Source of the DNA: a virus
Strand: one strand, 5' to 3'
Virus record (IMG/VR): IMGVR_UViG_3300005563_000031
Span: 41,785 to 105,784 of that record
DNA: 64,000 nucleotides
In this document: piece after piece, positions 1 through 64,000 of the stretch
Numbering within the stretch: the stretch's first letter is position 1
Layout: each line of letters starts with the position of its first letter
Position numbers and translations under genes: made by a program
Notes under the pieces: generated by a model
What the model saw: only the letters and a program-made list of their open reading frames with translations
Told to the model about the DNA's origin: nothing
The model's database searches: none

Positions 1-13
1 CTTCCTCGGCCTG

Positions 14-268
14 TTGAAACAAATGCAGGCGAGCCGCAAATTCACCACCAATATGCGGGTGAACTTAGGCCTCGAGGGCGGGTACATGGGCGTGTTTGTT
101 ATCCGCCTCGCGGAGTTGGTAGATGCAGAAGGCAAGCCGTACGGGCAGCAGCCGCAGGATGAGGCGAAAGCGGTGCAAGAGACTTACGAGCAGATTGCGA
201 AAGAACGCGGCGATGTCGCGCCGTTGCCCGAAGATGTACAAAAAGCCATAAACGAGGGTCGTTGGTAA
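14..268 (+). CDS. hypothetical protein (possibly 5'-truncated)
   Basis: ORF at the window edge, overlapping the next ORF's start. Confidence 0.5.
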   Translation: MKQMQASRKFTTNMRVNLGLEGGYMGVFVIRLAELVDAEGKPYGQQPQDEAKAVQETYEQIAKERGDVAPLPEDVQKAINEGRW

Positions 269-567
269 TGCTGTCAATCACTGAAATCATGTCCGCCAAA
301 GCCTACCACGAGCGCGGATTGCCGCCGGGGGCGATGCGTCGGTGGGCCTTTCTCGTAACGCCCGAGGAGTTGGCAAGCCTCGTCGACGAGTGTGGGAAGC
401 GACCGGAATTGGGGCTAACACTCGAACCGCAGCAAGCGGCTGATATTAAGGCCGGACGCGCAGCGCTGCATGTTAACGGGCTGATGATCATCCCGGAGTT
501 GATGTCGCCGGAGGACTCCAGCGCGCAGTTTGTCAGCATGATGGATCTTCCGCCGGGCAGTGCATGA
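262..567 (+). CDS. hypothetical protein
   Basis: ORF coupled to neighbours (ATGA overlap at 564-567). Confidence 0.6.
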   Translation: MVMLSITEIMSAKAYHERGLPPGAMRRWAFLVTPEELASLVDECGKRPELGLTLEPQQAADIKAGRAALHVNGLMIIPELMSPEDSSAQFVSMMDLPPGSA

Positions 568-881
568 ACACGTGGGTAGTATCGATTGGTATGCTTGTGT
601 GCTGGGCGATTATTTGGTTCGTACTGCGCCCCTTTGTACAACAGGAGTTAGCGCGGCGAGCCTCGCGCCACCATCGCCCGCAGCCGCAGGAGCTGTGGTT
701 GCAAGACCACGACATGCTGCTGTACATCACAAACGTAGGTCCGAACGGTGTGTCTATCGCCTACTACAACGGGCGAACGATTGAACAGTGGACGGATAGC
801 TGGGGGGACTGGGAGCGGCGCTTACACGCGCGCACAGTCATTTTTACGGGCAAGAAAAGTTTGCTCGCTCCCGGCGCTTAA
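564..881 (+). CDS. membrane-anchored hypothetical protein
   Basis: N-terminal hydrophobic helix; ATGA coupling. Confidence 0.65.
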   Translation: MNTWVVSIGMLVCWAIIWFVLRPFVQQELARRASRHHRPQPQELWLQDHDMLLYITNVGPNGVSIAYYNGRTIEQWTDSWGDWERRLHARTVIFTGKKSLLAPGA

Positions 882-889
882 GGTATAGC
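861..889 (+). promoter_or_regulatory. candidate sigma70 promoter
   Basis: TTGCTC-17 nt-TATAGC upstream of 908. Confidence 0.35.
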
Positions 890-907
890 TCAGGAAGGTA
901 AAAGAAA

Positions 908-2143
908 ATGGAAAAATGGGAACGGGAGGCTAAAACCTTCGCAAAATGGTGGCACACGGGACAGTACCGTAAGTATACCAACGACACCGTGCCGTACTAC
1001 CTGCACTGCGGTGCGGTTGCGCGGTTGCTGAAAACACACGTACCTAGCGCGACGCGCGAAATGATTATCGCAGCGTGGTTACACGACACGCTCGAGGACA
1101 CGGATGTTACGGCGCTTGAAATCTACAATACCTTTGGCTCCGTGGTGCTACAGCACGTCGAGGATCTTACCGAGCGTAAGTACCCCGGCTGCGGTCGACG
1201 CGAACGCAAAGAGCGGGAACTCGCACGACTTTCGCAAGTCTCGATTGGATCTAAAACTATTAAGTTAGCTGATCTACTCGACAATGCGAAGGATATACTC
1301 GAGAAGGACAAGGATTTTGCGGTGGTGTACTTGCGCGAGAAACGCGACTTACTTACCTACGCGCTAAAGGACGGCGATCCGGTGCTGTGGGCGTTGTGCG
1401 ATCGCGTGGTGGAAGACGGTTTAAAACTGTTGTCAGAATTTAAGGGGATTTCCAGCATGAAAACGGGCTTAACAGATATCACGTTAATTGTCGATAGATC
1501 CGGATCGATGAATAAGATTTACAATGACACCATTGGCGGTCTCAATTCCTTTTTGCAATCGCAGCGCGCCGTGGAAGGCGAGGCAGTGTTTTCTGCCGTA
1601 CAGTTTGATGATAAGTACGAACAGGTCGTGACAGGCATCGACATACAACGCGTAACGAATTTCACGCCTGGGTATGACTTTATGCCACGCGGTTCCACAG
1701 CACTGTACGATGCGCTGGGACGCACTATTACGGCTATTGGCGCGCGGTTGAAGGCGTTGTCTGAAGAGGCGCGGCCTGAACGCGTAATGGTCGTGATCGT
1801 TACCGACGGCAAAGAGAACGCGAGCGAGGAATTTACCAAGAAGCAGGTGTTTGATATGATTAAACACCAAACCGACGTGTACAAGTGGGACTTTACCTAC
1901 ATCGGCGCAAACCAGGATTCCATGCAGTCTGGAGCTGCTATCGGCATCGCTGCGAGCAAAACGATGGATTACTCGCATACAGGTGTAGGCGCACGGGGTG
2001 CCTTCGCTGCTGCATCTAACTACACGCACAGTTTCCGGGCCGCCCCAACCCGCGAGGCTGCGAGTGCGAGTGCATTCACGGCCGAGGATCGCAAAGCGGC
2101 GGCGGGCGATAGTGCGGGACTTAAGCCGGACAGTACCGTTTAA
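908..2143 (+). CDS. HD-domain (SpoT/Mesh1-like) hydrolase fused to vWA domain
   Basis: H-x-GQ-x-RK, PYxxH, AAWLHDTLEDT and IKLAD motifs; then DRSGSM (MIDAS), PRGSTALYDA, VIVTDGKENAS; internal SD+ATG at 1457. Confidence 0.85.
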   Translation: MEKWEREAKTFAKWWHTGQYRKYTNDTVPYYLHCGAVARLLKTHVPSATREMIIAAWLHDTLEDTDVTALEIYNTFGSVVLQHVEDLTERKYPGCGRRERKERELARLSQVSIGSKTIKLADLLDNAKDILEKDKDFAVVYLREKRDLLTYALKDGDPVLWALCDRVVEDGLKLLSEFKGISSMKTGLTDITLIVDRSGSMNKIYNDTIGGLNSFLQSQRAVEGEAVFSAVQFDDKYEQVVTGIDIQRVTNFTPGYDFMPRGSTALYDALGRTITAIGARLKALSEEARPERVMVVIVTDGKENASEEFTKKQVFDMIKHQTDVYKWDFTYIGANQDSMQSGAAIGIAASKTMDYSHTGVGARGAFAAASNYTHSFRAAPTREAASASAFTAEDRKAAAGDSAGLKPDSTV

Positions 2144-2185
2144 TAACACCCGCACTCCTCCTCTCTTATCATAGAAGGGTAACGT

Positions 2186-3691
2186 ATGGTCACTGCAGTA
2201 AAGGTACAAGGTAATGCGCTCGTAGACGGCGACGGTACGCCGCTACAGCTGCGCGGTGTAAACTGTTCGGCGCTCGAATTCGTGGCGATCCAATACGCCT
2301 CCGCATCCCCCAAAACCAACTTCGATAACTGGGGCGGCCAAAAGCCGAATCTCAGCGCTGTCAAGTCCTGGGGCGCCAACAGCATCCGTGTGCCTCTCAA
2401 CGAGCAAAGTTACCTTGGACTCGTATGCACTGACCAAACCGGTGCGCAACTTTTGGCAGATCCGGGCGGTAACTACCGCAGTGCTGTGAAAGCGATCGTG
2501 GACAGTGCGACCGCATTGGGGTTGGCGGTGATTTTGGACTTGCACAAGAACACCGCCAACTTCACACCGGCCGGCGCCAGTACGGCAGTGCCTGGCTTGT
2601 CCAACACGAGCGGACAGTCGGAGATGGCGGATGCCGACCACAGCTACGACTTCTGGTCGGCGGTTGCGAACGATTACAAAACCTACCCCAACGTGCTGTT
2701 TGACCTCTTTAACGAGCCGCATATTGACAATTTCCAAAATCCCAGCACTTTCTCACCAAACCCCGGCACTAGCTTGCCGGCAGGACTGAACACCGAAGCG
2801 GCATGGGCGTGGGCTGTGTGGCGCGACGGGGGCACCGGTAAGCTGATCTACGCCAACAACCAGACCTACTCGCAGAACTATGCCTCTGCCGGCATGCAGG
2901 CCATGTTGGATGCCGTGCGCGCGACCGGCGCCACGAACATATGCATGGCGGGCGGGGTATCGTGGGCGCAAGACCTTGCGTTGTGGACGCAGTTTTGTCC
3001 CATCGATCCGATCAAACAACTGGCGTGCTCGTGGCATGCGTACCCGAGCCAACAGAACCCCGCCTACCCGAGCTATCCGCCGGGCACGTGGTGGGGGCAG
3101 CCGAAGGGCTCGTTTGATTACGCAGCCGACATTCTCGCCGCCGGCTACCCGATCATTATCGGCGAAACAGGAGACGATCCCAACAACCAACTCATGCCTG
3201 TACTGTTGCCGTGGGCGGATGCGCACAAAGTATCTGTTACCGCGTGGACATGGGATGTGGGGTGGGGGAATGATTCACTCATTGCGGATGCGAGTGGCAC
3301 ACCTGTAAACACCGGCATCGCGTACAAACAATGGCTTCAAACGCACACCTCCGGAGGTACTCCTGTGTCCACTACCCAAAATGCAGCCCTGTCGATCGCC
3401 TACAACAGCGTGGCCGGTTTCCCGGCGGGCAGCGTCGTTGACCACATCAACGTTGCACTTACGGCGAAAAACAACACCGCCAACACCCCGCCTGCCAAAA
3501 ACGTCGCGCCCGGCACTGCCAATGTGACCTTCACAGGACTCGCACCGGACACGTACCAAATTGCCGTGCAAGCAATGCCAGCGACGGGCAGCGGGTTTGG
3601 CACGCCGGCAAGCGGCTCGATTACCATTACGCAAGTCAACACCACTATCTCGTTGTCGCTGCCAAGCACTGTCACTGCTACACAGCCGTAA
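2186..3691 (+). CDS. GH5 (cellulase-family) glycoside hydrolase with C-terminal Ig/Fn3-like domain
   Basis: LRGVN, WGANSIRVPLN, VILDLH, FDLFNEP (acid/base), SWHAY, PIIIGETG (nucleophile), AWTW. Confidence 0.9.
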   Translation: MVTAVKVQGNALVDGDGTPLQLRGVNCSALEFVAIQYASASPKTNFDNWGGQKPNLSAVKSWGANSIRVPLNEQSYLGLVCTDQTGAQLLADPGGNYRSAVKAIVDSATALGLAVILDLHKNTANFTPAGASTAVPGLSNTSGQSEMADADHSYDFWSAVANDYKTYPNVLFDLFNEPHIDNFQNPSTFSPNPGTSLPAGLNTEAAWAWAVWRDGGTGKLIYANNQTYSQNYASAGMQAMLDAVRATGATNICMAGGVSWAQDLALWTQFCPIDPIKQLACSWHAYPSQQNPAYPSYPPGTWWGQPKGSFDYAADILAAGYPIIIGETGDDPNNQLMPVLLPWADAHKVSVTAWTWDVGWGNDSLIADASGTPVNTGIAYKQWLQTHTSGGTPVSTTQNAALSIAYNSVAGFPAGSVVDHINVALTAKNNTANTPPAKNVAPGTANVTFTGLAPDTYQIAVQAMPATGSGFGTPASGSITITQVNTTISLSLPSTVTATQP

Positions 3692-3954
3692 TGGGTCTTC
3701 GAACGACCGTTGCAGGATTGGAACAGTGGGCAATCTTGCGCGACGTGTCACTGGATTTGCCCAAGCCGGGTGTGCTCAAAGCATGTCCGTTTTGCGGGCA
3801 TCCGGCCGCATTTGCTGACAATAGCAAGCGCTACCAAGGACACGACAAGTACGTTATTGCCGTGTCCTGTTCCAACACGAGCTGCGGTGTGGTGACGCCG
3901 GGTCACTACACCACACGAGAGACTGCGGCCGAGGCGTGGAACCGGCGCGTGTAA
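3691..3954 (+). CDS. Lar-family restriction alleviation protein
   Basis: LKACPFCG...CSNTSCG...AAEAWNRR. Confidence 0.8.
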   Translation: MGLRTTVAGLEQWAILRDVSLDLPKPGVLKACPFCGHPAAFADNSKRYQGHDKYVIAVSCSNTSCGVVTPGHYTTRETAAEAWNRRV

Positions 3955-3975
3955 CAATTCGGTGACATTTGGTGT

Positions 3976-4051
3976 TGGATCACCCGGATGGAATCGAACC
4001 ATCATGTACGATGTTCAAAGCATCGTTGGGATACCAGTAACCCACAGGTGA
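3976..4051 (-). tRNA. tRNA-Gln(TTG)
   Basis: cloverleaf, loop CTTTGAA, encoded CCA. Confidence 0.9.
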
Positions 4052-4054
4052 AAA

Positions 4055-4189
4055 ATGAGTCGATTTGAACGTGTGGTGATCCAACTGCTGATCATTATCG
4101 CTAATAGGGTAGCGCGCAGTGCATCACCTGCAGACAGAATAAACATCGATCACGACGGGTGGCCGATGTACGGCGACAAACCCTTTTAA
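4055..4189 (+). CDS. 44-aa hypothetical protein antisense to the tRNA array
   Basis: ATG..TAA fills the spacer between the two Gln tRNAs; AGGTG upstream. Confidence 0.45.
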   Translation: MSRFERVVIQLLIIIANRVARSASPADRINIDHDGWPMYGDKPF

Positions 4190-4190
4190 A

Positions 4191-4266
4191 TGGATCAGGC
4201 GGTTGGAATCGAACCAACGTGAACTGCGTTCAGAGCGCAGTGGGGATGCCAGCAACCCACACCTGA
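4191..4266 (-). tRNA. tRNA-Gln(CTG)
   Basis: cloverleaf, loop CTCTGAA, CCA. Confidence 0.9.
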
Positions 4267-4274
4267 GAATTTCT

Positions 4275-4457
4275 ATGACAACAGAGAAAACTGCTATTTG
4301 CGGAGCGATCCGGCCTCAAGAAAAGCCTACGTGCCGACGTTCGCAAAAGATTGGCGGGCCGCGCTATGTTTGTGGACGCGAACCGAAGCACGAGGGGCCG
4401 TGCGGCTGCTGGCGGTTTTTGTCGCAGGTCGCTGCTGCGAAATTGGCGGGAAGGTAA
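4275..4457 (+). CDS. small Cys/His-rich hypothetical protein
   Basis: MTTEK...CGREPKHEGPC; occupies the Gln-Trp spacer. Confidence 0.45.
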   Translation: MTTEKTAICGAIRPQEKPTCRRSQKIGGPRYVCGREPKHEGPCGCWRFLSQVAAAKLAGR

Positions 4458-4515
4458 GGAGTTGCACCCTACTTTTGGGGTTTGGAGTCCCATAGCTCGC
4501 TCCGAGCACCGACCC
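4444..4515 (-). tRNA. tRNA-Trp(CCA)
   Basis: loop CTCCAAA, CCA; two acceptor mismatches; T-loop TGCAACT. Confidence 0.8.
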
Positions 4516-4523
4516 GTGAAACT

Positions 4524-4886
4524 ATGCCTATCTACGGTAGTCTAACACTACGCGCACGAATACTGGCAAACGATGAGCCGGCGTGGTTGAAAAAGCACGC
4601 ACGCCGCGATTACATCGTGCAAGTACATCTTGCCACACCACGCTGGTACTCGCGTAAAGAAGTCGTACGGCTTAAGCAGAAGGCGCACGAGCTGTCGAAA
4701 GCGAAACGACGCAAGTACGTACTGGACCACATCATCCCCCTCACACACAAGCGCGTATGCGGTTTAAACGTACACCACAATATGCAAATCATCGATGCCG
4801 GCACGAATGCGCGCAAATCCAATCACTGGTGCGAGTGGCACGGGGAGTTATTCGCGGAACCTGAGCAGTTTCCACTGTTTCGATAG
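4524..4886 (+). CDS. HNH endonuclease
   Basis: ATPRW...DHIIPL...VCGLNVHHNMQII...NARKSN. Confidence 0.8.
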   Translation: MPIYGSLTLRARILANDEPAWLKKHARRDYIVQVHLATPRWYSRKEVVRLKQKAHELSKAKRRKYVLDHIIPLTHKRVCGLNVHHNMQIIDAGTNARKSNHWCEWHGELFAEPEQFPLFR

Positions 4887-4887
4887 C

Positions 4888-4972
4888 GTGCCGGGCGCCG
4901 CGTGCCCATCGGTGCTAGGAAGTTTTGTGGCCCGCAAGCGGGGAAGATTCCTACGACGGGACGCCCATGCAC
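4888..4972 (-). ncRNA. rod-like structured RNA candidate
   Basis: nested helices GGGCG/CGCCC, CCCGTCG/CGATGGG, TAGGAA/TTCCTA, CCCGC/GCGGG. Confidence 0.5.
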
Positions 4973-4974
4973 TC

Positions 4975-5063
4975 TGGCGGAAGGCAGTGAACTCGAATCA
5001 CAAACGCTTATCGCGTTCCATCCGCTTTCCAAGCGGCTCGAGGCCCTGCCTCGTTTACCTTCC
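4975..5063 (-). tRNA. tRNA-Ser(GGA)
   Basis: long variable arm, G73, CCA. Confidence 0.9.
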
Positions 5064-5068
5064 AATGT

Positions 5069-5157
5069 TGGCGGATACCGTAGGAGTCGAACCTACACGG
5101 CCCGTTAAGACCCTAACACCGCTTTCAAGGCGGGCGAGCGCGCCAGTGCGGGTATCC
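5069..5157 (-). tRNA. tRNA-Ser(TGA)
   Basis: long variable arm, loop CTTGAAA, CCA. Confidence 0.9.
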
Positions 5158-5165
5158 GAAAAGTA

Positions 5166-5223
5166 GGTGAGGCCCGGTGCAGCGGATAGCACTTGGACAG
5201 GTGCGTCCACACCGGGGGTCACC
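5166..5223 (-). ncRNA. structured RNA candidate (hairpin with possible pseudoknot)
   Basis: GGTGA/TCACC, CCCGGTG/CACCGGG, TGGAC/GTCCA; loop GCAC complementary to downstream GTGC. Confidence 0.45.
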
Positions 5224-5231
5224 GAGCAGCT

Positions 5232-5275
5232 GAACCGGAACTGCGCTTGTTCCTTACTGGCCTTTCGGCCGGTTC
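5232..5275 (-). ncRNA. three-way-junction RNA motif, copy 1
   Basis: GAACC-[GGCC GAAA GGCC]-AGTAA-[GGAAC..GTTCC]-GGTTC; 22 nt identical to copy at 6119-6140. Confidence 0.65.
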
Positions 5276-5292
5276 GTTTGCGAGTATAAGGG

Positions 5293-5383
5293 CACTTGCG
5301 CGCGGGTGCAGTCGCTTACTGCACCTTGCGTCACGACCAACGCGCAGCAGGAGCGACACTGCCGCCATGGCGTCTAGCAAGTG
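5293..5383 (-). ncRNA. multi-branch RNA with kissing loops
   Basis: closing stem CACTTGC/GCAAGTG, four internal hairpins, complementary loops TCGCT and AGCGA. Confidence 0.55.
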
Positions 5384-5388
5384 TTTTC

Positions 5389-5476
5389 TGGCGGATGGCA
5401 ATGGAGTCGAACCACAAGCGCTTGCGCACTCCATCTGTTTTCGAGGCAGTGCTGACACCGTGTCAGTTTACCATCC
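5389..5476 (-). tRNA. tRNA-Ser(CGA)
   Basis: long variable arm, loop CTCGAAA, CCA. Confidence 0.9.
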
Positions 5477-5490
5477 GTAAAATCTAAGGC

Positions 5491-5567
5491 GGTTAGGTTT
5501 AAGTAGGGGGCAAACCCTTACCCGGCGCCGGGCCCAGCATCACCGCAAGCCCCTACCAGTCTTGACC
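5491..5567. ncRNA. structured RNA candidate (strand uncertain)
   Basis: GTAGG(GG)/(CC)CCTAC closing stem; CCCGG/CCGGG and GGG/CCC hairpins. Confidence 0.35.
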
Positions 5568-5589
5568 AGCAAGTACCGGTAGGAATGTT

Positions 5590-5678
5590 TGGCGGAAAGC
5601 AGTGTACTCGAAACACACACCCGTTAGGATGCCCTCTGTTTAGCAAACAGGTACGAGCGCCTGCCCGTTTTACTTTCC
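5590..5678 (-). tRNA. tRNA-Ser(GCT)
   Basis: long variable arm, loop TTGCTAA, CCA. Confidence 0.9.
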
Positions 5679-5684
5679 GTAAAT

Positions 5685-5763
5685 TGGTCCCCGCAGCAGC
5701 TTGGGGAGCTGCGACCGTCCGGTTAAAAGCCGGATGCTCTTCACCCGTGTGAGCTATACGAGG
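5685..5763 (-). tRNA. tRNA-Lys(TTT) with non-canonical T-loop
   Basis: loop CTTTTAA, all stems intact, CCA; T-arm GCAGC-TCCCCAA-GCTGC. Confidence 0.8.
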
Positions 5764-5769
5764 AATGTT

Positions 5770-5845
5770 TGGTGCTCAGTGATGGAGTTGAACCATCTAT
5801 CTCCGCGTTACGAATGCGGCGCATCGCCGGCAATGCTTACCGAGC
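5770..5845 (-). tRNA. tRNA-Thr(CGT)
   Basis: loop TTCGTAA, CCA. Confidence 0.9.
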
Positions 5846-5945
5846 TTATCGGAATAAGAAGACTGTACCAAACATGCTCGCACCATCGGCAGCAAAACAC
5901 CGCGCGCCATCCTCGTAGTCGTTTGCCGCACTGTCTGCAGTTCAT
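5808..5945 (-). CDS. 45-aa putative zinc-finger protein
   Basis: MNCRQCGKRL...FCCRWC; 3' end overlaps tRNA-Thr. Confidence 0.35.
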   Translation of the reverse strand: MNCRQCGKRLRGWRAVFCCRWCEHVWYSLLIPISSVSIAGDAPHS

Positions 5946-5959
5946 GTTGGAATTATACA

Positions 5960-6034
5960 TGGAGCCCCACGTTGGACTTGCGCCAACCCTCGCTACTTAC
6001 AAGGCAGCTACACCGCTATCTGTGTTTGTAGGGC
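5960..6034 (-). tRNA. tRNA-Thr(TGT)
   Basis: loop CTTGTAA, CCA, T-loop CGCAAGT. Confidence 0.85.
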
Positions 6035-6042
6035 GAAAAGTA

Positions 6043-6087
6043 CCGCCGAGCCCCTGTGCACACGCAGGTATTGGAAAGGCCCGGCGG
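6043..6087 (-). ncRNA. bulged hairpin RNA candidate
   Basis: 10-bp stem CCGCCGGGCC/GGCTCGGCGG, 9-nt bulge, apical hairpin. Confidence 0.4.
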
Positions 6088-6099
6088 ATTTTGCAATTA

Positions 6100-6140
6100 G
6101 AACCAGACGCTGGCGCCTTTACTGGCCTTTCGGCCGGTTC
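6100..6140 (-). ncRNA. three-way-junction RNA motif, copy 2
   Basis: same core as 5232-5275 with a different but still pairing P3 (AGGCG/CGTCT). Confidence 0.65.
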
Positions 6141-6159
6141 AATATGCATACTAACATGT

Positions 6160-6235
6160 TGGTGCCTCACCGACGAATTGCACGTCGCGCCTCATCTTTA
6201 CCAAAGATGCGTTCCGCTCGCAGAACTTGAGAGGC
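6160..6235 (-). tRNA. tRNA-Thr(GGT)
   Basis: loop TTGGTAA, CCA. Confidence 0.9.
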
Positions 6236-6242
6236 AGTAAAT

Positions 6243-6316
6243 TGGCCTCCACGGTTGGACTCGAACCAACAACAGCAAGCCTTCGGAGGGCTCGCGCCGT
6301 ATCCGACGGCGTGGAG
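6243..6316 (-). tRNA. tRNA-Arg(CCG)
   Basis: loop CTCCGAA, short D-arm, CCA. Confidence 0.85.
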
Positions 6317-6323
6317 TTTAAAG

Positions 6324-6397
6324 TGGCACCCCCGGTTGGACTCGAACCAACATATCTGCCGTTCGTAGCGGCGGATCCTTGTTCCGAAGGCAGGGGC
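6324..6397 (-). tRNA. tRNA-Arg(ACG)
   Basis: loop CTACGAA, CCA. Confidence 0.85.
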
Positions 6398-6409
6398 GTA
6401 GAAAACTGT

Positions 6410-6474
6410 CCGGCGGCAGTAGGCGCGAGTACGGCTTGCGCTTTCGCCGCGCACTTACCTTAAAGGCCTGCCGG
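6410..6474 (-). ncRNA. structured RNA candidate
   Basis: CCGGC/GCCGG closing stem; apical CGGC-GAAAGCGCAA-GCCG. Confidence 0.4.
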
Positions 6475-6482
6475 TATGGCCG

Positions 6483-6653
6483 TTACACCGGTTTGTAAAG
6501 GGCTTGGTAGTAAAATAAATGGTTTAGCGTGTCTGAACACAGGCGCTCGCACACTGCCACACCACCGGCCAATAACCACCCTTTGTTTAGGTAGTCAGTG
6601 ACTTCGTTATTAAAGTACTGCAAGTTTGTGTTACTTACTACGATGTATTTCAA
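6483..6653 (-). CDS. DUF1737-like small protein (56 aa)
   Basis: TTG start; KYIVV...FNNEVTDYLNKGWLLAGGV...YYQAL resembles DUF1737; absent from the ORF track. Confidence 0.65.
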   Translation of the reverse strand: MKYIVVSNTNLQYFNNEVTDYLNKGWLLAGGVAVCERLCSDTLNHLFYYQALYKPV

Positions 6654-6656
6654 TGT

Positions 6657-6752
6657 TGGTACTCGATGTAGGATTTGAACCTAACCCGTTGCAGCCAGTC
6701 CGACCGCTCTCGCACGCTTATAAGGCGCACCCGCACACCAGTGCTATCGAGT
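6657..6752 (-). tRNA. tRNA with TAT anticodon (Ile) and long variable arm
   Basis: acceptor ACTCGAT/ATCGAGT, loop CTTATAA, ~27-nt variable region, A73, CCA. Confidence 0.8.
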
Positions 6753-6764
6753 ATTGCTCCTTTC

Positions 6765-6840
6765 CGAGGGGCGGCGGGCAGTGTAGTTAGCGACGCTACA
6801 CTGAGTTGGGAGCTACCCAACCAACCCCGCAGGCCCCTCG
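6765..6840 (-). ncRNA. three-way-junction RNA with kissing loops
   Basis: CGAGGGGC/GCCCCTCG plus GCGGG/CCCGC; hairpins GTTGGG/CCCAAC and CAGTGTAG/CTACACTG; loops TAGC and GCTA. Confidence 0.6.
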
Positions 6841-6850
6841 TACTTCTTTG

Positions 6851-6927
6851 TTGCGGTAGCTGGACTTGCACCAGCCTTAAATCGGCTTATGAAACCGTGG
6901 CGAAACTACCTTCGACCATATACCGCA
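6851..6927 (-). tRNA. tRNA-Met/Ile2(CAT), no encoded CCA
   Basis: loop TTCATAA, acceptor TGCGGTA/TACCGCA. Confidence 0.8.
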
Positions 6928-7099
6928 AAATTGTGCCCGCTTCGCTTTTCATTTCGTGGCAACGGACTAACACGCGGTGGCACCTATCAGCTCCCTACAT
7001 GCATGCAACGCATTTGGGCGGGGATGGAGGCAGGGGTTAGGGAATGCGCATGTCTAGAATACGCCAATACACCTAAAGCCGTACCAACACCCCCATACC

Positions 7100-7174
7100 T
7101 GGTAGCGGGAGAGGGATTCGAACCCCCGACCTTCTGGTTATGAGCCAGACGAGCTACCTCTGCTCTATCCCGCA
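7100..7174 (-). tRNA. tRNA-fMet(CAT)
   Basis: loop CTCATAA, 1:72 mismatch, CCA. Confidence 0.9.
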
Positions 7175-7183
7175 TCAAACAAT

Positions 7184-7239
7184 GCCGCGTTCCTCTTATA
7201 TACCGGATACGCGGCCAACCCGGTATTGCAATTCGAGGA
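7184..7239 (-). ncRNA. H-type pseudoknot RNA
   Basis: S1 ATACCGG/CCGGTAT, S2 GCCGCGT/ACGCGGC, loops 4/2/9 nt, purine-rich L3. Confidence 0.6.
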
Positions 7240-7314
7240 GGTGCTGTTGGGACTATCCTACAGGAGAACAAAGGACAGACCGGACTTATGGACGCTACGT
7301 GTCCCAACAGCACC
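7240..7314 (-). ncRNA. RNA closed by a perfect 14-bp terminal stem
   Basis: GGTGCTGTTGGGAC/GTCCCAACAGCACC around a 47-nt loop. Confidence 0.55.
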
Positions 7315-7344
7315 GACAACCGAACTATACAGCGAACTTTGAAT

Positions 7345-7419
7345 TGGTGCCTCGAGAAGTGCTCGCACCTTCGTATCTGGGTTTTCAGGCCAGCGCTACT
7401 CTGTCTCAGCTATCGAGGC
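7345..7419 (-). tRNA. tRNA-Phe(GAA)
   Basis: loop CTGAAAA, CCA, atypical T-loop. Confidence 0.85.
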
Positions 7420-7425
7420 AAATAC

Positions 7426-7511
7426 TGGTCCTCACGGCTGGACTTGCACCAGCACGCCGGTTAAGGCACAGCGTTCTCAACACTGCGTGTCTGCTGTTTC
7501 ACCACGCGAGG
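7426..7511 (-). tRNA. tRNA-Leu(GAG)
   Basis: long variable arm, loop TTGAGAA, CCA. Confidence 0.9.
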
Positions 7512-7518
7512 AATAGTT

Positions 7519-7767
7519 TCAACGGATCGTTTCAATAGTCTTACCATCCTCGTTCATAATGTAGGCGACGTTGTAGGAACAGGACTGGTCCATTCCCACT
7601 GTTACCTCTGTAGTTTCACCCGGTGCGTCGCCGCACTGTATAACCGCGCACAAGTTTTCCTTGTACGTTACGTGGACGGCTTTCGCCTCACGCACTGATA
7701 TCGCTTCTGTGTATGAGGGCTTAGCGGGCGCTTCTGGCCCGTACTTATAGAATTTTACTGTCAACAT
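7519..7767 (-). CDS. hypothetical protein
   Basis: ORF fills a tRNA spacer; C-terminal AYIMNEDGKTIETI. Confidence 0.75.
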   Translation of the reverse strand: MLTVKFYKYGPEAPAKPSYTEAISVREAKAVHVTYKENLCAVIQCGDAPGETTEVTVGMDQSCSYNVAYIMNEDGKTIETIR

Positions 7768-7797
7768 AGTCTACTCGTCCTACTACTGCTAAGAAAC

Positions 7798-7881
7798 TGG
7801 TACCTCTGGTGAGAGTTGCACTCACACACCTTGCGGCGCCGGAATTTGAAGCCGGTGCGTCTGCTGTTCCGCCACAGAGGC
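7798..7881 (-). tRNA. tRNA-Leu(CAA)
   Basis: loop TTCAAAT, variable arm, CCA. Confidence 0.9.
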
Positions 7882-7887
7882 AAAAGT

Positions 7888-7964
7888 TGGTATCCCCGGC
7901 GGGAGTTGCACCCGCAGTTGAACGGATTTTAAGTCCGCTGTGTCTGCTATTCCACCACGAGGAT
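7888..7964 (-). tRNA. tRNA-Leu(TAA) with short variable loop
   Basis: loop CTTAAAA, 77 nt, CCA. Confidence 0.85.
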
Positions 7965-7967
7965 GAA

Positions 7968-8038
7968 TGGGCACCCACGGTTGGAGTCGAACCAACGCTG
8001 GTAGCTTAGGAGGCCACTTTCGTTCCGCCGACGTGGGT
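7968..8038 (-). tRNA. tRNA-Arg(CCT)
   Basis: loop CTCCTAA, shortened D-arm, 3' end GCCCA. Confidence 0.75.
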
Positions 8039-8039
8039 A

Positions 8040-8201
8040 TCACAGATGAACAGTACCTGCGACTACGGTAATGGCGAGGATAAGGCAGATCAGCAGCACC
8101 GCAATGTGCAGCAGTGGGCCCGGTTTGCCTATCATCGACATGATCGTGATGATCGCAGCGGCGATCAAAAATACGAGAACGAGAATTGCAGCAGCACTCA
8201 T
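8040..8201 (-). CDS. 53-aa two-TM membrane protein
   Basis: AAGGAG SD; two hydrophobic helices. Confidence 0.7.
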   Translation of the reverse strand: MSAAAILVLVFLIAAAIITIMSMIGKPGPLLHIAVLLICLILAITVVAGTVHL

Positions 8202-8259
8202 GTTGGAAACTCCTTTTCTAACACGGGTGGGCGGTAGCAAGTAACGCTCCCGACACAGC

Positions 8260-8332
8260 TGGCACCCTCGGTTGGAGTCGAACCAACAGTCTGCGGCTTA
8301 GAAGGCGCGCTACCGATCCGGCCGGCGAGGGC
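8260..8332 (-). tRNA. tRNA-Arg(TCT)
   Basis: loop CTTCTAA, CCA. Confidence 0.8.
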
Positions 8333-8338
8333 GAAGGG

Positions 8339-8410
8339 TGGAGCGGAAAATGGGAGTCGAACCCATCAGCGGCGTCGTTGGCAACGATACCTCACACCAT
8401 GTGCATCCGC
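8339..8410 (-). tRNA. tRNA-Gly(GCC)
   Basis: loop TTGCCAA, U73, CCA. Confidence 0.85.
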
Positions 8411-8418
8411 ATGTTCAG

Positions 8419-8556
8419 TTCTTTCGTCCGTCCCACTGTTGCATTATGGGCAACCACCCGAGAGGATTTGCCGCTACCTCTGACATCTCCCACTTAAAGG
8501 AGGGAGCGCTCTGGTGCTCTGAGCTACGAGTGTTATCAACAGTCGCCACGAAAGAA
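8419..8556 (-). ncRNA. stalked tRNA-like RNA 1 (core 8454-8533)
   Basis: D-arm GCTC/GAGC, 10-nt anticodon loop, 11-nt T-loop, no CCA; flanks pair ACTGTTG/CAACAGT and TTCTTTCGT/ACGAAAGAA. Confidence 0.7.
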
Positions 8557-8558
8557 TT

Positions 8559-8634
8559 TGGTGCATGCTGTTGGATTCGAACCAACTGCCTCCCGGTTAT
8601 CAGCCGGGTGCGCATCCGTATGTGCCTCGCATGC
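8559..8634 (-). tRNA. tRNA-Ile(GAT)
   Basis: loop CTGATAA, CCA. Confidence 0.9.
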
Positions 8635-8643
8635 GAAATAGAT

Positions 8644-8744
8644 GTGGGTATTTGTCCGGCACCCACCGAGCCGTGCGGCTATTGCAGCGTAACCGCGACA
8701 CCTCCAGCGCTTGCATTGGCACTGGACCGGGCCGTTAAAGGTGT
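8644..8744 (-). ncRNA. multi-hairpin RNA candidate
   Basis: TCCAGTGC/GCGCTGGA, AGCCG/CGGCT, GTGGGT/ACCCAC, ACACC/GGTGT. Confidence 0.35.
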
Positions 8745-8856
8745 AGTGAAGTAGGATGTTTGGATTTGCACCAAGACCTCTGTTATTCCGCACGTCTGCG
8801 GATTCGACAGTGCTCTTCTATGACTGAGCTAACACCCTACATATTCACTATACCTT
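8738..8856 (-). ncRNA. stalked tRNA-like RNA 2 (core 8752-8839, no anticodon loop)
   Basis: 8-bp acceptor, 4-bp T-stem, D-arm; anticodon arm replaced by long hairpin; flanks pair TAGTGAA/TTCACTA and AAGGT/ACCTT. Confidence 0.7.
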
Positions 8857-8861
8857 GAAGT

Positions 8862-8936
8862 TGGTCGGAGTAGTAGGAATCGAACCTACCTTGTCGTGCT
8901 CCCAAAGCACGCGATCAGCCACTGACCCACACTCCG
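8862..8936 (-). tRNA. tRNA-Pro(TGG)
   Basis: loop TTTGGGA, C1-G72, CCA. Confidence 0.9.
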
Positions 8937-8993
8937 ATGGCGAGTGTCTCTCCGCTCCTGTCACGCCTGGATCGCCCGGCGTTCGGCATTGGC

Positions 8994-9071
8994 TGGTGCG
9001 GGTAGCAGGATTTGAACCTACGGCCCCGTGCGCCCGAGGCACGTGCTCTGACCAGACTGAGCTATACCCAC
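8994..9071 (-). tRNA. tRNA-Pro(CGG)
   Basis: loop CTCGGGC, CCA; G1-C72 instead of C1-G72. Confidence 0.85.
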
Positions 9072-9081
9072 ATGTTAGAAT

Positions 9082-9158
9082 TGGAGCACCCGGCCGGACT
9101 TGCACCGACGATTTTAACGCTTTGCAGGCGCCTGCATTTGCTGCTCTGCCACGGGTGC
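9082..9158 (-). tRNA. tRNA-Cys(GCA)
   Basis: loop CTGCAAA, U73, CCA. Confidence 0.9.
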
Positions 9159-9162
9159 GTGT

Positions 9163-9236
9163 TGGAGGGTCGTAATGGAGTCGAACCATTTATGGAGTCC
9201 GGTCACAGCGGAGTCCGGCTACCGAGCCAACGGCCC
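9163..9236 (-). tRNA. tRNA-His(GTG), atypical
   Basis: loop CTGTGAC, CCA; no G-1, U73. Confidence 0.75.
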
Positions 9237-9243
9237 ATTGTTT

Positions 9244-9327
9244 GTGCCTTCCCGCGCACGGCTTGCGGCCGGTCGATCGCGTGGCGCGAGTCACGGCGCA
9301 CTCCGAGGTGCGCTGGGCTTGATCGAC
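9244..9327 (-). ncRNA. structured RNA candidate
   Basis: GTCGATC/GATCGAC, GCGCAC/GTGCGC, CGGC-CGCAA-GCCG. Confidence 0.45.
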
Positions 9328-9332
9328 AAAGT

Positions 9333-9420
9333 TGGTACCTCTGGAGGGAATTGCACCCCCATGCCGTTTTACGGGCGCTGCGGTCTGAACGCAGTGTGTC
9401 TTCTGTTTCACCACAGAGGC
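9333..9420 (-). tRNA. tRNA-Leu(CAG)
   Basis: long variable arm, loop TTCAGAC, CCA. Confidence 0.9.
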
Positions 9421-9429
9421 AAAATGAGC

Positions 9430-9561
9430 ATTAGGACAGTGCGCTGGTGCCGCGTTGGCATTCGCGCAAACCTCCGTTAGACAGCGCTATCTAACATCAT
9501 CGATCCTGCTTTATACAGCTTGCATAGCCCCACTCGATATGGGACACGGCACTGTCCTAAT
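9430..9561 (-). ncRNA. 132-nt multi-branch RNA closed by a perfect 13-bp stem
   Basis: ATTAGGACAGTGC/GCACTGTCCTAAT; internal hairpins; loop ATCGA complementary to TCGAT. Confidence 0.6.
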
Positions 9562-9562
9562 T

Positions 9563-9637
9563 TGGTAGACCGTACGGGATTCGAACCCGCCTAACATGCT
9601 TGAAAGGCACGTTGCATCACCGAGACGCATACGGTCC
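9563..9637 (-). tRNA. tRNA-Glu(TTC)
   Basis: loop CTTTCAA, CCA. Confidence 0.9.
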
Positions 9638-9648
9638 GTAAAATTTAA

Positions 9649-9789
9649 GTGGCTCTGGCGCATAGGGGTACTCGTGTGAGGCGCATGCGCCACTGGCGGA
9701 GACAGGTACCTGGCACGACTTACGCACCGTTGCTGCGTCGTAACCTGCGCTGGCTTGCCAGGCGAGAGCGGTCTGTGCGGCAGAGCTAC
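9649..9789 (-). ncRNA. ~140-nt structured RNA candidate
   Basis: GTAGCTCTG/CAGAGCCAC, CCTGGC/GCCAGG, ACGAC/GTCGT, TGGCGCATG/TATGCGCCA. Confidence 0.5.
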
Positions 9790-9812
9790 TAAGTATACCG
9801 CACGACAAACAC

Positions 9813-9890
9813 TGGTAGACGTGACGAGACTCTAACTCGTTAGGCTACGGTTGAGAACCGCACTGCGCGAGACACTTTGCATTCACGTCC
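9813..9890 (-). tRNA. tRNA-Glu(CTC)
   Basis: loop TTCTCAA, CCA. Confidence 0.85.
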
Positions 9891-9898
9891 ATAAAAAT

Positions 9899-9970
9899 TG
9901 GTGGAGCTGTCGGGAGTTGAACCCGCAGGGTTTCCTTGCAAGGGAGACCCGTTGCCCGCAACACAACCCC
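9899..9970 (-). tRNA. tRNA-Ala(TGC)
   Basis: G3:U70, loop CTTGCAA, CCA. Confidence 0.9.
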
Positions 9971-9986
9971 GTGGTTCTTTGGTCTA

Positions 9987-10053
9987 GCCCAACATCTGAC
10001 GGCTGGGCAGGCGCACATAACAGCAACGTCACCGGTAATTAACTGCTACATGT
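9987..10053 (-). ncRNA. two-hairpin kissing-loop RNA candidate
   Basis: TAGCAG/TTGCTG and GCCCAGC/GTTGGGC hairpins; loops TGACG and CGTCA. Confidence 0.5.
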
Positions 10054-10072
10054 TGATCGCTTTTCGACTTAC

Positions 10073-10148
10073 TGGTAGGCCGCCAGGGATTCGAACCCTG
10101 GACCAACTGGTTAAGAGCCAGCTGCTCTTGCCGCTGAGCTAGCGACCT
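10073..10148 (-). tRNA. tRNA-Lys(CTT)
   Basis: canonical cloverleaf, loop CTCTTAA, CCA. Confidence 0.95.
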
Positions 10149-10156
10149 ATAAAGTT

Positions 10157-10244
10157 ACGCTTCCGGTCATCTGCGCCGAATATCCCGTGGGCTAGTACCC
10201 ACATGCTACAGGACATGGACGGGCGTACAGAGCCGGACTTGCGT
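10157..10244 (-). ncRNA. stalked two-hairpin RNA with possible pseudoknot
   Basis: ACGC/GCGT, TCCGG/CCGGA, TCTG/CAGA, CGCC/GGCG; loop TCCTG vs CGGGA. Confidence 0.5.
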
Positions 10245-10246
10245 TC

Positions 10247-10337
10247 TGGTGCGTCGCGGATGGAATCGAACCTCGTGCCCTAAAGGGACCTGGTTTACAG
10301 CCAGGCGAGCGGCCACCACTCCTTACTTGCGCAACGC
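10247..10337 (-). tRNA. tRNA-Tyr(GTA)
   Basis: loop CTGTAAA, long variable arm, CCA. Confidence 0.85.
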
Positions 10338-10342
10338 ATGGT

Positions 10343-10414
10343 TGGTACCCGATGTGAGGATTGAACTCACTCCACCAACTTTGTAGGAGTCGGCGCCGTC
10401 CCAACGGTCCGGGC
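10343..10414 (-). tRNA. tRNA-Val(TAC)
   Basis: loop CCTACAA (C33), CCA. Confidence 0.8.
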
Positions 10415-10420
10415 ATAAAC

Positions 10421-10648
10421 AAAAAGGATGACAATAGGCGTGCATCAGACGCCTCGTTTTACGTCACGGCTCGCGCCGCTTGGCTAGCTGCTCGCAGGTG
10501 GTCCGTAGACCACCATTTTCGTCACCGCTTCTACCAGCGGCTCCTCGAACGTCGTTAGGCCGACTACCCAGCCAATTCTCGTATCCTCAAAAATCGTTGA
10601 CGACCTATTTTTTATCGTGGTCAGCCGTCAGTGTTTTCCAGTCCTTTT
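10421..10648 (-). ncRNA. ~230-nt large structured RNA candidate
   Basis: terminal AAAAGGA/TCCTTTT, ACGGCT/AGCCGT, TTGGCTGG/CTAGCCAA, GGTGGTC-TACG-GACCACC, AGGCGT/ACGCCT, CCGCT/AGCGG. Confidence 0.6.
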
Positions 10649-10720
10649 TGGCGCCTCCAACGGGACTCGAACCCGTCACCCACTCGATAGACAGTCGAGT
10701 TTCACCCCAGGTGTAGAGGC
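10649..10720 (-). tRNA. tRNA-Asp(GTC)
   Basis: loop CTGTCTA, G73, CCA. Confidence 0.85.
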
Positions 10721-10736
10721 AGGTTCTAACACTTAG

Positions 10737-10810
10737 CTGTAGGCCTGGGGCTCGAACCCAGCGCATCTCCGTTAACAGCGGAGCCTACACGCCCGGTGCA
10801 GTTGCCTACA
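10737..10810 (-). tRNA. tRNA-Asn(GTT), no CCA, acceptor extended by leader-trailer stalk (10725-10823)
   Basis: loop CTGTTAA, G73; flanks TCTAACACTT/AAGTGTTAGA. Confidence 0.85.
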
Positions 10811-10825
10811 GCAAAGTGTTAGATT

Positions 10826-10899
10826 TGGAGCGGACGGTGGGAATCAAACCCACCTCATTGCGTTGGAAGCGCAAGGCCCAGTCACTAGACCACGCCCGC
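10826..10899 (-). tRNA. tRNA-Gly(TCC)
   Basis: loop CTTCCAA, U73, CCA; first tRNA of the operon. Confidence 0.9.
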
Positions 10900-10919
10900 T
10901 CAAACCTAAATGTCAACCG

Positions 10920-10934
10920 AATTGTTAAAGAACG
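10920..10934 (-). promoter_or_regulatory. boxA antitermination element
   Basis: CGTTCTTTAACAATT, close to rrn boxA TGCTCTTTAACAATT, 20 nt before the first tRNA. Confidence 0.7.
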
Positions 10935-11017
10935 TCCGGTGATTTAGTTTGGGGGTGTTGGAAGGAGAGCGGTTGCTTTCCTTTTTGGCCCCCGTCCTGC
11001 ACCGGGGGCAGGAGGGA

Positions 11018-11146
11018 TTAGAGCTTGGTACCTTCGAGTCGGGGCGCTGTTGGCATAATATTCCAACTATCGCGCCCAAACGTCGCCGCGACGACACATT
11101 GCTGCGCCGGATAGGCTAGACGTGAAGGTACTAAGGATCTAAACAT
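11018..11146 (-). CDS. leaderless 42-aa leader peptide of the tRNA operon
   Basis: MFRSLVPSRLAYPAQQCVVAATFGRDSWNIMPTAPRLEGTKL; ATG 6 nt after the -10 box. Confidence 0.6.
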   Translation of the reverse strand: MFRSLVPSRLAYPAQQCVVAATFGRDSWNIMPTAPRLEGTKL

Positions 11147-11152
11147 GTCTAT

Positions 11153-11182
11153 ATACTAAATTCGATTCGATACACATTGCAA
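11153..11182 (-). promoter_or_regulatory. sigma70-like promoter of the tRNA operon
   Basis: TTGCAA-18 nt-TAGTAT, just downstream of a terminator. Confidence 0.65.
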
Positions 11183-11192
11183 GTACTTTCGT

Positions 11193-11222
11193 AAAAATGC
11201 CGGGAGTGGTCAGCTCCCGGCG
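11193..11222 (-). terminator. intrinsic terminator ending the late operon
   Basis: GCCGGGAG/CTCCCGGC hairpin followed by ATTTTT. Confidence 0.7.
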
Positions 11223-11233
11223 AAAGTTACGGA

Positions 11234-11368
11234 CGTATAGCGCAGTGGAAAACCTCGAGAACAACAACACCGAAACTCGAGGCCCATGGTCTGTGCGCGT
11301 CAACATCCGGCAGTCGACACCTACAAGGGAGGTCGTAAGTGTTTTACCGACTGCATTACAACTATACG
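11234..11368 (-). ncRNA. ~135-nt branched RNA candidate
   Basis: CGTATAG/CTATACG, GCAGTCG/CGACTGC, CCTCGAG/CTCGAGG, GCGCA/TGCGC. Confidence 0.5.
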
Positions 11369-11372
11369 CGCG

Positions 11373-11672
11373 TCACCAGTAGTAAACGTGTGGCCGGCGG
11401 TAGCTCGGGAAATTAAGGCTGTCCGGATCGCGACCCAGCTCGATAAGCCGTTCAAGTTGATTTGACCGGATACGCGCGGGGCGAATGTGCATCGTGCGAT
11501 TCCACTCGCCGGAGGGCTCGGTCATAATTTGCAAACGCTTGTTGGGGTGTTGCTCATAGCGATACACATCCGGACGATACCAACACGGACGGTAGTAGCC
11601 GTAAGCAATGAGAATACGCACACGATGTGCACGTGCAACGCGCTGCTGCCAGCGCCGTAAGGATCGCTTCAT
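11373..11672 (-). CDS. Arg-rich hypothetical protein ending RPHVYYW
   Basis: GGGAG SD; basic ORF. Confidence 0.75.
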   Translation of the reverse strand: MKRSLRRWQQRVARAHRVRILIAYGYYRPCWYRPDVYRYEQHPNKRLQIMTEPSGEWNRTMHIRPARIRSNQLERLIELGRDPDSLNFPSYRRPHVYYW

Positions 11673-11721
11673 GTCGAAAGACTCCCGTTAGGTTATCTAA
11701 TTCGACATGAAGTTCTCCTCA
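11668..11721 (-). promoter_or_regulatory. 3-codon uORF within a start-sequestering hairpin
   Basis: GAGGAG-ATG TCG AAT TAG; inverted repeat TTCATGTCGAA/TTCGACATGAA covers both ATGs. Confidence 0.6.
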
Positions 11722-11771
11722 TAGTGGTTCAAAGGTCGCAGTTTCAACGAACGCCTGCTAAGCGCAATCAA

Positions 11772-12218
11772 CTATACCGGATAGGCGCCGGTGAGCAAAT
11801 AGTTAGCAAGCCGATTCGCGCGCTTTTCATGCACCTGCGTGCGCCACTTGCTGTTCAACAATTCGTCGTGCGCCGCCTTCCAGTTATGGAGCCGGATCGC
11901 GGCTCGCGTATCGACAAATCCCAGCCACCTCCCCGCACCCATGTTGAAACACAATTCAACCACCGCGTTGCGCCGACAATCCGTATCCAAGTACGGCCAC
12001 TCCGGTGTCCGCTCCGCGCCCGCGAGTGCCTTCTGTAAATCCACTGTACGCCAATTATCCGCTTGCTGTTGGGTGATCGTGTACCCACTCCACTGTAGCA
12101 TGGGGTCTAGTCTGTGTCCCCACCCGACGGTCCACCATCCTTCGGTGTCGACATAGGCGGTAAGTTCGCACCGCTCGCTGGTGTTGATATCCCTAATAAG
12201 CCGTGCATCGAAGTCCAT
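11772..12218 (-). CDS. endolysin, GH24/T4-type lysozyme
   Basis: E...AYVDTEGWWTVGWGH, FNMG, ELLNSKWRTQV..RA.RL. Confidence 0.9.
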   Translation of the reverse strand: MDFDARLIRDINTSERCELTAYVDTEGWWTVGWGHRLDPMLQWSGYTITQQQADNWRTVDLQKALAGAERTPEWPYLDTDCRRNAVVELCFNMGAGRWLGFVDTRAAIRLHNWKAAHDELLNSKWRTQVHEKRANRLANYLLTGAYPV

Positions 12219-12454
12219 TTTCCATCCTTGCCCCGGAACCGAGCTTCTGGACGTGGGGTGTGGTGAATTACTTTCCGTGTAACAATTTCAATCGAGTGGT
12301 ATTGTGGATCCAACTGCCCCTCAATCGGCTCGTGGTCGGGCGGTGCGTTATTGCGTGCAAAAGCCTGCACCTGCTCCTCGTTCGCATGATTCGTGCTCAC
12401 GAAACTGTCGTGAATTACGCCTGTGTCTTTATGGTAAAAATGAAAGTGTCTCAT
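12107..12454 (-). CDS. hypothetical protein (tail-fibre-assembly-like position)
   Basis: ATGA-coupled to J; 3' overlap with endolysin. Confidence 0.55.
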   Translation of the reverse strand: MRHFHFYHKDTGVIHDSFVSTNHANEEQVQAFARNNAPPDHEPIEGQLDPQYHSIEIVTRKVIHHTPRPEARFRGKDGKWTSMHGLLGISTPASGANLPPMSTPKDGGPSGGDTD

Positions 12455-15400
12455 CGAATTACAAACTCTATATCTACGACCACCGAGCCGTAATTAATTG
12501 TTTGACTGCCGGAGGACGGTACTACAATGGCAGTGCCGCCTGTGATGAAATTATAAAAGCCCGCTTTATACGTAAAGGGTAACATGGCTTGCAAAGTAAT
12601 GGATTGGACAGCGCCGCTGCCGGTGGGAACGACTTGCAGGGGTGTAAAGAACGCGCTTTGGGCGACAGCGGGATCATTGCCTACAATGGGCGATCCGGTC
12701 GGGGAGTTAGACCACTGCCGCAGCCCCCACACACCCATTTTTATATCACCAAACGTACCTGCTACCTGCGCCGCGTTCAGTGTCGCGGTAATGATCATCG
12801 TACAGTCGTAATTGGGAGCGGGTGTTGCGTTGAGATACGAGAAGTACCACGTGCCCGCCGGATTCGTTACACCGGTGGTGGTGGTGGAAACGCCACCCGA
12901 AGCAATGAGCGTGGCCGCGTTATTGCGAATTTGTACGGTATCTTGGAAGAGTGCATCCGGTGTAGGACCGTAGTCCACGGAGTTAATAGCTGCGCCTACA
13001 GCGTAGAAACTCGTATCCAAATACACTGCCGAGCCGGTCGGTACGCCCAGTGACGCACCGGTCGCTGAATCTAGTACCGATCCATTTTTCAAAAATCTGA
13101 AGGTAGTCCCGTCCCACGTCACCCCCAGCACATCGGTTGTGAGGTAAGCAGCGCCCGCCGTAACGCCTGTTCCATTTTTGAAAATGTAAAGGGCACCGCT
13201 TACTGTACAATCAATCGCCGCTGTAATTGTGCTGTAACCAGAATCAAGTCCCGGCCTTACCCCCAATCCCACCATTACGTCCGTTAACGCACTTACCTTC
13301 CAAAACACGTGCGCTGTAGGATATCCCTCAAGCGAATACACATCCGCATTCCAACCCGCCGTCGTGTTGGCAAGGTTTTTAGCAAATGTGACCCCATTTA
13401 CTGACGTGCCGTTGCGGGCAACAAAAGGAGTGGGGGTGGCTGGATTCAACAATCCAAAATAAACGTTGTCGAATACGAAGTTGGGCGAGTTCAACGAACA
13501 ATCAAAATACAGCGACTTACCGGGAGCCGGTATTGTTCGCCAATTAATGTTGTCGGCAAAGTAGGTAACAAATTTACCGTCGTACCGTATCTCGAGTAGC
13601 GTGTCGGTAGTAGCGGTAATGGGAATCGTATCAACCAATCCCCCATTTTCATAGATTTGGTAAAATCCACCCGACACGTACCACGCGTAATCCAGTGACG
13701 CGAAACTCTCATCGGTAAGGGGGTCTGAATTTAACCCAAACATGCCGTACAACATAGGCGTGCGCGTAACCACCCGAGCAACACAACCGCCCGAAAGCGC
13801 ATCCTCGCTATAGCAATCTGAATCCCATGCGGCGGCGGCGTTTAACTTCTTGTAAATTTGATTGCCCGTGCATACCGCGCTGTTGCGCGCCACTAACGGC
13901 AAAGCGCCCGGTGCTTCGAGCACACCTGCGTTCTGCCCTTGGAAAAAGCCCTGGTATGCAACTTCCTCTGACAGCGAGCGTACGCCTCCACCAAACAAGT
14001 TGAATGAAACAAACTTAGCCCAGAACGGCAGCCCCGCGTAACCGGGATCAAAAGCGAGCCGGAAAATGTCCTGGTCAATAACGGCAAAATTGCTGCCCGC
14101 CGGATGCGCAACAGTGTTCGTACTACCGTATTTACCACGCCGAAGGTATGTGAGCACAAACGCGTTGTCACCTAACGCCTGGGCCGTCTGATAGGAAATA
14201 ATTTCTCCATCCACGATGCACGGTGTTAGAATATTGTCCGCATCCGCCCGTGTACCTGAAGTCATTGTTAGAGGGCTAGACTGAAGTAATTGCACCGACA
14301 CGCTGTTGGCGGTATCGGGGTCATTCCCCGCTGGTAGCAACTGCGTCGTCGTGCCATAACGACTTGGCGCATCCACCACACCCACACGCCAATACGTGAT
14401 ATTGTCGAGCGACAAGTACACCCCGCACCCGCCCCATTCGCCCCCCGCACCGCCTACCGCAATCCCCAGCTCATACCCGTTTGAAGCGGGCGCCGCGAGC
14501 GAGGGCGGGAATGTGAACATGTAGGGTTTAGCAACAGGTCCCGGATCACCTAAGAAGTTCTGCACGTAGGCTTGTGCAAATTGATTGTTGTAAAGGGGCG
14601 CGGCGGCCGGACCAACAACCATTTCCTCCGCGATAATTTCAATCGTGTCATCAGGATTGTCGGTAACGTCCGTAATGCGCACGAGCTGATTAACAATGCC
14701 CATCCGGCTATCGTTGATCGCTATAAGGTCCATCGGCTCAAGCAAACAAAAATCCGCCCGCAACTTGAAAGCAAACGTATTGCGGATGTACAGATTGCGG
14801 TTACACATCAACGTGGCAATTTGATGCGCAACTGCTCGGTTCTTAATCAAATGCAGCGAAACAGCAGACTGCACCCGCAAGCCGTTTGTTGCGACGTCCA
14901 ACTCGTCGCGATACTCCGCAATGGCCGTGTTGTATTGGTTTGTGCGATCAAGGAATTCTATCCGCCAACAGTTAAAGGTCTGATTGGCAGGGATAATAGA
15001 CACCGTAACGGGCGCCGAGGTGCCGGTGTTAGGATCTATCGCATAGTCACTGTCGTCAATCGAGTAAAGTGGTGTTAGATTTGGAGTATAGGTAACTCCA
15101 TTACCCGTAATCGCCGTATCACCATATGGAACAAATCGCAAGCCTGTACCCGGCGACCACACGCAGTTGCTATTAGTCGCTTGCAGTACTTCGTTGATAA
15201 AGTCCTGCGCGGCACGCTGCTGCTGTTCACAGGCTGAGAAAAAGAAGTTGTTGGCTGTGCAGTAGGTTTGGAACTGATCACTATCTACCGGAGCAAGATA
15301 AGGGAAATTCGCCCCGTGATTGGGATCTGTGCAATAGTCAACAAGAAACACCGCCGGATGCGCATCCATTGTGCTTGTGTAAAGGCACATACCGGATACT

Positions 15401-15876
15401 TCAAACGTGTAATTCGGTAATCCAGCCGAACTCCCAAGGTCTAAGTTCGGCGCTGCAATGTAGGCGGAGTGGTCATAGGGCAGTGCGTGATCAAGGTGGT
15501 GTTGGGTCATGTACGACCACGGTGCTTGTGCGCCAGCACCGCTAAAAAACACCATATTCTGTGCGGCCAACGTCGTTACGCTTTGGTTGTTGAAAACCGC
15601 CGTAACGGCCGGCACCGGTCCCTCGCACAACAAACCCATGACCGAAGCGCTGTAGTCGTAGGAACTCGAAGTCTTTGACCCGCCGCCCTTGCCGCCTTGC
15701 TGTTGAGAAACGGGTGTTGCGGTGAAGTCAACATAATCAATCAAAATCATCGGCAACCGGTCTGTACCGTACAACAACGGAATGCAATTGCCGTAGGAGG
15801 ACTGGTTGATCTGGATTGAATTGAGCCGAGTAGGTGCTTTACTTTGCGGCTGTTTAGAGGAGAAAATGCCGCCCAT
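12451..15876 (-). CDS. tail tip/host-specificity protein (J-like) with C-terminal repeated beta domains
   Basis: SSYGNCIPLLYG, GLLCEGP, LPNYTFEV, LRRGKYGS; follows NlpC. Confidence 0.85.
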   Translation of the reverse strand: MGGIFSSKQPQSKAPTRLNSIQINQSSYGNCIPLLYGTDRLPMILIDYVDFTATPVSQQQGGKGGGSKTSSSYDYSASVMGLLCEGPVPAVTAVFNNQSVTTLAAQNMVFFSGAGAQAPWSYMTQHHLDHALPYDHSAYIAAPNLDLGSSAGLPNYTFEVSGMCLYTSTMDAHPAVFLVDYCTDPNHGANFPYLAPVDSDQFQTYCTANNFFFSACEQQQRAAQDFINEVLQATNSNCVWSPGTGLRFVPYGDTAITGNGVTYTPNLTPLYSIDDSDYAIDPNTGTSAPVTVSIIPANQTFNCWRIEFLDRTNQYNTAIAEYRDELDVATNGLRVQSAVSLHLIKNRAVAHQIATLMCNRNLYIRNTFAFKLRADFCLLEPMDLIAINDSRMGIVNQLVRITDVTDNPDDTIEIIAEEMVVGPAAAPLYNNQFAQAYVQNFLGDPGPVAKPYMFTFPPSLAAPASNGYELGIAVGGAGGEWGGCGVYLSLDNITYWRVGVVDAPSRYGTTTQLLPAGNDPDTANSVSVQLLQSSPLTMTSGTRADADNILTPCIVDGEIISYQTAQALGDNAFVLTYLRRGKYGSTNTVAHPAGSNFAVIDQDIFRLAFDPGYAGLPFWAKFVSFNLFGGGVRSLSEEVAYQGFFQGQNAGVLEAPGALPLVARNSAVCTGNQIYKKLNAAAAWDSDCYSEDALSGGCVARVVTRTPMLYGMFGLNSDPLTDESFASLDYAWYVSGGFYQIYENGGLVDTIPITATTDTLLEIRYDGKFVTYFADNINWRTIPAPGKSLYFDCSLNSPNFVFDNVYFGLLNPATPTPFVARNGTSVNGVTFAKNLANTTAGWNADVYSLEGYPTAHVFWKVSALTDVMVGLGVRPGLDSGYSTITAAIDCTVSGALYIFKNGTGVTAGAAYLTTDVLGVTWDGTTFRFLKNGSVLDSATGASLGVPTGSAVYLDTSFYAVGAAINSVDYGPTPDALFQDTVQIRNNAATLIASGGVSTTTTGVTNPAGTWYFSYLNATPAPNYDCTMIITATLNAAQVAGTFGDIKMGVWGLRQWSNSPTGSPIVGNDPAVAQSAFFTPLQVVPTGSGAVQSITLQAMLPFTYKAGFYNFITGGTAIVVPSSGSQTINYGSVVVDIEFVIR

Positions 15877-16325
15877 TAAAAGGGACTCCAGTAGCTATGG
15901 AACCACGGCGCCATCATGCGCTTCTCACAAAACTCAACTCGTCCCGCGCGCCGATGCGCGTGAATGATGTACTCCTCACCCACTGCAATCGCCCCGTGCG
16001 ACGCGTGCCGACCAAACTTGTACATCAGCACGTCGCCGTCTTGCGCCAACTCCACTTTGTGCGCCCACTTCTCGAGGCCTGCCATATACAGTTCCTCGTT
16101 CTGGTGTAAGTGCCAATTTGGGCTGTAGGGGCGCGGATCGTAAGCGGAATCAACTACACCGATGCTGCTATAAACACCAATTAACAACATGGCGCAGTCC
16201 ACCGCGCCCTTATCACCCTTTACGTAACCACAATCCACATACGGTGTATTGAGCCAGCTAAAAGCCTCGGCCACCGCTGCTTTACGCAGCTTATCAACTT
16301 CAAGCTTTGTACGTCCTTGCGCCAT
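15876..16325 (-). CDS. NlpC/P60 tail assembly peptidase
   Basis: WLNTPY...GAVDCAML...HGAI...IIHA. Confidence 0.85.
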   Translation of the reverse strand: MAQGRTKLEVDKLRKAAVAEAFSWLNTPYVDCGYVKGDKGAVDCAMLLIGVYSSIGVVDSAYDPRPYSPNWHLHQNEELYMAGLEKWAHKVELAQDGDVLMYKFGRHASHGAIAVGEEYIIHAHRRAGRVEFCEKRMMAPWFHSYWSPF

Positions 16326-17283
16326 TCGCCCCTCCAAACGGACTCCCCGTCTTCGGTCCCCCCTGACCACCATAATCTTGGCGCGAGCCTTGTATAACGT
16401 TACCGCCGTCGTACAGTGTTTCTGGAACCGGAATGTAAGGATAAGACCTATTTCGTTTTAGATTGTTGAATTTGACGGTACAGGTAGGAATTGTCTTATC
16501 ACAACCAGGCAATGCTGTGAACCCCACACCCGCCACCGGTGCAGACGGCAACGGGTATGGCAACGTAAACACACCACCCGATCCCTGGTACGCCTTAACA
16601 TTACGCGAGATACCCGCCAACACACCGGTCGTAAACGTAATACGCCCGAGGGTGAAGTAATCGTCCGGCTGCGTACTGATGTTGGTAACTACATGCAACG
16701 TATCGGAACCGGCGAGCACAACGTCTACATTGGTGTAATTAGCCGGCGATAATCCACACCCCGGATCAAACAGCGTGTGAATACATCCAGGAGCAAGGAT
16801 GTTGGGCGGCATTTGCACGTTCAACATCTCGATATCGGAATTGACCGTGACAACAGCTGAGAAACGATCGATTGTTATCTTATTAACGCGCCCCTGGAAC
16901 CACGGCGTTGCACCCGGTGTCGTGTCCTTGAAGTCGTTAAGAAACATCTTAGACCAGGTAATGCGCGCGCCGTCGAGGACGCGTTCTTTGCAGGCCTGTA
17001 GAAACGGAAATCCTCCAAGCAACACCGGGGCCACCGGCGAGTCTGCTTGCGGGGAAAACGTAATATCAACCGACTGCACCTGTAGTCCCAAACTCTGTGT
17101 CGTCGCACCGCGCGTAATAGTAAGCCCGGTTTGGTATAGTTGATTGCCAAAGGGCATTGGCAACTGTGTTGAGGTGAAGTAGTACACCTGCTTACCGCCT
17201 GCCAGCGTAATGGTGTACAGGTCTGCCCGCTTGTACTGACCCGCGTCCAGTATTTCCCTTGCTGCAACAGAGGCTTGCTTCAT
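16300..17283 (-). CDS. DUF2163/BR0599-family tail hub protein
   Basis: CIHTLFDPGCG and PGCDKT..TC..KFNN Cys motifs. Confidence 0.85.
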   Translation of the reverse strand: MKQASVAAREILDAGQYKRADLYTITLAGGKQVYYFTSTQLPMPFGNQLYQTGLTITRGATTQSLGLQVQSVDITFSPQADSPVAPVLLGGFPFLQACKERVLDGARITWSKMFLNDFKDTTPGATPWFQGRVNKITIDRFSAVVTVNSDIEMLNVQMPPNILAPGCIHTLFDPGCGLSPANYTNVDVVLAGSDTLHVVTNISTQPDDYFTLGRITFTTGVLAGISRNVKAYQGSGGVFTLPYPLPSAPVAGVGFTALPGCDKTIPTCTVKFNNLKRNRSYPYIPVPETLYDGGNVIQGSRQDYGGQGGPKTGSPFGGANGARTYKA

Positions 17284-18719
17284 AGTATCACGCTATGGAA
17301 TTTAAGCGCCTGTAGACTCCAGAATGTTGACATGAACTGTTCAGGTGCGCTGATATCCTCATCAAACCGACAGTTGTAATAGAATTTTCCGGTCCACGTC
17401 AGCGTATGCCCACTGGCCGGCGGCGAACCGGGAGAGGGGAAAGTGACGATGCCCGTCGGACCTACCGAATAGTTTGCGGAGCTGACGAGCACACCGTTGT
17501 CGTAGATCTGGATCGCGGGAGTGGGTTGTACGGCTTGTACGATCTCAAACCCGAATGGGCCGTCTACGTTGTTATTGCCAGCAATGAGCTGGAATGTGCG
17601 AGTAATGCCGTCACCTGTTCCAAACGGGTACGCGGTGACAGAATTAAAAGCGCTGTCCTCATACAAGAACGTATTCGTTTGTCCTTGCATTTGGTTAAAC
17701 AAGCCTACAATCTTACGCAAATCGTCAATTGCCGCAGCCCGGTCCAACAACTCATAATTCAACTCCCACTCCACAATCGGGTACTGCGAGTAGGACAAGG
17801 TCGAGGTTTTGCCGGTGACCGCCTTTTGCACTGTCGTGCGCCACACGTAGCTACGCGCCCCCTCCCACGTCAACCCCTTAATGTTCTGTGGGAATACACT
17901 TGGATTACCTACCGACAAACTACCGTCAGACAACGTAAAGGTAATCGTGCTACCTACAACAAGGTTGGTACCTGCAATAGGGAATTGCGCCAAAATCGTG
18001 TTGATGAGCTGCGCCGACGGCAACGTGTTGGTAGAGATCGATAAACCGAGTGCTGCTACTTGAGGGCTAGCGACACTCAACAACTGCCCAACAAAATTCG
18101 GTAGCGCGTTCGCTACCGAGATCGTATCTACAATGTCTGTGAACGAGCCAAACGGGTCACTAATTCGAGTTACAAAACCAAAGGTTCCAAACGCACTCGT
18201 GCTGCCCGTAACATGCCCTGCGCTCGTCATGGTCAAGCCGGGAGGTAGTGCACCGGAATGGATAGCAAACGTGACTAAATCCCCATCCGGATCCACAGCC
18301 ACAAGTTGAATGTCTACCGTTTGGTTGAGCGTAAAGACTGTATTAGGAAAGAACGTAGTGCCCTGGCCCCCGGCCGGCTGGGGCGGTAGATCGTTAATTG
18401 TCAGCGTGCCCTCACCCGCTAATGTGCGAGTGCCCACATAGTAGGCATCAACAGTAACTGTTTGGCGGGAACCGTCTTTGAACGCGTTGTACTCGTAGAC
18501 ACCGTTTTGGTCTACACGCAGGTCATAGTTACCCGGTGCAGCTTGCATGCTCGTAATAAGCACGTCGTTCGCGGAGGGCGTCGGTGTGAGGCGCGGTACG
18601 AGGGAATCAGCGCCCACAGGAACAGAGCCGACCACGCGCGTAGTCTTCCGACCGAGCAATGTGCGCCCGGCCATGCCGTGCGGCAGTGTTAGATAGCCGG
18701 TGTACAGTCCATGTAGCAC
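17280..18719 (-). CDS. DUF2460 (Dit-like) protein with N-terminal Ig and PASTA-like domains
   Basis: C-terminal FLYED..GTGDG...TWTGKFYYNCRFDED; SGALPPGL Ig repeat; LPNFVG..Q.P.AGT PASTA-like. Confidence 0.8.
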   Translation of the reverse strand: MLHGLYTGYLTLPHGMAGRTLLGRKTTRVVGSVPVGADSLVPRLTPTPSANDVLITSMQAAPGNYDLRVDQNGVYEYNAFKDGSRQTVTVDAYYVGTRTLAGEGTLTINDLPPQPAGGQGTTFFPNTVFTLNQTVDIQLVAVDPDGDLVTFAIHSGALPPGLTMTSAGHVTGSTSAFGTFGFVTRISDPFGSFTDIVDTISVANALPNFVGQLLSVASPQVAALGLSISTNTLPSAQLINTILAQFPIAGTNLVVGSTITFTLSDGSLSVGNPSVFPQNIKGLTWEGARSYVWRTTVQKAVTGKTSTLSYSQYPIVEWELNYELLDRAAAIDDLRKIVGLFNQMQGQTNTFLYEDSAFNSVTAYPFGTGDGITRTFQLIAGNNNVDGPFGFEIVQAVQPTPAIQIYDNGVLVSSANYSVGPTGIVTFPSPGSPPASGHTLTWTGKFYYNCRFDEDISAPEQFMSTFWSLQALKFHSVIL

Positions 18720-18732
18720 AGTAACGTCCTTG

Positions 18733-19500
18733 TTACATGATAATTATTGTATCGCCCGAAGCGAGCGCTGCAGGTAATGCAGTTGTTGTGAAGCGCCGCC
18801 CGGCAGTTCCTGTGATATCCGTCAATATAACACCAACCCGCTTCAACATGCCCGTCGATGTCGTAACTAAAAAACCTTTGTTAGCATAAACAGGTGTGGA
18901 ATCAGTCTCCGTAATATCAGAACACTCGAATTGCGTGGTTGTGGGTGTAAAGCTCGCCGCACTCACAGTCCCCGTCGTACGCCCTGCCAGCTCGAGATAC
19001 AGTTTGGTTGCTGCGGGACCGTTGCCATTGATCTGCGTAACGTTAACGGGCAACACCCCGCCTGCCGCCGAAATAATCACATCGCCAATCGATTCGATGT
19101 CGACCTGTGCAGACAAGTCGATGATGAATGATTGCGGCGAGCAATTAGAACCCGAGGCTTGCACTGTTACTATCAAATAGTTGGCATTAGACGGCGTCAA
19201 CGCCGTGTTCAGCAACTGCAATTCGTACATGCCAGGATGGTTTGTCATATCAACCGGACCAAACCGACACGAGGCGGCAGCCGGCGCCACGTAAGTACCA
19301 GCAGTCGCAATGGACTGGATCGCGGACCCTGTGTACGAAGTACCCGCCGCTGCGTTGTCCGCAATCACCGAAATACGCAAACCCGATGTGGCGTTGGTTA
19401 GTGTGTTGAGCGTGCCGCCTGTGGTACTGCTGTTATCCATGAGGATAAAGCGAATTACTGCATTTTGGAACGCACCGTTGATACGTGAAATAAGAGACAT
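18733..19500 (-). CDS. virion structural protein
   Basis: T/A/G-rich ORF in tail module. Confidence 0.7.
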   Translation of the reverse strand: MSLISRINGAFQNAVIRFILMDNSSTTGGTLNTLTNATSGLRISVIADNAAAGTSYTGSAIQSIATAGTYVAPAAASCRFGPVDMTNHPGMYELQLLNTALTPSNANYLIVTVQASGSNCSPQSFIIDLSAQVDIESIGDVIISAAGGVLPVNVTQINGNGPAATKLYLELAGRTTGTVSAASFTPTTTQFECSDITETDSTPVYANKGFLVTTSTGMLKRVGVILTDITGTAGRRFTTTALPAALASGDTIIIM

Positions 19501-19506
19501 AATCCG

Positions 19507-20739
19507 TTAGCCTCCAACAAATCCGCCTGAGAAAATACCCGCCGGCAACATCATGCCACCGGTGCCTCCGCCTCCACCCGTAATGTTCATCGTGAAGAGG
19601 TTCGTATCTGCAACCGCCGTACTCACGGTGTTGTTCGTAGCTCGGAAAAAACACAGCGCGTTTGTCGCATTCGCTACCGGAGTGCCTGAGAACACGTTGC
19701 TCGAGATGCTGAGACCAGACACTGTGAGCGAATTCACAGGTAACGTATAAATCTGTGCACCACTCGAATAGGTCTGGTCGGCGGCAACAAGAATTGTGTT
19801 TGCGGTGGCATTTGTTGCCAGCACGCGCGTTGGTGTGCCGCCGGATGTAACTTTGATGTAGCCGTTAACAGTAATTGACGCAACCGACACAACGGCAATT
19901 TCACGCACCGCTGTACCGGCACTCGAAGTCGTCGTAGCCGCAGTGGCTGAACCTAACTGCTTAAGCGTCGCAGTGTAGGCGGCTGTCACCTCATCAAACA
20001 ACGGCAGCGTGCCGCTCGTACCGAGGTTAATCGAGCTGATCGCTACACCTACAGTGTAGTTCTGCGTGGGGATCGTCGTACCCGTCATGAACGTTTCAAT
20101 AGACGGATCGCTCGTACCGGCACCAATCGTGGCAGAGGGTGTTAGGTCGTTGCTGCCTATCTGGTCTGCAACCGGTGTTTCCGCCACACCTCCCACCGTT
20201 GCGAGCTTCCAATAACTCACCACACCTTTAATAGCGCGCGGATTGCCGCCGCCGCCAAGGTATGCCATTTCAGCATCCGACAACGCGCGAGCCCACGCGG
20301 CCATGTGTGCAGCTTGCCCGCCAATACCGAACGCGAAGTCACTCGGCCGCCCGGATACGAGCAACGCGGCCATCGCGGCGGGGGAAACAGTGGTACCGGA
20401 TGTTCCCTTTACCGTACCGTTAAGGTAGGAGGCGGCGGAGGAAGTCGACGCAAACACGGCGCCATAATGCTGCCATGTGCTCGTCGTAATCGCGCTCGTG
20501 AGTGCCTGGTTAGCACCGCCCGAGGAACTGCGGTAGGCACACAGTTTGTTGGAAGCACTCGTGACATCCAGCAAAATGCCAAAGCAGTTTGTCTCACTGT
20601 TACTGCCGCCATTTAACTGGAACAAGCGCCGGCCCTGACCGCCGGCGTTGTTGGTCCACATAACGAGCGTTAGCGGTACGGCGGTAGCAGGAACCGAGCT
20701 ACTTGAAAGATGTAGTGTGCCTGAAAATGTTTGTGACAT
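19507..20739 (-). CDS. LamG/ConA-like lectin-domain virion protein
   Basis: TWQHYGAVF...YLNG...WARALSDAE. Confidence 0.75.
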   Translation of the reverse strand: MSQTFSGTLHLSSSSVPATAVPLTLVMWTNNAGGQGRRLFQLNGGSNSETNCFGILLDVTSASNKLCAYRSSSGGANQALTSAITTSTWQHYGAVFASTSSAASYLNGTVKGTSGTTVSPAAMAALLVSGRPSDFAFGIGGQAAHMAAWARALSDAEMAYLGGGGNPRAIKGVVSYWKLATVGGVAETPVADQIGSNDLTPSATIGAGTSDPSIETFMTGTTIPTQNYTVGVAISSINLGTSGTLPLFDEVTAAYTATLKQLGSATAATTTSSAGTAVREIAVVSVASITVNGYIKVTSGGTPTRVLATNATANTILVAADQTYSSGAQIYTLPVNSLTVSGLSISSNVFSGTPVANATNALCFFRATNNTVSTAVADTNLFTMNITGGGGGTGGMMLPAGIFSGGFVGG

Positions 20740-20770
20740 GTGCTTTCCCTAGCAGTCGTATCCCTGTTTT

Positions 20771-23491
20771 CTACGGGCTCGTATCCCAATTGCCCGGCGG
20801 CAATTTGTTAGTCCCACCGTTATTGCTGTTGACCAAACTAATCATATCGGTGTACTTCATACAGAACCGCGTTGCGTAAACCCAGATCATCACCTGACAC
20901 CCAAGCCCCGTATGCGCCGGTCGACTACCCGAGGCGGGGATTGCAATCCGAGTCATCACATCATTCCAAATAGCTTGGAAGTTGTTGTTGGTTGAAGTAC
21001 CGAGCGGCGGCGGGCAGTTTGCGCCCGTACCGGCACCGATGCCAGGACCTTCCGTATTACCTATCAAAAACACCGTGTCTCGAATATCGCCCAATGTGCC
21101 TGTAAGCCCCGTAAGCACGTTGAGGAACGTCGTGTACCACGCGTTGACATTCCCATGCACACCAAACAATGGGGTATCCGGTCCACCGTACCCAAACTTA
21201 GCGGGGTAAGCGTTCTGCAACGTAGTAACAAGGGTTTGGTTTGCAGACGCATCGGCCGTGCCGGCCATGTACGAAGCCGGACACCAAATAAGTCCTTTGT
21301 AATTGGTGTTAGCCGCCATCGTAAGATGCATGTTGATAAAGCGGGTGTTGTAGTTGGTTTGGTCACAAATCGCGTGCCCATTAATATCTACAACAGCCGC
21401 AATCGACTCGTCACCCGTAGCGATTATGTCAACTCGATTATCGGTATCGAGGTCGTGTACGGCTTGCAATACCCCCGCCCACATCTCATCGAGCGCATTC
21501 CATATCGCCACGTTGTCATAATCAAGCTGTTCGCGTGCGTTGGAATTGGTCTGGAAGAACAACTTCATCCAGTTCGTCGGCATCCAAGCGGGCCAGTAGC
21601 TCGAATCGGGCATCTTCATCTTGCCGAGGTAATACGTAGATCCCACCGCTCCCCAACTGCCGGTAATCGTGACGTTGTTGCCTGAGATCGCAGTGACGGG
21701 CTTAAGCGAGCCACCCGTGTTGCACTGTAACCACCCCGAACCCACCGACGTGGTGCCGTTCGGAGTAAGGGTAGCGGTGCTACCTGCAACTGAGGCAATC
21801 GTGCCTGACTGCTGGGATGGAAACGCGCCTTGCCAGAACTTAATAGTTAAATAAATCTTCTTCGACGTTATCGCCCGCAACCGGCCGAGAATATCCGATA
21901 GGTAACTTCTGAAGTTGACAAACGTTTGCGCACCGCTCGTAAGCGTGGCGTCTGAAATAGAAACCCACGGGAATATGATAACAACACGGTTGAACAAATT
22001 AGCCGTGTTGGCAATGGTCGGAAGCGCTACATTGAGCTGCGTGGACTGATTTCCCGGCCAGGCATCGTGATTGTCGAACCAGAACCCGTGCCCCGGATGA
22101 ATTTTCGTACCGTTACCCCCGCCGCCGCTCGCCGGTTGTTTCGGTACGATGGGTAAATTGGGGCTAAGATCGGATACGTTGTTATTCGCATCGATCGCGC
22201 GCAATTGCACGTTTACAGCGGAAGCGGACACGGCCGTAAATGTCGTATTGTAGGATTGTTTTGTGGTCGTTATGCCCACTTCCTCAATATTGGCACTAAC
22301 AGCATTGCCAGCAGAAGTAGAGGTGAGGAATAATCCGACATTTACCGTCGCGTTCATCGTAACGACTTGCGTCGTGATCGACGTGCTACCATTCTCAGTT
22401 AACGAGTAGGAGATAGTCAGCGTCTTATTATCCGCTGCACGAATGATCTTAACGTAAACGGGACCTACGATAGGCTGACCGTTCGAATCATTGACAACCG
22501 TAACAGGCGTAGTGGTCGCAGTCCCCGCCGTAACGCGTGTGATGACTTTTAAGCCCACTGTGCCGTCCGATGGACCCATGCCCACCGCACACAATCGCCC
22601 GCCCGCTACGGCTGTCTCATGGATGATGATGCCCGCCAGCGCATTCGTAGCTCCGCCCGCCGTGTAGTTGTCAATCTGCGCAACGAGCTGAAATGCTCCC
22701 GTAAACTGCCCGAAGTTGAGGAACAATATTTGTTCGCTTGTCGTGGCTGTAATGCCTGTGCCGGCGCACGACAGCTGCCACACCTTGCCGTTTTGGTTGT
22801 ATCCGGGAACTGCCGGGCTCGTAATGTTGCCAATGTTCACGCCCGTCGGACCGCCGAGCGGGTTTGATACCGTAACGATAGGACTCGGGGGTGCAACGAC
22901 GTTACCGCCTACGAGCACATCGACGTGTGCGCTGCCCGACGGGGAAGCGCCGGGCGGTGCAATGTCACACGGTGCATCAAATGTTAAATTGATACTGTAA
23001 TCCGCTGTGCCTTGCGAAGCCACAATAGTAGTTGGCGTCGTAGGCGCAACTGTATCAGTTACAGGCCCCGTATTAACAACGTTGAAGCTAAGAAGCGGCG
23101 ACAACTTAGCCGTAACACCATTCGTTACTGCAACGAGCTGAAAACTACCCGCAACGGGTAACGTGCAACTGTTTGTCAGCTTGTAGGGATCTACACTCGT
23201 GCCGCTACCGCTGATTGCAAAACCGGACGGGCGCGGCAAATCGCCCGTCGCATGTGCAAAGCCAAATTCAAGCGTGGTGGGTGCGACTGTAGGTAAGTCG
23301 ATGTACGGCGTAAGATCAATGGAAACGGGCACGCCCACTTGCAACGCGCCGAGCTGTACGTTTAAGTTGGTGCTCGTCGTCCCGTCCCACGTTACAAACT
23401 GATCGGAATTATCTGCACCGGTAAGGAAATCGCTCCGTATATAGCCTGTGGGAGTAAGTACAATGGTTTCATTCTGCAGTCCAAAGCTCAC
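20771..23491 (-). CDS. large virion protein: Fn3-like + lectin-like + putative glycoside hydrolase barrel
   Basis: GTG start with AGGGAG; DTVAPTTP..RAIDANNNVS; VGLFLTS lectin; HPGH/GDES/GGPD motifs. Confidence 0.7.
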   Translation of the reverse strand: MSFGLQNETIVLTPTGYIRSDFLTGADNSDQFVTWDGTTSTNLNVQLGALQVGVPVSIDLTPYIDLPTVAPTTLEFGFAHATGDLPRPSGFAISGSGTSVDPYKLTNSCTLPVAGSFQLVAVTNGVTAKLSPLLSFNVVNTGPVTDTVAPTTPTTIVASQGTADYSINLTFDAPCDIAPPGASPSGSAHVDVLVGGNVVAPPSPIVTVSNPLGGPTGVNIGNITSPAVPGYNQNGKVWQLSCAGTGITATTSEQILFLNFGQFTGAFQLVAQIDNYTAGGATNALAGIIIHETAVAGGRLCAVGMGPSDGTVGLKVITRVTAGTATTTPVTVVNDSNGQPIVGPVYVKIIRAADNKTLTISYSLTENGSTSITTQVVTMNATVNVGLFLTSTSAGNAVSANIEEVGITTTKQSYNTTFTAVSASAVNVQLRAIDANNNVSDLSPNLPIVPKQPASGGGGNGTKIHPGHGFWFDNHDAWPGNQSTQLNVALPTIANTANLFNRVVIIFPWVSISDATLTSGAQTFVNFRSYLSDILGRLRAITSKKIYLTIKFWQGAFPSQQSGTIASVAGSTATLTPNGTTSVGSGWLQCNTGGSLKPVTAISGNNVTITGSWGAVGSTYYLGKMKMPDSSYWPAWMPTNWMKLFFQTNSNAREQLDYDNVAIWNALDEMWAGVLQAVHDLDTDNRVDIIATGDESIAAVVDINGHAICDQTNYNTRFINMHLTMAANTNYKGLIWCPASYMAGTADASANQTLVTTLQNAYPAKFGYGGPDTPLFGVHGNVNAWYTTFLNVLTGLTGTLGDIRDTVFLIGNTEGPGIGAGTGANCPPPLGTSTNNNFQAIWNDVMTRIAIPASGSRPAHTGLGCQVMIWVYATRFCMKYTDMISLVNSNNGGTNKLPPGNWDTSP

Positions 23492-24093
23492 AGCAGTATG
23501 CTCCCTATAACAATAGGTTGATCCACCGACCACCAGTTATTCATAAACTGGCTAATAGGCAGCTTATCTTGTGTAAAACGACAGCGGTAAAAGAAACCAC
23601 CCGTCCACGTTATCGCGGCATTGTTGGCAGGAGCTGAAGCAAACGTGATAATGCCCGAAGGACCCACGCTCGCTGAAGTAATCACACCATTGACTTTGAA
23701 TACAGGCGTGCCGTTAAAATTCTGAATAATGTCGGCCCGGCCCGGCCCGCCCGCATTATGGAAGTTGGCAATTGTTTGAAAGTCCTTGTTGCTCCCGTCG
23801 CCCACTCCCATCGGCTCGTCTACCACGGTGTTGAACGTAGGATCATTGTAGAGAAAGGAATCAAACTGGCCGCCATGTTGGTTAAAAAACCCGGTAATTT
23901 CCTTGTAGTCGGAGGGTGTTTGGTCGTCGCGTAATAAATCGTAGGTAAACTCCCACTCGTACAATGCGTATTGCTGCAATGAAAGCGTAGCCGTTTTCGT
24001 CGACAAGGCGTTGGCGACCAACGTATTCCATTTCACACGCCGCACAACGGGGAATTCCAACCCCCGCAATACCGGGTAAGCTAAATTACTCAC
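23488..24093 (-). CDS. DUF2460 distal tail protein (Dit)
   Basis: follows TMP; FLYNDP..GVGDG..TWTGGFFYRCRF. Confidence 0.85.
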   Translation of the reverse strand: MSNLAYPVLRGLEFPVVRRVKWNTLVANALSTKTATLSLQQYALYEWEFTYDLLRDDQTPSDYKEITGFFNQHGGQFDSFLYNDPTFNTVVDEPMGVGDGSNKDFQTIANFHNAGGPGRADIIQNFNGTPVFKVNGVITSASVGPSGIITFASAPANNAAITWTGGFFYRCRFTQDKLPISQFMNNWWSVDQPIVIGSILL

Positions 24094-26555
24094 CTACGGC
24101 TCCCAAACTTGTTGCGATTGTTGGCTTCTTGTATGAGCCCTACGAGATCACCGCGCTTCACAAGTAAATGGTCGTCACTTACCGCTTGCGCGTTAATCGA
24201 GAAACCGCCCCGACTGCGCGGCTGTCGCCCGTTTGGATTATTGTCGCCGCCTGAGGAATAGCTGTTAACGAGGTTTGTGAGTCCCTCATTAAAGCGCGCA
24301 GGAAGAATCTTCTCGTCCTTGTGCACTTCTGCAATCATATCGTGCGGCACTTCGTAACCGCCGGCAGCGGAGGCGAGTGCTGCGTAACTCAACGCCTCCG
24401 CATATGTCGCCGCCCCCACTTCAGGCGCCAACGCCCAACCGTAAATCGGAATAGCAGCCACAGAACCCATGGCCGCCGTCGCGGCTACGGCGGCATTAGA
24501 AGCGGCGGATGCGGAAGCCGTCGTATCCTGCACAGCTGCCACGATGATGTATTGTGCAATCGCTTTCACCGCCCACTCTACAAACATCTCGATCAATGCA
24601 TCGATAACCGCGCGCAAAATATTGCGCATGCCGTCGGCAAACGTCATCGTGCCCTCTATCATGCCAGACAATGACGACGACAACGAGGAACGCAGCGCGT
24701 TCGTTAACGTACTCCATTCTTGCTCAATTCGTTTAGCCAACTCCTGGCGCGAACGCAACACAGATTGTTTGTAGTTGTTCTCAGCTTTTATGGCCGCCTG
24801 AGCTGCCGCGTTCTGTGCCTTTAAATCATCGCCCGCAAGTGCCTTAAGCGCAGCCGCGTTGCGTTTTTCGGCCGCGAGCTTCTCATTAGCCAGCGCGATT
24901 TCTTGGGAGTAGGCTTCGCGCGCTGACAGTTCCTGCGCGGCGTAGGCGGATTTAACAGCTACCGTCTCAAGACTCAAATCGTTGAGGCGTTGTTCGAGTT
25001 GGTTTTTGGAACTCTCTTCCAACAACCCCGTTGCCTCATCGATATCGTCAACCGCGCTTTGTAACTCGCGTTTCTCTTCGGTAGTAAAGTCGATATCCGA
25101 CTGCAATCGACCGTTGTTGACTTGTTGCTGAATATTCAGCATCTGGTCTTCGGTCGACTCAAAGAAACGCTTACGTTCCTCTTGTAACTCGCGCTCCGCT
25201 GCCAGCACCTGTGTATTTGCCGCCCGGACCGCCGCTACGTTTCCTGTGTAGGTCGCTGCCACATCCGTTGCATATTTACGCAACGCAGACAGCCGCGCCT
25301 CGGTGCCCGCTTTAAACTCCGCAAGCCCCGCCGCCTCACTCGCCAACTCCTGCGCTGACAGTGCCTTTCGTACTGCACCGCCTTTCTCATCGGCCACTTC
25401 CTTTAATGCTTCAGCCGCTTCGTGTTGGGCGGCAGACACTACTTCGCGCGATGCATCAGCCGCAGCGGCGCGCTCCTTGTCTGTCATCGCAGCTTGGCGA
25501 CGATCCGCATCACGCCCAGCCGCTGCTTCTTTAGCGGATTCCTCCGCTGCCAACTGCGCCGCAAAACCGGTATCAGTTTTACCGCTACCCTCACCCCCAC
25601 CACCTACACCTGCTTTCTTATCCGCTTGCGCTTCATCCTCATGCACGAGGTGCGAGAGATCTAACTCACCCAAATCCTTTCTAAAGTCGTTAAGCCCCCG
25701 CAAACCCTGACCAATAAAAACTAACGTTTTTTCCCAAAAGTTAGTCATCTGCGTTTCGAGGCGCTCATACTCGGCGTGCATTTTCTTAAGGTCTGTGATC
25801 TGCTCCTCTGTCAGACCATTAACCGCGCGCATCTTCTCACTAACACCCGCTGCGGAACCATCAAACTCCTTAAACACCTCCGCTGCGAGCGCGCCACGAA
25901 TACCGAAGACTTCGAGGATGGCATTGGTTTCCTCGGTGGAAGTTCCCGCCTCCTCCATGCGCCGATGGATGGTTTCGAGCGCTTCAGCGGTCCCGAAGGA
26001 ACCGTTTGTGATCTGCTCGTTTGTGATACCGAGCAAATGCAACTTGTCTTGTGCTTCCGCTGCGCCGTTGCGTGCTTGCTGCAACATCAACACGAGCCGG
26101 TCGACTGCCCGATCAACTACGCCCATCGACACGCCCGTTTCCTCAGCCGCTGCCGACAGCGCTTGGTACTGGTCAGTCGTTATGCGCGCGATGCTGGCCA
26201 TATCTTCCATATGGTCAGCACGTTCTGTTAATTCTCCTATCTTCTCAACCAACCGCTCAACGTACTCGTAGATAAACGCAAAGCCGGTTATTTCCTTCAA
26301 CTCGTCAAAGTCGCGCTTAATCCCCTCCAGCGTCTCGCCGATGTTGACGCCTTCCTCGTGTATGTGCTCAGCCGCTTCGTGTACTTCCTCCGCCACGTGC
26401 TGCTGCGACTCGGCCACTTTTTCAGAGGCCGCCGTCGCGCCTTCAATCATCTTCGAGAACGCTTCGTCGGAGCTATCCTTTACCTCGCCAAGCGCACTGT
26501 TGATCCCGCTAAAGTCGGCGGTCCAGTTAGTTTGGATATTATCGTCTGCTGCCAT
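24090..26555 (-). CDS. tape measure protein
   Basis: long Ala/Glu-rich helical ORF after chaperones; SAAGGYEVP..VHKDEKILP. Confidence 0.85.
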   Translation of the reverse strand: MAADDNIQTNWTADFSGINSALGEVKDSSDEAFSKMIEGATAASEKVAESQQHVAEEVHEAAEHIHEEGVNIGETLEGIKRDFDELKEITGFAFIYEYVERLVEKIGELTERADHMEDMASIARITTDQYQALSAAAEETGVSMGVVDRAVDRLVLMLQQARNGAAEAQDKLHLLGITNEQITNGSFGTAEALETIHRRMEEAGTSTEETNAILEVFGIRGALAAEVFKEFDGSAAGVSEKMRAVNGLTEEQITDLKKMHAEYERLETQMTNFWEKTLVFIGQGLRGLNDFRKDLGELDLSHLVHEDEAQADKKAGVGGGGEGSGKTDTGFAAQLAAEESAKEAAAGRDADRRQAAMTDKERAAAADASREVVSAAQHEAAEALKEVADEKGGAVRKALSAQELASEAAGLAEFKAGTEARLSALRKYATDVAATYTGNVAAVRAANTQVLAAERELQEERKRFFESTEDQMLNIQQQVNNGRLQSDIDFTTEEKRELQSAVDDIDEATGLLEESSKNQLEQRLNDLSLETVAVKSAYAAQELSAREAYSQEIALANEKLAAEKRNAAALKALAGDDLKAQNAAAQAAIKAENNYKQSVLRSRQELAKRIEQEWSTLTNALRSSLSSSLSGMIEGTMTFADGMRNILRAVIDALIEMFVEWAVKAIAQYIIVAAVQDTTASASAASNAAVAATAAMGSVAAIPIYGWALAPEVGAATYAEALSYAALASAAGGYEVPHDMIAEVHKDEKILPARFNEGLTNLVNSYSSGGDNNPNGRQPRSRGGFSINAQAVSDDHLLVKRGDLVGLIQEANNRNKFGSRR

Positions 26556-26556
26556 G

Positions 26557-26796
26557 TTAGATAGACACCGGTTTGCTTCTTACATCGCACCCGCCCAATA
26601 AGCTCGACAGCTCATTGAACTCCGAGGCGGTAAATTCCGGCACTTGTTCACGCGGACCGCGCGCCGGCTCATACTTGCCTCTCTTATTGCGCCCTCCAAC
26701 ACCCAGCACAAACGCTTCCACCATTAAGTGCAGCGGCGGATGCTCGCGCCAAAATTCAACCATCGACCAAAACCGGGGGAAAGTCATTTTATCCAC
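26557..26796 (-). CDS. tail assembly chaperone GT-like (frameshift extension)
   Basis: frame open back to ~26876; WTWEEVDKMT motif. Confidence 0.7.
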   Translation of the reverse strand: MDKMTFPRFWSMVEFWREHPPLHLMVEAFVLGVGGRNKRGKYEPARGPREQVPEFTASEFNELSSLLGGCDVRSKPVSI

Positions 26797-26852
26797 TTCC
26801 TCCCACGTCCAGTTAGTCGCCGCAATGACCGTGTTGTAGTAATAGCCCCAAT

Positions 26853-27197
26853 CTAGGGGCTCGTAGGGCGCGATTCATCTCCCTCCTTTTTGCGCAATCC
26901 ATTGGCTGCCGTGAGGGCTTCGAAACAGCGCTTGATGTTGCGTGTATCGAGCGCGTCCATAAACTGGTCAAGTGTGATTGAGGCATCAGCGCGCGAAACA
27001 CTGGCGTGCAACAACTTGCCGAGCGCCTCTTGCCACTCGGGGGAGCCGGGATTTGTACCCCCAAACACAAGATCCCACTCTTTGCGCAAGCGGCGCATCG
27101 CGCCCCAACTGATCGGATAGAACACAAACTTGTGTCCAAAGCCGAGATTCGCCTCGACACCCTCGTCGAGGAACGTATTTTGTTGTTGTGTATCCAT
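26853..27197 (-). CDS. tail assembly chaperone G-like
   Basis: position between tail tube and TMP. Confidence 0.75.
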   Translation of the reverse strand: MDTQQQNTFLDEGVEANLGFGHKFVFYPISWGAMRRLRKEWDLVFGGTNPGSPEWQEALGKLLHASVSRADASITLDQFMDALDTRNIKRCFEALTAANGLRKKEGDESRPTSP

Positions 27198-27226
27198 CTA
27201 ACCGCCCCTGAGAGGGCCTCCTAAGT

Positions 27227-27970
27227 TTAGAACTGCGACAAAGACAACTTCCCAAGGTTGTTGGCCGCGTTCGTGAAGCACGAGAAATCAAACTCCGGGA
27301 TCGACCAATCTGTGTTCTTAAAGTCAAGCGCCAGCTTGTCGCTGATGCACTGGTACAATTCGAGCGTCAGTTGGTTGCCGTTAAACGTGTTGTTCAACAC
27401 CAACTTGAAGATTGGCGCCGTACCCATGAGCTGGTTCGCGAGCAATGCGCTATAGCCGCCGGTCGCGGTCGTGTAGGTATAGGAAATGAGCACGACCTGC
27501 CCGGTGTCCACCGAGGCAAACGTGTAGACACCCGTCGAGGCGTTCACGGAGTACTGCCCAGTGATAGGGCCGCTCGCGACACGCTGCAACACGACACCGG
27601 TGGCGGAGTTGACTACGCCACCATCATCCAAAAATACACCGCTACCGGGCGGCGCGATCGTAACCTGGAATGGCGTCGTGGGAATCGGGTGCGATTCCGA
27701 CACCGCCATGTTGGAGACACCGGCCACCGGAGTAACACCAAAATAGATCTGGTTGAAGAAGTTAGCCGAGAAGCTCGCCGCCTTTGCCTTGCCGGAGACC
27801 TTCGCCGGACCACGACCGACCGCCACCGGGTATTGGTATTGTCCGGTCAGCTCTTTGTTGGTCGTGCTGAAGTCAACCGAGATGTCCTGCAGCGTTCCGA
27901 ACTGCTGCGGCGTGCCACCACTGGAGGGCAACGCGAGGACCGTGCCTGCTCCAAATACAAACTGTCCCAT
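27227..27970 (-). CDS. major tail tube protein
   Basis: FGTLQDISVDF..KEL.GQYQYPVAVGRG; synteny. Confidence 0.85.
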   Translation of the reverse strand: MGQFVFGAGTVLALPSSGGTPQQFGTLQDISVDFSTTNKELTGQYQYPVAVGRGPAKVSGKAKAASFSANFFNQIYFGVTPVAGVSNMAVSESHPIPTTPFQVTIAPPGSGVFLDDGGVVNSATGVVLQRVASGPITGQYSVNASTGVYTFASVDTGQVVLISYTYTTATGGYSALLANQLMGTAPIFKLVLNNTFNGNQLTLELYQCISDKLALDFKNTDWSIPEFDFSCFTNAANNLGKLSLSQF

Positions 27971-27996
27971 ACATCACCATCCTTGGTTAATCAAAC

Positions 27997-28458
27997 TCAC
28001 TGTGGAGATTGGATCTCCACAGGCATCCTTGCAATCGCCTGGCTTTGCGACAAGAAACCTAGCGAGATTTCCGCCGGACCGCTCAACGAGCAGTAGTTAA
28101 CCAGACCGCCTAGCGTGTTCTTTAAACCGATACACGGATTCACGCCGCCGTTAGGACCACCGGGGCCAATCATGTATTCGACCCCATCCATTATCACGGC
28201 AAGATCGCGTCCGCCCTGTTCCAACGAATCCGTCCACCGCACGTACACGTACAAGTCAACGGACAACGTGTAGAGTACAGGAAAACCGAGCTTGTAGACC
28301 GCATTTTCGCGCATCGGTACAACATAAATTGCCGGCTGTTGGTGCGCCGTAACCCAATCTACGAATCCGCGACTAACAACCTGTACATTGTAGGGCGGTT
28401 TGTTGACCAGTTCCGCGAGCTGCGCAGTCAACGCGGTATAGATCGCATCACGACGCAC
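27997..28458 (-). CDS. tail terminator/completion protein
   Basis: GGAGGT+GTG start; synteny. Confidence 0.7.
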   Translation of the reverse strand: MRRDAIYTALTAQLAELVNKPPYNVQVVSRGFVDWVTAHQQPAIYVVPMRENAVYKLGFPVLYTLSVDLYVYVRWTDSLEQGGRDLAVIMDGVEYMIGPGGPNGGVNPCIGLKNTLGGLVNYCSLSGPAEISLGFLSQSQAIARMPVEIQSPQ

Positions 28459-28957
28459 CAATAACCTCCCGCGTCGCTGCGCGCAGTTTCGATTCCACAG
28501 CAGCTTTGTTCTCATCCGCTGAGGTGCGCAGGAAGGAACGCTGCGGGAATGTAGCTTGGTGTGGACGCACAGCCACAAGTGTTGGTATCATCGGACGACC
28601 AAACGCCATTGTTTGCGTCCGGAAGTGGCCGGGAATGTTGAATACGCCGCCGAACTCGTGCACGCCCGCATAAGGTATTCCCTTAACACCCACTTGTCCT
28701 ACAATCTGCTCGTCGGTCTCGGACACAATCTGCCCGGTTACGGCGCGAGAAAGTGCACCCGTACGGTGGTTGAGTACCTGCCCTTGCAACTTGTTGAGGC
28801 GCACGTATTCAGAAACGCGCCGCATCTCACCCTCAAGCGCCGCACGCACGTGCTCTTTCATCGCGCCGTAGATGTTAGGACCGCGAGCCAGTGCCTCCTC
28901 ACGCCCAATCAATGTAAACGTAACATCGCCGGCCGTAATGATTTGTTCTGAAGCCAC
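28448..28957 (-). CDS. neck/virion morphogenesis protein (HK97 gp10-like)
   Basis: RTGAL..PYAGVHEFGG..PQRSFLR. Confidence 0.8.
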   Translation of the reverse strand: MASEQIITAGDVTFTLIGREEALARGPNIYGAMKEHVRAALEGEMRRVSEYVRLNKLQGQVLNHRTGALSRAVTGQIVSETDEQIVGQVGVKGIPYAGVHEFGGVFNIPGHFRTQTMAFGRPMIPTLVAVRPHQATFPQRSFLRTSADENKAAVESKLRAATREVIGAS

Positions 28958-28959
28958 GG

Positions 28960-29604
28960 CTACAGCGCCCAGCCCGCTTGATCTTTATAAGGCTGCAACA
29001 TAGCGAGCGTACGGTTACTCATGCCCCAATTTAAGTCGCCTGTGTCAAACGTCGTCGTTTCGCCCGCGAGGGCGTTGGATTTGAGCAGTAAATTGTTGGA
29101 CGAGCGCATCACTTCCATTACGTACTGGCAACAGGCCTGCGCCAACCCGCCTGGCACATTATCAACACCGTTGTAGCCTGCCGTGTAGGCAATCGACAGC
29201 GCGCCGGGGTTCATCGTTTGCACACCAAAGAACTTAATCGCACGCGGCTCCAAGGTGTCTTCCACCCACGCACCCCAATTACCACCCATAACTTGGTCGG
29301 GTGTTATGATCGGGATACTATTGCCGCTACCGGTGCTGATTGAGGTGATCGATACAATCGGGTAATTGCGTAGCACGAGCGTCCACATGCGGTCTTGGAA
29401 AAAGCGCCGGGCCGCGCCGCCGGTGAAACGCAGTTCAGAAAACGGCAGAACTTCGCCTAAATTCGCACGCGAGCAATGTCGGCCGATGAGTTCGCTGCAT
29501 CGACCGATGAGGACTTGAATCTGCTTATCGTCAGCGGTGGCTTTGTTGTTTCCGGCGTAGGCCCACGCCTTTACAGCGTCCACCGTTGTGAGCGGTGCAT
29601 ACAC
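28960..29604 (-). CDS. head-tail connector (adaptor) protein
   Basis: LTT..VK, YPIVSI, YTAGY..VP..LAQAC, LQPY. Confidence 0.8.
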   Translation of the reverse strand: MYAPLTTVDAVKAWAYAGNNKATADDKQIQVLIGRCSELIGRHCSRANLGEVLPFSELRFTGGAARRFFQDRMWTLVLRNYPIVSITSISTGSGNSIPIITPDQVMGGNWGAWVEDTLEPRAIKFFGVQTMNPGALSIAYTAGYNGVDNVPGGLAQACCQYVMEVMRSSNNLLLKSNALAGETTTFDTGDLNWGMSNRTLAMLQPYKDQAGWAL

Positions 29605-29607
29605 ACG

Positions 29608-30006
29608 TTACTCGTTATTAGAGCCCGCTGTAGCCAACCGCACCCGGCCCCCAGCCGATGTACCGGCCGGCGCCGAAGTCTGCACGTTGGCAAGCTGCGC
29701 GCGTGCGGCATCGTTGAGCCGCTCCTGCTGTGCCTTGCGCGCCGCTTCGAGGTTCTTGCGCTTCGTCCCAAGGTCATTTTCCGCCGCTTCGAGCTGCTGG
29801 TGCAGTGCGTTCACCGCGCCCTCTTGCTGGTCGACTTCATCCTCGAGGTCCTGCAAGCTCGGCGCGCGGGTAGCGCCGTGCGAATCACGCAGCATGCTGA
29901 AATGCTGATCGGGAATGAGGAAACAGCCTTCCGCGTCCGGATTGTAAGTAACACCCTCGAGAGAAATTTGGTTATGCCCCTTAGGCATCCGAATTCGTGT
30001 TGACAT
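29608..30006 (-). CDS. hypothetical coiled-coil head-associated protein
   Basis: ORF after MCP. Confidence 0.7.
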   Translation of the reverse strand: MSTRIRMPKGHNQISLEGVTYNPDAEGCFLIPDQHFSMLRDSHGATRAPSLQDLEDEVDQQEGAVNALHQQLEAAENDLGTKRKNLEAARKAQQERLNDAARAQLANVQTSAPAGTSAGGRVRLATAGSNNE

Positions 30007-30038
30007 CTTGTTGGTCCTACTTTTGGCGATAGCAAAAC

Positions 30039-30097
30039 TAAAAAGAGGGCGGAAGGGTACTAGCTATCGCCAGAAAACTAGAACTCGCCTTCCGCCC
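30039..30097 (-). terminator. terminator downstream of MCP
   Basis: GGGCGGAAGG/CCTTCCGCCC followed by TCTTTTT. Confidence 0.6.
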
Positions 30098-30139
30098 AAC
30101 TCTCAGGGGACCACCCCTACTCCCACTCGCAGACAGCTA

Positions 30140-31750
30140 TTAGCCGTCACCGATGCCAGCCAGGATTCCGAAGGCCGGCGGGAAGTAGTTCTGCAGAACC
30201 GTGTGCAGGTACACGCCGTACTCGTACCGACGAGTGCGCAGGGGCCACTCGATTTGGTAGTAGTCGCGCAACACACGATACTGCAGGACATTGTTGACGT
30301 TGCTCAGCGGGTACGGCAACACGTCAGTGTAGAACAGGATCAAACCCGGCGGTACGTTCGGGTGCAAGTGGATTGGAATGTCCTTCGCGCCCGACATGCT
30401 GTACTTGTTCATGTAGGACTTGACCATGTAGCCGCCGGCCACCACGCCCTGCTGCGTGTCGAACACGAAGCGTGCGTTGCTGCTGCCGCTATTCGGGCCA
30501 ACGAGGACCTTGCTCGAGATGTTTTTCTGCTCCTGTGAGCTGACGTACATGTCGGTTGGTGACAACCGGTAGGTATCCCAGAACCACTTAAGGATGCGGT
30601 CGATCTCGACGATGCCGCCGAGGCCGTCTGCCGTGAGGAACGAACCAACGTACACGCCGGTCGTACCCGAAACGGCCGAAGTCGGCATCTGTGTCCACGG
30701 GCCGGGGCTCGTAGGCGTGCCGAGGATGGTGACGTTCGGCTGGTAGGTCGCCAGCGCGCACATCGAGAACAGGCCGTCGAACGCGTTCGAGTTCTGCGAG
30801 AAGTCGACCGCGTTGGCAACCGCGCCGCCGTAGCCGGGGATACTGTTGACAGTCTGCGTGCCGCCGTTCGCCGTCGCAAGCGCGGTGATGCTGTAGTACG
30901 GCACTGTCGTGATCGCACCGAGCACCTCAACACCGGCACCGGCCGTCACCGCCCAGAACCACGCATACGCAACCGCACCCGGCACGGCCGTTACGGAGGC
31001 GTTGATGATGCCGGTCGCAGTCGCAGCGAGCGTTGCCGCCGCCGAAACTTTCGCACAACCTGCGTTGTAGGTCTGGTTTGGTGTACCGTCGGCCGTGGTG
31101 AAAGTGATCTGCCCCGGCACACCCCCGGCTACCGTCGAGCGGCGGTAGCCGTCGAGCGTCAACGCCATGCAGCGCACGCTGTAAGATGTCGTGGAAACCA
31201 ACCCTCCGACGGGAGTAGCCGCCGCTGCCACCGCGAGAGACGGTGTTGGGGTAATGGTAGCAAGGGCTGCTGTTCCGAGACCGCCCAGTGTGAGGATTTC
31301 CTCTTCGATCATCACCGACCACAACAGGTTGCGCACCGACAACGCCTTGAGGTCGTCGAAGCCCTGCGCAGCGAGGTCGGCGCCGAAGGTCACGTAATCC
31401 TCGAGGCCGAGCTGCTTGTAGGCCGCGATGAAGTCGCGGGTCGTGGTCTGCGTGAACGCATTCCGGATACCGTCGGCAATCGCTCCACCAATCATGTTGG
31501 AGTTGATGCCGGTGATACCGCGCCAGTTGGCCTGAATACCACCCTTACCCGAGGTGCGCGGGATCTTGTTGCGCAACGGAGTAATGACCGGAACGAGCGT
31601 TTTCGCACCCAGCTCCAAGTCGTAGTAGTTGATGCCTGTGGTCGCCCCACTCGGCATGTTCCAGAAACCGGTCGTGTCCTTCCGCAGGGCATCGGGGTTA
31701 TTTACCGCGTAGTCCTGCAGTTGGGAAAACAACTCTGCAATCTTGTCCAT
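30140..31750 (-). CDS. major capsid protein
   Basis: follows protease and scaffold; strong codon bias; PLRNKIPR, DYYQIEWP. Confidence 0.85.
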   Translation of the reverse strand: MDKIAELFSQLQDYAVNNPDALRKDTTGFWNMPSGATTGINYYDLELGAKTLVPVITPLRNKIPRTSGKGGIQANWRGITGINSNMIGGAIADGIRNAFTQTTTRDFIAAYKQLGLEDYVTFGADLAAQGFDDLKALSVRNLLWSVMIEEEILTLGGLGTAALATITPTPSLAVAAAATPVGGLVSTTSYSVRCMALTLDGYRRSTVAGGVPGQITFTTADGTPNQTYNAGCAKVSAAATLAATATGIINASVTAVPGAVAYAWFWAVTAGAGVEVLGAITTVPYYSITALATANGGTQTVNSIPGYGGAVANAVDFSQNSNAFDGLFSMCALATYQPNVTILGTPTSPGPWTQMPTSAVSGTTGVYVGSFLTADGLGGIVEIDRILKWFWDTYRLSPTDMYVSSQEQKNISSKVLVGPNSGSSNARFVFDTQQGVVAGGYMVKSYMNKYSMSGAKDIPIHLHPNVPPGLILFYTDVLPYPLSNVNNVLQYRVLRDYYQIEWPLRTRRYEYGVYLHTVLQNYFPPAFGILAGIGDG

Positions 31751-31819
31751 GTGTCTTCCTTGACTTCCTAACGTATGGGAGGCGAAAGTGCCTCCCGGTC
31801 CTTTCGGCCTACGCGGGCC

Positions 31820-32932
31820 TTATTTCGCTACCAAACCAAGCGCGGCGAGTTCGCCGTTCGGCACAAACACGCGCTTGGCATGAATGGCCTTAATAACAGT
31901 GCACGTATCGTTGTCCTCCGGCTTGCCGTCGGGGCGGTTGTTACGGAAACGACCGTCCTCGTCCGCAGCGTGCCGGGTGACACCCTTTTTCAACTCGTCG
32001 ATCTGTCCGATGACCGACGTCACCTTCTGTACGTCGCCGCCCTTTCCAACAGTCATCAACGCAGGAGCAACACGAGGAATCACGGGAACCTCCGGAGCAG
32101 CAGCGGGAACGACAGCAGTCGGTTGCGGACCAACAGCCTTCGAAACGGCTTCGTTGATCATCGCCACCAACTCGCCCTTCGTCAATTCGATCTTTTCGGA
32201 CTTGCCGAACATCTCACGAGCCTTTGACTTCGCAGCCTTTGTCTCGTCGTCGTCACCGTCCATATCGTCGTACCACGCCGGCTTGGCTTTCGCCTTCACC
32301 GCGCCCACAGCGGACGGGTTCGGTGCCTCCGCGTTGTTCGTAGCGTTCGTGGACTCAGCCGGCATCGAGGGCGACGTTACTGACGCACCGCGCTTGTTGC
32401 CTTCCGAGGAAATCGCGTCCTTCTGTACCTGCGACATAACATCACCATCCTTTGGTGTAGTGTCGGTTTTCACAACCGATCCAGCGGGCAAGGCAACGGC
32501 CTTACCATCCATTTGATTCGTAGCACACTGCGCGCCGAGCTTGCTCAACGTGTCGTGCGCCGTTTGCAACAGTGCAAGGTCATCAGCGCTATTACGCGCG
32601 CCGCGCTTAGCGAGTGCAGTTTCGATGCCCTGGAGCGACTTCACGAGCGCATCCTGGGGCGACAGATCAACGGTAGCGGGTGCAGCGGGCACCTCGTACG
32701 CGTCAAACTTCGTGAGCAAACTGCTCGCAGCGGTTTTGATCGATTCCTGCGTGCTGCTTTGTGCGAGTGTCGTAAGGGTCTTCACGACCGGCAACAGCGT
32801 CTCGGCGTTGTACTCGCCTTTCAGCTCGAATTCCGGCACAGCGGAAATATCTTCAAACACGCGCTGTTGGTGCTTGGCGAGGAATCCAAGCATCGTAGCG
32901 TCATCCATGACGGCCACTTTGTCCATTACCAC
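31820..32932 (-). CDS. scaffolding protein
   Basis: between protease and MCP; KRGARNSADD. Confidence 0.7.
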   Translation of the reverse strand: MVMDKVAVMDDATMLGFLAKHQQRVFEDISAVPEFELKGEYNAETLLPVVKTLTTLAQSSTQESIKTAASSLLTKFDAYEVPAAPATVDLSPQDALVKSLQGIETALAKRGARNSADDLALLQTAHDTLSKLGAQCATNQMDGKAVALPAGSVVKTDTTPKDGDVMSQVQKDAISSEGNKRGASVTSPSMPAESTNATNNAEAPNPSAVGAVKAKAKPAWYDDMDGDDDETKAAKSKAREMFGKSEKIELTKGELVAMINEAVSKAVGPQPTAVVPAAAPEVPVIPRVAPALMTVGKGGDVQKVTSVIGQIDELKKGVTRHAADEDGRFRNNRPDGKPEDNDTCTVIKAIHAKRVFVPNGELAALGLVAK

Positions 32933-32935
32933 TCC

Positions 32936-34198
32936 TTAGTGCAACACGTGTCCGTGTGTTGCGGGGACCTGCATCTTAACAGTTTTTCCACTGTTCCACT
33001 GCATGTGCGCTTGGGCCGCGTTGATGTGGTGCGCGGCCAGTTCCTTGTTGTCGAGTTCCAACTGTTCCTTCGCGGCGGCAGCGTGCGCGGCAGCGGCGTT
33101 GAAATGTTCCTCGACATCATTCGTTGAAATCGCTTGGTGGCTCGAGGCAATCGCGGCACCGGTCGCTGTCATCGCACCCGCACCCTTATCCGGCGCAGCC
33201 GCCTTGGATACATCGTCGGGCGAGCTACCGCCTCCGATACCACTGCCACCTGCTATTTTCATGTACTGGCGGTGGAAGCTCGCAGCCTCCGTGTGGGCCT
33301 CGATCGCTGACTTTGCGTGCGTGTCGTTTTCATCCGGTGTGCCGTGCAACGTCGCAGCAGCCGTGTGTTTGATCCACGCGGTTTTGTGCGCCTCGGGAGT
33401 CCCGGATTCAATTGCCTTCTGTGTCGCTTGCTGCGCTTCGGTCGCAGCATTGACGCTGCCCGAAGTCGTCTTGCGAGCAAACGCGAACGCGCGCCCAGCA
33501 GCTGCGAGCGCTGCAGCGGACCTTTCACTACCGGCGTGACCTGCGTTGTTGAATCGACCTTGCTCGCCACGCGGCAGCACTTCCTTTTTCAACTCAACAC
33601 GCTTAATGCCGTGTTTAACCAGTAGGTCAAGGCCTGCTGTTTTTCCGCCATCCGTGGCGGTCCCTTCCATGGGCAGCATGAGCGATGGTGCAAAGGGCAC
33701 CTCTATGTCGCTCCCGTCGGCCTTGTGAACGGTAAAAAACTTCGCAGCCGGCACACACGGTCGGTCGACAATGGAGATCTCGGCGGGGTCTGCGGTGTAG
33801 CGCTGGACCATTTTGCCGTTTACAACATCAGGCCACTTCTTCGTGTACTTGCCGCCGATGCTGAAACCGGAGTAGGTTCCAGAGGTAACTTTCTTCCACT
33901 CCTGATCGTCGGTGATGTGCGCTGTAACATCGATCGCTTTTTCATGATCGAGGAACTGGATGTCTTTGAGAATACCGGCGGCAACGCTTCCATGCATCGC
34001 GCGAACGTTCCCTAAGCTCTTACCGCCGGTATCCGAGAACACCGAAGCCGACCACTGTTGGAAATTAGGCTTGCTCGTTACGTAATCGAACACTTCCCGG
34101 TCGCGATCTACCATCTCCTGCGTAGCCCGACCGGTCACGGTGCGGGTTACCTCGTCCACTTTCGTGATGCGAGCGAAGATAGGTTGAATGATTTCCAC
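32936..34198 (-). CDS. prohead protease with C-terminal Ala/His-rich extension
   Basis: RAMH, YSGFSIGG, EISIVDRP. Confidence 0.85.
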   Translation of the reverse strand: MEIIQPIFARITKVDEVTRTVTGRATQEMVDRDREVFDYVTSKPNFQQWSASVFSDTGGKSLGNVRAMHGSVAAGILKDIQFLDHEKAIDVTAHITDDQEWKKVTSGTYSGFSIGGKYTKKWPDVVNGKMVQRYTADPAEISIVDRPCVPAAKFFTVHKADGSDIEVPFAPSLMLPMEGTATDGGKTAGLDLLVKHGIKRVELKKEVLPRGEQGRFNNAGHAGSERSAAALAAAGRAFAFARKTTSGSVNAATEAQQATQKAIESGTPEAHKTAWIKHTAAATLHGTPDENDTHAKSAIEAHTEAASFHRQYMKIAGGSGIGGGSSPDDVSKAAAPDKGAGAMTATGAAIASSHQAISTNDVEEHFNAAAAHAAAAKEQLELDNKELAAHHINAAQAHMQWNSGKTVKMQVPATHGHVLH

Positions 34199-34336
34199 TA
34201 ACGCCCCATTTATCTACTGCGTCCGGCAGTGTTAGATTAGGCAGTCCGTTACCTGATGGAGCGGCAGTATAGATGGAGTTTCGAAAAAACAATACAGGTT
34301 TATGTAATTTTCGTGTAGTAATCCACTTACAACACG

Positions 34337-34618
34337 CTAGGGCTTTTGCGCATTACGTTTGGTAGCGTTGTCCAATGCGTCGAGAAATGCTTCAGCGAGC
34401 GATATCTCGGGCTCCACATAATCAGCAACCCACTCATCGTCGTGTATCAAACCGGATTTAACCGCTTGTTGGTATACGGGCAGCGTACGAAAATGATCGA
34501 GCTGCTTGAGTGGCACTAACGCAAAAAACTCGCGCGACTTATAAGGCGGCAAGTCCCATGTGTGCTTTACCCAATCTGCGTTCTCAACAGAATTGTCCAA
34601 CTCAACTACATCTACCAT
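34337..34618 (-). CDS. small protein, candidate immunity partner of the MuF toxin
   Basis: starts immediately after the MuF stop. Confidence 0.6.
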   Translation of the reverse strand: MVDVVELDNSVENADWVKHTWDLPPYKSREFFALVPLKQLDHFRTLPVYQQAVKSGLIHDDEWVADYVEPEISLAEAFLDALDNATKRNAQKP

Positions 34619-34619
34619 C

Positions 34620-37600
34620 TCAATAACCGCCCTTGTACTTCGCGTTCTCTTCCAACTTCGCTTGTATGTAAGCACTCACATTACGCGCTGGTGTCTTATA
34701 GGAGCCGTGTGCATTAACTTCTAGAGCGTCTGTTGACAACTCAACCGCTTTCATATCTCTGTGCGCCAATACGACTACTTCGTGCTCATTCGAGCAACCG
34801 TAGCCAGTACGGTAACTACCAATTACTTGCGAAGCGGGCACACGCGTAATATACACATTGCCACTCCCTCCAAAGCCACTAGCAACACTTAAGCTCGTCG
34901 AGAACGAGCTCATTGGTTGCAACTTAACATTCCGGATGGACACCGCAGCTGCAGGGTCAATGTGCATGCCGCGCGCAACATACAATTCCGTAATGCCGCG
35001 CGAGGCCAACCACGATTGCGTGTTGCGATACATACCGGCCACAAATTCTTTTAAACCCTCGTGCATTACAGTTGCAGGCACTTTATCTTTATAGTCATTG
35101 AGGTAAGTGCCCGACACGGCTGATGCAGCATGCGTCATCAACGTTTCTGTAGATCCGTGCGATTGCAACGAGCCTAGCGCCGAAGTTGCAATCTCATTAT
35201 CTTTCATACCAAACACTTCTTTCGCCGCTAATTGCATAGCAACGGAAAGATCGTTGCTATCACCGGACGACGCAGCCCATGTTTGTACTAACTTAGCCTC
35301 AAGTGAATAGCCACCGCTCGAATCACTTTTAGCGTAAGCCTCTTTGAGCGCTTGGAAATTGGGACTGTCCTTTAATTCCCCCGCCAACTGTTTTTCAACC
35401 GATATCTTGTTACCTTTTGCATCCAAACTGTCCTTAGACAGCGCATTGTGTAGTTTCTCAAGACCTTCCGAGAAGGCGGATTTGCCCGACAACACATCCT
35501 TCGTATCAGCAGCAAACTCGTGCACACCAATCGGTGCTACCCCCACCGCTGTGTCAGTGGGGATGCCTCGCGAGGATTCGGCACTTGGTTTACCAACACC
35601 TTCGCCTAAATGCGCGCTCGAAGTTACTTCGCTCGAGGAAATAGGTTTACCCGATGAATACAACGTGCCGGCCTTTTCCGCAGCCGTATCATTCTTCCAC
35701 TGCGCGTAAGCAGCGGCGTTAGACATGCCCTTATTCAAATTCGCAACAAGGTTCTTATCCGCCTGGAACACTTGTTGTTCTTTGGGTGTTGATTTATCCC
35801 CGTGCGCTGCGTACTGCCACTCCGCCATCGCTTGCGCTTTGGTGTCTTTAAATGCCTTTATATCCGCTTCGGTGCCCGCCGACATATTCAAAGTAACCAA
35901 CGCCACGTTTAATTTCGCAGCGTACACCTTGTCGTGCTCGGCGTTGGAGGAGGGTTGTACGAGGTGCGGTAGGTCCTCATACCCGGTCACAGGCTTAGCG
36001 GCTGCTTCAGGTTTTGCAGCCGGCACATCCTCTTTTGCACCCGCAACATGGCCAACACTTGTAGTGATAGGTTTCGCAGCACCCGCCGTACTCTTAACCT
36101 GATACGAGCCGTCCGGATTTTTCGTAATCTCGAGCTTCCCATACTTACCTGCGTACTTGTCAGATTTGAGGTCTGAAAGCGCGGTTTTGAGGTTCGAGAG
36201 ACTCGCGCCGGTTGCGTGCTGCAATTCGTCGAGTGTGAAGCTATGTCCTGAGGACAATAGCTCGTGCACACCACCCTTAGCACCTGCAACAGTCGTGGCA
36301 GTGGGTTTTGGCCCCTTATCGCTACCTTTGTCCTTCTCCCCGCCACCCGTGCCATCCGTGTACTGGTTGCCGTGGAACGGATGCCCATCCACGTCGCCTT
36401 TCATAACATGCGTCGACAAATAAACCGGCTGCGAGATATCCCCGCGCATCCACTCAATAAACGCACCCCACGACAGCGACGATACAGGACCTAACTTCCA
36501 GCCAGCTTGGTAACTGCCAAGGTATGCTTGTACAGCCGCTTCTTTCGAATCGTACCCTAACAGGACCTTATGCTCATCAAATGTACCATCGAGTTTGAAC
36601 TGGTCTACTATGTAGACAGTGCCAGCCCACTCGTGGTCGGTGCCCGGTCGCACGAAAACATCCAGATGATCTCCATCCGCTCCTGTTGTCCGATTGAAAT
36701 AGCCGTAATGCGCTTGTATCTCAGTCCAACCCGGCTTGCGCGGGGTCCCCGCCGGATTTTCGATCGCGATTGGCAGCCCACCGACGACGATGTGCCCCAT
36801 CTTGTAGTTACCTGCGCGACGCTGCGCGCTAGTTGGTTCGGGGTGCGCGTTACGTGGCGACAGTGCAGCCTCATGGGCTTTATCATCTATCGGGTATTTG
36901 GTCAGCCCCGAAAGCGCTTTCGCTGCTGACGTTGGTGACTCGGGATCGTCTGCCAGCTCCTCGTCGTCGCCGGCTTCATGTCCTTCGCCATAATCGCTTC
37001 CAGTCGGGTTGATTCGAGGAAGTGTCTCGCTCTGGTCACGCTCGATTCCATCGGGGTCACGACGTGCACGGAGACGTTCCAACCGTGCGAAGATATCGCG
37101 TACCGCCTTGTGTAGTTCGCCGGAGGAAGGCTTACCAACAGCGCACCTGTCGCATTGGCTAAGACCGGCAGCCTTATCAACGGCCCCGCCGTCGTCTCCC
37201 TCATCGGGGCCGGCGCCGTCGTCCCCACCGTCATCGTCATCTTCCTCGTCTCCACCGGCTAAGTTAGATACCCAGTCGCACCAGCAATTTGGGTGGCCGG
37301 GTGGATAGTCGTAATCGTCGTCGTCGACAAAGTTATCATCTATATCAACCCAACCCGCTTCTGCTGCTTCCGAGCAGTAACAATCCTCATCCGGATCATG
37401 GTCCGCCGACAGTAACCATTTCTTTTTGGTCGCACCGCCGGCTTTCATCGGCTCCACGCGCCCGTAACTGTGTGCGAATGCCAACTCTGTGTGCGCAATC
37501 ATATCTGCACGTTGCGGGCTGAAAGCGTAGTTGGCTTGTAACTCCGCTGAGAATTCCTGCTTGCTCCATCCCTCCGTAAGCGCGTCCTCAATCGTACCGC

Positions 37601-38072
37601 GTACTTTGTCGCGAGTGGCTTCAGAGAGCTGCGTAATCAATTCCCCGCCCCGCTCCTCCGCGTACGCAACTGCGTCCTTATCGAGCACCTCAAGGATGTC
37701 TTTAGGATCTTGTGAGAAGGTCGTGATACGCTGCACTTCGGTGTAACCCGCTTTCTTAAAAGCTTCGATTACATCGGGTGTCAACACACCCTCCACGAGC
37801 GCAAAGTCCTCATCAGCAATAGCAGCTAGAATCTCCGCAACTTGCGAAGCGGGCACAACCGTGCCCATTTGCGTGACAATAGAACCGTCGGGCTGCAAAC
37901 CGGGAGTGGGCGTACTGTCATCGTCGCCCTCAGCCTTACCTAACTTTGGATGCGGTCCTGCACCCGCGAGCGCTGCGCGCACGAGTGGAAACAGCTTGTC
38001 CGTCAAACGCTCGCCGAGCGCTGTGAGCTCGCGGTTAAGGTTCTGTTTTGTAGACGGCGCGGCCAAGAGCAC
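34620..38072 (-). CDS. MuF minor head protein fused to InPase-like and C-terminal ADP-ribosyltransferase-like domains
   Basis: RADMIAHTE..KKWL..PPGHPNCWC (MuF); GNYKMGH..HYGY..DGDHLDVF..FDEHKV (InPase); VARG/SSFSTS/NEHEVVV (R-S-E ART). Confidence 0.8.
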   Translation of the reverse strand: MLLAAPSTKQNLNRELTALGERLTDKLFPLVRAALAGAGPHPKLGKAEGDDDSTPTPGLQPDGSIVTQMGTVVPASQVAEILAAIADEDFALVEGVLTPDVIEAFKKAGYTEVQRITTFSQDPKDILEVLDKDAVAYAEERGGELITQLSEATRDKVRGTIEDALTEGWSKQEFSAELQANYAFSPQRADMIAHTELAFAHSYGRVEPMKAGGATKKKWLLSADHDPDEDCYCSEAAEAGWVDIDDNFVDDDDYDYPPGHPNCWCDWVSNLAGGDEEDDDDGGDDGAGPDEGDDGGAVDKAAGLSQCDRCAVGKPSSGELHKAVRDIFARLERLRARRDPDGIERDQSETLPRINPTGSDYGEGHEAGDDEELADDPESPTSAAKALSGLTKYPIDDKAHEAALSPRNAHPEPTSAQRRAGNYKMGHIVVGGLPIAIENPAGTPRKPGWTEIQAHYGYFNRTTGADGDHLDVFVRPGTDHEWAGTVYIVDQFKLDGTFDEHKVLLGYDSKEAAVQAYLGSYQAGWKLGPVSSLSWGAFIEWMRGDISQPVYLSTHVMKGDVDGHPFHGNQYTDGTGGGEKDKGSDKGPKPTATTVAGAKGGVHELLSSGHSFTLDELQHATGASLSNLKTALSDLKSDKYAGKYGKLEITKNPDGSYQVKSTAGAAKPITTSVGHVAGAKEDVPAAKPEAAAKPVTGYEDLPHLVQPSSNAEHDKVYAAKLNVALVTLNMSAGTEADIKAFKDTKAQAMAEWQYAAHGDKSTPKEQQVFQADKNLVANLNKGMSNAAAYAQWKNDTAAEKAGTLYSSGKPISSSEVTSSAHLGEGVGKPSAESSRGIPTDTAVGVAPIGVHEFAADTKDVLSGKSAFSEGLEKLHNALSKDSLDAKGNKISVEKQLAGELKDSPNFQALKEAYAKSDSSGGYSLEAKLVQTWAASSGDSNDLSVAMQLAAKEVFGMKDNEIATSALGSLQSHGSTETLMTHAASAVSGTYLNDYKDKVPATVMHEGLKEFVAGMYRNTQSWLASRGITELYVARGMHIDPAAAVSIRNVKLQPMSSFSTSLSVASGFGGSGNVYITRVPASQVIGSYRTGYGCSNEHEVVVLAHRDMKAVELSTDALEVNAHGSYKTPARNVSAYIQAKLEENAKYKGGY

Positions 38073-39732
38073 CGCGCGCTTTAGTGGTGTTGTACCAATT
38101 CGTCGCCTTCTTGTAGCGAAAGGGGCCAGCCTTCCTCAGGCCGCCTCCTTTATCGTGTTTGGTTGGTGACAACGGCTCCGCCGGCCGGTGGGTGGTAACA
38201 TCGACGTTACCGAGATCTGGTTCACGCTCCTGGTCCGCTTTCGCGTTGCCGAGCGACTCGCGTGGCAGCAGCTTGGCGGGCTTGGACTTGGGCGCCGGCC
38301 CAATCGGCTCACCCGTTTCCGGATGTGTGGCTTGCGGCGGCCCGTGATCCATTGGTGCAGGCGTCGGAGGCGGCGCTTGCAAGTTAGGTGCGGTGCCGTC
38401 GACATACATCGACACCGGGATGGGACCTGAGGCAAGGAAGATCATCGGCGCCACACCAAGCGGCTTAAGGCCGTCGCGCTGGCGGATCTCATCGATACCA
38501 ATAACACCCTTCGACAACTTTAGATCGTCGATTTGGGCCTGGGTATGGGGATCGTTTTCCTCCTCCATATCCCATCTAAACTCGATGCCATCCAACTTCA
38601 TCGTTTGCGCAAGGACGAAGTCCATGATGTCTTTCATAAACATCAAGGTGGGCGCCAAGCCCTCATCCCGCGCCGTATCCTCTGCGGATTCGGCCGTGGC
38701 CCTATTTACTTGCGCAATAAAGGGTGTTGGGGCGATGCCGAAAAGGAAACAGAGGATACGCGCGATCCATTCGTCGAAGGGCGTTTTTAACAACGCCTCC
38801 TCAGACGTAAACTCCTTCATGTTCTTCGCCGCTTCGCCGGGCACAAACCAAATCTTGCGCCGTGCTCCGGTATCGCCCGCGAGGATGCTGTCGAAGGTTT
38901 CTTGAAACTGTTTGATTGTTTGTGCAGGCCACGTTTCAGGCACGCCCACAAGCGCTGCCGGCACGTTGCCGTCAGTGAAAAACTGCAGTTGGCTTGTTTC
39001 ACGACGCAGACCAATCTGTATCGTCACGAGTGCCTGTTCCACTTTACCGAGCCCATACACACGATCGCTCGCTGGATTCGAGATAAAGTACAGCAACTCG
39101 TCTTTGAGGAAATCCGCTGTTGGAATGCCGTGCAGGACTTGCTGGTAGGCGGGGAACGGGGGCTCTGGCGTACGGCCTGACTCGTCAATCACGAGTTTGA
39201 TCGTAGCGGGGTCAATGCGCTCGAGGCGCAACAGCTGCTTACCCTCATACACCGGCCACACCGCGATGGCATCGAGGACCAACATGTCCTCAATCAACGA
39301 CCGCAGCCACACATTCCAGCTCATGCGCCCGTCGGGATAGCGGAGGAACTTCTGCGCCGCCGCACAACGCTGTGCCAGTGCATCCGCGAGCGCCGTGTCT
39401 TTCTTCGCCGCTTGTGCAGCCGCATCGGTTGGTGTAATCGACCAGCCGAAGGTTACAATTTGATCTTTGCGCTTCTCGATAAGCAGGCGAAGGATGTCGT
39501 AGTACTTCGCAAAGTTGCGCAGCGTTTGAAAATCGATGCCTGAGTCGCGGCGCGGGCGCGTCGCAATGTTATAGCCGGTAAGATAGTCAAACCGGCGACC
39601 AGCCGTGTCTTGCTGCTGCGGAATTGGCGGGTTCTGCGGGGAGAAGTAGCCGCCTTGCAGGCCGTAGGTAACAGCTTGTGTTAACCGCTTCGTGAAGCCG
39701 GTCGGGGCCAATGACCGCACATCGTAGGCCAT
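38035..39732 (-). CDS. portal protein
   Basis: IDPATI, YQQV, VYGLGKVE, FFTDGNVP, NRATAE, IDEIR. Confidence 0.9.
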   Translation of the reverse strand: MAYDVRSLAPTGFTKRLTQAVTYGLQGGYFSPQNPPIPQQQDTAGRRFDYLTGYNIATRPRRDSGIDFQTLRNFAKYYDILRLLIEKRKDQIVTFGWSITPTDAAAQAAKKDTALADALAQRCAAAQKFLRYPDGRMSWNVWLRSLIEDMLVLDAIAVWPVYEGKQLLRLERIDPATIKLVIDESGRTPEPPFPAYQQVLHGIPTADFLKDELLYFISNPASDRVYGLGKVEQALVTIQIGLRRETSQLQFFTDGNVPAALVGVPETWPAQTIKQFQETFDSILAGDTGARRKIWFVPGEAAKNMKEFTSEEALLKTPFDEWIARILCFLFGIAPTPFIAQVNRATAESAEDTARDEGLAPTLMFMKDIMDFVLAQTMKLDGIEFRWDMEEENDPHTQAQIDDLKLSKGVIGIDEIRQRDGLKPLGVAPMIFLASGPIPVSMYVDGTAPNLQAPPPTPAPMDHGPPQATHPETGEPIGPAPKSKPAKLLPRESLGNAKADQEREPDLGNVDVTTHRPAEPLSPTKHDKGGGLRKAGPFRYKKATNWYNTTKARGALGRAVYKTEP

Positions 39733-39744
39733 GCGTAAATCCTT

Positions 39745-40236
39745 CTACTGCAGTTGAATGGCGACGAGCGCGGCATTCCGTCCATTGTTCGGGGAGATTG
39801 TACCGGCATTAGACAAGTGTGCATAGTCAATCGAGCTAATGCGGTGCCAGTTAAACTCGTAGGATAATCCTAGATTAAAGTTTGTGTGAGATCCATTAAG
39901 CGTGTCAATTCGCTGAACGTATGCTGCTCCGATGTTGGCACATACGTTCCAACGACACGTGCGCAAGCCTGCGTGCCAGTCCCAGTTGTTGCTCGTGAGT
40001 CGGTTCTCGCCCCACAACAAGGTGCCCGCATAAAAATCCAGTTGCGGGCCCAGCGCGTGTCTCGCATCGATTCCAAGTACCGGTGCGGCGCCGCCGGGGC
40101 CAAAGGCGGATCCTCCGCGTAAGTAAACGTGCGTATCCTCAGCATGGGCGCTCCGAATAAACCAAATCACGAGTATCGTGATAAACACGATGACGGCTAT
40201 GTAGGCCCCGCCCCGATTACCAATTGGAAAGCGCAT
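39745..40236 (-). CDS. PagL-like lipid A deacylase (outer-membrane beta-barrel)
   Basis: signal peptide; C-terminal HLSNAG..PNNGRN. Confidence 0.75.
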   Translation of the reverse strand: MRFPIGNRGGAYIAVIVFITILVIWFIRSAHAEDTHVYLRGGSAFGPGGAAPVLGIDARHALGPQLDFYAGTLLWGENRLTSNNWDWHAGLRTCRWNVCANIGAAYVQRIDTLNGSHTNFNLGLSYEFNWHRISSIDYAHLSNAGTISPNNGRNAALVAIQLQ

Positions 40237-40260
40237 GCCGCACGTCCTTGTGTGCTTTAG

Positions 40261-40443
40261 TTATTTGGGCGGGTGGATTGTAGGCACTTCTACAACAGAT
40301 ACAACTACACGTGTTGGAACAGTGATTTTGATAATGCGAGAATGGCGGCGTTTCCACCACCACTCCCACAGTTTGCGTGCAATGAAGCCAAGGACGCCGC
40401 TAAGTACGCTCGATAACACGTACCCCCACAGCGTCGAGTGCAT
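40261..40443 (-). CDS. small single-TM protein
   Basis: hydrophobic N-terminus then basic patch. Confidence 0.5.
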   Translation of the reverse strand: MHSTLWGYVLSSVLSGVLGFIARKLWEWWWKRRHSRIIKITVPTRVVVSVVEVPTIHPPK

Positions 40444-40772
40444 TACTGCACCGTGACGCTGACGGCGGACGGCACGGTGATGCTGACTGTCGTCGGGCCG
40501 CCGCCTGTGCCTTGCACAGTAAAGGCCTCCGATACAGCGGGCGCGCCGAGCACGTTGCCGTTACTGTCCTGGCGCGCGACAGATACGGTGTAGGTACCGT
40601 CGGGCACGGAGGGGAAGGTCACGATGGCTGAGGTATCGCCGGGACCGGGTGCGGCGGATTGCTGGGTAAGGACGTTGTTAGAAGCATCAATCAGCGAGGC
40701 AATAAGGCCTCCTGCAATGGTGCCCGCTGCAAAGTCTTGCGGCGTAAGAGTAATGGCGACTACTGCATCCAT
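40443..40772 (-). CDS. small Ig/Fn3-like protein, paralogue of the GH5 C-terminal domain
   Basis: colinear similarity to the 3365-3691 product. Confidence 0.7.
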   Translation of the reverse strand: MDAVVAITLTPQDFAAGTIAGGLIASLIDASNNVLTQQSAAPGPGDTSAIVTFPSVPDGTYTVSVARQDSNGNVLGAPAVSEAFTVQGTGGGPTTVSITVPSAVSVTVQ

Positions 40773-40850
40773 GTATAGCTCCAAAGGAAGGTTAGATTAG
40801 ACAAGTCTACAGGTAAGAACCCGTGCTTAAGCCTGTGCAGTCTAACACCG

Positions 40851-41183
40851 TTACTGGGTACGAACGGGAAGGATTGCGCCCATCACGAGCACTTTCTCTA
40901 CATTCGACGTCAGCACCTCGACCACAATGTCGTAATCCACCCCGTCGAGCCCGTCTTTAACCGGCACAAACACGACCTTGTTGGTCGCATCGAAACTGGC
41001 CGGGCCGTTAAAAATGTTGGTAGGTGTCGGATCACCCCCAGTATGGTTGCTGTAGTCCACGCGCACGGTAACAATCGGCGTGCCGGTAAGTGTTTCGAGC
41101 GCAGCAAGACCTTGCGTAAAATCAAATGTCAACGGCAACTTCTCAATCGGATCTTTTTCGTCAAAACGTTGTTTAGTTGGCAT
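40851..41183 (-). CDS. fibre-adaptor-like structural protein
   Basis: KDP.E..PLTFDF motif; follows the repeat protein. Confidence 0.65.
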   Translation of the reverse strand: MPTKQRFDEKDPIEKLPLTFDFTQGLAALETLTGTPIVTVRVDYSNHTGGDPTPTNIFNGPASFDATNKVVFVPVKDGLDGVDYDIVVEVLTSNVEKVLVMGAILPVRTQ

Positions 41184-41187
41184 GTAC

Positions 41188-43539
41188 TCAGTCCCTTGAG
41201 AACCAATCCGAATTTCCAAAGTACGCTATGCGCTTTAACTTTGGCATCGCTGCCACAAAACCCGGAACCGGCACAAAAAGACTCGATGCCAACACGGCAG
41301 ACGCGTAGCCGTTAAAGGTAATCGAACCGGCGCCAGGTATAATGGTAACCGGCGCAATCATAACAGGGGCTGCGCCCGTTAAGCCAATCGTACCGGCATT
41401 CGGCGTAATTCTCGTATCTGAAAGCGTTGAAACCGCTACGACTTGTCCGGTAATCAACAAATTACCAACACCCGGAACGAGTCGCGTATCCGCTACGCGA
41501 ACAACAGGCAAGCCGGTAATCGCGATAGTGCCGGCATTCGGCGTAATCGTCGTAGCACTACCAAGCTGCGGCGCTTGGCCTGCGAGAACAATGGTACCTG
41601 CGACGGGCGTGATAACTACAGGCGCCATAACTTGCGGCGCGTTACCTGCCAGCGTAATCGAACCCGCATTAGGTACGATAACGGTTTGGCCGCCGAGCTG
41701 CGCCAGCTGTCCTGAGATCGTAATAGAGCCGGTCGCGGGAGTAATCGTTACTGCCACGCGCGTCGTTGGGATTTGCCCGGTAAGGGCTATAGCGCCCGCC
41801 GCCGGACGCAACGTTACAGACAGCAACAATGCCGGTGCCGCCCCGGACAGCGTAACGCTGCCGGTGCTGGGCGTAATGAGGATTGCCCCACCGATCTGCG
41901 GAGCTTGCCCGGTAAGGGCTATAGCGCCCGCAGCGGGCGTAATAATCGTGGGCACGAGTAGTTGCGGTACGCCCCCCGCCAGCGTAATCGAACCCGTATT
42001 AGGTATGATCAGCGTTTGGCCGCCGAGCTGTGGCGGAGCGCCGCCGAGCGCAATCGAGCCGGTCAGCGGCTGTAGAAGCGTTCCTACGATGCGCGTGGGC
42101 GCTTGGCCTGCAAGAACGAGCGCAGCACTACCCGGCTGCAGCACCGTACCTGTACTTAACTGCGCCGCTTGACCTGTGATAGCAAGTGAGGCAGCGGCGG
42201 GCTGCAACACTGCACCTACGATTCGCTGCGCAGCTTGTCCCGTTACCGCAATGGCGGCTGCCGCCGGTTGAATAGTAGTGCTTGAGATTGTCTGCGCCGT
42301 CTGTCCTACTATCGCAATCGCGCCACTCGACGGTTGCAGGAACATATCCGCCACGCGCTGCGCACTTTGTCCGGCAAACGCAATGACACCCGCCTGCGGC
42401 TGGATTAGCGTATTGCGAATCTCTGTAGGCACTTGGCCTGTGAGCGTAATGCTGCCAGCCGCAGGCGTGATGGTGGTGTTGGCCGACACCGTAACCGTCG
42501 GTGCATAGCCTGTAATCGTGATGTTACCGGCGGCGGGGGGCGCAACCGTCAGTGTTTGAATCGAAATAAGACCTGCAAGAACGAGCGCGCCCGCATTAGG
42601 TGTAATGGTCGTGTTGGTATTATTGGTAATAGCGGGCGCTTGGCCTGCAATCGAGATAGTACCGGCGCTCGGTTGTAAAATCGTGCCTGATACAACGGCG
42701 GGCGCATTACCTGCCAGCGTAATCGCGCCGGTATTAGGTACGCGAAGTACGCGAGTAACGAGGGGTGTTTTGCCTGTGATGGAGATCGCACCTGCACTAG
42801 GTGTGATCGTTGTGTTGCTCGGTATGGTGGTGGGTGTTTGCCCCGTGATCGTGATCGCGCCCGCATTTGGCGTAATCGTTGTGCCGCTCGTAGCTTCTTT
42901 GAAGAAGGCGGCGAGCGATGCGAAGTTGTTCGAACCGCCACTATTCGAGAACGTAGCCGCAATCGCTGTCAGCGCGGTGTAACGCTTACTCTCAGAAACG
43001 GCTGTATTGCTGATTGTGAAAGTCCAGCCGTTGATTCCAGCAGTAAAGCCTGTTCCCGCTGCAGGCAGGTTAAAGTTAGAAGTACACACGCCCAGCGCCG
43101 ACAAGAGCCCCGGCTGAGTGTTGGGCGCGGCCGTGCCGGTTGTTACGTTGTCAGTGCCGTTGCCCAGCCCCGTTTGCAGTGCCGTTTTGTGCTGGGCGTC
43201 GTAACCAGAGGTGCCGCCGATCTCGCGGATCCAGATCGCAAGAAACCCAACCGAGACGTTAGGAGTTATCGTAACAGTAGGTGTGCCAGCCGCAGTATTG
43301 TCGAACTTGAAGTGTGCGAGCCGCTGTGTGTCACCGTTTTGATCGATCGTATCAAGCGCGGTGCCGTACGATCCATTAACACTGTCAGAACACGTGAACG
43401 ATGTTGCAGTATCGACAGCGGAGCAGAACACATGGATCGAACTGCCTGGAGTAACAGCGCTCGAAAACGCCAACTGAATGTTAGCTGCATTGGCTGAGTT
43501 ATTCGACGCCTGCCGCTCTTGGAGGACGCTGATAGTCAT
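41188..43539 (-). CDS. repeat fibre protein (~23-aa repeats)
   Basis: more than 20 copies of I-x-P-x-x-G-x-I-x-L-x-G-x-x-P. Confidence 0.8.
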   Translation of the reverse strand: MTISVLQERQASNNSANAANIQLAFSSAVTPGSSIHVFCSAVDTATSFTCSDSVNGSYGTALDTIDQNGDTQRLAHFKFDNTAAGTPTVTITPNVSVGFLAIWIREIGGTSGYDAQHKTALQTGLGNGTDNVTTGTAAPNTQPGLLSALGVCTSNFNLPAAGTGFTAGINGWTFTISNTAVSESKRYTALTAIAATFSNSGGSNNFASLAAFFKEATSGTTITPNAGAITITGQTPTTIPSNTTITPSAGAISITGKTPLVTRVLRVPNTGAITLAGNAPAVVSGTILQPSAGTISIAGQAPAITNNTNTTITPNAGALVLAGLISIQTLTVAPPAAGNITITGYAPTVTVSANTTITPAAGSITLTGQVPTEIRNTLIQPQAGVIAFAGQSAQRVADMFLQPSSGAIAIVGQTAQTISSTTIQPAAAAIAVTGQAAQRIVGAVLQPAAASLAITGQAAQLSTGTVLQPGSAALVLAGQAPTRIVGTLLQPLTGSIALGGAPPQLGGQTLIIPNTGSITLAGGVPQLLVPTIITPAAGAIALTGQAPQIGGAILITPSTGSVTLSGAAPALLLSVTLRPAAGAIALTGQIPTTRVAVTITPATGSITISGQLAQLGGQTVIVPNAGSITLAGNAPQVMAPVVITPVAGTIVLAGQAPQLGSATTITPNAGTIAITGLPVVRVADTRLVPGVGNLLITGQVVAVSTLSDTRITPNAGTIGLTGAAPVMIAPVTIIPGAGSITFNGYASAVLASSLFVPVPGFVAAMPKLKRIAYFGNSDWFSRD

Positions 43540-43546
43540 ACGTCTT

Positions 43547-44329
43547 TTACGCCCCCTTCAGCGCCATACCGATCGAGACATAGCTCTCGGCGGCCTTTTT
43601 GGAGGTGTAGGTCATCGCTCGCGTACCCAAATTACTGCTGTACAGGTATTCGGGCTGACACGCGGGACCAACAAACGAATTCTCGATACCGCTCCAATTC
43701 GTAGTGCCGCTGTTGACCGCTGTAAATCCTGTGCCGCAGTTCGGCGAACCCACACCGCCGCCGTTCGCTGTGTTTTGATCTGTGCCGTTGAGGCAATGTC
43801 CGATTAAAATGCCTGCATTCGAGCCGCCCGCAATATTGCCTGTGGTAAGGAAATCATTTGCCGTAGTCGTTGCTGTCTGCACGCTCCCGTTCCAATCAAG
43901 CGGCGCTTGATTCGCCAGCCCCGACCACTCCATAATCAATAAACTTTGCCACTCGAGATACGGAAAAGTTGCCGTAATCGTTTGCGCCCCTCCCACTGTA
44001 ATGCGCGGCATAAAAAAGGCGTACACTGACATGTTGGCGGAGGCATCGAGATCGTCTATGCGGCCCGTGGCTGAGGGGAACGTGTTGCCGAGGTTATCGG
44101 TGAAGGACACCGTGCCGCCGGGATTCGTTGCGGCATTGAAATGGCAGACAAGGATAACAAGAGAATTGCCGACCGTGATGTTACCCGGCAATGAGATTGT
44201 GCGGGTCAAACTCTGCGAGTTATCCGGCGGCGAGGCGGTATTTTGCCCCGGCCACCGGTTATCTACCTGCTGTACTAACGCGGGCTGCGCAACGACCGGC
44301 GGCAGGTTGTAGGCAATATTCCAGCCCAT
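43547..44329 (-). CDS. virion protein paralogous to the fibre N-terminal domain
   Basis: T.G.S....., DNLGN/DSVNG, EWSG/EIGG, GTGFTA shared. Confidence 0.7.
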   Translation of the reverse strand: MGWNIAYNLPPVVAQPALVQQVDNRWPGQNTASPPDNSQSLTRTISLPGNITVGNSLVILVCHFNAATNPGGTVSFTDNLGNTFPSATGRIDDLDASANMSVYAFFMPRITVGGAQTITATFPYLEWQSLLIMEWSGLANQAPLDWNGSVQTATTTANDFLTTGNIAGGSNAGILIGHCLNGTDQNTANGGGVGSPNCGTGFTAVNSGTTNWSGIENSFVGPACQPEYLYSSNLGTRAMTYTSKKAAESYVSIGMALKGA

Positions 44330-44423
44330 CACGACTAACTCCAATAGTAGGCGAACGTGCATAGCGCATCACTACGCACGCCTCCTACCTAACCCACAGA
44401 CTTAAGAGGCGTGCGCCGCCTAC

Positions 44424-44888
44424 TTAGGCCATCGTGAAGATGCCGGCCGTGGCCGGAGCAATCGTCAACGTGTTGGGGCTGGAGATCGTGAACGCGGCTG
44501 TCGACAGCGTGCAAAAGCACACCACCTTACCCGCGCCCGCGCCGGTGGAATTGCGAATGCACGCGTACTTGATGTTGTTCAGCGCGCTACCGCTCGCCGT
44601 GAACACAAGGCCCACAGTGGAGTAGGTGAACTTCATCTGCTTCGCGGATGCACCCACTGTCCACTGCGCGGTCGCAGGTACAAGGTTGCGCCCTCCTACC
44701 GCGTAGCCGCCCCGCGCGGAAATCTCACCTACTGCGGACGCAAAGGTGGAGATCGCGAGGCCTGCAAACACGGCAGACGCGCTCGCACGGTGCAATGACA
44801 TTTTGTAGACGCCGGCACCGAGGGTAATCGTGCCGTTGCCCATAAAGCGCTTGGCTTTGTTAAAAGCCTTCCATGTACCAGCAGCCAT
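44424..44888 (-). CDS. small structural (decoration/fibre) protein
   Basis: GEIS..GGYAVGG..L; C-terminal GIFTMA; high-expression codon bias. Confidence 0.75.
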   Translation of the reverse strand: MAAGTWKAFNKAKRFMGNGTITLGAGVYKMSLHRASASAVFAGLAISTFASAVGEISARGGYAVGGRNLVPATAQWTVGASAKQMKFTYSTVGLVFTASGSALNNIKYACIRNSTGAGAGKVVCFCTLSTAAFTISSPNTLTIAPATAGIFTMA

Positions 44889-44928
44889 GTGTCAAACCCC
44901 TTCCTTGGGTTAGGATGAAAGAAATGTA

Positions 44929-45135
44929 TTATGCCATCGGAGGCACAGTGGTACCGGCTCCGTTCGCCGTGGCCGTCCATTTATCGCCGTCAAATAAATA
45001 CCATTTGCCCGTGTCCGTTTCGAAGAACACGTCGTTTATCTTCGGGGGATTAGGTTGCGTGTTGTGGACTGGCTTCGTATCGGCCGCGAGTCCTTGCCAC
45101 AACTGCGTGCTGAGCGGTCCAACTGTGATCGTCAT
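44929..45135 (-). CDS. hypothetical protein
   Basis: GLAADTKP..FFETDTGKWYLFDG. Confidence 0.65.
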   Translation of the reverse strand: MTITVGPLSTQLWQGLAADTKPVHNTQPNPPKINDVFFETDTGKWYLFDGDKWTATANGAGTTVPPMA

Positions 45136-45153
45136 TGCCCTAACATCCCTGTG

Positions 45154-46650
45154 TTAATCTAACTGAAACTCCGAGGCCGTCGCGAGCGCGGCGGCCGTAT
45201 TGATAATCTCTGCGATCAACCCGTCGCCGCGTACGTCCATGTCGATATGCTCACCAATCACACGCATGAGGTCCTGGAACTCCTGCGCCTGACTGACCAT
45301 CCATGGATGGCAGTAAAACACCTTGGCCCCGCATGTTACAGGAGTTACGTGCTGACCGTCGTTTTCTTTCTGCTCGTAGGCGTGGTGTGTAAATGCGTGG
45401 CGATCTTCCATCTCACGAAGGCAGCTATCGAACCCAAATACGTGGAATTTGTGATAGCCGAGCATAAGTAGGAGTGAGAATGCACGCAGGACAACCGTGC
45501 TTCCAGTCGGAACGACGTAGTAAGGCTCGTTGCGCGCGTTAAGGAGGGGGATGGAGGACTCCATGCCCGTATGCCAGAGGATAACCTGATCAAAGGGGAG
45601 GGCTTCGAGGACATTCGGGTGTACCTGGGAGGACATAAGATACCAACAGTGGTTGATCACCGGCAGCACAAAGCGCTTGTTGTGCTCGCGCGCATCAACC
45701 ATTACCTGTGCGGACGGTAACAAATCGTGTTCCAATGCCCACCTGTAGGTATTATTCACGGTTACGAGCTTAGCGCCGGAGGCGCGCAATGCCTTTATCT
45801 CATCCACATAGTCATTCAACGACGGGCCGCCGGCTAGCAGGATAACTTCGCAATCATTCTGTTGGAAGGGCCGCGCCTCGCGGTAGCCGCGCTGCACGTT
45901 CGCACGCATGTTGGCAAGGCAGGTGGCTTCTGTGACATTCAACTCGCCCGTTTCCACAAACCGTTTCGCATCCTGCCAGGCGGATACGTAGAAAATGCAG
46001 CTAACGGGATTGCGGTTATTATCAAACTGCGTTTCCGTGTAGTGTGTCACGACACCAAACTGCGACAGCTTTTTGGCCCACCAGTCGGGCGGCTGCACGG
46101 TCATGTGCAATGTTTCTCCAATCATCTCCCCGCACGAGTCGTCGACGGTGGAGATCTGGAAAAACACGTGCTGCGCGGACATGAGGATGTGGTTGAGCAC
46201 GGTGTCAACTTGATCGGTAGGTATGTGCTCCATTACATCGGTGCAGTAGCCGTACTTGGCTTTGTAGGGGATGGGCTGGCTTAAGTCTGCGACCGCAAAG
46301 TTAAGGACCTTTACGCCGTCCTCCGGTGTTATCTGCGTCTGCATCGCTTCGAGCACTTGTTGGTCGAGGCAGTTTGGTGCGAAGTCGAGCATCTGCACCT
46401 TATAACCCATCGCCGCGAGCATCCACGCGCCGCGCCCGGTGCCGGCGCCAAAGTCAATTATGGTCGCACGCTCTGTAGGCTTGACCACTTGCATGAACTT
46501 CGGGATGAGGTGCTCGCCGGGCGCAAAGGCGCGGTACTCGGGCTTCTCCCACATGTCCTTGTACTTCTTGCGTTCGGGATTCAACTGCGCCACTCCGATG
46601 GTAACCACGGGTGGATGCCCCACCATTCCAACTTCGCCGGCGGTTGTCAT
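45154..46650 (-). CDS. class I SAM methyltransferase fused to DUF115/Maf-like domain
   Basis: IDFGAGTG, CTDVMEHIP; AGGPSL, TVN, MVDAR, GSTV, FGFDS. Confidence 0.8.
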   Translation of the reverse strand: MTTAGEVGMVGHPPVVTIGVAQLNPERKKYKDMWEKPEYRAFAPGEHLIPKFMQVVKPTERATIIDFGAGTGRGAWMLAAMGYKVQMLDFAPNCLDQQVLEAMQTQITPEDGVKVLNFAVADLSQPIPYKAKYGYCTDVMEHIPTDQVDTVLNHILMSAQHVFFQISTVDDSCGEMIGETLHMTVQPPDWWAKKLSQFGVVTHYTETQFDNNRNPVSCIFYVSAWQDAKRFVETGELNVTEATCLANMRANVQRGYREARPFQQNDCEVILLAGGPSLNDYVDEIKALRASGAKLVTVNNTYRWALEHDLLPSAQVMVDAREHNKRFVLPVINHCWYLMSSQVHPNVLEALPFDQVILWHTGMESSIPLLNARNEPYYVVPTGSTVVLRAFSLLLMLGYHKFHVFGFDSCLREMEDRHAFTHHAYEQKENDGQHVTPVTCGAKVFYCHPWMVSQAQEFQDLMRVIGEHIDMDVRGDGLIAEIINTAAALATASEFQLD

Positions 46651-46657
46651 GTTTGTG

Positions 46658-47320
46658 TTAGGTCCCTGGAATAGTGAATACGTGCGGATAACCCTGTGTC
46701 GACGAAACGCGCCCTATTGAGCCGTACGGCAGCGAGCGCATGCACTCAAAGTCATAGTCCTTCAATATCGCCCGTGACACTTCAACAATCTTCAACAATT
46801 TCTCGTGGTTGCTTTTCTGTCCCAACACCGCCTCGCGCCGCGACTGTAGCGCGATCGTAAGGAAGTCGCGCTTGCCTTTGTACTTCAGTTTGTTAATCTG
46901 ACGGGCAAGGCGCGCCGCAACCTTCTCACCTTCAAATACAGCCGCCGTCGCGTTTGTTTCAAGTGTGTAGAACAAACTCTCGAGGTGGGCGAGGAGGTCG
47001 GCGGTGTTGTGATCGTTTTTCGGGTCACTCGCCCATGCGAGGACGTTCTCAGTGAGCAGCCCCTCCGCATTGCTAAGGATTTCTCGATCCTCACGGTTAA
47101 ACTGCGGTCCGCGCGCATCGTACTCCGCTCGCTGCGCGACATCGGAAAGCACGGCATACGCTTCCTGGACTTGTTTGAAATGCGCTTCCGCATAGGGCTC
47201 TTTGTTGTAATCGGGGTGGTACTGGCGCGCTTTGATACGCCACGCTTTCTTAATCTGTTCCGCTGTCGCATCGCGTGCTACACCAAGAAGCGCATAGAAG
47301 TAGGGTAGTTCCTCGTCCAC
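46658..47320 (-). CDS. DnaJ-domain protein
   Basis: LLGV..IKKAW..YHPD..AYAVLSD..RAEYD. Confidence 0.85.
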
Positions 47321-47324
47321 GTCG

Positions 47325-47516
47325 TTAGTTTCCGGGTGAAAAGTTATAGAACCCGACTGCTAGGCACACGATGCCCGTCACAAGTGTAATGAGGCTGAGC
47401 CGACTTTGCAGACGTGTTTTGGCAATAATCCAAAAGAAAAATCCCAACAGCAGCATACAGGCGCCGTAGATCATGCTGGCGCCTGCATAGAGTTGAAACT
47501 GCGTTTCAAATGGCAT
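47325..47516 (-). CDS. small two-TM membrane protein
   Basis: two hydrophobic helices. Confidence 0.55.
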
Positions 47517-47517
47517 T

Positions 47518-48096
47518 TTACACACTCGGCGCGTCAATCGCTTTTTCAGTGCCGTCGGGATACCGAAAGATCGCGCGATTGTTGATAAGCACGACACTCG
47601 TTGGGAATATAGGCGCGGGCTTCGGGGGCGGCTCGACTGCTTTCCAATACTTCGAAGGTGCCGTTGTTATGGGTGGCTTACCCGCTTTCTCTCGCGCCAA
47701 TGCACGCTGTGTGATCGCAGCCATCACACCGGCGCTCGTCTCCGTTTCCCACTTATCAGGATCCAGTGACACGGTCGTCCTGTTCGTCGTGTAGAAACCC
47801 TTCCACACAAACTCCGCATGCGGGCGATGCATACGACAGTGGTAGCAGTAGGCGCCGCCGTAGAACCACGGGTCGGTAGCATACGTTTGCGCAATTACCC
47901 CATCCATGCGTGTTGACTTGCCGCACTCAAGGTGCACGTACTCCTCGTTGTAGGGGCGGATGTAGCCCTTAGCCAACTCTTTATCATCTAACACGAGGTA
48001 CGCCTTCGCTTGGTCGGTCGGTTCGGTATCGTGGTGGCGGTGTAAATCAGAATGGGCAGGATCCGTTGTCAGCGTCATCATTACTCTCCTTTGCAT
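47518..48096 (-). CDS. hypothetical Zn-binding protein
   Basis: HLECG..TYA.DP.FYG.AYC..C. Confidence 0.7.
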   Translation of the reverse strand: MQRRVMMTLTTDPAHSDLHRHHDTEPTDQAKAYLVLDDKELAKGYIRPYNEEYVHLECGKSTRMDGVIAQTYATDPWFYGGAYCYHCRMHRPHAEFVWKGFYTTNRTTVSLDPDKWETETSAGVMAAITQRALAREKAGKPPITTAPSKYWKAVEPPPKPAPIFPTSVVLINNRAIFRYPDGTEKAIDAPSV

Positions 48097-48376
48097 CGGC
48101 TGCGGCAGCAGCCTCCATTTCCACTATGTAATCGGGTTTATGACCAAACCAACACCCCACGATGCCCGTCGCGAGGTAGTAGCTTTCGCTCGCCATGCTG
48201 CCGCGCCGATGTGGGCCACCATTGATGTTCCAAAACCACCCCGAGCAATAACAGTTCGCTTTCGTGCGCCGCGCTCGCACAGCGGGCGTAATGGGACGTT
48301 TGCCTTTAGTGGGCTTGGCACTGGGACTGCGCTTCGTACGTCGCTGTGTGCGCTTGTGCGTTCGTTTGCGGGCCAT
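48047..48376 (-). CDS. hypothetical protein
   Basis: CYC..PHRRGS motif. Confidence 0.5.
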   Translation of the reverse strand: MARKRTHKRTQRRTKRSPSAKPTKGKRPITPAVRARRTKANCYCSGWFWNINGGPHRRGSMASESYYLATGIVGCWFGHKPDYIVEMEAAAAADAKESNDDADNGSCPF

Positions 48377-48605
48377 CGGTCGTCCTATACCGGCGCAGAC
48401 TGGGTGTGTACTCGTACACGTAGCTGTAACAGCGCAGTGGATACGGAAAACAAACAATGGGAGGCAATTCGTACCACGCGTATGTCATCGCGCGTAAGTC
48501 ACTGCCGTAATACTCCTTTGAAGATATGTAGCGCAACCACCAAACACCCAACTTCGCATTCCAAGTGTAACGCGGTTTAGGTAACAGAGGTACGCGCGGG
48601 TTCAT
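48306..48605 (-). CDS. hypothetical protein
   Basis: ATGA-coupled ORF. Confidence 0.4.
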   Translation of the reverse strand: MNPRVPLLPKPRYTWNAKLGVWWLRYISSKEYYGSDLRAMTYAWYELPPIVCFPYPLRCYSYVYEYTPSLRRYRTTDGPQTNAQAHTATYEAQSQCQAH

Positions 48606-49048
48606 ATCAACTTTACGCGGGGTGTAGGAACGGGGGCGGCCAGGGGTTCCTGTAAAGCCACACGCTGGGTTTTTGGTAATCGAAGAAACTTAGGGAGTTC
48701 CTTAAGCACCACACGTTGTACTGCCAGTCCCATCGGTAAATTGGCCGCACTTTCGCGTTCAGACTTGCGGGCGTGTAGGACAATCTCCCTCCCCAACGGA
48801 CTTAAGTCCGTCCAGTCTCGTTGCCGTTCCTCGTGCGTGAGCGGCAACAGTATCTGTAGTGCGATGCGCTTTGTCACAATTACTGAGGTGCTGTCGCATA
48901 CAAATGCTGCCACGTTGGTTTCAACATACGCCGTATAACTGCAGGCAGCACGTAAATCATCGCACGCACGTAATCGCAACAGTCCTCCTGCGAACGCAGC
49001 ACTGCAGAGTGGCCTTTGTAGGTAATGGGCAGCTTGCACAGCATGCAC
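48602..49048 (-). CDS. hypothetical protein (start uncertain)
   Basis: ORF in tightly packed minus-strand run. Confidence 0.4.
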   Translation of the reverse strand: MHAVQAAHYLQRPLCSAAFAGGLLRLRACDDLRAACSYTAYVETNVAAFVCDSTSVIVTKRIALQILLPLTHEERQRDWTDLSPLGREIVLHARKSERESAANLPMGLAVQRVVLKELPKFLRLPKTQRVALQEPLAAPVPTPRVKLI

Positions 49049-49132
49049 ACGTTTTCAACCGGGTGGGGCATGCGCTTGTGCTCAAAGCAGGTACAGGTTT
49101 TCACGCACCCAGCTCCAGAACGAGTTGGTATC

Positions 49133-49420
49133 TCACTGATCCTCCGCCTTAGCCCACTCTTGCGGGTCACGCGCATCGTCGAGCAACACCGGCTTTCGCG
49201 TGTGCAACAACTGCGGTTGCAGCGGGTGCCCAAAGGACAGCACTTGCTGCCATATGCGACCTAACACGAGCAACTGCAACCGCTCCTTCCAGTTCAACCG
49301 CCAACAGAAGGTAATAATCTTCTCAGGCGTCCCGCTGTCGACGTGGGAGGGCAGCGGGCGATACTGCGGCTGGTCCTTCGCAATCGTTATGTTGACTTCG
49401 GGGAAGGTGACGGGTTCCAT
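49133..49420 (-). CDS. hypothetical protein
   Basis: AKDQPQYRPLP..CWRL.WKERL..G.IW..F..PLQP. Confidence 0.75.
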   Translation of the reverse strand: MEPVTFPEVNITIAKDQPQYRPLPSHVDSGTPEKIITFCWRLNWKERLQLLVLGRIWQQVLSFGHPLQPQLLHTRKPVLLDDARDPQEWAKAEDQ

Positions 49421-49605
49421 TGGTCGTAATACCTTTGTAAGCACGTCGTGCTACAGAAATGTCGGTTCGGAGGCAATTCCTCGAGCGCCCTAAAGCGCGG
49501 CACCTCGTAATCGGGGTGGTACTGCAACACCACTTCAATATACTGCTCGTGCATCTCGCGTTGGCACTGGTCGCAGTGAACAACCGTGTGGTAAACAATA
49601 CTCAT
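49387..49605 (-). CDS. small Zn-finger protein
   Basis: CDQC..HFCSTTC. Confidence 0.6.
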   Translation of the reverse strand: MSIVYHTVVHCDQCQREMHEQYIEVVLQYHPDYEVPRFRALEELPPNRHFCSTTCLQRYYDQWNPSPSPKST

Positions 49606-49794
49606 TCACAAGTCCGTGCATTTCGCGTCCTTGCGATTAAACAGCTTGGGACGCAGGGTGGATTTGGGATCAATGCCATTCATAAGCAGCAGTTTGTCGA
49701 GCACGACCGGGCGCACGACGGGCGCCGCTTGCGCGGTCTCGGACTCGTCCACGACGAGCTTGCCATCCTTCCACACTTCTTTGTAAACTTTCAT
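49606..49794 (-). CDS. hypothetical protein
   Basis: abuts neighbouring ORFs. Confidence 0.55.
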   Translation of the reverse strand: MKVYKEVWKDGKLVVDESETAQAAPVVRPVVLDKLLLMNGIDPKSTLRPKLFNRKDAKCTDL

Positions 49795-50088
49795 TCAGAT
49801 ACCCTTCTTAACTAACCCGTTTGAATCGGGCAGGGCGGGGAGCGGTGACAGCACGTGCCCAAACGCATGCATGCTGTTGGCAAAATGCGCATCAGCCCAT
49901 TTCTGCGTAGCTTGCACCGCACGTTCTAAATCCTCGAGTGTTGTGTCTGAAGTCATAGAACGGCCGCGCATTCGGCTAACGTAATTGTGTGCGACTGCGT
50001 GTAGGTCTCGAATTTCAATCGAGCACATCGGACACGGAGCGCTGCCGTCAAACGGGGGATCTTTTATTTCTTCCATTCCACTACCCAT
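49795..50088 (-). CDS. hypothetical protein
   Basis: abuts neighbouring ORF. Confidence 0.55.
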   Translation of the reverse strand: MGSGMEEIKDPPFDGSAPCPMCSIEIRDLHAVAHNYVSRMRGRSMTSDTTLEDLERAVQATQKWADAHFANSMHAFGHVLSPLPALPDSNGLVKKGI

Positions 50089-50130
50089 CCTTGCTTTGGC
50101 TAACCGCGCTGCGTATCTAACACATCCGAC

Positions 50131-50550
50131 TTATCGGTCATCACGCACCTTGTACTTGAATGCCTCAAACTGCACACCGCGCGAGGCTGCATGACCTTCG
50201 AGGTATTGTATGTGGCGCAGCGCACGGGCCAACTCCTCATGCGCCGTGTACTTGTCGCCGATTTTTTCTAACACCAGCTCAGCCACGCTATTGGCATACG
50301 AAAAATGCAGGTCCTTTACGTCCTTTGCCTGCAACAGCTCCATACCACTAATGGTGAGATGCACGCATGGCGTATGCAACAACACACCTCGAAGGGCCCA
50401 TGCATTCGTGTCGGCGCGTTGCCGTTCATTATCTAACGCAATCTTAAGCAACGTCTTATCGCGCTCTAAGCGTTCGGTCGCAAAGCGAAGTCGACGCAAG
50501 ACTTCTGTTTCTATATCGTTGGCTCGGCTCATAGCGTCACTTCCTGCCAC
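50131..50550 (-). CDS. hypothetical protein
   Basis: ORF in minus-strand run. Confidence 0.6.
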   Translation of the reverse strand: MAGSDAMSRANDIETEVLRRLRFATERLERDKTLLKIALDNERQRADTNAWALRGVLLHTPCVHLTISGMELLQAKDVKDLHFSYANSVAELVLEKIGDKYTAHEELARALRHIQYLEGHAASRGVQFEAFKYKVRDDR

Positions 50551-50824
50551 GTGCGGCGACGTTTACAACAGCGACACGCGTACACAGAGAGCGTAACACC
50601 CCAGCACAGCGCGACGTTTTCGATCTCTTTATCACTATGTCCAACGATGCGGCACCATAGTTGACGCCAGAACATGCTTTATTCCCTAAACCAAACTAGT
50701 CCCACGCCTACCAACAAAACTCCCAGGATAATCATTATGCCGTATGGCAAAAAATTATCCTCCGGGCGCACGCTACACCCGCCCGCGATACCGCCTACCA
50801 GCAACGCGACACCGAACAAAGTTG

Positions 50825-51481
50825 TCATAACCGCGTGTAGCCAGCCTCAAACTCTGTAGCCGGCGAAAACGATTGATACCCGCCCTCATACTGCACCCAG
50901 TACCCGCCTACTTTCGGCTCGTGCTTTTTAATGTAGGCATCGCTTACTACGAAGGAGGCGTAGTAGTTGTCCTCGGGTGTAATCAACCACACCTCATCTT
51001 TGTTGGTCGAGGGATCGTGGATGTCCGCTATTTTGAGCGCCCACACTTTCTTGTGGCACTGGTAGCGCGGCAGTGGTGTCATGCAACCCTCCGCGCCAAC
51101 ACGAATTGGAACGGTGGGCGGATTCGGATCGCCCCGCGTGATCGCAACCATATCGCCTAGTGTTGCGTTGCCGGCTTTCGCACGGCGCTTCGCATCCTCA
51201 AACTCGCGATTCACAGGAACAGACTGCGGAGCGGGCGGGCCCCCGGCCGGGCGCGGGCTATCGCTTACTGCTTTGACATTGCTTTTGGTCGAGCCCTCTG
51301 TAAGGCCCTTGGATGCGTTCTCAAACTCGCGATTCACAGTGGGGCCTCCGGGGCAATTAGGATAGTTTATACAGACACCTGCCGTCGCTCCGCAGTACGT
51401 GCAGCAGAGAGGATCCTCACCGAGCCGTTCAATCCAACGGCGCAATTCCTCGCTCGTCATGTTGAACAGTGTTTTGATCAA
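50825..51481 (-). CDS. composite hypothetical protein with conserved phage C-terminal domain
   Basis: YQCHKKVWALKI..PKVGGY.V.Y..GY.SFSP..FE.GY. Confidence 0.7.
   Translation of the reverse strand: MIKTLFNMTSEELRRWIERLGEDPLCCTYCGATAGVCINYPNCPGGPTVNREFENASKGLTEGSTKSNVKAVSDSPRPAGGPPAPQSVPVNREFEDAKRRAKAGNATLGDMVAITRGDPNPPTVPIRVGAEGCMTPLPRYQCHKKVWALKIADIHDPSTNKDEVWLITPEDNYYASFVVSDAYIKKHEPKVGGYWVQYEGGYQSFSPATEFEAGYTRL
51197..51339. repeat. 20-bp direct repeat
   Basis: CTCAAACTCGCGATTCACAG at 51197-51216 and 51320-51339 (encodes VNREFE twice). Confidence 0.85.
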
Positions 51482-51678
51482 ACTTCACTCCATACACCGC
51501 GTGTTAGATAGCCGTGCCAACTACCGCCACCGGTAATAAGGATCGACGGCGCTACGGTAATTGTACCATCCTCGTGCTCGACCACCTCGTGTCGCTTTAG
51601 ATTACCGTGCGCACCGTCTGGCAACGAGGCATTAACTGGCGAGCAGCACATCCATGCCCCCATGCAGTCGCTTTTCAT
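51478..51678 (-). CDS. DUF6527-like protein
   Basis: GTITVAPSIL..WHGYL..GVW. Confidence 0.65.
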   Translation of the reverse strand: MKSDCMGAWMCCSPVNASLPDGAHGNLKRHEVVEHEDGTITVAPSILITGGGSWHGYLTRGVWSEV

Positions 51679-51761
51679 GTATTCGCCCGGCTGTAGCTTG
51701 TACCACAGTGGCTCCCCGTTGTTGTGTGTCTCTTGTTCCTCGAGATCGCGTCGCCGCTTAC

Positions 51762-52067
51762 CTAACACGATACCATCCTCCCCTCTCGTATCCATCCGTG
51801 CCAGTTGCCAATCGAGTTGACGGAGGGCAACAGGGTAGGCTTTTGTTCGTTTCGATCCCAGTCCCACGAATGTCCACCATTTGTGGCCGGCGAACGCAAC
51901 GGCCGTATAGGTAGGTGTGCTATGTGGCCGCCGGGCAGTGCGCAAATCATCCATTGTTGGTTTTCGTCGTCCGTATAGAAATAGTAATCGCCCGGATCGA
52001 GATCGTACACACTAAGCGCGGCCTTCTCTCGCGGCACCAACTTCATGTTGATAGATTCCGTGTTCAT
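51762..52067 (-). CDS. DUF6527-like protein
   Basis: WDWD.N..KPTL.PSV..WHGWIREG. Confidence 0.7.
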   Translation of the reverse strand: MNTESINMKLVPREKAALSVYDLDPGDYYFYTDDENQQWMICALPGGHIAHLPIRPLRSPATNGGHSWDWDRNEQKPTLLPSVNSIGNWHGWIREGRMVSC

Positions 52068-52348
52068 ATGCCATACCCGCCGGCTGCTGCGAGATCGGGG
52101 TCGACGTACTGCGTGCACAATTTCTCCAATGGTGCCAACAACTCGCCAAGGTAGTAACGTGCAAACGCAATGGACAGCTGCTCGTGGGTACGCTCGACCA
52201 CCGCATGCGAACCAGTAAGTGTTTCGTTGAACACATCGGCGTCTGCCTTGTTGGTAAAGATACCAACGGGCACGAAATCATCGAACGTGACGGGGATGTA
52301 CTGGTATGCTACGTGGTAGCTAGGCGAGTGTGAAGCTTTCATGGACAC
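52064..52348 (-). CDS. hypothetical protein
   Basis: coupled ORF. Confidence 0.55.
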   Translation of the reverse strand: MSMKASHSPSYHVAYQYIPVTFDDFVPVGIFTNKADADVFNETLTGSHAVVERTHEQLSIAFARYYLGELLAPLEKLCTQYVDPDLAAAGGYGI

Positions 52349-52640
52349 TTCCTTGTGCTAGCTGCCAGCGCTCGGCTTCGCAATAGTGCGCACTCGTAAA
52401 GAACCCGTTGCAATAGCCGCAATAGTGCATTACAGGGTGGCTATGCGTGCGACCTAACCCAACCGGCGCATCGCATGCCGAGCATTCAAACGCCGTGTCA
52501 CACAAACACACATTTAATGGATAGGAGGAATAGGCAATCACGTCCTCATCCCACACAGATGCCGGCTTTCCTACTGCCAGCGGCACAATGGTCGCAACGC
52601 CTGCGCCAAAAGCTAACTTAAACAGGTCGCGTCGATTCAC
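52320..52640 (-). CDS. protein with twin-arginine-like signal and Cys/His-rich tail
   Basis: MNRRDLFK + hydrophobic stretch; AAGGAG SD. Confidence 0.65.
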   Translation of the reverse strand: MNRRDLFKLAFGAGVATIVPLAVGKPASVWDEDVIAYSSYPLNVCLCDTAFECSACDAPVGLGRTHSHPVMHYCGYCNGFFTSAHYCEAERWQLAQGSVHESFTLA

Positions 52641-52812
52641 TGCGCAATCTCCTTTGTTAACTCACGCGCGTATGCTTCAAGGTGCGGTGCGGAGTACTGC
52701 ACTGATAATTGTCTTTCTTTGCAGTGCCTAACCTGCTCCATAATAGATTCCACTTTGCCGGTTGGCAAGTGGTCGCGCATGAGTAGGTAAAGGAACTGTG
52801 TTAGACGTTCGT

Positions 52813-54528
52813 TCATTGCGGTTGTGCCCCCATAAGATATGCCGTGTGTACGATGTTGTGTTGTGCATCGGCCTCAGCTTCAGCCTTACGTTGCGCTTCC
52901 TGCAAGCGTTTGTCCACGCCATAGTACTCAAGCAACCCACGGGCGCCTGGGCGCAGGAAGAGGAACGTTAACAACTGCGTAAAGGCGTCCACCTGGTCGT
53001 CGTGCTTCGCCTTCGGGAAGTTATAGAGCTCCTTGAGGAATATCGGCACCCATGCTTCGGGCTGGCCGGTCTCAGGATCCAGCGGAAAGAACACGCGATT
53101 CGCTTCCCAGTACGGCGTAAGTGGCCGGGCGCGAGCGGGCTTGTCGATGTTAGTTTCAATCGGGACGACGGGGAACTTGCCATCGTTTTGGTATTCCTGT
53201 ATTAGCTGCTGGCCGGAGGCTTTGTCCTCGATCAACAGTGCGCTTGGGTTAACGACGAGCGAGGTAAGTGCGACCTGTTCCTTAAGCTGCGTGTACCGCC
53301 ACTTGTCGCGGATCACGTTGTTGATAAACACACCGCGATCAAACTCCCATGCCTCGAGCAATACGGAGTAATCGTTTTCCTCTTTGTCTTTGATTGCGCT
53401 ATCGATCGACAACATACGCTGTACGATGACACCGACGGGCAGCTGCGAACGGTAGATAAACTGCGCGTGGCCTTTCGTAAAAATCTCACCTTGCAGCATA
53501 CTGGGGCGCTGCTGGTGTTGACCTTCGAAACCGCTTTGGCCGAGGACGATGCGATCGCTATCGATGACATCCGTTGGAAAGCGCGCCTCGAACATGAGGC
53601 CATTTGTAACGGGCGTTTCAACTTTGGTCTTGTGATCAACAAAACCCCAGTGTGCGCCAACCGCAGTACCTTGCTCGTCGAGTGTTTTGTAGTATTTGCG
53701 CGGGTCCGTCCACCCGAGTGTCGTCGTGTGGCGCGTGTCTTCCTCTTCCTGCTCCCACATCTGCGGGATCTTAAGCAGCTCCCATGTAGCGAGGCCGTCA
53801 CGCTCTAACACATGGCCCGGTAGATCATCCTCACGCAGCCGTTGCCCGATAATGCAGCGAGTGCTAGTCGAGGGATCGGCCACGCGGTTCCAAAACGCGT
53901 TATCCCACCACCGGTTAACTTTGTCGACTTCGGGCTGTTGGAACGCCTTACGAGCATCCAAAGCATCGTCAACAAAGAGGCCCATAAATCGATGGCCAGT
54001 GACACCGGCTCCGGTAGTGAGTGCGAGGCGCTCACCGGTTTTCGTATTGCGGTAGTACAGCTTCTCGTTCTGGTCACGCGAGAACTTCCACTGTATGTCA
54101 AAAGTTTCCTTGTACCACTTTGATTCGAGCACCATGCGGCACTTACCGCTGTCGCGCGACTCGATGCCGGGGACCCCTGATGCAAAGCAACCGCGATACC
54201 ACGGCTTCCACGTCCACATCCACGGCACGAGGCAGATACTAACAATAGTCGACTTCATGCTGCCGGGGGGCACGTTGATGATTAGGTTGCGCTTACCTAA
54301 CGTGCCTTGCATGAGGGCTTGCACGTGCTCGCAAATAACATCGAGGTGCCAGTTCCAAATAAGCGGGGTGGCCGGCTCGATTATTTTCCAAGCCTCCTTT
54401 ACAAACAACGCGAAATTGCGCCGCATGCGCTCCGCTGACACCCTGTACAGCGGCGGCAGGTGCACGTTGTGTTGGCGCGCTACGTGCAAAGGCGGCGGCG
54501 GGGGCCGGTTTAAGGCAACACGTTCCAT
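52813..54528 (-). CDS. terL: terminase large subunit
   Basis: INVPPGSMKS (Walker A), LFVDD, QRL..DL, IEDKASG, FP.AKHDDQVDA. Confidence 0.95.
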   Translation of the reverse strand: MERVALNRPPPPPLHVARQHNVHLPPLYRVSAERMRRNFALFVKEAWKIIEPATPLIWNWHLDVICEHVQALMQGTLGKRNLIINVPPGSMKSTIVSICLVPWMWTWKPWYRGCFASGVPGIESRDSGKCRMVLESKWYKETFDIQWKFSRDQNEKLYYRNTKTGERLALTTGAGVTGHRFMGLFVDDALDARKAFQQPEVDKVNRWWDNAFWNRVADPSTSTRCIIGQRLREDDLPGHVLERDGLATWELLKIPQMWEQEEEDTRHTTTLGWTDPRKYYKTLDEQGTAVGAHWGFVDHKTKVETPVTNGLMFEARFPTDVIDSDRIVLGQSGFEGQHQQRPSMLQGEIFTKGHAQFIYRSQLPVGVIVQRMLSIDSAIKDKEENDYSVLLEAWEFDRGVFINNVIRDKWRYTQLKEQVALTSLVVNPSALLIEDKASGQQLIQEYQNDGKFPVVPIETNIDKPARARPLTPYWEANRVFFPLDPETGQPEAWVPIFLKELYNFPKAKHDDQVDAFTQLLTFLFLRPGARGLLEYYGVDKRLQEAQRKAEAEADAQHNIVHTAYLMGAQPQ

Positions 54529-54676
54529 GTGTTAGGTATACGTTATCTAATTAAATTCACAATAGCCCATTGCCAGTACGCCTCTAGCGCGGTGTTACCA
54601 TATCCTCGGTGTAGGTAAGCGGGCGCAACGCAGACCCACTGCCCGCCCACACGCGATATGTGCGGACGGCGCGCGT

Positions 54677-55180
54677 TCACATGCGCAGCGAGTCTGGAAA
54701 CCCGTCCTTGCGCACGCGCTCAACGACACGCCATACAAGGAGCGCATGTTCCGTGCTCATGCTGTCCACCGCGTCCGGCCACTGTCTACGCTCACTCATC
54801 GAGTACAACGCCTCAGACAGCGCGCGCTGGTTAATATCGGGTAGTGGTTGTTCTTTGATATAGTTAAGGAGTTCGCTCATGTTTGATTTCCCCTGTTCGC
54901 GGTTGCTATCTAATCGTTGTTTGAACGCTTCGTCGTACCACAACATGTTGTCATTGTGTGCGCGCGCATGCTTTGCATTTGGCTCATCACAAAACAAGAT
55001 AGTCGCATTGTGACAATGCCGCTCGATCCACGCACGACGCAGTAACCAAAAACACCCGAGGAACCCGCTGCCGGGTATCGGGAAATACCACTTAACCCGC
55101 AGCAAGTCATAACTACACCACGCAAAGAACACGTCAGCAATACCAAAGCCTGCAATCGCCGTCCACCATACTTTATCCAT
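54677..55180 (-). CDS. membrane hypothetical protein (possibly two fused ORFs)
   Basis: two TM helices; internal SD+ATG at ~54880. Confidence 0.5.
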   Translation of the reverse strand: MDKVWWTAIAGFGIADVFFAWCSYDLLRVKWYFPIPGSGFLGCFWLLRRAWIERHCHNATILFCDEPNAKHARAHNDNMLWYDEAFKQRLDSNREQGKSNMSELLNYIKEQPLPDINQRALSEALYSMSERRQWPDAVDSMSTEHALLVWRVVERVRKDGFPDSLRM

Positions 55181-55811
55181 GTACGTTCTCCGGAGCGGGT
55201 AATGCAACAAACTCGCCGGGCAGTGCTTGCAACGGCGCCTCTTGTGGTAACGCCTTGGCGATGATGACTTCGAGCCAACCGAGTTCCTCATCCGTTAACC
55301 GACTGAGATCGAGATTGTTGAGTGTGACACCGACCGGGCCTGTGTCCACTTTGATGTTCTTGTTGGTTGTTTCCAGTCCCAGCAATTTGTGCTTGCGCTC
55401 GAGGACATTGAGGATCACGGTCGCGTTTTTAGTGATGTCCCGGTCCTTCCAGTGCGACACGAGTAACGCGTCTAACCGGGCCAACTCGATATTACGCCAC
55501 TCCGCTTGTGTGTGCTCTGTGTGTTTCTCGATATCGGCACTGTACTCGCGCAACAGTTCGTAGACGCGGTTGGCGGTTAACTGCAATACGTCGGCTATGT
55601 AGGTAACCGGATGGCCCTCAAGTCGCAGGTCCCACGCTTGTTGGCGGCGCTCCGCCACAGTCAACTCGCGACGAGGCTTTAACACCGGCTGCTCGTAGGG
55701 GGTCGCTACGTTTAATTTGATCCTTGGTGTTGGTGTGGGGGGATTGTTTCCCCGACCAACCTTGGCTCGCGGGCGCCCGGCGCGGGGCGACAAACCAGCA
55801 TCCTTTGCCAT
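55173..55811 (-). CDS. terS: probable terminase small subunit (HTH)
   Basis: RRQQAWDLRL.G..IA..L; ELARLD.L; KLLGL; DLSRLTDEEL; upstream of terL. Confidence 0.75.
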   Translation of the reverse strand: MAKDAGLSPRAGRPRAKVGRGNNPPTPTPRIKLNVATPYEQPVLKPRRELTVAERRQQAWDLRLEGHPVTYIADVLQLTANRVYELLREYSADIEKHTEHTQAEWRNIELARLDALLVSHWKDRDITKNATVILNVLERKHKLLGLETTNKNIKVDTGPVGVTLNNLDLSRLTDEELGWLEVIIAKALPQEAPLQALPGEFVALPAPENVHG

Positions 55812-55885
55812 TGTCTACCTACAGTTATAATCTTGGTGCATCCCCTAGATAGCGGGCGAGTATACGCGCAGTGTGCGTCAAAAGC

Positions 55886-56125
55886 CTAGTAGCCTAACTC
55901 ACGCTTTAAATTTCTCGCTGCGTTACCAAAGACCTTTACAACCTCCGCGCGCCCCTCACCCGACAAACACACGCACAAACACGGCATTTCATGTCCATTC
56001 GGGAATAAGCGCGAGGGCGGTAGTTTTTTCTCACCTGTGCCTTTGCACATGCACTGTGGATCAGGTGTGTTGATTACCTTATAACGCGGGTACTTCGCTT
56101 TAAGACGTTCCACAATGTTATTCAT
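55886..56125 (-). CDS. hypothetical Cys-containing protein
   Basis: C.CKGTG..CLC.C. Confidence 0.55.
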   Translation of the reverse strand: MNNIVERLKAKYPRYKVINTPDPQCMCKGTGEKKLPPSRLFPNGHEMPCLCVCLSGEGRAEVVKVFGNAARNLKRELGY

Positions 56126-56342
56126 TCCGATACCTATCCCATATCGCGCGCATCGTGTAGTGACAGTAATCGCACACCACTATCTTGCACCCCGCCACAC
56201 GCACCACGTTCTCATTGCCGCGCACACCCCCATGCAATCCCTTACATATCTCACACCGGTCCTTTAATCGCCTATACCACCATTGCGGCAGTATCCACAA
56301 TAGGACACTATCCCATAGCGCTTGCAACTTCTGTTTAAGCAC
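56118..56342 (-). CDS. small Zn-finger protein
   Basis: CEIC..GGVRGNEN..CDYCH. Confidence 0.6.
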   Translation of the reverse strand: MLKQKLQALWDSVLLWILPQWWYRRLKDRCEICKGLHGGVRGNENVVRVAGCKIVVCDYCHYTMRAIWDRYRNE

Positions 56343-56510
56343 CCCGTGCGCGTCCCATTAGAATGCCACACGCGCCCACAGCGATCAATTCAAAATACGA
56401 ACGCTCGATAGCTGCGTGCCAATTGGGGATTGCTTGCCATGCCTGATAGGCGAAATTACTAGCACACAACGCCGCTGCAATCCCTACGTATGCGTAGTAG
56501 CCGTAGTGTT

Positions 56511-56714
56511 TCATACTCGTTCCACTGCTTTTGATTTGTACTCGCGTCGATAGTGCACTTGTGCTTTTTGTGATGCGTCGTACACCGCTTTCGCAGCTTC
56601 CGCCATATGCAAAGCGAGCGTTTCCGCATGCAGCTCGTGGTCGCTTTGCGAATCCACGTGCTCTAAGAACTCGTCCATTTGTGCAACGAGCATGCCGTAA
56701 TGTTGGCGTTTCAT
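56511..56714 (-). CDS. hypothetical protein
   Basis: AGGA SD, ORF. Confidence 0.55.
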   Translation of the reverse strand: MKRQHYGMLVAQMDEFLEHVDSQSDHELHAETLALHMAEAAKAVYDASQKAQVHYRREYKSKAVERV

Positions 56715-56734
56715 TTTATTCCTGTAAGTTTGCG

Positions 56735-57232
56735 TTAAGCTTCCAACGCCCGTATCCGGCGCGCAATCTTCATGCAATGTTTCTCAACCGTACTGCGCGC
56801 TAACTTTAGTCGCTGCGCGACTTCCTCGAGCGACAGCCCCTCACTACGTAGTAGATATACGGCGCGAACGGGTTTCGACAGCTTATCTAGCATAGCAATG
56901 CGGGCCGCGATCGAATCCATTGCGATCAAACAATTTTCCGGGTAATCGTATTCCAGCCGCTCGTCCTCGACCTCGCTTTCGTACTGCACCCACTTTAATT
57001 TATCGGCGCGATCAATGGCTAGGTTTTTGGCGATCCGAAATAGAAAGCCTTTCGGTTTTTCAATTACCTGCACCAACTCCTGTTGGTATGCGCGAATAAA
57101 AGTTTCCTGCGCGATATCCTCCACATCCACCCCCTGTGTGATGCAAAAGATGCAGCGCTTTAACGAGGCATGGTTTTCAATAAACGCACGAGTAACGGGC
57201 GTTACGGCTGCATTGTTACCCGCGTGTGGCAT
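56735..57232 (-). CDS. ECF-type RNA polymerase sigma factor
   Basis: EDIAQETFIRAY..FLFRIAKNLAID (region 2); EGLSLEEVA..L..STVEKH (region 4). Confidence 0.85.
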   Translation of the reverse strand: MPHAGNNAAVTPVTRAFIENHASLKRCIFCITQGVDVEDIAQETFIRAYQQELVQVIEKPKGFLFRIAKNLAIDRADKLKWVQYESEVEDERLEYDYPENCLIAMDSIAARIAMLDKLSKPVRAVYLLRSEGLSLEEVAQRLKLARSTVEKHCMKIARRIRALEA

Positions 57233-57234
57233 TT

Positions 57235-57675
57235 CTAGCAGTCAGACGAGGAATAGCCCGCATAGGTTGCAGTCGGTGGCGGATCCGTTTTGAGGAACCG
57301 AATGTAGTGTTTGATCTCTCGAATTACGCACGCCACTGAACGGTTCGAACCGTCGTAGAAAATGGACCGCGTGCCTTCCTCACCAAAAAACTCGCCCACA
57401 CACCCAGAATTAAATTCAAGCTCCCACACCTTAATGCGCCGCAAATAATGAAAATCCATCCGCAATCCCCGACGGCGGAACCACGGATCTAGCGCGCAAT
57501 GTCCCGCTGCGCAGGCAACCGTACCGCACTCGTTTTTCTCCCCCCACCACCCCATCTGCCAATGTTTGCGCCGCTCGTGCGGCGTTAAACGCTTAAGCAC
57601 GCGAATAGCATTCTCCCACCGCTCAATTTTTTCCGTAAGCGGTAAACAATCAAACAATTTGATACGCTTTTTCAT
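57235..57675 (-). CDS. hypothetical protein
   Basis: CGTVACAAG motif common in phage proteins. Confidence 0.7.
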   Translation of the reverse strand: MKKRIKLFDCLPLTEKIERWENAIRVLKRLTPHERRKHWQMGWWGEKNECGTVACAAGHCALDPWFRRRGLRMDFHYLRRIKVWELEFNSGCVGEFFGEEGTRSIFYDGSNRSVACVIREIKHYIRFLKTDPPPTATYAGYSSSDC

Positions 57676-57971
57676 GTTGCACTCCCACTGCGGCGTTGGA
57701 TGTCGGCAGCGATTTCCTTTATCGCATTACACCCGCAATCGCAATCACGCTCCAAGCCGCGCAGCGCACGACACAGGGGTGTGTGCGAGCTGAATTTAGC
57801 CGCTTGTACGAGCGCATCACGTAACGCGACAATCTCGCAAGCAGCTGTCATAGGTCCGTCTTGCACGTCGACGTACAAACGACGGGCGCGCAGCATCTGC
57901 GCTGTGTTGAGATCGCGCTCAATAACAAAGTCGCCGCCCGTGCGCGTAAGCCGTTCTCGTTGTGTCAGCAT
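57672..57971 (-). CDS. hypothetical protein
   Basis: H..C..CDCG motif; ATGA coupling. Confidence 0.55.
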   Translation of the reverse strand: MLTQRERLTRTGGDFVIERDLNTAQMLRARRLYVDVQDGPMTAACEIVALRDALVQAAKFSSHTPLCRALRGLERDCDCGCNAIKEIAADIQRRSGSAT

Positions 57972-58002
57972 AGGAAAACTCCGATGTAGGAAGATTTTGG
58001 TA

Positions 58003-58731
58003 TTATTGCAATTCAAAATTCGTAAACGCCACACTACTCGGCGAGCCGCCTACAGGTATTGCGTAGGTAGGCACAAACAATTCCGCATCCAACGTCAACA
58101 GCCACGACTCCCATCGTGCTTGTTTTGATTTTGGTATTACATACCACTGTGAATTGTTATCTACTACGAGTACGTAGGGTCCTTTATGCATAACCTGCGC
58201 AATCGCCGCATGGTCGCGGCGCGAATACGCTTCATTCTGCACTTTCAACTCCGTCACCGATTCGCGTGCTTCGTGTAACGCATCGAGCAGTGCTTGTACA
58301 AGGTAGCGCGGCACGGCGTTGATATCGATGAGGTGCTGTACTCGGTCGGTACTAAGATCAACCGCGCGCTGATCTACTACCGACTGCAGATTAAAAGTGG
58401 TTACGGATTTATCAAACTTTATTCGCCGATGCGGAAGGCAGCGCAATAACTGCGCCTCAATCGCTTCCTTTGCCGCGTACTCCTCATCGCCCGGCGACAC
58501 ATCGGCAGCAATGGCCTCACACGCGCTACACAGATGCAAGCCGTGTACAACAGCCGGGGTTAGCTCTGGGCCTGTGGCGCTGCGTACCTCAACCGCACCG
58601 CGTAATGCGTCCTCTGCCTCATCAAACAACGCCCACCCCTTCGGCCGCATGTGCGCTAAGTCGAGCGGAACCTCCATTTTCTTACCGCAGCCGTCGCATT
58701 CAAACGTTGCCACAATCGATTTGAGGGACAT
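58003..58731 (-). CDS. hypothetical Zn-binding protein
   Basis: CDGCG..HLCSAC. Confidence 0.6.
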   Translation of the reverse strand: MSLKSIVATFECDGCGKKMEVPLDLAHMRPKGWALFDEAEDALRGAVEVRSATGPELTPAVVHGLHLCSACEAIAADVSPGDEEYAAKEAIEAQLLRCLPHRRIKFDKSVTTFNLQSVVDQRAVDLSTDRVQHLIDINAVPRYLVQALLDALHEARESVTELKVQNEAYSRRDHAAIAQVMHKGPYVLVVDNNSQWYVIPKSKQARWESWLLTLDAELFVPTYAIPVGGSPSSVAFTNFELQ

Positions 58732-58738
58732 AGACTTT

Positions 58739-58942
58739 CTACTCGTATCGTGTTTTCGTGGTAAGATAAGACTTGCCCGGCAAGCAGCTGGCACGCGGCG
58801 CGTTCGCATCGCGTACCACTTGCTCCATACGTGTCTCGGTGTCGGCGGGCGAGTCCTTCGAGCACGCCTCGAGTATTCCAATACCTATAACCACTGCGGC
58901 GTACACCGCAGCCGTTTTAGTTGACATCAGTACTCGCTCCAA
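58739..58942 (-). CDS. small putative membrane/lipoprotein
   Basis: hydrophobic stretch + LEAC. Confidence 0.4.
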   Translation of the reverse strand: MERVLMSTKTAAVYAAVVIGIGILEACSKDSPADTETRMEQVVRDANAPRASCLPGKSYLTTKTRYE

Positions 58943-59021
58943 AACTCGATGTGGCGCAGGGTGCGCAGCGCGGCCCGATAGCGAGCACGTCGCCAGCGCT
59001 TATAGGCTTGCAGTAGGCGTT

Positions 59022-59384
59022 TCATGCTTCAGTTATACTCTTAGGTGTCGGTTGCGGCAGCGGAATCATCAAAAGAAACGCTGCTTTGTAGATGTTGCTA
59101 AGCGTCACGCCCGGCGGCGGATAAACGCCGTTGTCAACTGCCTTCTTAAACTGCAGCCACACGGTGCGCAATTCTATAGCTGCTTCATACTCGGCGCGCG
59201 AGGGCCAGCATTTGCCGGGACTGGAGTAAATGCCGCCATCGACTTTCATTGCCACACGGTCGCAGCGCATGCCGTTACTAAGATGCAGCCACTTGCGACC
59301 AACCTTCGTTATCGTAACGTCCTGCGGCAGACCACTACGCACAAGGGAATTGGGTACAAACAGCACTGTGTCTCCGACGTTCAT
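59022..59384 (-). CDS. small beta-barrel (SH3-like) hypothetical protein
   Basis: VGDTV..ITKVGRKW; AAGGA SD. Confidence 0.7.
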   Translation of the reverse strand: MNVGDTVLFVPNSLVRSGLPQDVTITKVGRKWLHLSNGMRCDRVAMKVDGGIYSSPGKCWPSRAEYEAAIELRTVWLQFKKAVDNGVYPPPGVTLSNIYKAAFLLMIPLPQPTPKSITEA

Positions 59385-59394
59385 GTTGTTGTCC

Positions 59395-59766
59395 TTACTT
59401 GAGTTTGAATTCGTAGCCAATCGTAATCGTGGTCGTTTCGCGCGGGCCGCAAAGGCCACCCGCACACGAGTTGGAGTAATCGTCGCTCCAACTACCGTCC
59501 GGATGCACCGTGTGTTGCTGACGAAAACCGCCGGGGGAAATGTTGTAGTGTTCGCCGAGATCGACAAATACGTGCTTGTACTTCCATTCCGCCGTAACAC
59601 CTACCAACTCCGCACCGAAGTGGGTTTGGTTACCTCCGAAGTGTTGACCAATGTGACTGATGTGCTGTACTTCGGGGCGGATAGTGTTAGGTTCTAACCG
59701 CTCACATACGGCACATCCTGGCAGCACTGCGGCTGCTGAGATGAGGGCGAGCACCGTGGATTTCAT
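59395..59766 (-). CDS. putative outer-membrane lipoprotein
   Basis: lipobox LPGC; C-terminal alternating IGYEF. Confidence 0.65.
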   Translation of the reverse strand: MKSTVLALISAAAVLPGCAVCERLEPNTIRPEVQHISHIGQHFGGNQTHFGAELVGVTAEWKYKHVFVDLGEHYNISPGGFRQQHTVHPDGSWSDDYSNSCAGGLCGPRETTTITIGYEFKLK

Positions 59767-59785
59767 GTTTTGGTATTAACTCCGA

Positions 59786-60127
59786 TTATTGTTTAGGAAT
59801 GGGCGAGACGGTGTAGGGAATCTTGCGCTTATCAAGCAGCTGCATGTGCGCCAGTGCAGCTTTAGCATTGCGGTGTGTGCGCACGATGTCGCCGCACTTG
59901 ATAGTAAGAGAAAACGGCTCGCACTTAACTAGGGCCGCTTCATTAAAACAAACAAGGTTGCCGTAGCCGTAGAATTTAACAAGGTACTGTGCTGTCGTTT
60001 TGGCATCGGGATTCGCGCGACGGGCGCGCACTTGTCCTTGCGCACCGGCTTTGATCTCAGGCACATCCTCGCGCGGCGTAACGACGCGCACGGTGTTACC
60101 TTTCTCGAACTGGTAAAACGATTTCAT
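59786..60127 (-). CDS. hypothetical protein
   Basis: C-terminus paralogous to the 60124-60303 product. Confidence 0.6.
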   Translation of the reverse strand: MKSFYQFEKGNTVRVVTPREDVPEIKAGAQGQVRARRANPDAKTTAQYLVKFYGYGNLVCFNEAALVKCEPFSLTIKCGDIVRTHRNAKAALAHMQLLDKRKIPYTVSPIPKQ

Positions 60128-60303
60128 GTAGCAGCCCTCTTGCATTTAAGCGGCGCGCACTTGGGCTCTTTGCGCGGCTCGGTTGCGTCCGGCGTTACGG
60201 TGTATTTGATCTGCTTACGATCGAGCATCATTGTGTGCCCGAGCGCAGCGTCTGCGCTCTCAAACGAGCGGACGGCATCACCGTATTTAATTAGAATGGC
60301 CAT
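60124..60303 (-). CDS. hypothetical protein
   Basis: IKYGDAVR..AAL.H..LD.K.I.YTV.P shared with the downstream gene. Confidence 0.6.
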   Translation of the reverse strand: MAILIKYGDAVRSFESADAALGHTMMLDRKQIKYTVTPDATEPRKEPKCAPLKCKRAAT

Positions 60304-60308
60304 ACTGC

Positions 60309-60941
60309 TCACCGTGTTGGTTTGGGATAGAGCTTCACAGTTTCCGCAAGCGCGTGAGGCCTGAGGATGTTCGCAATACGACACGCAGCGCGAAAGGCGG
60401 CCGTGGCGAGTCCTGCGAACGTACCCGAGCACACGGAGTAATACACATCCTCGGCCTCATCCGCGTTTTGGATAACGAGTTGGTGTTTGTCCTTAGCGCG
60501 CTTCGCTACGATGTAGGTATGCGATTCGAGCGGGCGATCATTTTCCTCGCCCATTTGCACCGCGTTCTCTGCGTCCTCGTACGCTCCCATCTCGCACTCG
60601 GACAGTTCCTCGCACAGTGCTTTCGACAACCGAATGACGATCGGAAACATGTTGCCGGTTGGGCTTATTCGCCGCACCGAACGGGGATTGGTCCCGTCCC
60701 AATCGGCCGTAAACGCAACCTCACACACGTTTTCTAATCCGCTCGTAATGAGAGCATTGAAGGCTTTAGGACAGCGGTAGTAATAAAACTTGCGCCCGTC
60801 AAGCAAGCCTACTTTGGCCGACAAGTATTCTACTTGCGAGCTTTCGCGGTAGACACACAACGTGCCTTTGAAGTTGAACCGCTTAGGGGCGGTGCCGGGG
60901 GCATACTGGCCGCCGCGTCCCGGTATGGCTGTACTTTTCAT
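60309..60941 (-). CDS. hypothetical protein
   Basis: AAGGAG SD. Confidence 0.7.
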   Translation of the reverse strand: MKSTAIPGRGGQYAPGTAPKRFNFKGTLCVYRESSQVEYLSAKVGLLDGRKFYYYRCPKAFNALITSGLENVCEVAFTADWDGTNPRSVRRISPTGNMFPIVIRLSKALCEELSECEMGAYEDAENAVQMGEENDRPLESHTYIVAKRAKDKHQLVIQNADEAEDVYYSVCSGTFAGLATAAFRAACRIANILRPHALAETVKLYPKPTR

Positions 60942-60943
60942 GT

Positions 60944-61261
60944 TTACTCCTTTGTGTCCGCTTCGAGCACGAATTTCAGTTGCTCGAGGAGCACGCGCCG
61001 ATCAGCGGCAAAGTCCGTCACCTGAGGCGCAGTGGGCTTGTACCCGAGGTCCTCGTCCGTTTTCATCAAAGACGGCGGGATCGAGAACACCGTATTCCAC
61101 TTCAAGTCCCGCGCGCTCCACACGCTCGCAATAGCGTGACTTTGGGTTTTATACGAGTCCGTACGGATATCAAGCTGCACCTTGTACTCGTTGAGCGTGC
61201 CGGTTTCCTTGTAGTACACCGATTGCCCTTTACCCGTAACGGCTTTGTAGCTTGATTTCAT
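60944..61261 (-). CDS. hypothetical early protein
   Basis: first gene after promoter; GGAG SD. Confidence 0.75.
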   Translation of the reverse strand: MKSSYKAVTGKGQSVYYKETGTLNEYKVQLDIRTDSYKTQSHAIASVWSARDLKWNTVFSIPPSLMKTDEDLGYKPTAPQVTDFAADRRVLLEQLKFVLEADTKE

Positions 61262-61300
61262 CGCGGAACTCCGGTTTGGTTGTGAACTCGACTTGCAGAT

Positions 61301-61329
61301 AGTATATAGACTAATTATCTAATCTGCAA
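61301..61329 (-). promoter_or_regulatory. strong sigma70 promoter (copy 1)
   Basis: TTGCAG-17 nt-TATACT. Confidence 0.8.
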
Positions 61330-61500
61330 GCCGAGATTTTGGTTTTAGAAATGTGGAAGAGGCAGGTGCCAGTAGTACACCGTATGCCCGCGTTTAGATT
61401 TTCCTAAACTCCAAGCTACCACCACGTGCCCTTTTTGACGATGTTTGCGCGCCGACTGCCCGTGGCACCAACCGCAAGCAATTCTGTAAGTTCTCATGTC

Positions 61501-62322
61501 TTACCACCCCATTTTGCCGGCGCAGATCGGCCCGATACCGCGCGCTACCGAATCCTCATCCTCGAGCTTGCGACCGCACACCCCGCAGCGCCCCACGAGC
61601 TTGCCGTAGGCACGGCTCGCTGCACCCGGATCCACTGCGATCGCCCGCAGCGTGTCCTTAATATCGCCCTCGTACATGCCGCCCGGCCGTTGCTTGCCGT
61701 AGCGCTTGCCGTGTCCGTACTCGGCACCATCTTTGACAAAAATCCACCCACGCCACTTGCCGGCCTCTTCTGCGTCGAGGACAAGGTTGTCGATGCGCAC
61801 TTTAAGGCGGGTTTTCTCGAACGTGAGTGGGTCCGCGTACATGCCGGAGGGCACGTTGCGCAGGTCGACGGCGAGCAAATCAGCTTCTTCCATCGCAAGC
61901 GTCGCCGGGTTATCGCCTTGCGAGGCGATATACGCCTGCTCCGGGTCGGCTACGAAGGCGACCGGCTGGGGCAGGTTTTTGCGAACGGCTTTAATCTGCC
62001 CCTCGGAAAGGAAGCCGTTGCGCTGGAAGTACGCGGCGAGCGACTTGGCGAAGCTGTTGTCGCGCTGGTCGGCGTGCCCGATCCACTTCATTACGTCGAC
62101 GTGCTGTGCAACAAATTCGGTGGCCGCTACGACCTTCTGCGGGTCCTTCAGCCACGCGCCCCCACCCGTAGCCTGGAGCTTGTGCTGATAGCCGTACTGC
62201 GGGCGCCGGGTAGTCCTTGCGGCGTACTGTGACTGGGCATCGAGGAACGACGGGCGCGCAGGCTGCGAATTTTCGAGGTACGCAAGCGCATCGGGTGACA
62301 GGTGCGACAAGTCGTTTGACAT
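61501..62322 (-). CDS. DUF6011-domain protein
   Basis: YG...GRCGVCGRKLED..SVARGIGPICA; LSEGQ. Confidence 0.8.
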   Translation of the reverse strand: MSNDLSHLSPDALAYLENSQPARPSFLDAQSQYAARTTRRPQYGYQHKLQATGGGAWLKDPQKVVAATEFVAQHVDVMKWIGHADQRDNSFAKSLAAYFQRNGFLSEGQIKAVRKNLPQPVAFVADPEQAYIASQGDNPATLAMEEADLLAVDLRNVPSGMYADPLTFEKTRLKVRIDNLVLDAEEAGKWRGWIFVKDGAEYGHGKRYGKQRPGGMYEGDIKDTLRAIAVDPGAASRAYGKLVGRCGVCGRKLEDEDSVARGIGPICAGKMGW

Positions 62323-62365
62323 GATGCGGAACTCCGGTTTAGGTGAATACTGCTCGACTGGGAAT

Positions 62366-62394
62366 AGTATATAGACTATCTATCTAGGATGCAA
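62366..62394 (-). promoter_or_regulatory. strong sigma70 promoter (copy 2)
   Basis: TTGCAT-17 nt-TATACT. Confidence 0.8.
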
Positions 62395-62617
62395 GCGGAG
62401 ATTCTAGAGACATTTTACCGCCGGCAAAAGGAGGGTGCCGGTCGCGCGAAGAGGGAGCGGTTAAGCGGAGTTCCTATGCAAAGCGCATACGGCGTTAGCT
62501 TAAATCGGTTCCTCGCCACCGGCCGTCGCGGTTTGTTTGGAGGCGGATGAACGGGAGACCTCCGGGCCACTCACGACTAACGCCCCGTACTTACACACAC
62601 GCCAACTGTACGCGCAT

Positions 62618-62863
62618 TTAACCCTCGCGCGCAAAGTCATGCGCACGAATGAGGCGCGATTCGGCAATCGAAAACCTAACATCCCGACTCAACAAAATAC
62701 GGGTCGATGTCGGTTCAATGCCTTTCGAAATATTGATTTGCAACACGCACGACAAGCCCGCATTCTCAGCGCGCTCGATCGCCGCCTGTAACATACGCAA
62801 CTGGCGCTGCAACTCCTCGTGCGCGCCGCGTGCCTCGATCTTATCCTCTTCAAACGTACCCAT
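62618..62863 (-). CDS. hypothetical protein
   Basis: GAGGAG SD. Confidence 0.55.
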   Translation of the reverse strand: MGTFEEDKIEARGAHEELQRQLRMLQAAIERAENAGLSCVLQINISKGIEPTSTRILLSRDVRFSIAESRLIRAHDFAREG

Positions 62864-62879
62864 GTACACCCGTTCTCCT

Positions 62880-63149
62880 CTAAGAAAGCTTCGTGCCCGG
62901 CGGCGGCCCCGCAAGCAGCTGCGTAACGTGTGCTTCGAGCGAATCTGCAATGCGTCGCAGAATATCGGGCATCTGTTGCATCATTTCAATTGTTAGTTCC
63001 GAGGCAATGCGCGCTCGCAAAGGAACTTCCCTAGTCGGTACAATAAACACGAGCAAGCCCGCGCACCCGAATTCCGCCCGGATGCGCTGTACGATGGGCA
63101 TCGCTTCCTCATCACGACCAAACATTAGCCCACTCTCTACCTCATCCAT
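62880..63149 (-). CDS. hypothetical protein
   Basis: AAGGA SD. Confidence 0.6.
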   Translation of the reverse strand: MDEVESGLMFGRDEEAMPIVQRIRAEFGCAGLLVFIVPTREVPLRARIASELTIEMMQQMPDILRRIADSLEAHVTQLLAGPPPGTKLS

Positions 63150-63180
63150 TGCGAATCCTTTTAACTGGGTAGTAACACAA

Positions 63181-63492
63181 TCATCTCACCACGACGACTT
63201 TAAGCACGTGTTTGAGAATCCAGGCTTTCCATTTTGGCACGAAGTCAACGACAAGAACTCTGTTCTGTCGAGTCGCAGCGTACTTAAATTCGAGAACCTG
63301 CTCCATAAGCATCGTATCGTTTATACAGTCCGACGAGGAGCGCGCGCCGATGCGTACGCAGTGTTTACCTACGTACGCCTGCGTGTAAATGTGCTGTTCC
63401 GCACCTTGCGGTTCACGCCATTGCGGGGGCAACTTATCACGAGCCGGTGTTTTCACTATTTGTAAATCCCTACGAACGTACCAAAGACACAA
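63181..63492 (-). CDS. hypothetical protein (start uncertain)
   Basis: ORF in minus-strand run. Confidence 0.4.
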   Translation of the reverse strand: MCLWYVRRDLQIVKTPARDKLPPQWREPQGAEQHIYTQAYVGKHCVRIGARSSSDCINDTMLMEQVLEFKYAATRQNRVLVVDFVPKWKAWILKHVLKVVVVR

Positions 63493-64000
63493 GAAACACG
63501 AAAATCGCCGCCACTTCCATAAACGAAAGTACCGACATAGCAGTCGTTAAATGCACAAATCCAAGCACCAGCCACGCTAGATGACAGACGAGAATAGCGC
63601 TGGCGGCAACAAGTGTCGTGGTGCTCATGTTCGAACTATACCTAAGTAATCGAGCATGAAAGATGAAGTGAAACGATGCGGTGTTAGGGAGCGCGGCTCT
63701 GGGCGCTCCCTAACACGCTGCGGCGACAGCCGCAGCGGGCCTCGCTCACAGATCGGCCTGACGCGGCCTCTTGTCGCTCCTTGCCAGTCGCTCCGCTTAG
63801 GAGAAGATTTAAGATTCATTCTCACTTTCGTTCCATTCAGGAACAGGAGGGGAGGTGGCTGGCAATCCTCGCGTATCGCTCGAATTTCAGCCAGGACTTG
63901 CCTTGAATCTAGGCGCAAAGTCGTTGGTTGTTAGTCTATGCAGTTGCATAGAATTACGGAAAAATGCCTTAAAACTTGCTTTGATGAGCAAATAGTATTT

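Follow-up and report, generated by a model that had tools for sequence, protein, structure and literature searches.

The tRNA operon of an uncultured soil phage contains a 119-nt element that is tRNA-derived and non-decoding and that constitutes an optional cassette inside the operon. The element lies at positions 8738-8856, on the minus strand, of the window, by which we mean the whole 64,000-nt stretch of DNA analyzed here, and it can be drawn as a cloverleaf placed on a 12-bp stalk. Within this cloverleaf, a hairpin stands in the place of the anticodon loop, while a stalk formed by leader and trailer stands in the place of the discriminator-CCA end and of the free termini.

The window makes up the right-hand 64 kb of an IMG/VR virus record that is 105,784 bp long and rated complete. 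The phage is siphovirus-like, with a genome of ~106 kb, and carries genes of the siphovirus type for a portal, a tape-measure protein, tail proteins, and an endolysin; among its relatives in culture, Brevundimonas phages come nearest, with 41% identity in the portal. The minus-strand tRNA operon that holds the stalked element spans ~7 kb (window 3976-10899) and includes 23 tRNAs called by ARAGORN at default settings, to which looser ARAGORN settings, Rfam, and a covariance model built from 40 ordinary G55-type phage tRNAs (model R1) added further tRNAs. Among 30 array tRNA calls that were checked, CCA is encoded at the called 3' end in 27 and just beyond it in one more. The stalked element starts 5 nt downstream of tRNA-Pro(TGG), and tRNA-Ile(GAT) is found ~100 nt downstream of the element. 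No promoter-like or terminator-like site was detected within window 8300-9300, including any of the element's own, and no RNA run was found among the public sequencing runs listed as holding this DNA.

Architecture and fold of the stalked element

Followed in the 5' to 3' direction of the minus strand, the element opens with the 5' arms of the stalk. The outer arm (8852-8856) forms 5 bp with 8738-8742 and the inner arm (8844-8850) forms 7 bp with 8744-8750, both being evident from the sequence and paired in the minimum-energy fold, and a 1x1 mismatch (8851 facing 8743) separates the two parts. A 3-nt bulge at the junction of stalk and acceptor (8841-8843) is the sole single-stranded break on the 5' side in the minimum-energy fold. 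It is followed by the 5' strand of the acceptor helix (8832-8840), whose 9 nt correspond to tRNA positions -2 to 7 and pair with 8751-8759; an 8-bp part that includes one G-U pair (8832-8839 with 8752-8759) is extended to 9 bp by G8840:C8751. The D arm (8812-8829), which aligns to that of model R1, combines a 4-bp stem (8826-8829 with 8812-8815) with a 10-nt loop (8816-8825) that has no GG and carries AG where ordinary tRNAs have G18 G19. At the position of the anticodon arm (8780-8810), a 4-bp stem (8807-8810 with 8780-8783) leads through a 4x3 internal loop into a perfect 6-bp hairpin with a 4-nt loop (8787-8802), a hairpin that is unique in the genome; no 7-nt loop is present. The 5-nt variable loop (8775-8779) is identical to the consensus of the tRNA subtype discussed below, and the T arm (8760-8774) consists of a 4-bp stem (8771-8774 with 8760-8763) and the 7-nt loop TGCAAAT (8764-8770), with a G at position 55. 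The 3' strand of the acceptor helix (8751-8759) then passes directly, with no discriminator-CCA, into the 3' arms of the stalk (8738-8750), which comprise 7 bp, one unpaired nucleotide, and 5 bp. Stalk and acceptor together form a nearly continuous helix of ~22 bp, broken by one mismatch and one 3-nt bulge, and the inverted-repeat arms of the element measure ~25 nt with 21 matches.

Each helix named in a preliminary description of this DNA (acceptor, D arm, hairpin, T arm, and stalk) is present on the minus strand. The 8/4 acceptor/T geometry proposed there stands in that the 8 bp and the 4 bp both exist, but the same nucleotides can be read equally well as a 7/5 arrangement with a C-A mismatch at 49:65, in which case two extra pairs are formed at -1:73 and -2:74.

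The fold of the 119-nt RNA exceeds chance. Its minimum free energy is -44.9 kcal/mol, compared with -25.5 +/- 3.4 kcal/mol in 200 dinucleotide shuffles, none of which folded as well (z -5.7), and the 90-nt core alone reaches a z of -4.3. The cloverleaf-on-stalk structure has an energy of -43.3 kcal/mol, 1.6 kcal/mol above the minimum; the minimum-energy fold retains the stalk, the acceptor, and the hairpin and pairs the D and T regions differently.

As it stands, the element is predicted to be incapable of decoding or of being charged, since it possesses no 7-nt loop, no U33, and no discriminator-CCA and since its ends are paired. ARAGORN calls it only at the 80% threshold and then with nonsensical anticodon arms. 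The preliminary description had seen no match to known families, and covariance searches agreed: on 8738-8856, the Rfam models of tRNA (RF00005), tmRNA (RF00023), and YrlA (RF02553) gave no match even at E<=10, and the Rfam mascRNA model gave none either. The tRNA-like domain of a tmRNA was rejected as an identity for the element on the grounds that a model match, a CCA, and a tag peptide called by ARAGORN were all missing. A YrlA-type Y RNA was likewise rejected, given the missing model match, the different topology, and the lack of a TROVE protein in the phage (a search of all 105,784 bp of the genome at E<=1 gave no TROVE/Ro60 match); the RF02553 model gave weak sub-threshold matches elsewhere in the genome.

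A phage tRNA subtype and its non-decoding look-alikes

Model R1 matches the element over its full length (8751-8838, model positions 1-75) with 41.4 bits and an E-value of ~2e-9 in 8 kb, which ranks it sixth best among the matches of this model in the array. In the alignment, only the anticodon loop fails, where a 23-nt local insert replaces nine model positions. Both the sequence and the model thus bear out the initial picture of a tRNA-shaped RNA that is raised on a stalk and has neither an anticodon loop nor a CCA. Scanning IMG/VR for the T arm of the element returned more than 117 loci (106 non-redundant), of which 65 are ordinary tRNAs according to ARAGORN at default settings; tRNA-Met(CAT) accounts for 43 of these, and the rest include Ile, Arg, Thr, Gly, Phe, and His tRNAs. 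A D loop that has AG instead of GG occurs in 58 of the 65 ordinary tRNAs of this G55 subtype, and the Leu, Cys, and Thr tRNAs of the same array, all of which bear CCA, show the AG/G55 combination together with a closely similar T loop (TGCAA). The elbow nucleotides of the element are therefore those of a working phage tRNA variant. A decayed elbow, as might be suspected from the missing G18 G19 and U55, was rejected because the combination is that of a normal phage tRNA variant, and the earlier claim that nucleotides compatible with an elbow are kept in the D and T loops holds in the variant form found in many real phage tRNAs. The departure of this subtype from the textbook elbow (G55, no GG in the D loop) also accounts for the failure of the Rfam tRNA, tmRNA, and YrlA models to find the element.

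The closest single sequence is a tRNA-His(GTG) gene on an apparently unrelated IMG/VR contig (L122:1528-1603), to which the element is ~90% identical outside the acceptor stem and the anticodon loop. The two share an 8-bp acceptor, a 4-bp T stem, and the 49:65 mismatch, and their D arm, anticodon stem, variable loop, and T arm are nearly identical. Unlike this tRNA-His, the element lacks the 7-nt anticodon loop, the GTG anticodon, and the CCA, its ends are sealed by the stalk, and its -1:73 pair is U-A and not the G-1:C73 of tRNA-His, with an extra G-C pair at -2:74. These comparisons point to the 8/4 geometry as a trait probably inherited from a tRNA-His-like ancestor and not an allo-tRNA trait. 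Allo-tRNAs reportedly have 8/4 or 9/3 folds, and the element resembles them in a 12-13-bp acceptor/T stack split 8/4 (or 9/4); however, their variable arm is long, their anticodon loop works, and they are charged, whereas the element has a 5-nt variable loop and neither an anticodon loop nor a CCA. As the 8/4 split is already present in the tRNA-His of L122, allo-tRNAs are not needed to explain the geometry of the element.

Similar departures from an ordinary tRNA were found elsewhere. Among the non-redundant T-arm matches, ~12 independent phage loci resemble tRNAs of the same subtype but lack CCA and depart from the normal pattern in the middle. Two of them (L143 and G006:1075-1134) have no anticodon arm at all; the arm is cut down to a 4-bp stem with a 3-nt loop in another (L201) and is replaced by plain hairpins in L103, L097, and L106 and by long inserts in L124 and in the trio L130/L146/L195. 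The three contigs of this trio share a 100% identical tRNA-like body amid unalignable flanks and differing inserts, an identity that would be hard to explain without selection on the body or its recent transfer. Strongly pairing flanks were seen at only one other locus of the IMG/VR sample (L217), which is otherwise an ordinary tRNA-Met-like gene; the stalk is therefore not a shared trait of anticodon-less phage tRNA look-alikes.

Arrays of phage tRNA genes often contain pseudo-tRNAs, and it has been known for fifty years that such clusters also encode small stable RNAs other than tRNAs, namely T4 RNA C and D. These T4 species 1 and 2 RNAs (rnaC and rnaD) are non-decoding products of the T4 tRNA cluster with unknown function. 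Like the element, they directly adjoin the tRNA genes of a phage cluster and lie on the same strand as these, and their sizes of 139 and 119 nt compare with the 119 nt of the element. T4 rnaC, moreover, folds very stably (z -4.6): a terminal helix closes the molecule, a canonical T arm lies close to the 3' end, and long hairpins take the place of an anticodon arm. There is no sequence match between these RNAs and the element, and model R1 matches neither of them at E<=1; in the element, the D arm, the variable loop, and the acceptor are all complete, which makes it far more tRNA-like. The T4 RNAs are known to be processed into stable species, a fate that the element may share. The resemblance is thus one of kind and not of family.

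Two further groups of RNAs invite comparison. In YrlA, the stem formed by the two ends of the RNA stands where a tRNA has its anticodon arm, and a closed stem-loop set between the T arm and the D arm takes the place of the "acceptor" (Chen et al. 2014, PMC4201824). Y RNAs of the YrlA type, from bacteria and from phages, share with the element a non-decoding, tRNA-like domain (D arm, T arm, and acceptor-like stem) carried on a stem made of the two ends of the RNA, but the stalk of the element extends the acceptor, and it is the anticodon position that holds a closed hairpin. Plant mitochondrial t-elements are non-decoding, tRNA-shaped processing signals that are recognized by tRNA end-processing enzymes (PMC1920247). 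Both t-elements and the mascRNA of MALAT1, which is likewise a target of such enzymes, resemble the element in being non-decoding, tRNA-shaped, and embedded in longer transcripts; their acceptor ends are accessible, however, whereas that of the element is sealed by the stalk. The suggestion of a new class in the preliminary description was not borne out, in that the body is that of a widespread phage tRNA subtype and, acceptor stem and anticodon loop aside, is ~90% identical to a phage tRNA-His. The element is accordingly placed as a variant among the already known non-tRNA small RNA genes and pseudo-tRNAs of phage tRNA clusters, and not as a demonstrated new class.

Presence and absence among related phages

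Logan contigs from four of the public runs that contain the operon were compared with window 7900-9700. A 1,401-nt contig from run X5 (record 17; a 2024 soil metagenome, depth 5.4) is collinear with the window at ~90-95% identity and links position 8705 to position 8855 by a 31-letter, diverged copy of window 8703-8733. The resulting indel measures 121 nt on the minus strand, with ends that are ambiguous by 2 nt (8734-8854 or 8736-8856), so that the edges of the presence/absence unit coincide, to within 2 nt, with the foot of the stalk. The same contig also lacks 8411-8556, the segment holding a "stalked tRNA-like RNA 1", and a second contig of run X5 lacks 9424-9561, a spacer closed by a 13-bp helix. 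At each of these three gaps, the tRNAs of the relative end up 5-7 nt apart, and the three indel units have unrelated termini. The comparison can be trusted because purifying selection is visible where function is expected: in a 53-codon hydrophobic open reading frame of the array (8201-8040), eight of nine differences fall at codon position 3 and seven are synonymous, and in the tRNA at 8340-8411 two T-stem pairs are changed on both sides in a compensatory manner. The element is, then, a discrete unit that is dispensable at least in a close relative. Either an insertion or a deletion may separate the two phages.

The other two units that are absent from the relative differ from each other in their folding. 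The companion element at 8419-8556 has a tRNA body (39.6 bits with model R1) and a stalk and has no CCA; its folding is no better than that of shuffles (z -0.8), its T loop contains a 4-nt insert, and it looks more like decay. The spacer at 9430-9561, with its 13-bp closing helix, is very stable (z -3.95).

Neither a second copy of the element nor a repeat of its hairpin and stalk motifs was found in the phage genome. A blastn search against 50,697 phage records gave no match to the element, and searches with exact and degenerate DNA patterns of it recovered no copy from IMG/VR or from 185,579 prokaryote species represented by one genome each; the three matches in the species genomes correspond to one insertion-sequence end in Acidipropionibacterium with no second arm and were taken as a chance match. 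Relatives of the phage were also sought through its proteins. Single-protein scans of IMG/VR with the tail and portal proteins returned nothing, and the relatives recovered by a profile scan have portal identities of at most 61% and carry no tRNAs. In JGI metagenome relatives of the tail protein (33-54% identity), no array lies downstream of that gene, and a 107.7-kb IMG/VR relative has only three tRNA-like genes, at the contig end. The closest relatives by protein search are found in Logan assemblies only, with identities of 96% and 77% for the portal and of 79% and 65% for the tail protein. No orthologue of the element was found in the IMG/VR or JGI relatives examined. The preliminary description had held that an insertion not conserved in relatives would speak against its reading; in the event, a contig 90-95% identical in the flanks is without the whole element, and no orthologue came to light.

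A possible accessory role and its alternatives

We give slightly less than even credence to the reading that we favor, namely that the element is a non-decoding phage tRNA derivative, an optional and self-contained cassette that retains an accessory role as a mimic. Under this proposal, the element would be co-transcribed with the tRNAs of the operon and could be excised by host double-strand-specific or tRNA-end-processing nucleases, either at the stalk-acceptor helix, which at ~22 bp falls in the size class cut by double-strand-specific RNases, or at the junction bulge, which would offer RNase P a helix end and give a 9/4 (13-bp) acceptor/T stack. The released RNA of 90-120 nt would display only the "top half" of a tRNA, that is, the acceptor/T helix and the D/T elbow, and any action it has would be that of a mimic or competitor for proteins that read the top-half surface, not one in translation. 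We rate such a role somewhat above pure decay because all ~41 bp and every loop nucleotide conserved in the subtype are intact, with perfect helices replacing exactly those features that serve decoding and charging, and because the pattern recurs in this array and in other phages. Several points tell against it: the sealing stalk should hinder RNase P; the relative with 90-95% identical flanks does without the element, which is single-copy and for which no orthologue was found; the companion at 8419-8556 looks more like decay; and neither RNase III nor a CCA-adding enzyme, RtcB, or Ro60, any of which might serve as a dedicated partner, is encoded by the phage. It is doubtful, in our estimate, that the element belongs to an undescribed functional class of non-decoding top-half mimics, with or without a stalk, that would be exchanged between phage tRNA operons, released by host processing, and then act as decoys or competitors for host factors reading the tRNA body or elbow, examples of which could be tRNA-targeting defence nucleases and tRNA-processing and modification enzymes.

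There is a substantial possibility, although we would not expect it to prove right, that the element is instead a dead tRNA-His-like gene that palindrome-building mutation has remodelled, for instance through template switching at the acceptor inverted repeat and insertion of a hairpin in the anticodon loop, so that neutral DNA on its way to deletion yields a transcript without a role. Its absence from the related contig and the lack of an orthologue fit this account equally well, as does the lack of a second copy, and in that contig two other spacer units are missing along with it. The element is also without everything that tRNA function needs, long quasi-palindromes are prone to deletion, which would explain why the edges of the indel lie at the foot of the stalk, and the companion has disrupted loops and an unremarkable folding energy. 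What such decay leaves unaccounted for is the state of the sequence itself: point-mutational decay is not seen, and the helices and the subtype-conserved loops are intact, though the flanks have diverged from those of the relative by 5-10%. Exactly the decoding and charging features would have had to be struck by several independent rare events, each leaving a perfect helix, and the same outcome has arisen twice in this array; anticodon-less relatives exist in other phages, moreover, one of them with a perfectly conserved body. A purely structural purpose, in which the element would be a processing or insulating spacer that folds on itself, avoids mispairing with pre-tRNAs, and presents a double-stranded foot to host nucleases, its tRNA-like interior being incidental ancestry, seems improbable to us. 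Its location 5 nt after tRNA-Pro within a ~7-kb operon, the nearly continuous helix of stalk and acceptor, and the stable closing helix of the spacer at 9430-9561, also absent from the relative, would suit such a spacer. Yet in the relative, where units of this sort are missing and spacers measure 5-7 nt, the same tRNAs are processed, and the retention of conserved D- and T-loop nucleotides is left unexplained. Nor did the earlier impression that most spacers of the array are closed by terminal helices survive comparison with shuffled spacers, in which, by two crude tests, such helices are just as common.

The inverted repeat at the ends of the element (~25 nt, 21 matches) and a presence/absence boundary that falls exactly at these ends would also be expected of a miniature inverted-repeat mobile element inserted between tRNA genes, with the stalk as its terminal inverted repeat. 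We consider this very unlikely, as the phage has the element once only, no copy was found in IMG/VR or in the 185,579 species genomes, and the other two indel units have unrelated termini; a possible target-site duplication is limited to an ambiguous repeat of 2 nt at the junction; the transposable-element reading is weak and already weakly refuted. Hardly tenable is the notion of a real decoding tRNA from which an insert of 16-23 nt is removed after transcription and to which the host adds CCA. Removal of the 16-nt hairpin would indeed leave a 7-nt loop on a 4-bp stem, and the rest of the body is tRNA-like, but the leftover loop would have no U33, the -1:73 pair is U-A and not the G-C of tRNA-His, and the 3' strand enters a 12-bp stalk with no trailer, whereas almost all ordinary tRNAs of the array encode CCA. 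By eye, the anticodon-arm substitute contains neither the bulge-helix-bulge of archaeal-type introns nor a kink-turn; group I introns are, to our knowledge, the only type of intron in bacterial tRNAs, and the insert is far too small for one. The phage, moreover, has no RtcB-type ligase.

The element represents an unusually clean case, in which a complete tRNA body is kept and only the parts for decoding and charging are replaced by helices, and near-identical phages with and without it show it to behave as a removable cassette. Should it be no more than a dead gene that was remodelled, it still documents the turnover of tRNA arrays, as well as the reason why a whole subtype of phage tRNA-like genes escapes tRNA finders and Rfam. 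If, on the other hand, cassettes of this kind have a function, they would parallel, as RNAs, the variable accessory genes that phages use against host defences and would provide a handle on the host proteins that read the tRNA elbow during infection.

Elements and tRNAs of the operon compared with a related contig

The tRNA operon carries a further element, designated stalked tRNA-like RNA 1 (window 8419-8556, minus strand), whose tRNA body scores 39.6 bits with model R1, a covariance model built from 40 ordinary phage tRNAs of the G55 subtype. This element possesses a 10-nt anticodon loop, a T loop with a 4-nt insert and a 9 + 7-bp stalk; its CCA end is missing, and its folding energy is no better than that of shuffled sequences (z -0.8). 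A related soil-metagenome contig, which is without the main element at 8738-8856, also lacks this one. In a second contig of the same run, a single base stands in place of a spacer RNA (window 9430-9561, minus strand), leaving a gap of 5 nt between tRNA-Glu and tRNA-Leu. The spacer RNA is closed by a perfect 13-bp helix (z -3.95) and bears no obvious resemblance to a tRNA.

Two CCA-ended tRNAs on the minus strand were missed by both ARAGORN at default settings and Rfam, namely those at window 5962-6034 (35.9 bits with model R1) and 8340-8411, the latter showing two compensatory pair changes in the T stem relative to the related contig. A third CCA-ended tRNA (window 8260-8332, minus strand), to which ARAGORN assigns a two-base 'anticodon' corresponding to an undersized anticodon loop, is carried unchanged by that contig.

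Protein-coding genes within and beside the operon

Inside the operon, a 53-codon ORF (window 8040-8201, minus strand) with a Shine-Dalgarno-like site encodes a strongly hydrophobic product, and its 3' end overlaps tRNA-Arg(CCT). The ORF very probably represents a genuine gene that encodes a small membrane protein, because the differences from the related contig fall mostly at codon position 3 (8 of 9) and are mostly synonymous (7). Converging on the operon end is a plus-strand gene (window 908-2143) encoding a fusion of an N-terminal HD domain (RelA/SpoT-type hydrolase) with a von Willebrand A-like C-terminal half, the latter a weak match (phrog_7371); a GH5 cellulase-like gene follows.

tRNA-like genes and the G55 subtype in other phages

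In the IMG/VR sample of this analysis, the sole stalked case besides the window's elements was a CCA-less tRNA-Met(CAT)-like gene (L217:2258-2332, minus strand), in which a perfect 11-bp leader-trailer helix prolongs the acceptor stem without interruption. Anticodon-less, CCA-less tRNA look-alikes were found in three unrelated phages (L130:13466-13560, minus strand; L146:14466-14566 and L195:8454-8553, plus strand), with 100% identical bodies, variable inserts and unalignable flanks. CCA-less look-alikes wholly devoid of the anticodon arm occur in unrelated phages (L143; L239:1075-1134, minus strand). A phage tRNA-like gene family (L117, L140, L144, L200, L202 and L208) has CCACCA-like tails and a 40-50-nt D-loop insert of two hairpins, whose sequence varies among members with pairing kept.

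The G55 subtype itself, defined by the T loop TGCAAAT (G55) together with a D-loop AG replacing G18 G19, is widespread among phages (IMG/VR loci L108-L223), and tRNA-Met(CAT) accounts for 43 of its 65 ARAGORN-called tRNAs. We found no published description of this G55/AG subtype. The combination of G55 with the D-loop AG looks like a covarying alternative elbow.

Follow-up and report, generated by a model that had tools for sequence, protein, structure and literature searches.

A phage tRNA array headed by a short open reading frame, competing helices and a boxA: a possible translation-gated leader

The head of the tRNA array

The window analysed here, a stretch of 64,000 nucleotides from a 105.8-kb phage genome (IMG/VR record IMGVR_UViG_3300005563_000031), carries a tRNA array on its minus strand, and the elements found at the two ends of this array are collected in Table 1. 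An earlier examination of the letters alone (the sequence-only reading) had noted a terminator, the promoter TTGCAA-18-TAGTAT, an ATG, an ORF, overlapping helices, a C-rich tract, boxA and the first tRNA, and all of these were located in place on the minus strand. Its count of 38 tRNAs was not reproduced: ARAGORN detected 23 with default and 32 with relaxed settings and Rfam added one, giving 32–33. The last of them is Gln(ttg), ending at 3976, and inter-tRNA spacers at 9430–9561, 7240–7314 and 6765–6840 fold as closed domains.

Table 1. Features at the head and end of the tRNA array, in order of transcription; positions are those of the window
Feature	Position	Strand	Remarks
Intrinsic terminator	11199..11221	-	8-bp stem (7 GC) at 11221-11199, then ATTTTT; tail ATTTTTACGA
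-35-like hexamer TTGCAA	11177..11182	-	18 nt to TAGTAT
12-mer TAGTATATAGAC	11147..11158	-	contains -10 box TAGTAT 11158-11153
Leader ORF	11018..11146	-	42 sense codons and TAA; ATG 11146 at predicted start site
Helix A	10995..11013	-	TCCTGC 11013-11008 with GCAGGA 11000-10995
Helix B	10988..11009	-	GCCCCCG 11009-11003 with CGGGGGC 10994-10988
Small hairpin III	10962..10983	-	GGAAAG...CTCCTTCC
C/A-rich, G-poor tract	10941..10961	-	holds second C-run CCCCC 10955-10951
Leader strand of leader-trailer helix	10904..10940	-	overlaps boxA
boxA GTTCTTTAACA	10923..10933	-	extended 17-mer 10933-10917
First tRNA, Gly(tcc)	10826..10899	-	also first in L079 and L110
tRNA array	3976..10899	-	32-33 detectable tRNAs, structured spacers
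Trailer strand of leader-trailer helix	3941..3973	-	starts 3 nt after last tRNA

The terminator closes the late/lysis genes that lie upstream of the array. With Rfam no match was obtained in the leader, while a sub-threshold SgrS-like match at 11192–11377 is probably owed to the hairpin of the terminator, which lies at the 3' end of the match. The promoter of the window agrees with the consensus at 8 of 12 positions, and sites as good as this occur 2.9 times per kb per strand. The 12-mer holding its -10 box is present in seven exact copies in the genome, with TTGCA upstream of all seven, and the other six copies are promoter-like elements lying 40–56 nt ahead of gene starts that have a Shine-Dalgarno sequence (SD) and ATG; the 12-mer is probably an operator as well. 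When the motif of these sibling promoters was used as a DNA pattern search, no match was returned. It is only with evidence from within the genome and from other phages that the features of the window exceed chance.

Among GenBank phages the leader had no match and the array showed generic tRNA similarity only. A 99-aa protein and the tail proteins, used as single queries, returned nothing in IMG/VR. Aligning the tail proteins brought up relatives in IMG/VR, JGI and GTDB with identities no higher than 54%; none of these has tRNAs nearby, and five complete relatives of 52–63 kb are without any tRNA. Closer tail-protein relatives, P0002 (79% identity) and P0003 (65%), were seen in Logan assemblies.

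boxA and the pairing of the array ends

The consensus of boxA is GYTCTTTAANA (PMC5725501), a gamma-proteobacterial one, to which the element of the window is a perfect match on the sense strand and the only such match on either strand of the 105.8-kb genome. Its first base lies 34 nt ahead of tRNA-Gly, and its last is separated from that tRNA by 23 nt. Of 401 Pseudomonadota genomes sampled, 19 contain the extended 17-mer with at most one mismatch, most often as several copies each; it lies in the 16S–23S spacer in all three genomes that were checked, with 17/17 identity in genome G076. The same 17-mer is found at the head of no fewer than five further arrays (L064/L129, whose leaders are near-identical, L079, L094, L110 and L159), and in L088 it stands ahead of tRNAs inside an array. 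A DNA pattern made of boxA and the exact tRNA start found no match. Given the consensus and the identity with rRNA operons, the element is probably an rRNA-type antitermination signal, for which binding of NusB/NusE and resistance to Rho are predicted.

The resemblance to rRNA operons extends to the far end of the array. The leader and trailer strands form a helix of 30 pairs with a predicted energy of -39.1 kcal/mol, against a mean of -14.0 (sd 3.0) for shuffled sequences (z about -8), and this is the best pairing in the 7.3-kb transcript, the runner-up partner reaching -28.6. In the bacterial rRNA operon, the AATTCGG that follows the spacer boxA likewise pairs with CCGAATT in the trailer behind the 23S rRNA gene. 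The sequence-only reading had rightly identified boxA, but the element is better read as one part of a mimic of the rRNA spacer, together with a leader–trailer helix which that reading had not seen. A different explanation of the complementary ends is that the 20–30 bp which leader and trailer share are a DNA inverted repeat of a mobile tRNA cassette, with boxA being incidental. The arms do bracket the array exactly, and relatives of about 50–60 kb lack tRNAs altogether. However, no target-site duplication was found at the arm ends, the pairing of boxA-AATTCGG with CCGAATT occurs around the 23S gene of a bacterial rRNA operon, and the boxA 17-mer stands at the head of those other arrays, so that a cassette of this kind is considered highly improbable.

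The leader ORF and the helix switch in related arrays

Between promoter and boxA lies the leader ORF, whose ATG is 6 nt 3' of the -10 box and has no Shine-Dalgarno sequence. A recount reproduced what the sequence-only reading had reported of its codons: 35 of the 42 are distinct, 19 of the 20 amino acids are used (His is absent), the earliest repeat is codon 19 so that the first 18 are all different, all four Pro codons occur, and AGA, TTA and CTA are codons 3, 5 and 10. The probability of at least 35 distinct codons is 0.03 with uniform codons, about 0.05 (0.055) in dinucleotide shuffles of the ORF and 0.02 against open windows in the non-coding array, and that of at least 19 amino acids is 0.065 in dinucleotide shuffles. 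Taken alone, then, the ORF of the window is weak evidence: it is not significant (P of about 0.05) and it is strongly folded, its region forming a closed three-way-junction domain (-50.2 kcal/mol, z -3.88).

None of the collections examined lists the ORF as a called gene, and no Pfam family was found for its peptide. A comparison of the peptide with 1.84 billion representatives gave no small-protein relative, the sole match being to a repeat protein and judged spurious; as the window's own ORF is absent from that set, this blank result says little. No paralogues of the 5' domain of the leader were found in its own genome. A soil strain variant (run X5) spanning 10918–11281 differs by 12 substitutions and has no indel in the ORF. 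Among the sequencing runs listed, the locus turned up in none of RNA.

Homologous array heads were sought with the pattern TCACC-N-boxA, for which tRNAs lay behind the match only in L079 and L110. These two IMG/VR array heads, both on short contigs that end inside the array and both with predicted start sites, make up the homologue set; L165 and L166 turned out to be coding DNA. L079 and L110 agree with the window in the 3' part of the leader and in the order of their tRNAs, Gly-Asn-Asp-Tyr-Lys(-Ala), but their genes upstream of the array are unrelated. A promoter scanner places TTGACC-17-TAGAGT in L079 and TTGAAC-17-TAGAAT in L110, with the predicted start site 0–4 nt before an ATG or GTG and no Shine-Dalgarno sequence. 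The start contexts differ, the ATG being at +1 in the window, preceded by a 3-nt leader in L079 and replaced in L110 by a GTG at +1/+2, the ATG of L110 overlapping its -10 box. Counted from the -10 box, the seventh base is that of the ATG in the window and in L159, and it lies 1 nt ahead of the GTG in L110 and 3 nt ahead of the ATG in L079.

Both homologues have an ORF at the same place. That of L079 uses all 20 amino acids in 36 codons (P 0.007 in dinucleotide shuffles) and that of L110 uses 19 in 35 or 32 codons (P 0.018 or 0.006), where the shuffled mean is about 16. The P values for distinct codons are 0.055 for the window, 0.029 for L079 and 0.023 for L110, with 29–35 distinct codons in 32–42. 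The sequence-only reading had proposed that leaders of related arrays would keep their codon diversity in spite of divergent peptides and that its idea would fail if such arrays had no ORF; the ORF is there in both heads that could be reached, and coding diversity is indeed kept while the peptides are 21–29% identical, with only M1 and one Gly invariant. Its notion of a codon census was borne out in part, the coverage being conserved, but the conserved trait fits coverage of amino acids at least as well as coverage of codons. In each leader the stop codon precedes helix A by 7–9 nt. An ORF that spans the distance from start site to switch has a chance of 0.03–0.07 per leader, and a stop beginning 6–9 nt before helix A a chance of about 0.002 per leader.

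These observations bear on two explanations in which the ORF plays no regulatory part. Our initial reading was that the ORF arose by chance in a structured rRNA-like leader, and the evidence from L079 and L110 demoted it to a rival. The leader would then be purely non-coding, a structured 5' RNA with boxA and the leader–trailer helix, in which balanced base composition happens to leave a frame open and the A/B pair acts as RNA only or binds a protein. The closed fold of the ORF region resembles that of the three inter-tRNA spacers, its codons are not used as in genes (97.6% of real-gene windows score higher), ATG ORFs of at least 42 codons occur in the array at 2.2 per kb per strand, the peptide is without relatives, and a Shine-Dalgarno sequence is missing from this ORF while the genes behind the six sibling promoters all have one. 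The tight fold of the region in the window and L110 would hinder leaderless initiation and could also mean a non-coding RNA domain. Against this stand the placement of the ORF in both homologues, with its stop 7–9 nt before helix A, and the 19–20 amino acids found in 32–36 codons. Moreover, the strong fold (z -3.9 in the window, -3.5 in L110) is not common to L079 (-1.15) or to the unrelated array L159 (-0.6), whereas the ORF and its coverage are. A purely non-coding leader is considered unlikely. It is far less likely that the product of the ORF is a small phage protein with a function of its own and that the place of the ORF before the tRNAs is incidental. An ORF is present in all three homologous leaders and the peptides share a weak W-N-x-x-P resemblance; however, so low an identity with only two invariant residues, the lack of any relative among the 1.84 billion representatives or of a Pfam family, and a conserved spacing from stop to helix that would not be expected of a free-standing gene all argue against it.

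The competing helices themselves are conserved. Helices A and B overlap and are mutually exclusive, the stop codon of the window having its first base 7 nt before the start of the 5' arm of helix A. Helix A is paired in 18/18 cells across the window, L079 and L110 and covaries, five of its six pairs being compensatory, while slid controls were only 28–56% paired. The arms of helix B are conserved in sequence and 94% paired in the three leaders. Blocking 13 nt from the stop makes the predicted folds switch between A and B, helix B forming once these first 13 nt are covered, and when helix A forms, the G-run of helix B pairs with the second C-run in the minimum-energy fold. Both C-runs are conserved, a C-run being common to all three leaders.

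Behind helix B there is no U-tract, the next sequence being CAAAAAGG, and no intrinsic terminator was found between the ORF and the first tRNA (11018 to 10900). The leader is therefore not an attenuator of the trp/his type; the sequence-only reading, which had cited leader-peptide attenuation (trp, his and the Rho-dependent tnaC) as precedent, is upheld as to the ORF, its coverage and the competing helices. What follows the switch is a C/A-rich region of 58 nt, 21 of them C and 10 G, the C-rich composition of which is kept in L079 and L110, with helices A and B separating the tract from the stop. This tract is a candidate Rho loading site, although at 38–62 nt of free tract in the three leaders it is short for one. 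The idea that the switch hides or exposes boxA itself was rejected: in L079 and L110 the predicted unpaired probability is 0.43 in both states, and in the window it is 0.89 versus 0.63 by state in a shorter construct and otherwise 0.57 in both.

The unrelated array L159 presents a comparable head. Its promoter is TTGACT-17-TATAAT, 6 nt separate the -10 box from the ATG, and its ORF of 40 codons uses all 20 amino acids. The last codons of this ORF pair with the 5' arm of a U-tract terminator in a classical antiterminator/terminator arrangement, after which come the same boxA 17-mer and 25 tRNAs. L159 and the window thus have in common an ATG 6 nt past the -10 box, about 40 codons with 19–20 amino acids, a switch at the end of the ORF, the boxA 17-mer and tRNAs. 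The textbook antiterminator and U-tract terminator are found only in L159, whereas the soil-phage leaders (window, L079 and L110) have a C-run/G-run/C-run relay in place of the terminator. As the L159 design ends in a clear terminator, it points to transcriptional control for the class. This is also what speaks against a reading in which a translated ORF sets the A/B switch but the output is RNA folding, processing or stability rather than termination, for instance through base-pairing of the freed C-run to the leader arm of the long-range helix and to the first tRNA at its 5' strand. In the folds predicted for a ribosome that sits on the stop, the 5'-terminal GCGGG of tRNA-Gly is indeed paired to the downstream C-run in all three leaders, and a terminator is absent; yet these pairings come from minimum-energy predictions only, and we regard such an output as improbable.

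Proposed gating of the array and comparison with known systems

The reading that we favour, with a probability of roughly 0.55, is that a translated leader ORF covering nearly all amino acids gates the tRNA array through the A/B switch, probably by way of Rho, and that boxA acts thereafter. The array would have its own promoter behind the terminator, with transcription probably starting at the A of the ATG or within a few nucleotides of it. Ribosomes would probably translate the leader ORF in spite of its lacking a Shine-Dalgarno sequence; the identity of the peptide would be irrelevant, and the ORF would sample nearly all 20 amino acids. A ribosome reaching the stop in time would cover the 5' arm of helix A, so that helix B could form and the C/A-rich tract would be left single-stranded. 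Were ribosomes to lag, to halt at any codon or to be missing, helix A would form first, and the freed G-run together with the downstream C-run would close the tract. On an open tract Rho may end transcription before boxA, and past a closed one the polymerase would proceed, the closed state probably being the one in which the array is on. At boxA the Nus factors of the host would make the polymerase resistant to termination through the 7-kb untranslated array, the ends of which would then pair like those of pre-23S rRNA. With a terminator-less switch, boxA and the leader–trailer helix combined, translation would gate the array, which would afterwards be transcribed in the manner of rRNA and excised likewise, through predicted cleavage by RNase III. 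Since two related phages keep this layout, the phage probably ties tRNA production to the performance of the ribosome.

Full-text literature searches found no description of a translation-gated tRNA-array leader of this kind. Such arrays are now viewed as counter-measures to host defences that cleave tRNA (PMC10264068, PMC11555353). A more tentative extension, to which we give clearly less than an even chance, is that the leader, operating without a terminator, monitors translation capacity or damage to tRNAs in a general way: delay of the ribosome would hide the Rho site, the polymerase would reach boxA and replacement tRNAs would be made, perhaps in answer to anticodon nucleases or starvation.

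The leaders trpL, hisL, leuL and pheL of E. coli and Salmonella are leader-peptide transcription attenuators of amino-acid operons. Like them, the window has a short 5' ORF, and the position of a ribosome would pick between exclusive helices just past its stop. Unlike them, it contains no run of one regulatory codon but nearly every amino acid once or a few times, it has neither a Shine-Dalgarno sequence nor a GC hairpin with U-tract, and the genes to be controlled are tRNAs. In the Rho-dependent upstream-ORF attenuators tnaC-tnaAB and speFL, a conserved arrest peptide stalls at the stop and masks a Rho site (PMC8429421, PMC12360218). The ORF stop of the window similarly adjoins the regulatory RNA, a C-rich, G-poor tract and boxA follow, and no intrinsic terminator would be needed; in contrast to tnaC and speFL its peptide is not conserved and the helix A/B relay stands between stop and C-rich tract. 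Leaderless short ORFs of polycysteine are also known as attenuators in mycobacteria (bioRxiv 10.1101/834739). They share with the window a leaderless short ORF and translation-dependent control of downstream genes, predicted in our case, but they sense one amino acid through repeated Cys codons, control protein genes and belong to a different host group.

In rRNA operons, boxA is bound by NusB/NusE and a leader–trailer helix forms in pre-23S RNA (PMC5725501, PMC10250234). The window matches them in its perfect boxA, identical over 17/17 positions to a 16S–23S spacer boxA, and in the AATTCGG after boxA that pairs with a CCGAATT trailer. It departs from them in that the helix encloses about 33 tRNAs over 7 kb rather than 23S rRNA, that an ORF and a switch precede it, and that the helix strand overlaps boxA, whereas boxC of the 16S leader lies 18–19 nt after boxA. 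If the proposed gating is true, a leader that covers all amino acids would turn the attenuator of a single amino acid into a general read-out of decoding capacity, and such a sensor would stand ahead of the very genes that restore this capacity. To this the phage of the window would add a terminator-less version, joined to a copy of the host rRNA spacer boxA and to a leader–trailer helix.

Array and leader in the window

The parent IMG/VR virus record is complete (105,784 bp, the window being its bases 41785-105784), and the sequencing runs carrying this DNA are rhizosphere and soil metagenomes. The array had been read as 38 tRNAs, but only about 33 were detected: 23 by ARAGORN at its default setting, 32 when its scoring was relaxed, and one more from Rfam. 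Odd tRNA-like genes also occur, including one called by ARAGORN with a two-base 'anticodon' and a 91-nt tRNA-Gly(tcc) called at the relaxed threshold only.

Features of the tRNA-array locus and further copies of the promoter 12-mer (window coordinates unless stated)
Feature	Position	Strand	Remark
Long tail protein, Phage-tail_3/Rcc01698_C	12451-15876	minus	
Lysozyme	11772-12218	minus	
99-aa ORF		minus	listed after tail protein and lysozyme
Terminator, leader, then tRNA array	array 10899 to 3976	minus	after 99-aa ORF
Leader ORF	11146-11018	minus	
Helix A	11013-11008 with 11000-10995	minus	
Helix B	11009-11003 with 10994-10988	minus	shares bases with helix A
Second C-run	10955-10951	minus	
boxA	10933-10923	minus	GTTCTTTAACA
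Leader-trailer duplex	10940-10904 with 3973-3941	minus	trailer arm immediately 3' of last tRNA
Stretch of 588 nt in array	10148-10736		single weak tRNA-Tyr call (10251-10335)
Inter-tRNA spacers	9430-9561, 7240-7314, 6765-6840		closed multi-stem domains, z -3.95, -4.71, -4.58
Inter-tRNA spacers	9649-9789, 8644-8744, 5491-5567		no such closed fold
Odd tRNA-like genes	8260-8332, 8750-8840		
HD-domain/VWA protein and family-5 glycoside hydrolase (cellulase family)	908-3691	plus	converge on array end
Further TAGTATATAGAC copies	61300-61311, 62365-62376	plus	exact match
Further TAGTATATAGAC copies	31206, 34095, 34520, 35960 (genome)		exact match

The leader elements listed in the sequence-only reading were each found in place, and its counts for the ORF were reproduced (42 codons, 35 distinct, 19 amino acids, codon 19 being the first repeat). 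The probability of at least 35 distinct codons was 0.03 under uniform codon use, 0.05 when the ORF was dinucleotide-shuffled and 0.02 among open windows of 42 codons in the non-coding array, within which ATG ORFs of at least 42 codons occur at 2.2 per kb per strand. The codon usage of the ORF scores below 97.6% of real-gene windows, and its segment is predicted to fold as a closed three-way junction (-50.2 kcal/mol, z -3.88), as are several inter-tRNA spacers. Searching 1.84 billion protein representatives with the peptide returned a single match, a repeat protein judged spurious, and no terminator-like site was found between the ORF and the first tRNA. Taken by itself, the window makes a weak case for the ORF, and we first leaned against it. 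Over 10918-11281, 12 substitutions and a single deletion (11249) separate the window from a strain variant in a soil metagenome of 2024 (run X5), with zero indels within the ORF.

The leader promoter matches the consensus at 8 of 12 positions, a grade reached by 2.9 sites per kb per strand. Its -10 box and the six bases before the ATG form a 12-mer, TAGTATATAGAC, with exactly seven copies in the genome, all preceded by TTGCA (7/7; spacing 0, 10-11 or 19 nt). The remaining six sit within conserved promoter-like elements of about 100 nt (GCTTGCA-N11-TAGTCTATATACTA, about 25-40 nt, CCGGAGTTCC, ATG), in which a conserved CCGGAGTTCC Shine-Dalgarno region and an ATG lie 40-56 nt downstream, and the genes behind them are small and of unknown function; only the tRNA-array copy lacks a downstream Shine-Dalgarno region. 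This recurrence lends support to the leader promoter. Because its position over the promoter varies (over the spacer, the -10 box or +1), the near-palindromic core resembles an operator, and the near-palindromic 14-mer looks like an operator whose cognate phage regulator would have the tRNA array under its control as well.

Homologous array heads and amino-acid coverage

An IMG/VR scan for the boxA 17-mer placed this motif directly 5' of tRNA arrays in several phages, and two homologous heads, on short contigs ending within the array (L079 and L110), were compared with the window. Both share its tRNA order, Gly(tcc)-Asn-Asp-Tyr-Lys(-Ala), and the leaders align from the GC hairpin through the first tRNA, while the upstream genes are unrelated. 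The tRNA-Asp between Asn and Tyr in both contigs is positionally equivalent to the 588-nt stretch of the window, where a tRNA-Asp may have been lost or may persist as a degenerate copy.

The promoter scanner returned TTGACC-17-TAGAGT for L079 and TTGAAC-17-TAGAAT for L110, so that a -10 box TAGnnT is shared with the window (TAGTAT). The seventh base past this box, the predicted start site, is the A of the ATG in the window, precedes the ATG by 3 nt in L079, and in L110 precedes a GTG by 1 nt, an in-frame ATG there overlapping the -10 box; no Shine-Dalgarno sequence was found in any of the three leaders. The frames, of 42, 36 and 32-35 codons (window, L079, L110), all end 7-9 nt 5' of helix A. 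Per leader, shuffled sequences gave a probability of 0.03-0.07 for a frame that begins no more than 5 nt from the predicted start site and stays open to helix A, and one of about 0.002 for a stop beginning 6-9 nt 5' of helix A. On sequence comparison, these homologous heads reverse the negative verdict on the ORF, which would be translated from a transcript starting at the predicted site.

Peptide identity among the three leaders is 21-29%, with only M1 and one Gly invariant, and 19/20 amino acids are present in the window, 20/20 in L079 (in 36 codons) and 19/20 in L110. In dinucleotide shuffles kept open, the probabilities for amino-acid coverage were 0.065, 0.007 and 0.018 (0.006 from the GTG), respectively, and for distinct codons 0.055, 0.029 and 0.023; Fisher's combination of L079 and L110, without the discovery sequence, gave about 1e-3 for amino-acid coverage and about 6e-3 for distinct codons. 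The earlier proposal that related arrays should keep coding diversity despite divergent peptides was thus borne out in both, and, as the conserved property, codon coverage fits no better than amino-acid coverage. Structure does not explain the conserved frame, since the ORF region folds strongly in the window and L110 (z -3.5) only (L079, z -1.15; L159, described below, z -0.6).

Predicted helix switch and other boxA-led arrays

Helix A differs in sequence among the three leaders (TCCTGC/GCAGGA, GCGTGGC/GCCATGC, CTCGGA/TCCGAG), yet 18/18 cells are paired and 5/6 pairs show compensatory changes, against 28-56% paired in slid controls. Helix B, formed by a C-run and a G-run, is conserved in sequence, and a second C-run lies downstream in 3/3 leaders. 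As they overlap, helices A and B are mutually exclusive. With nothing blocked, the predicted fold has helix A and a pairing of the G-run with the second C-run, closing the C/A-rich tract; when 13 nt from the stop are blocked to imitate a ribosome at termination, the fold contains helix B and an open tract. Control of boxA exposure by the switch was dropped, as predicted boxA accessibility is independent of its state.

L159, a contig with a different array (25 tRNAs, Gln first), carries TTGACT-17-TATAAT, an ATG 6 nt on and a 40-codon ORF with 20/20 amino acids. The final ORF codons, GAGGGTTTTGG, pair with CCAAAACCCTC, the 5' arm of a terminator (CCCTCTG...CAGAGGG, then TTTTTT) that is followed by the identical boxA 17-mer and the tRNAs. 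To judge from this layout, L159 is an independent analogue with classical logic, in which a ribosome at the end would disrupt the antiterminator and a delayed ribosome would give read-through. By analogy, the helix B state of the window would be 'off'.

The leader ORF is absent from other boxA-led arrays (L094 and L064/L129) and is thus an add-on, not a necessity. In L094 (12800-12870, minus strand) a TTGACA-17-TATAGT promoter abuts the 17-mer; in L064/L129, two jumbo-phage contigs, the 17-mer comes after a terminator.

rRNA mimicry and comparison with known systems

boxA of the window fits the published consensus GYTCTTTAANA (PMC5725501) and is the sole such match in the genome. The extended 17-mer, with at most one mismatch, occurs in 19/401 sampled Pseudomonadota genomes, mostly in multiple copies, and in all three genomes inspected its place is the 16S-23S spacer, a short way 5' of the 23S gene. 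In L079 (5701-5724) and L110 (3493-3517) boxA forms part of an AU-rich, self-complementary hairpin (AUUGUU-CUUU-AACAAU) with a U-rich stretch behind it; the L079 hairpin is rated terminator-like by the scanner, and its window counterpart pairs less well.

For the leader-trailer duplex, 30 pairs are predicted at -39.1 kcal/mol (shuffle mean -14.0, sd 3.0; runner-up partner in the 7.3-kb transcript, -28.6), and this 30-bp helix, which overlaps boxA, encloses the entire 7-kb array. The layout parallels pre-rRNA leader-trailer helices (PMC10250234) and matches that of one sampled proteobacterial genome, G076, whose spacer 17-mer is identical to the phage 17-mer and whose post-boxA bases AATTCGGAAG...GCTAGGC pair with GCCTAGC...CTTCCGAATT just past the 23S gene. 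In its 3' half, the leader is a mimic of an rRNA spacer.

Beyond the observed anatomy, conservation, spacing, covariation and rRNA mimicry, we infer Rho as the effector, from 21 C against 10 G in 58 nt, together with the direction of the switch; tRNA damage would be the trigger. Our literature search on boxA with tRNA arrays, and on phage tRNAs in combination with leader peptides or attenuators, retrieved no account of such a leader; in mycobacteria, leaderless polycysteine ORFs that act as attenuators (10.1101/834739) are the nearest published case. In the Rho-dependent upstream ORFs tnaC and speFL, a stop-stalled ribosome itself masks the Rho site (PMC8429421, PMC12360218), whereas in the phage leader the site would be masked by a helix relay.
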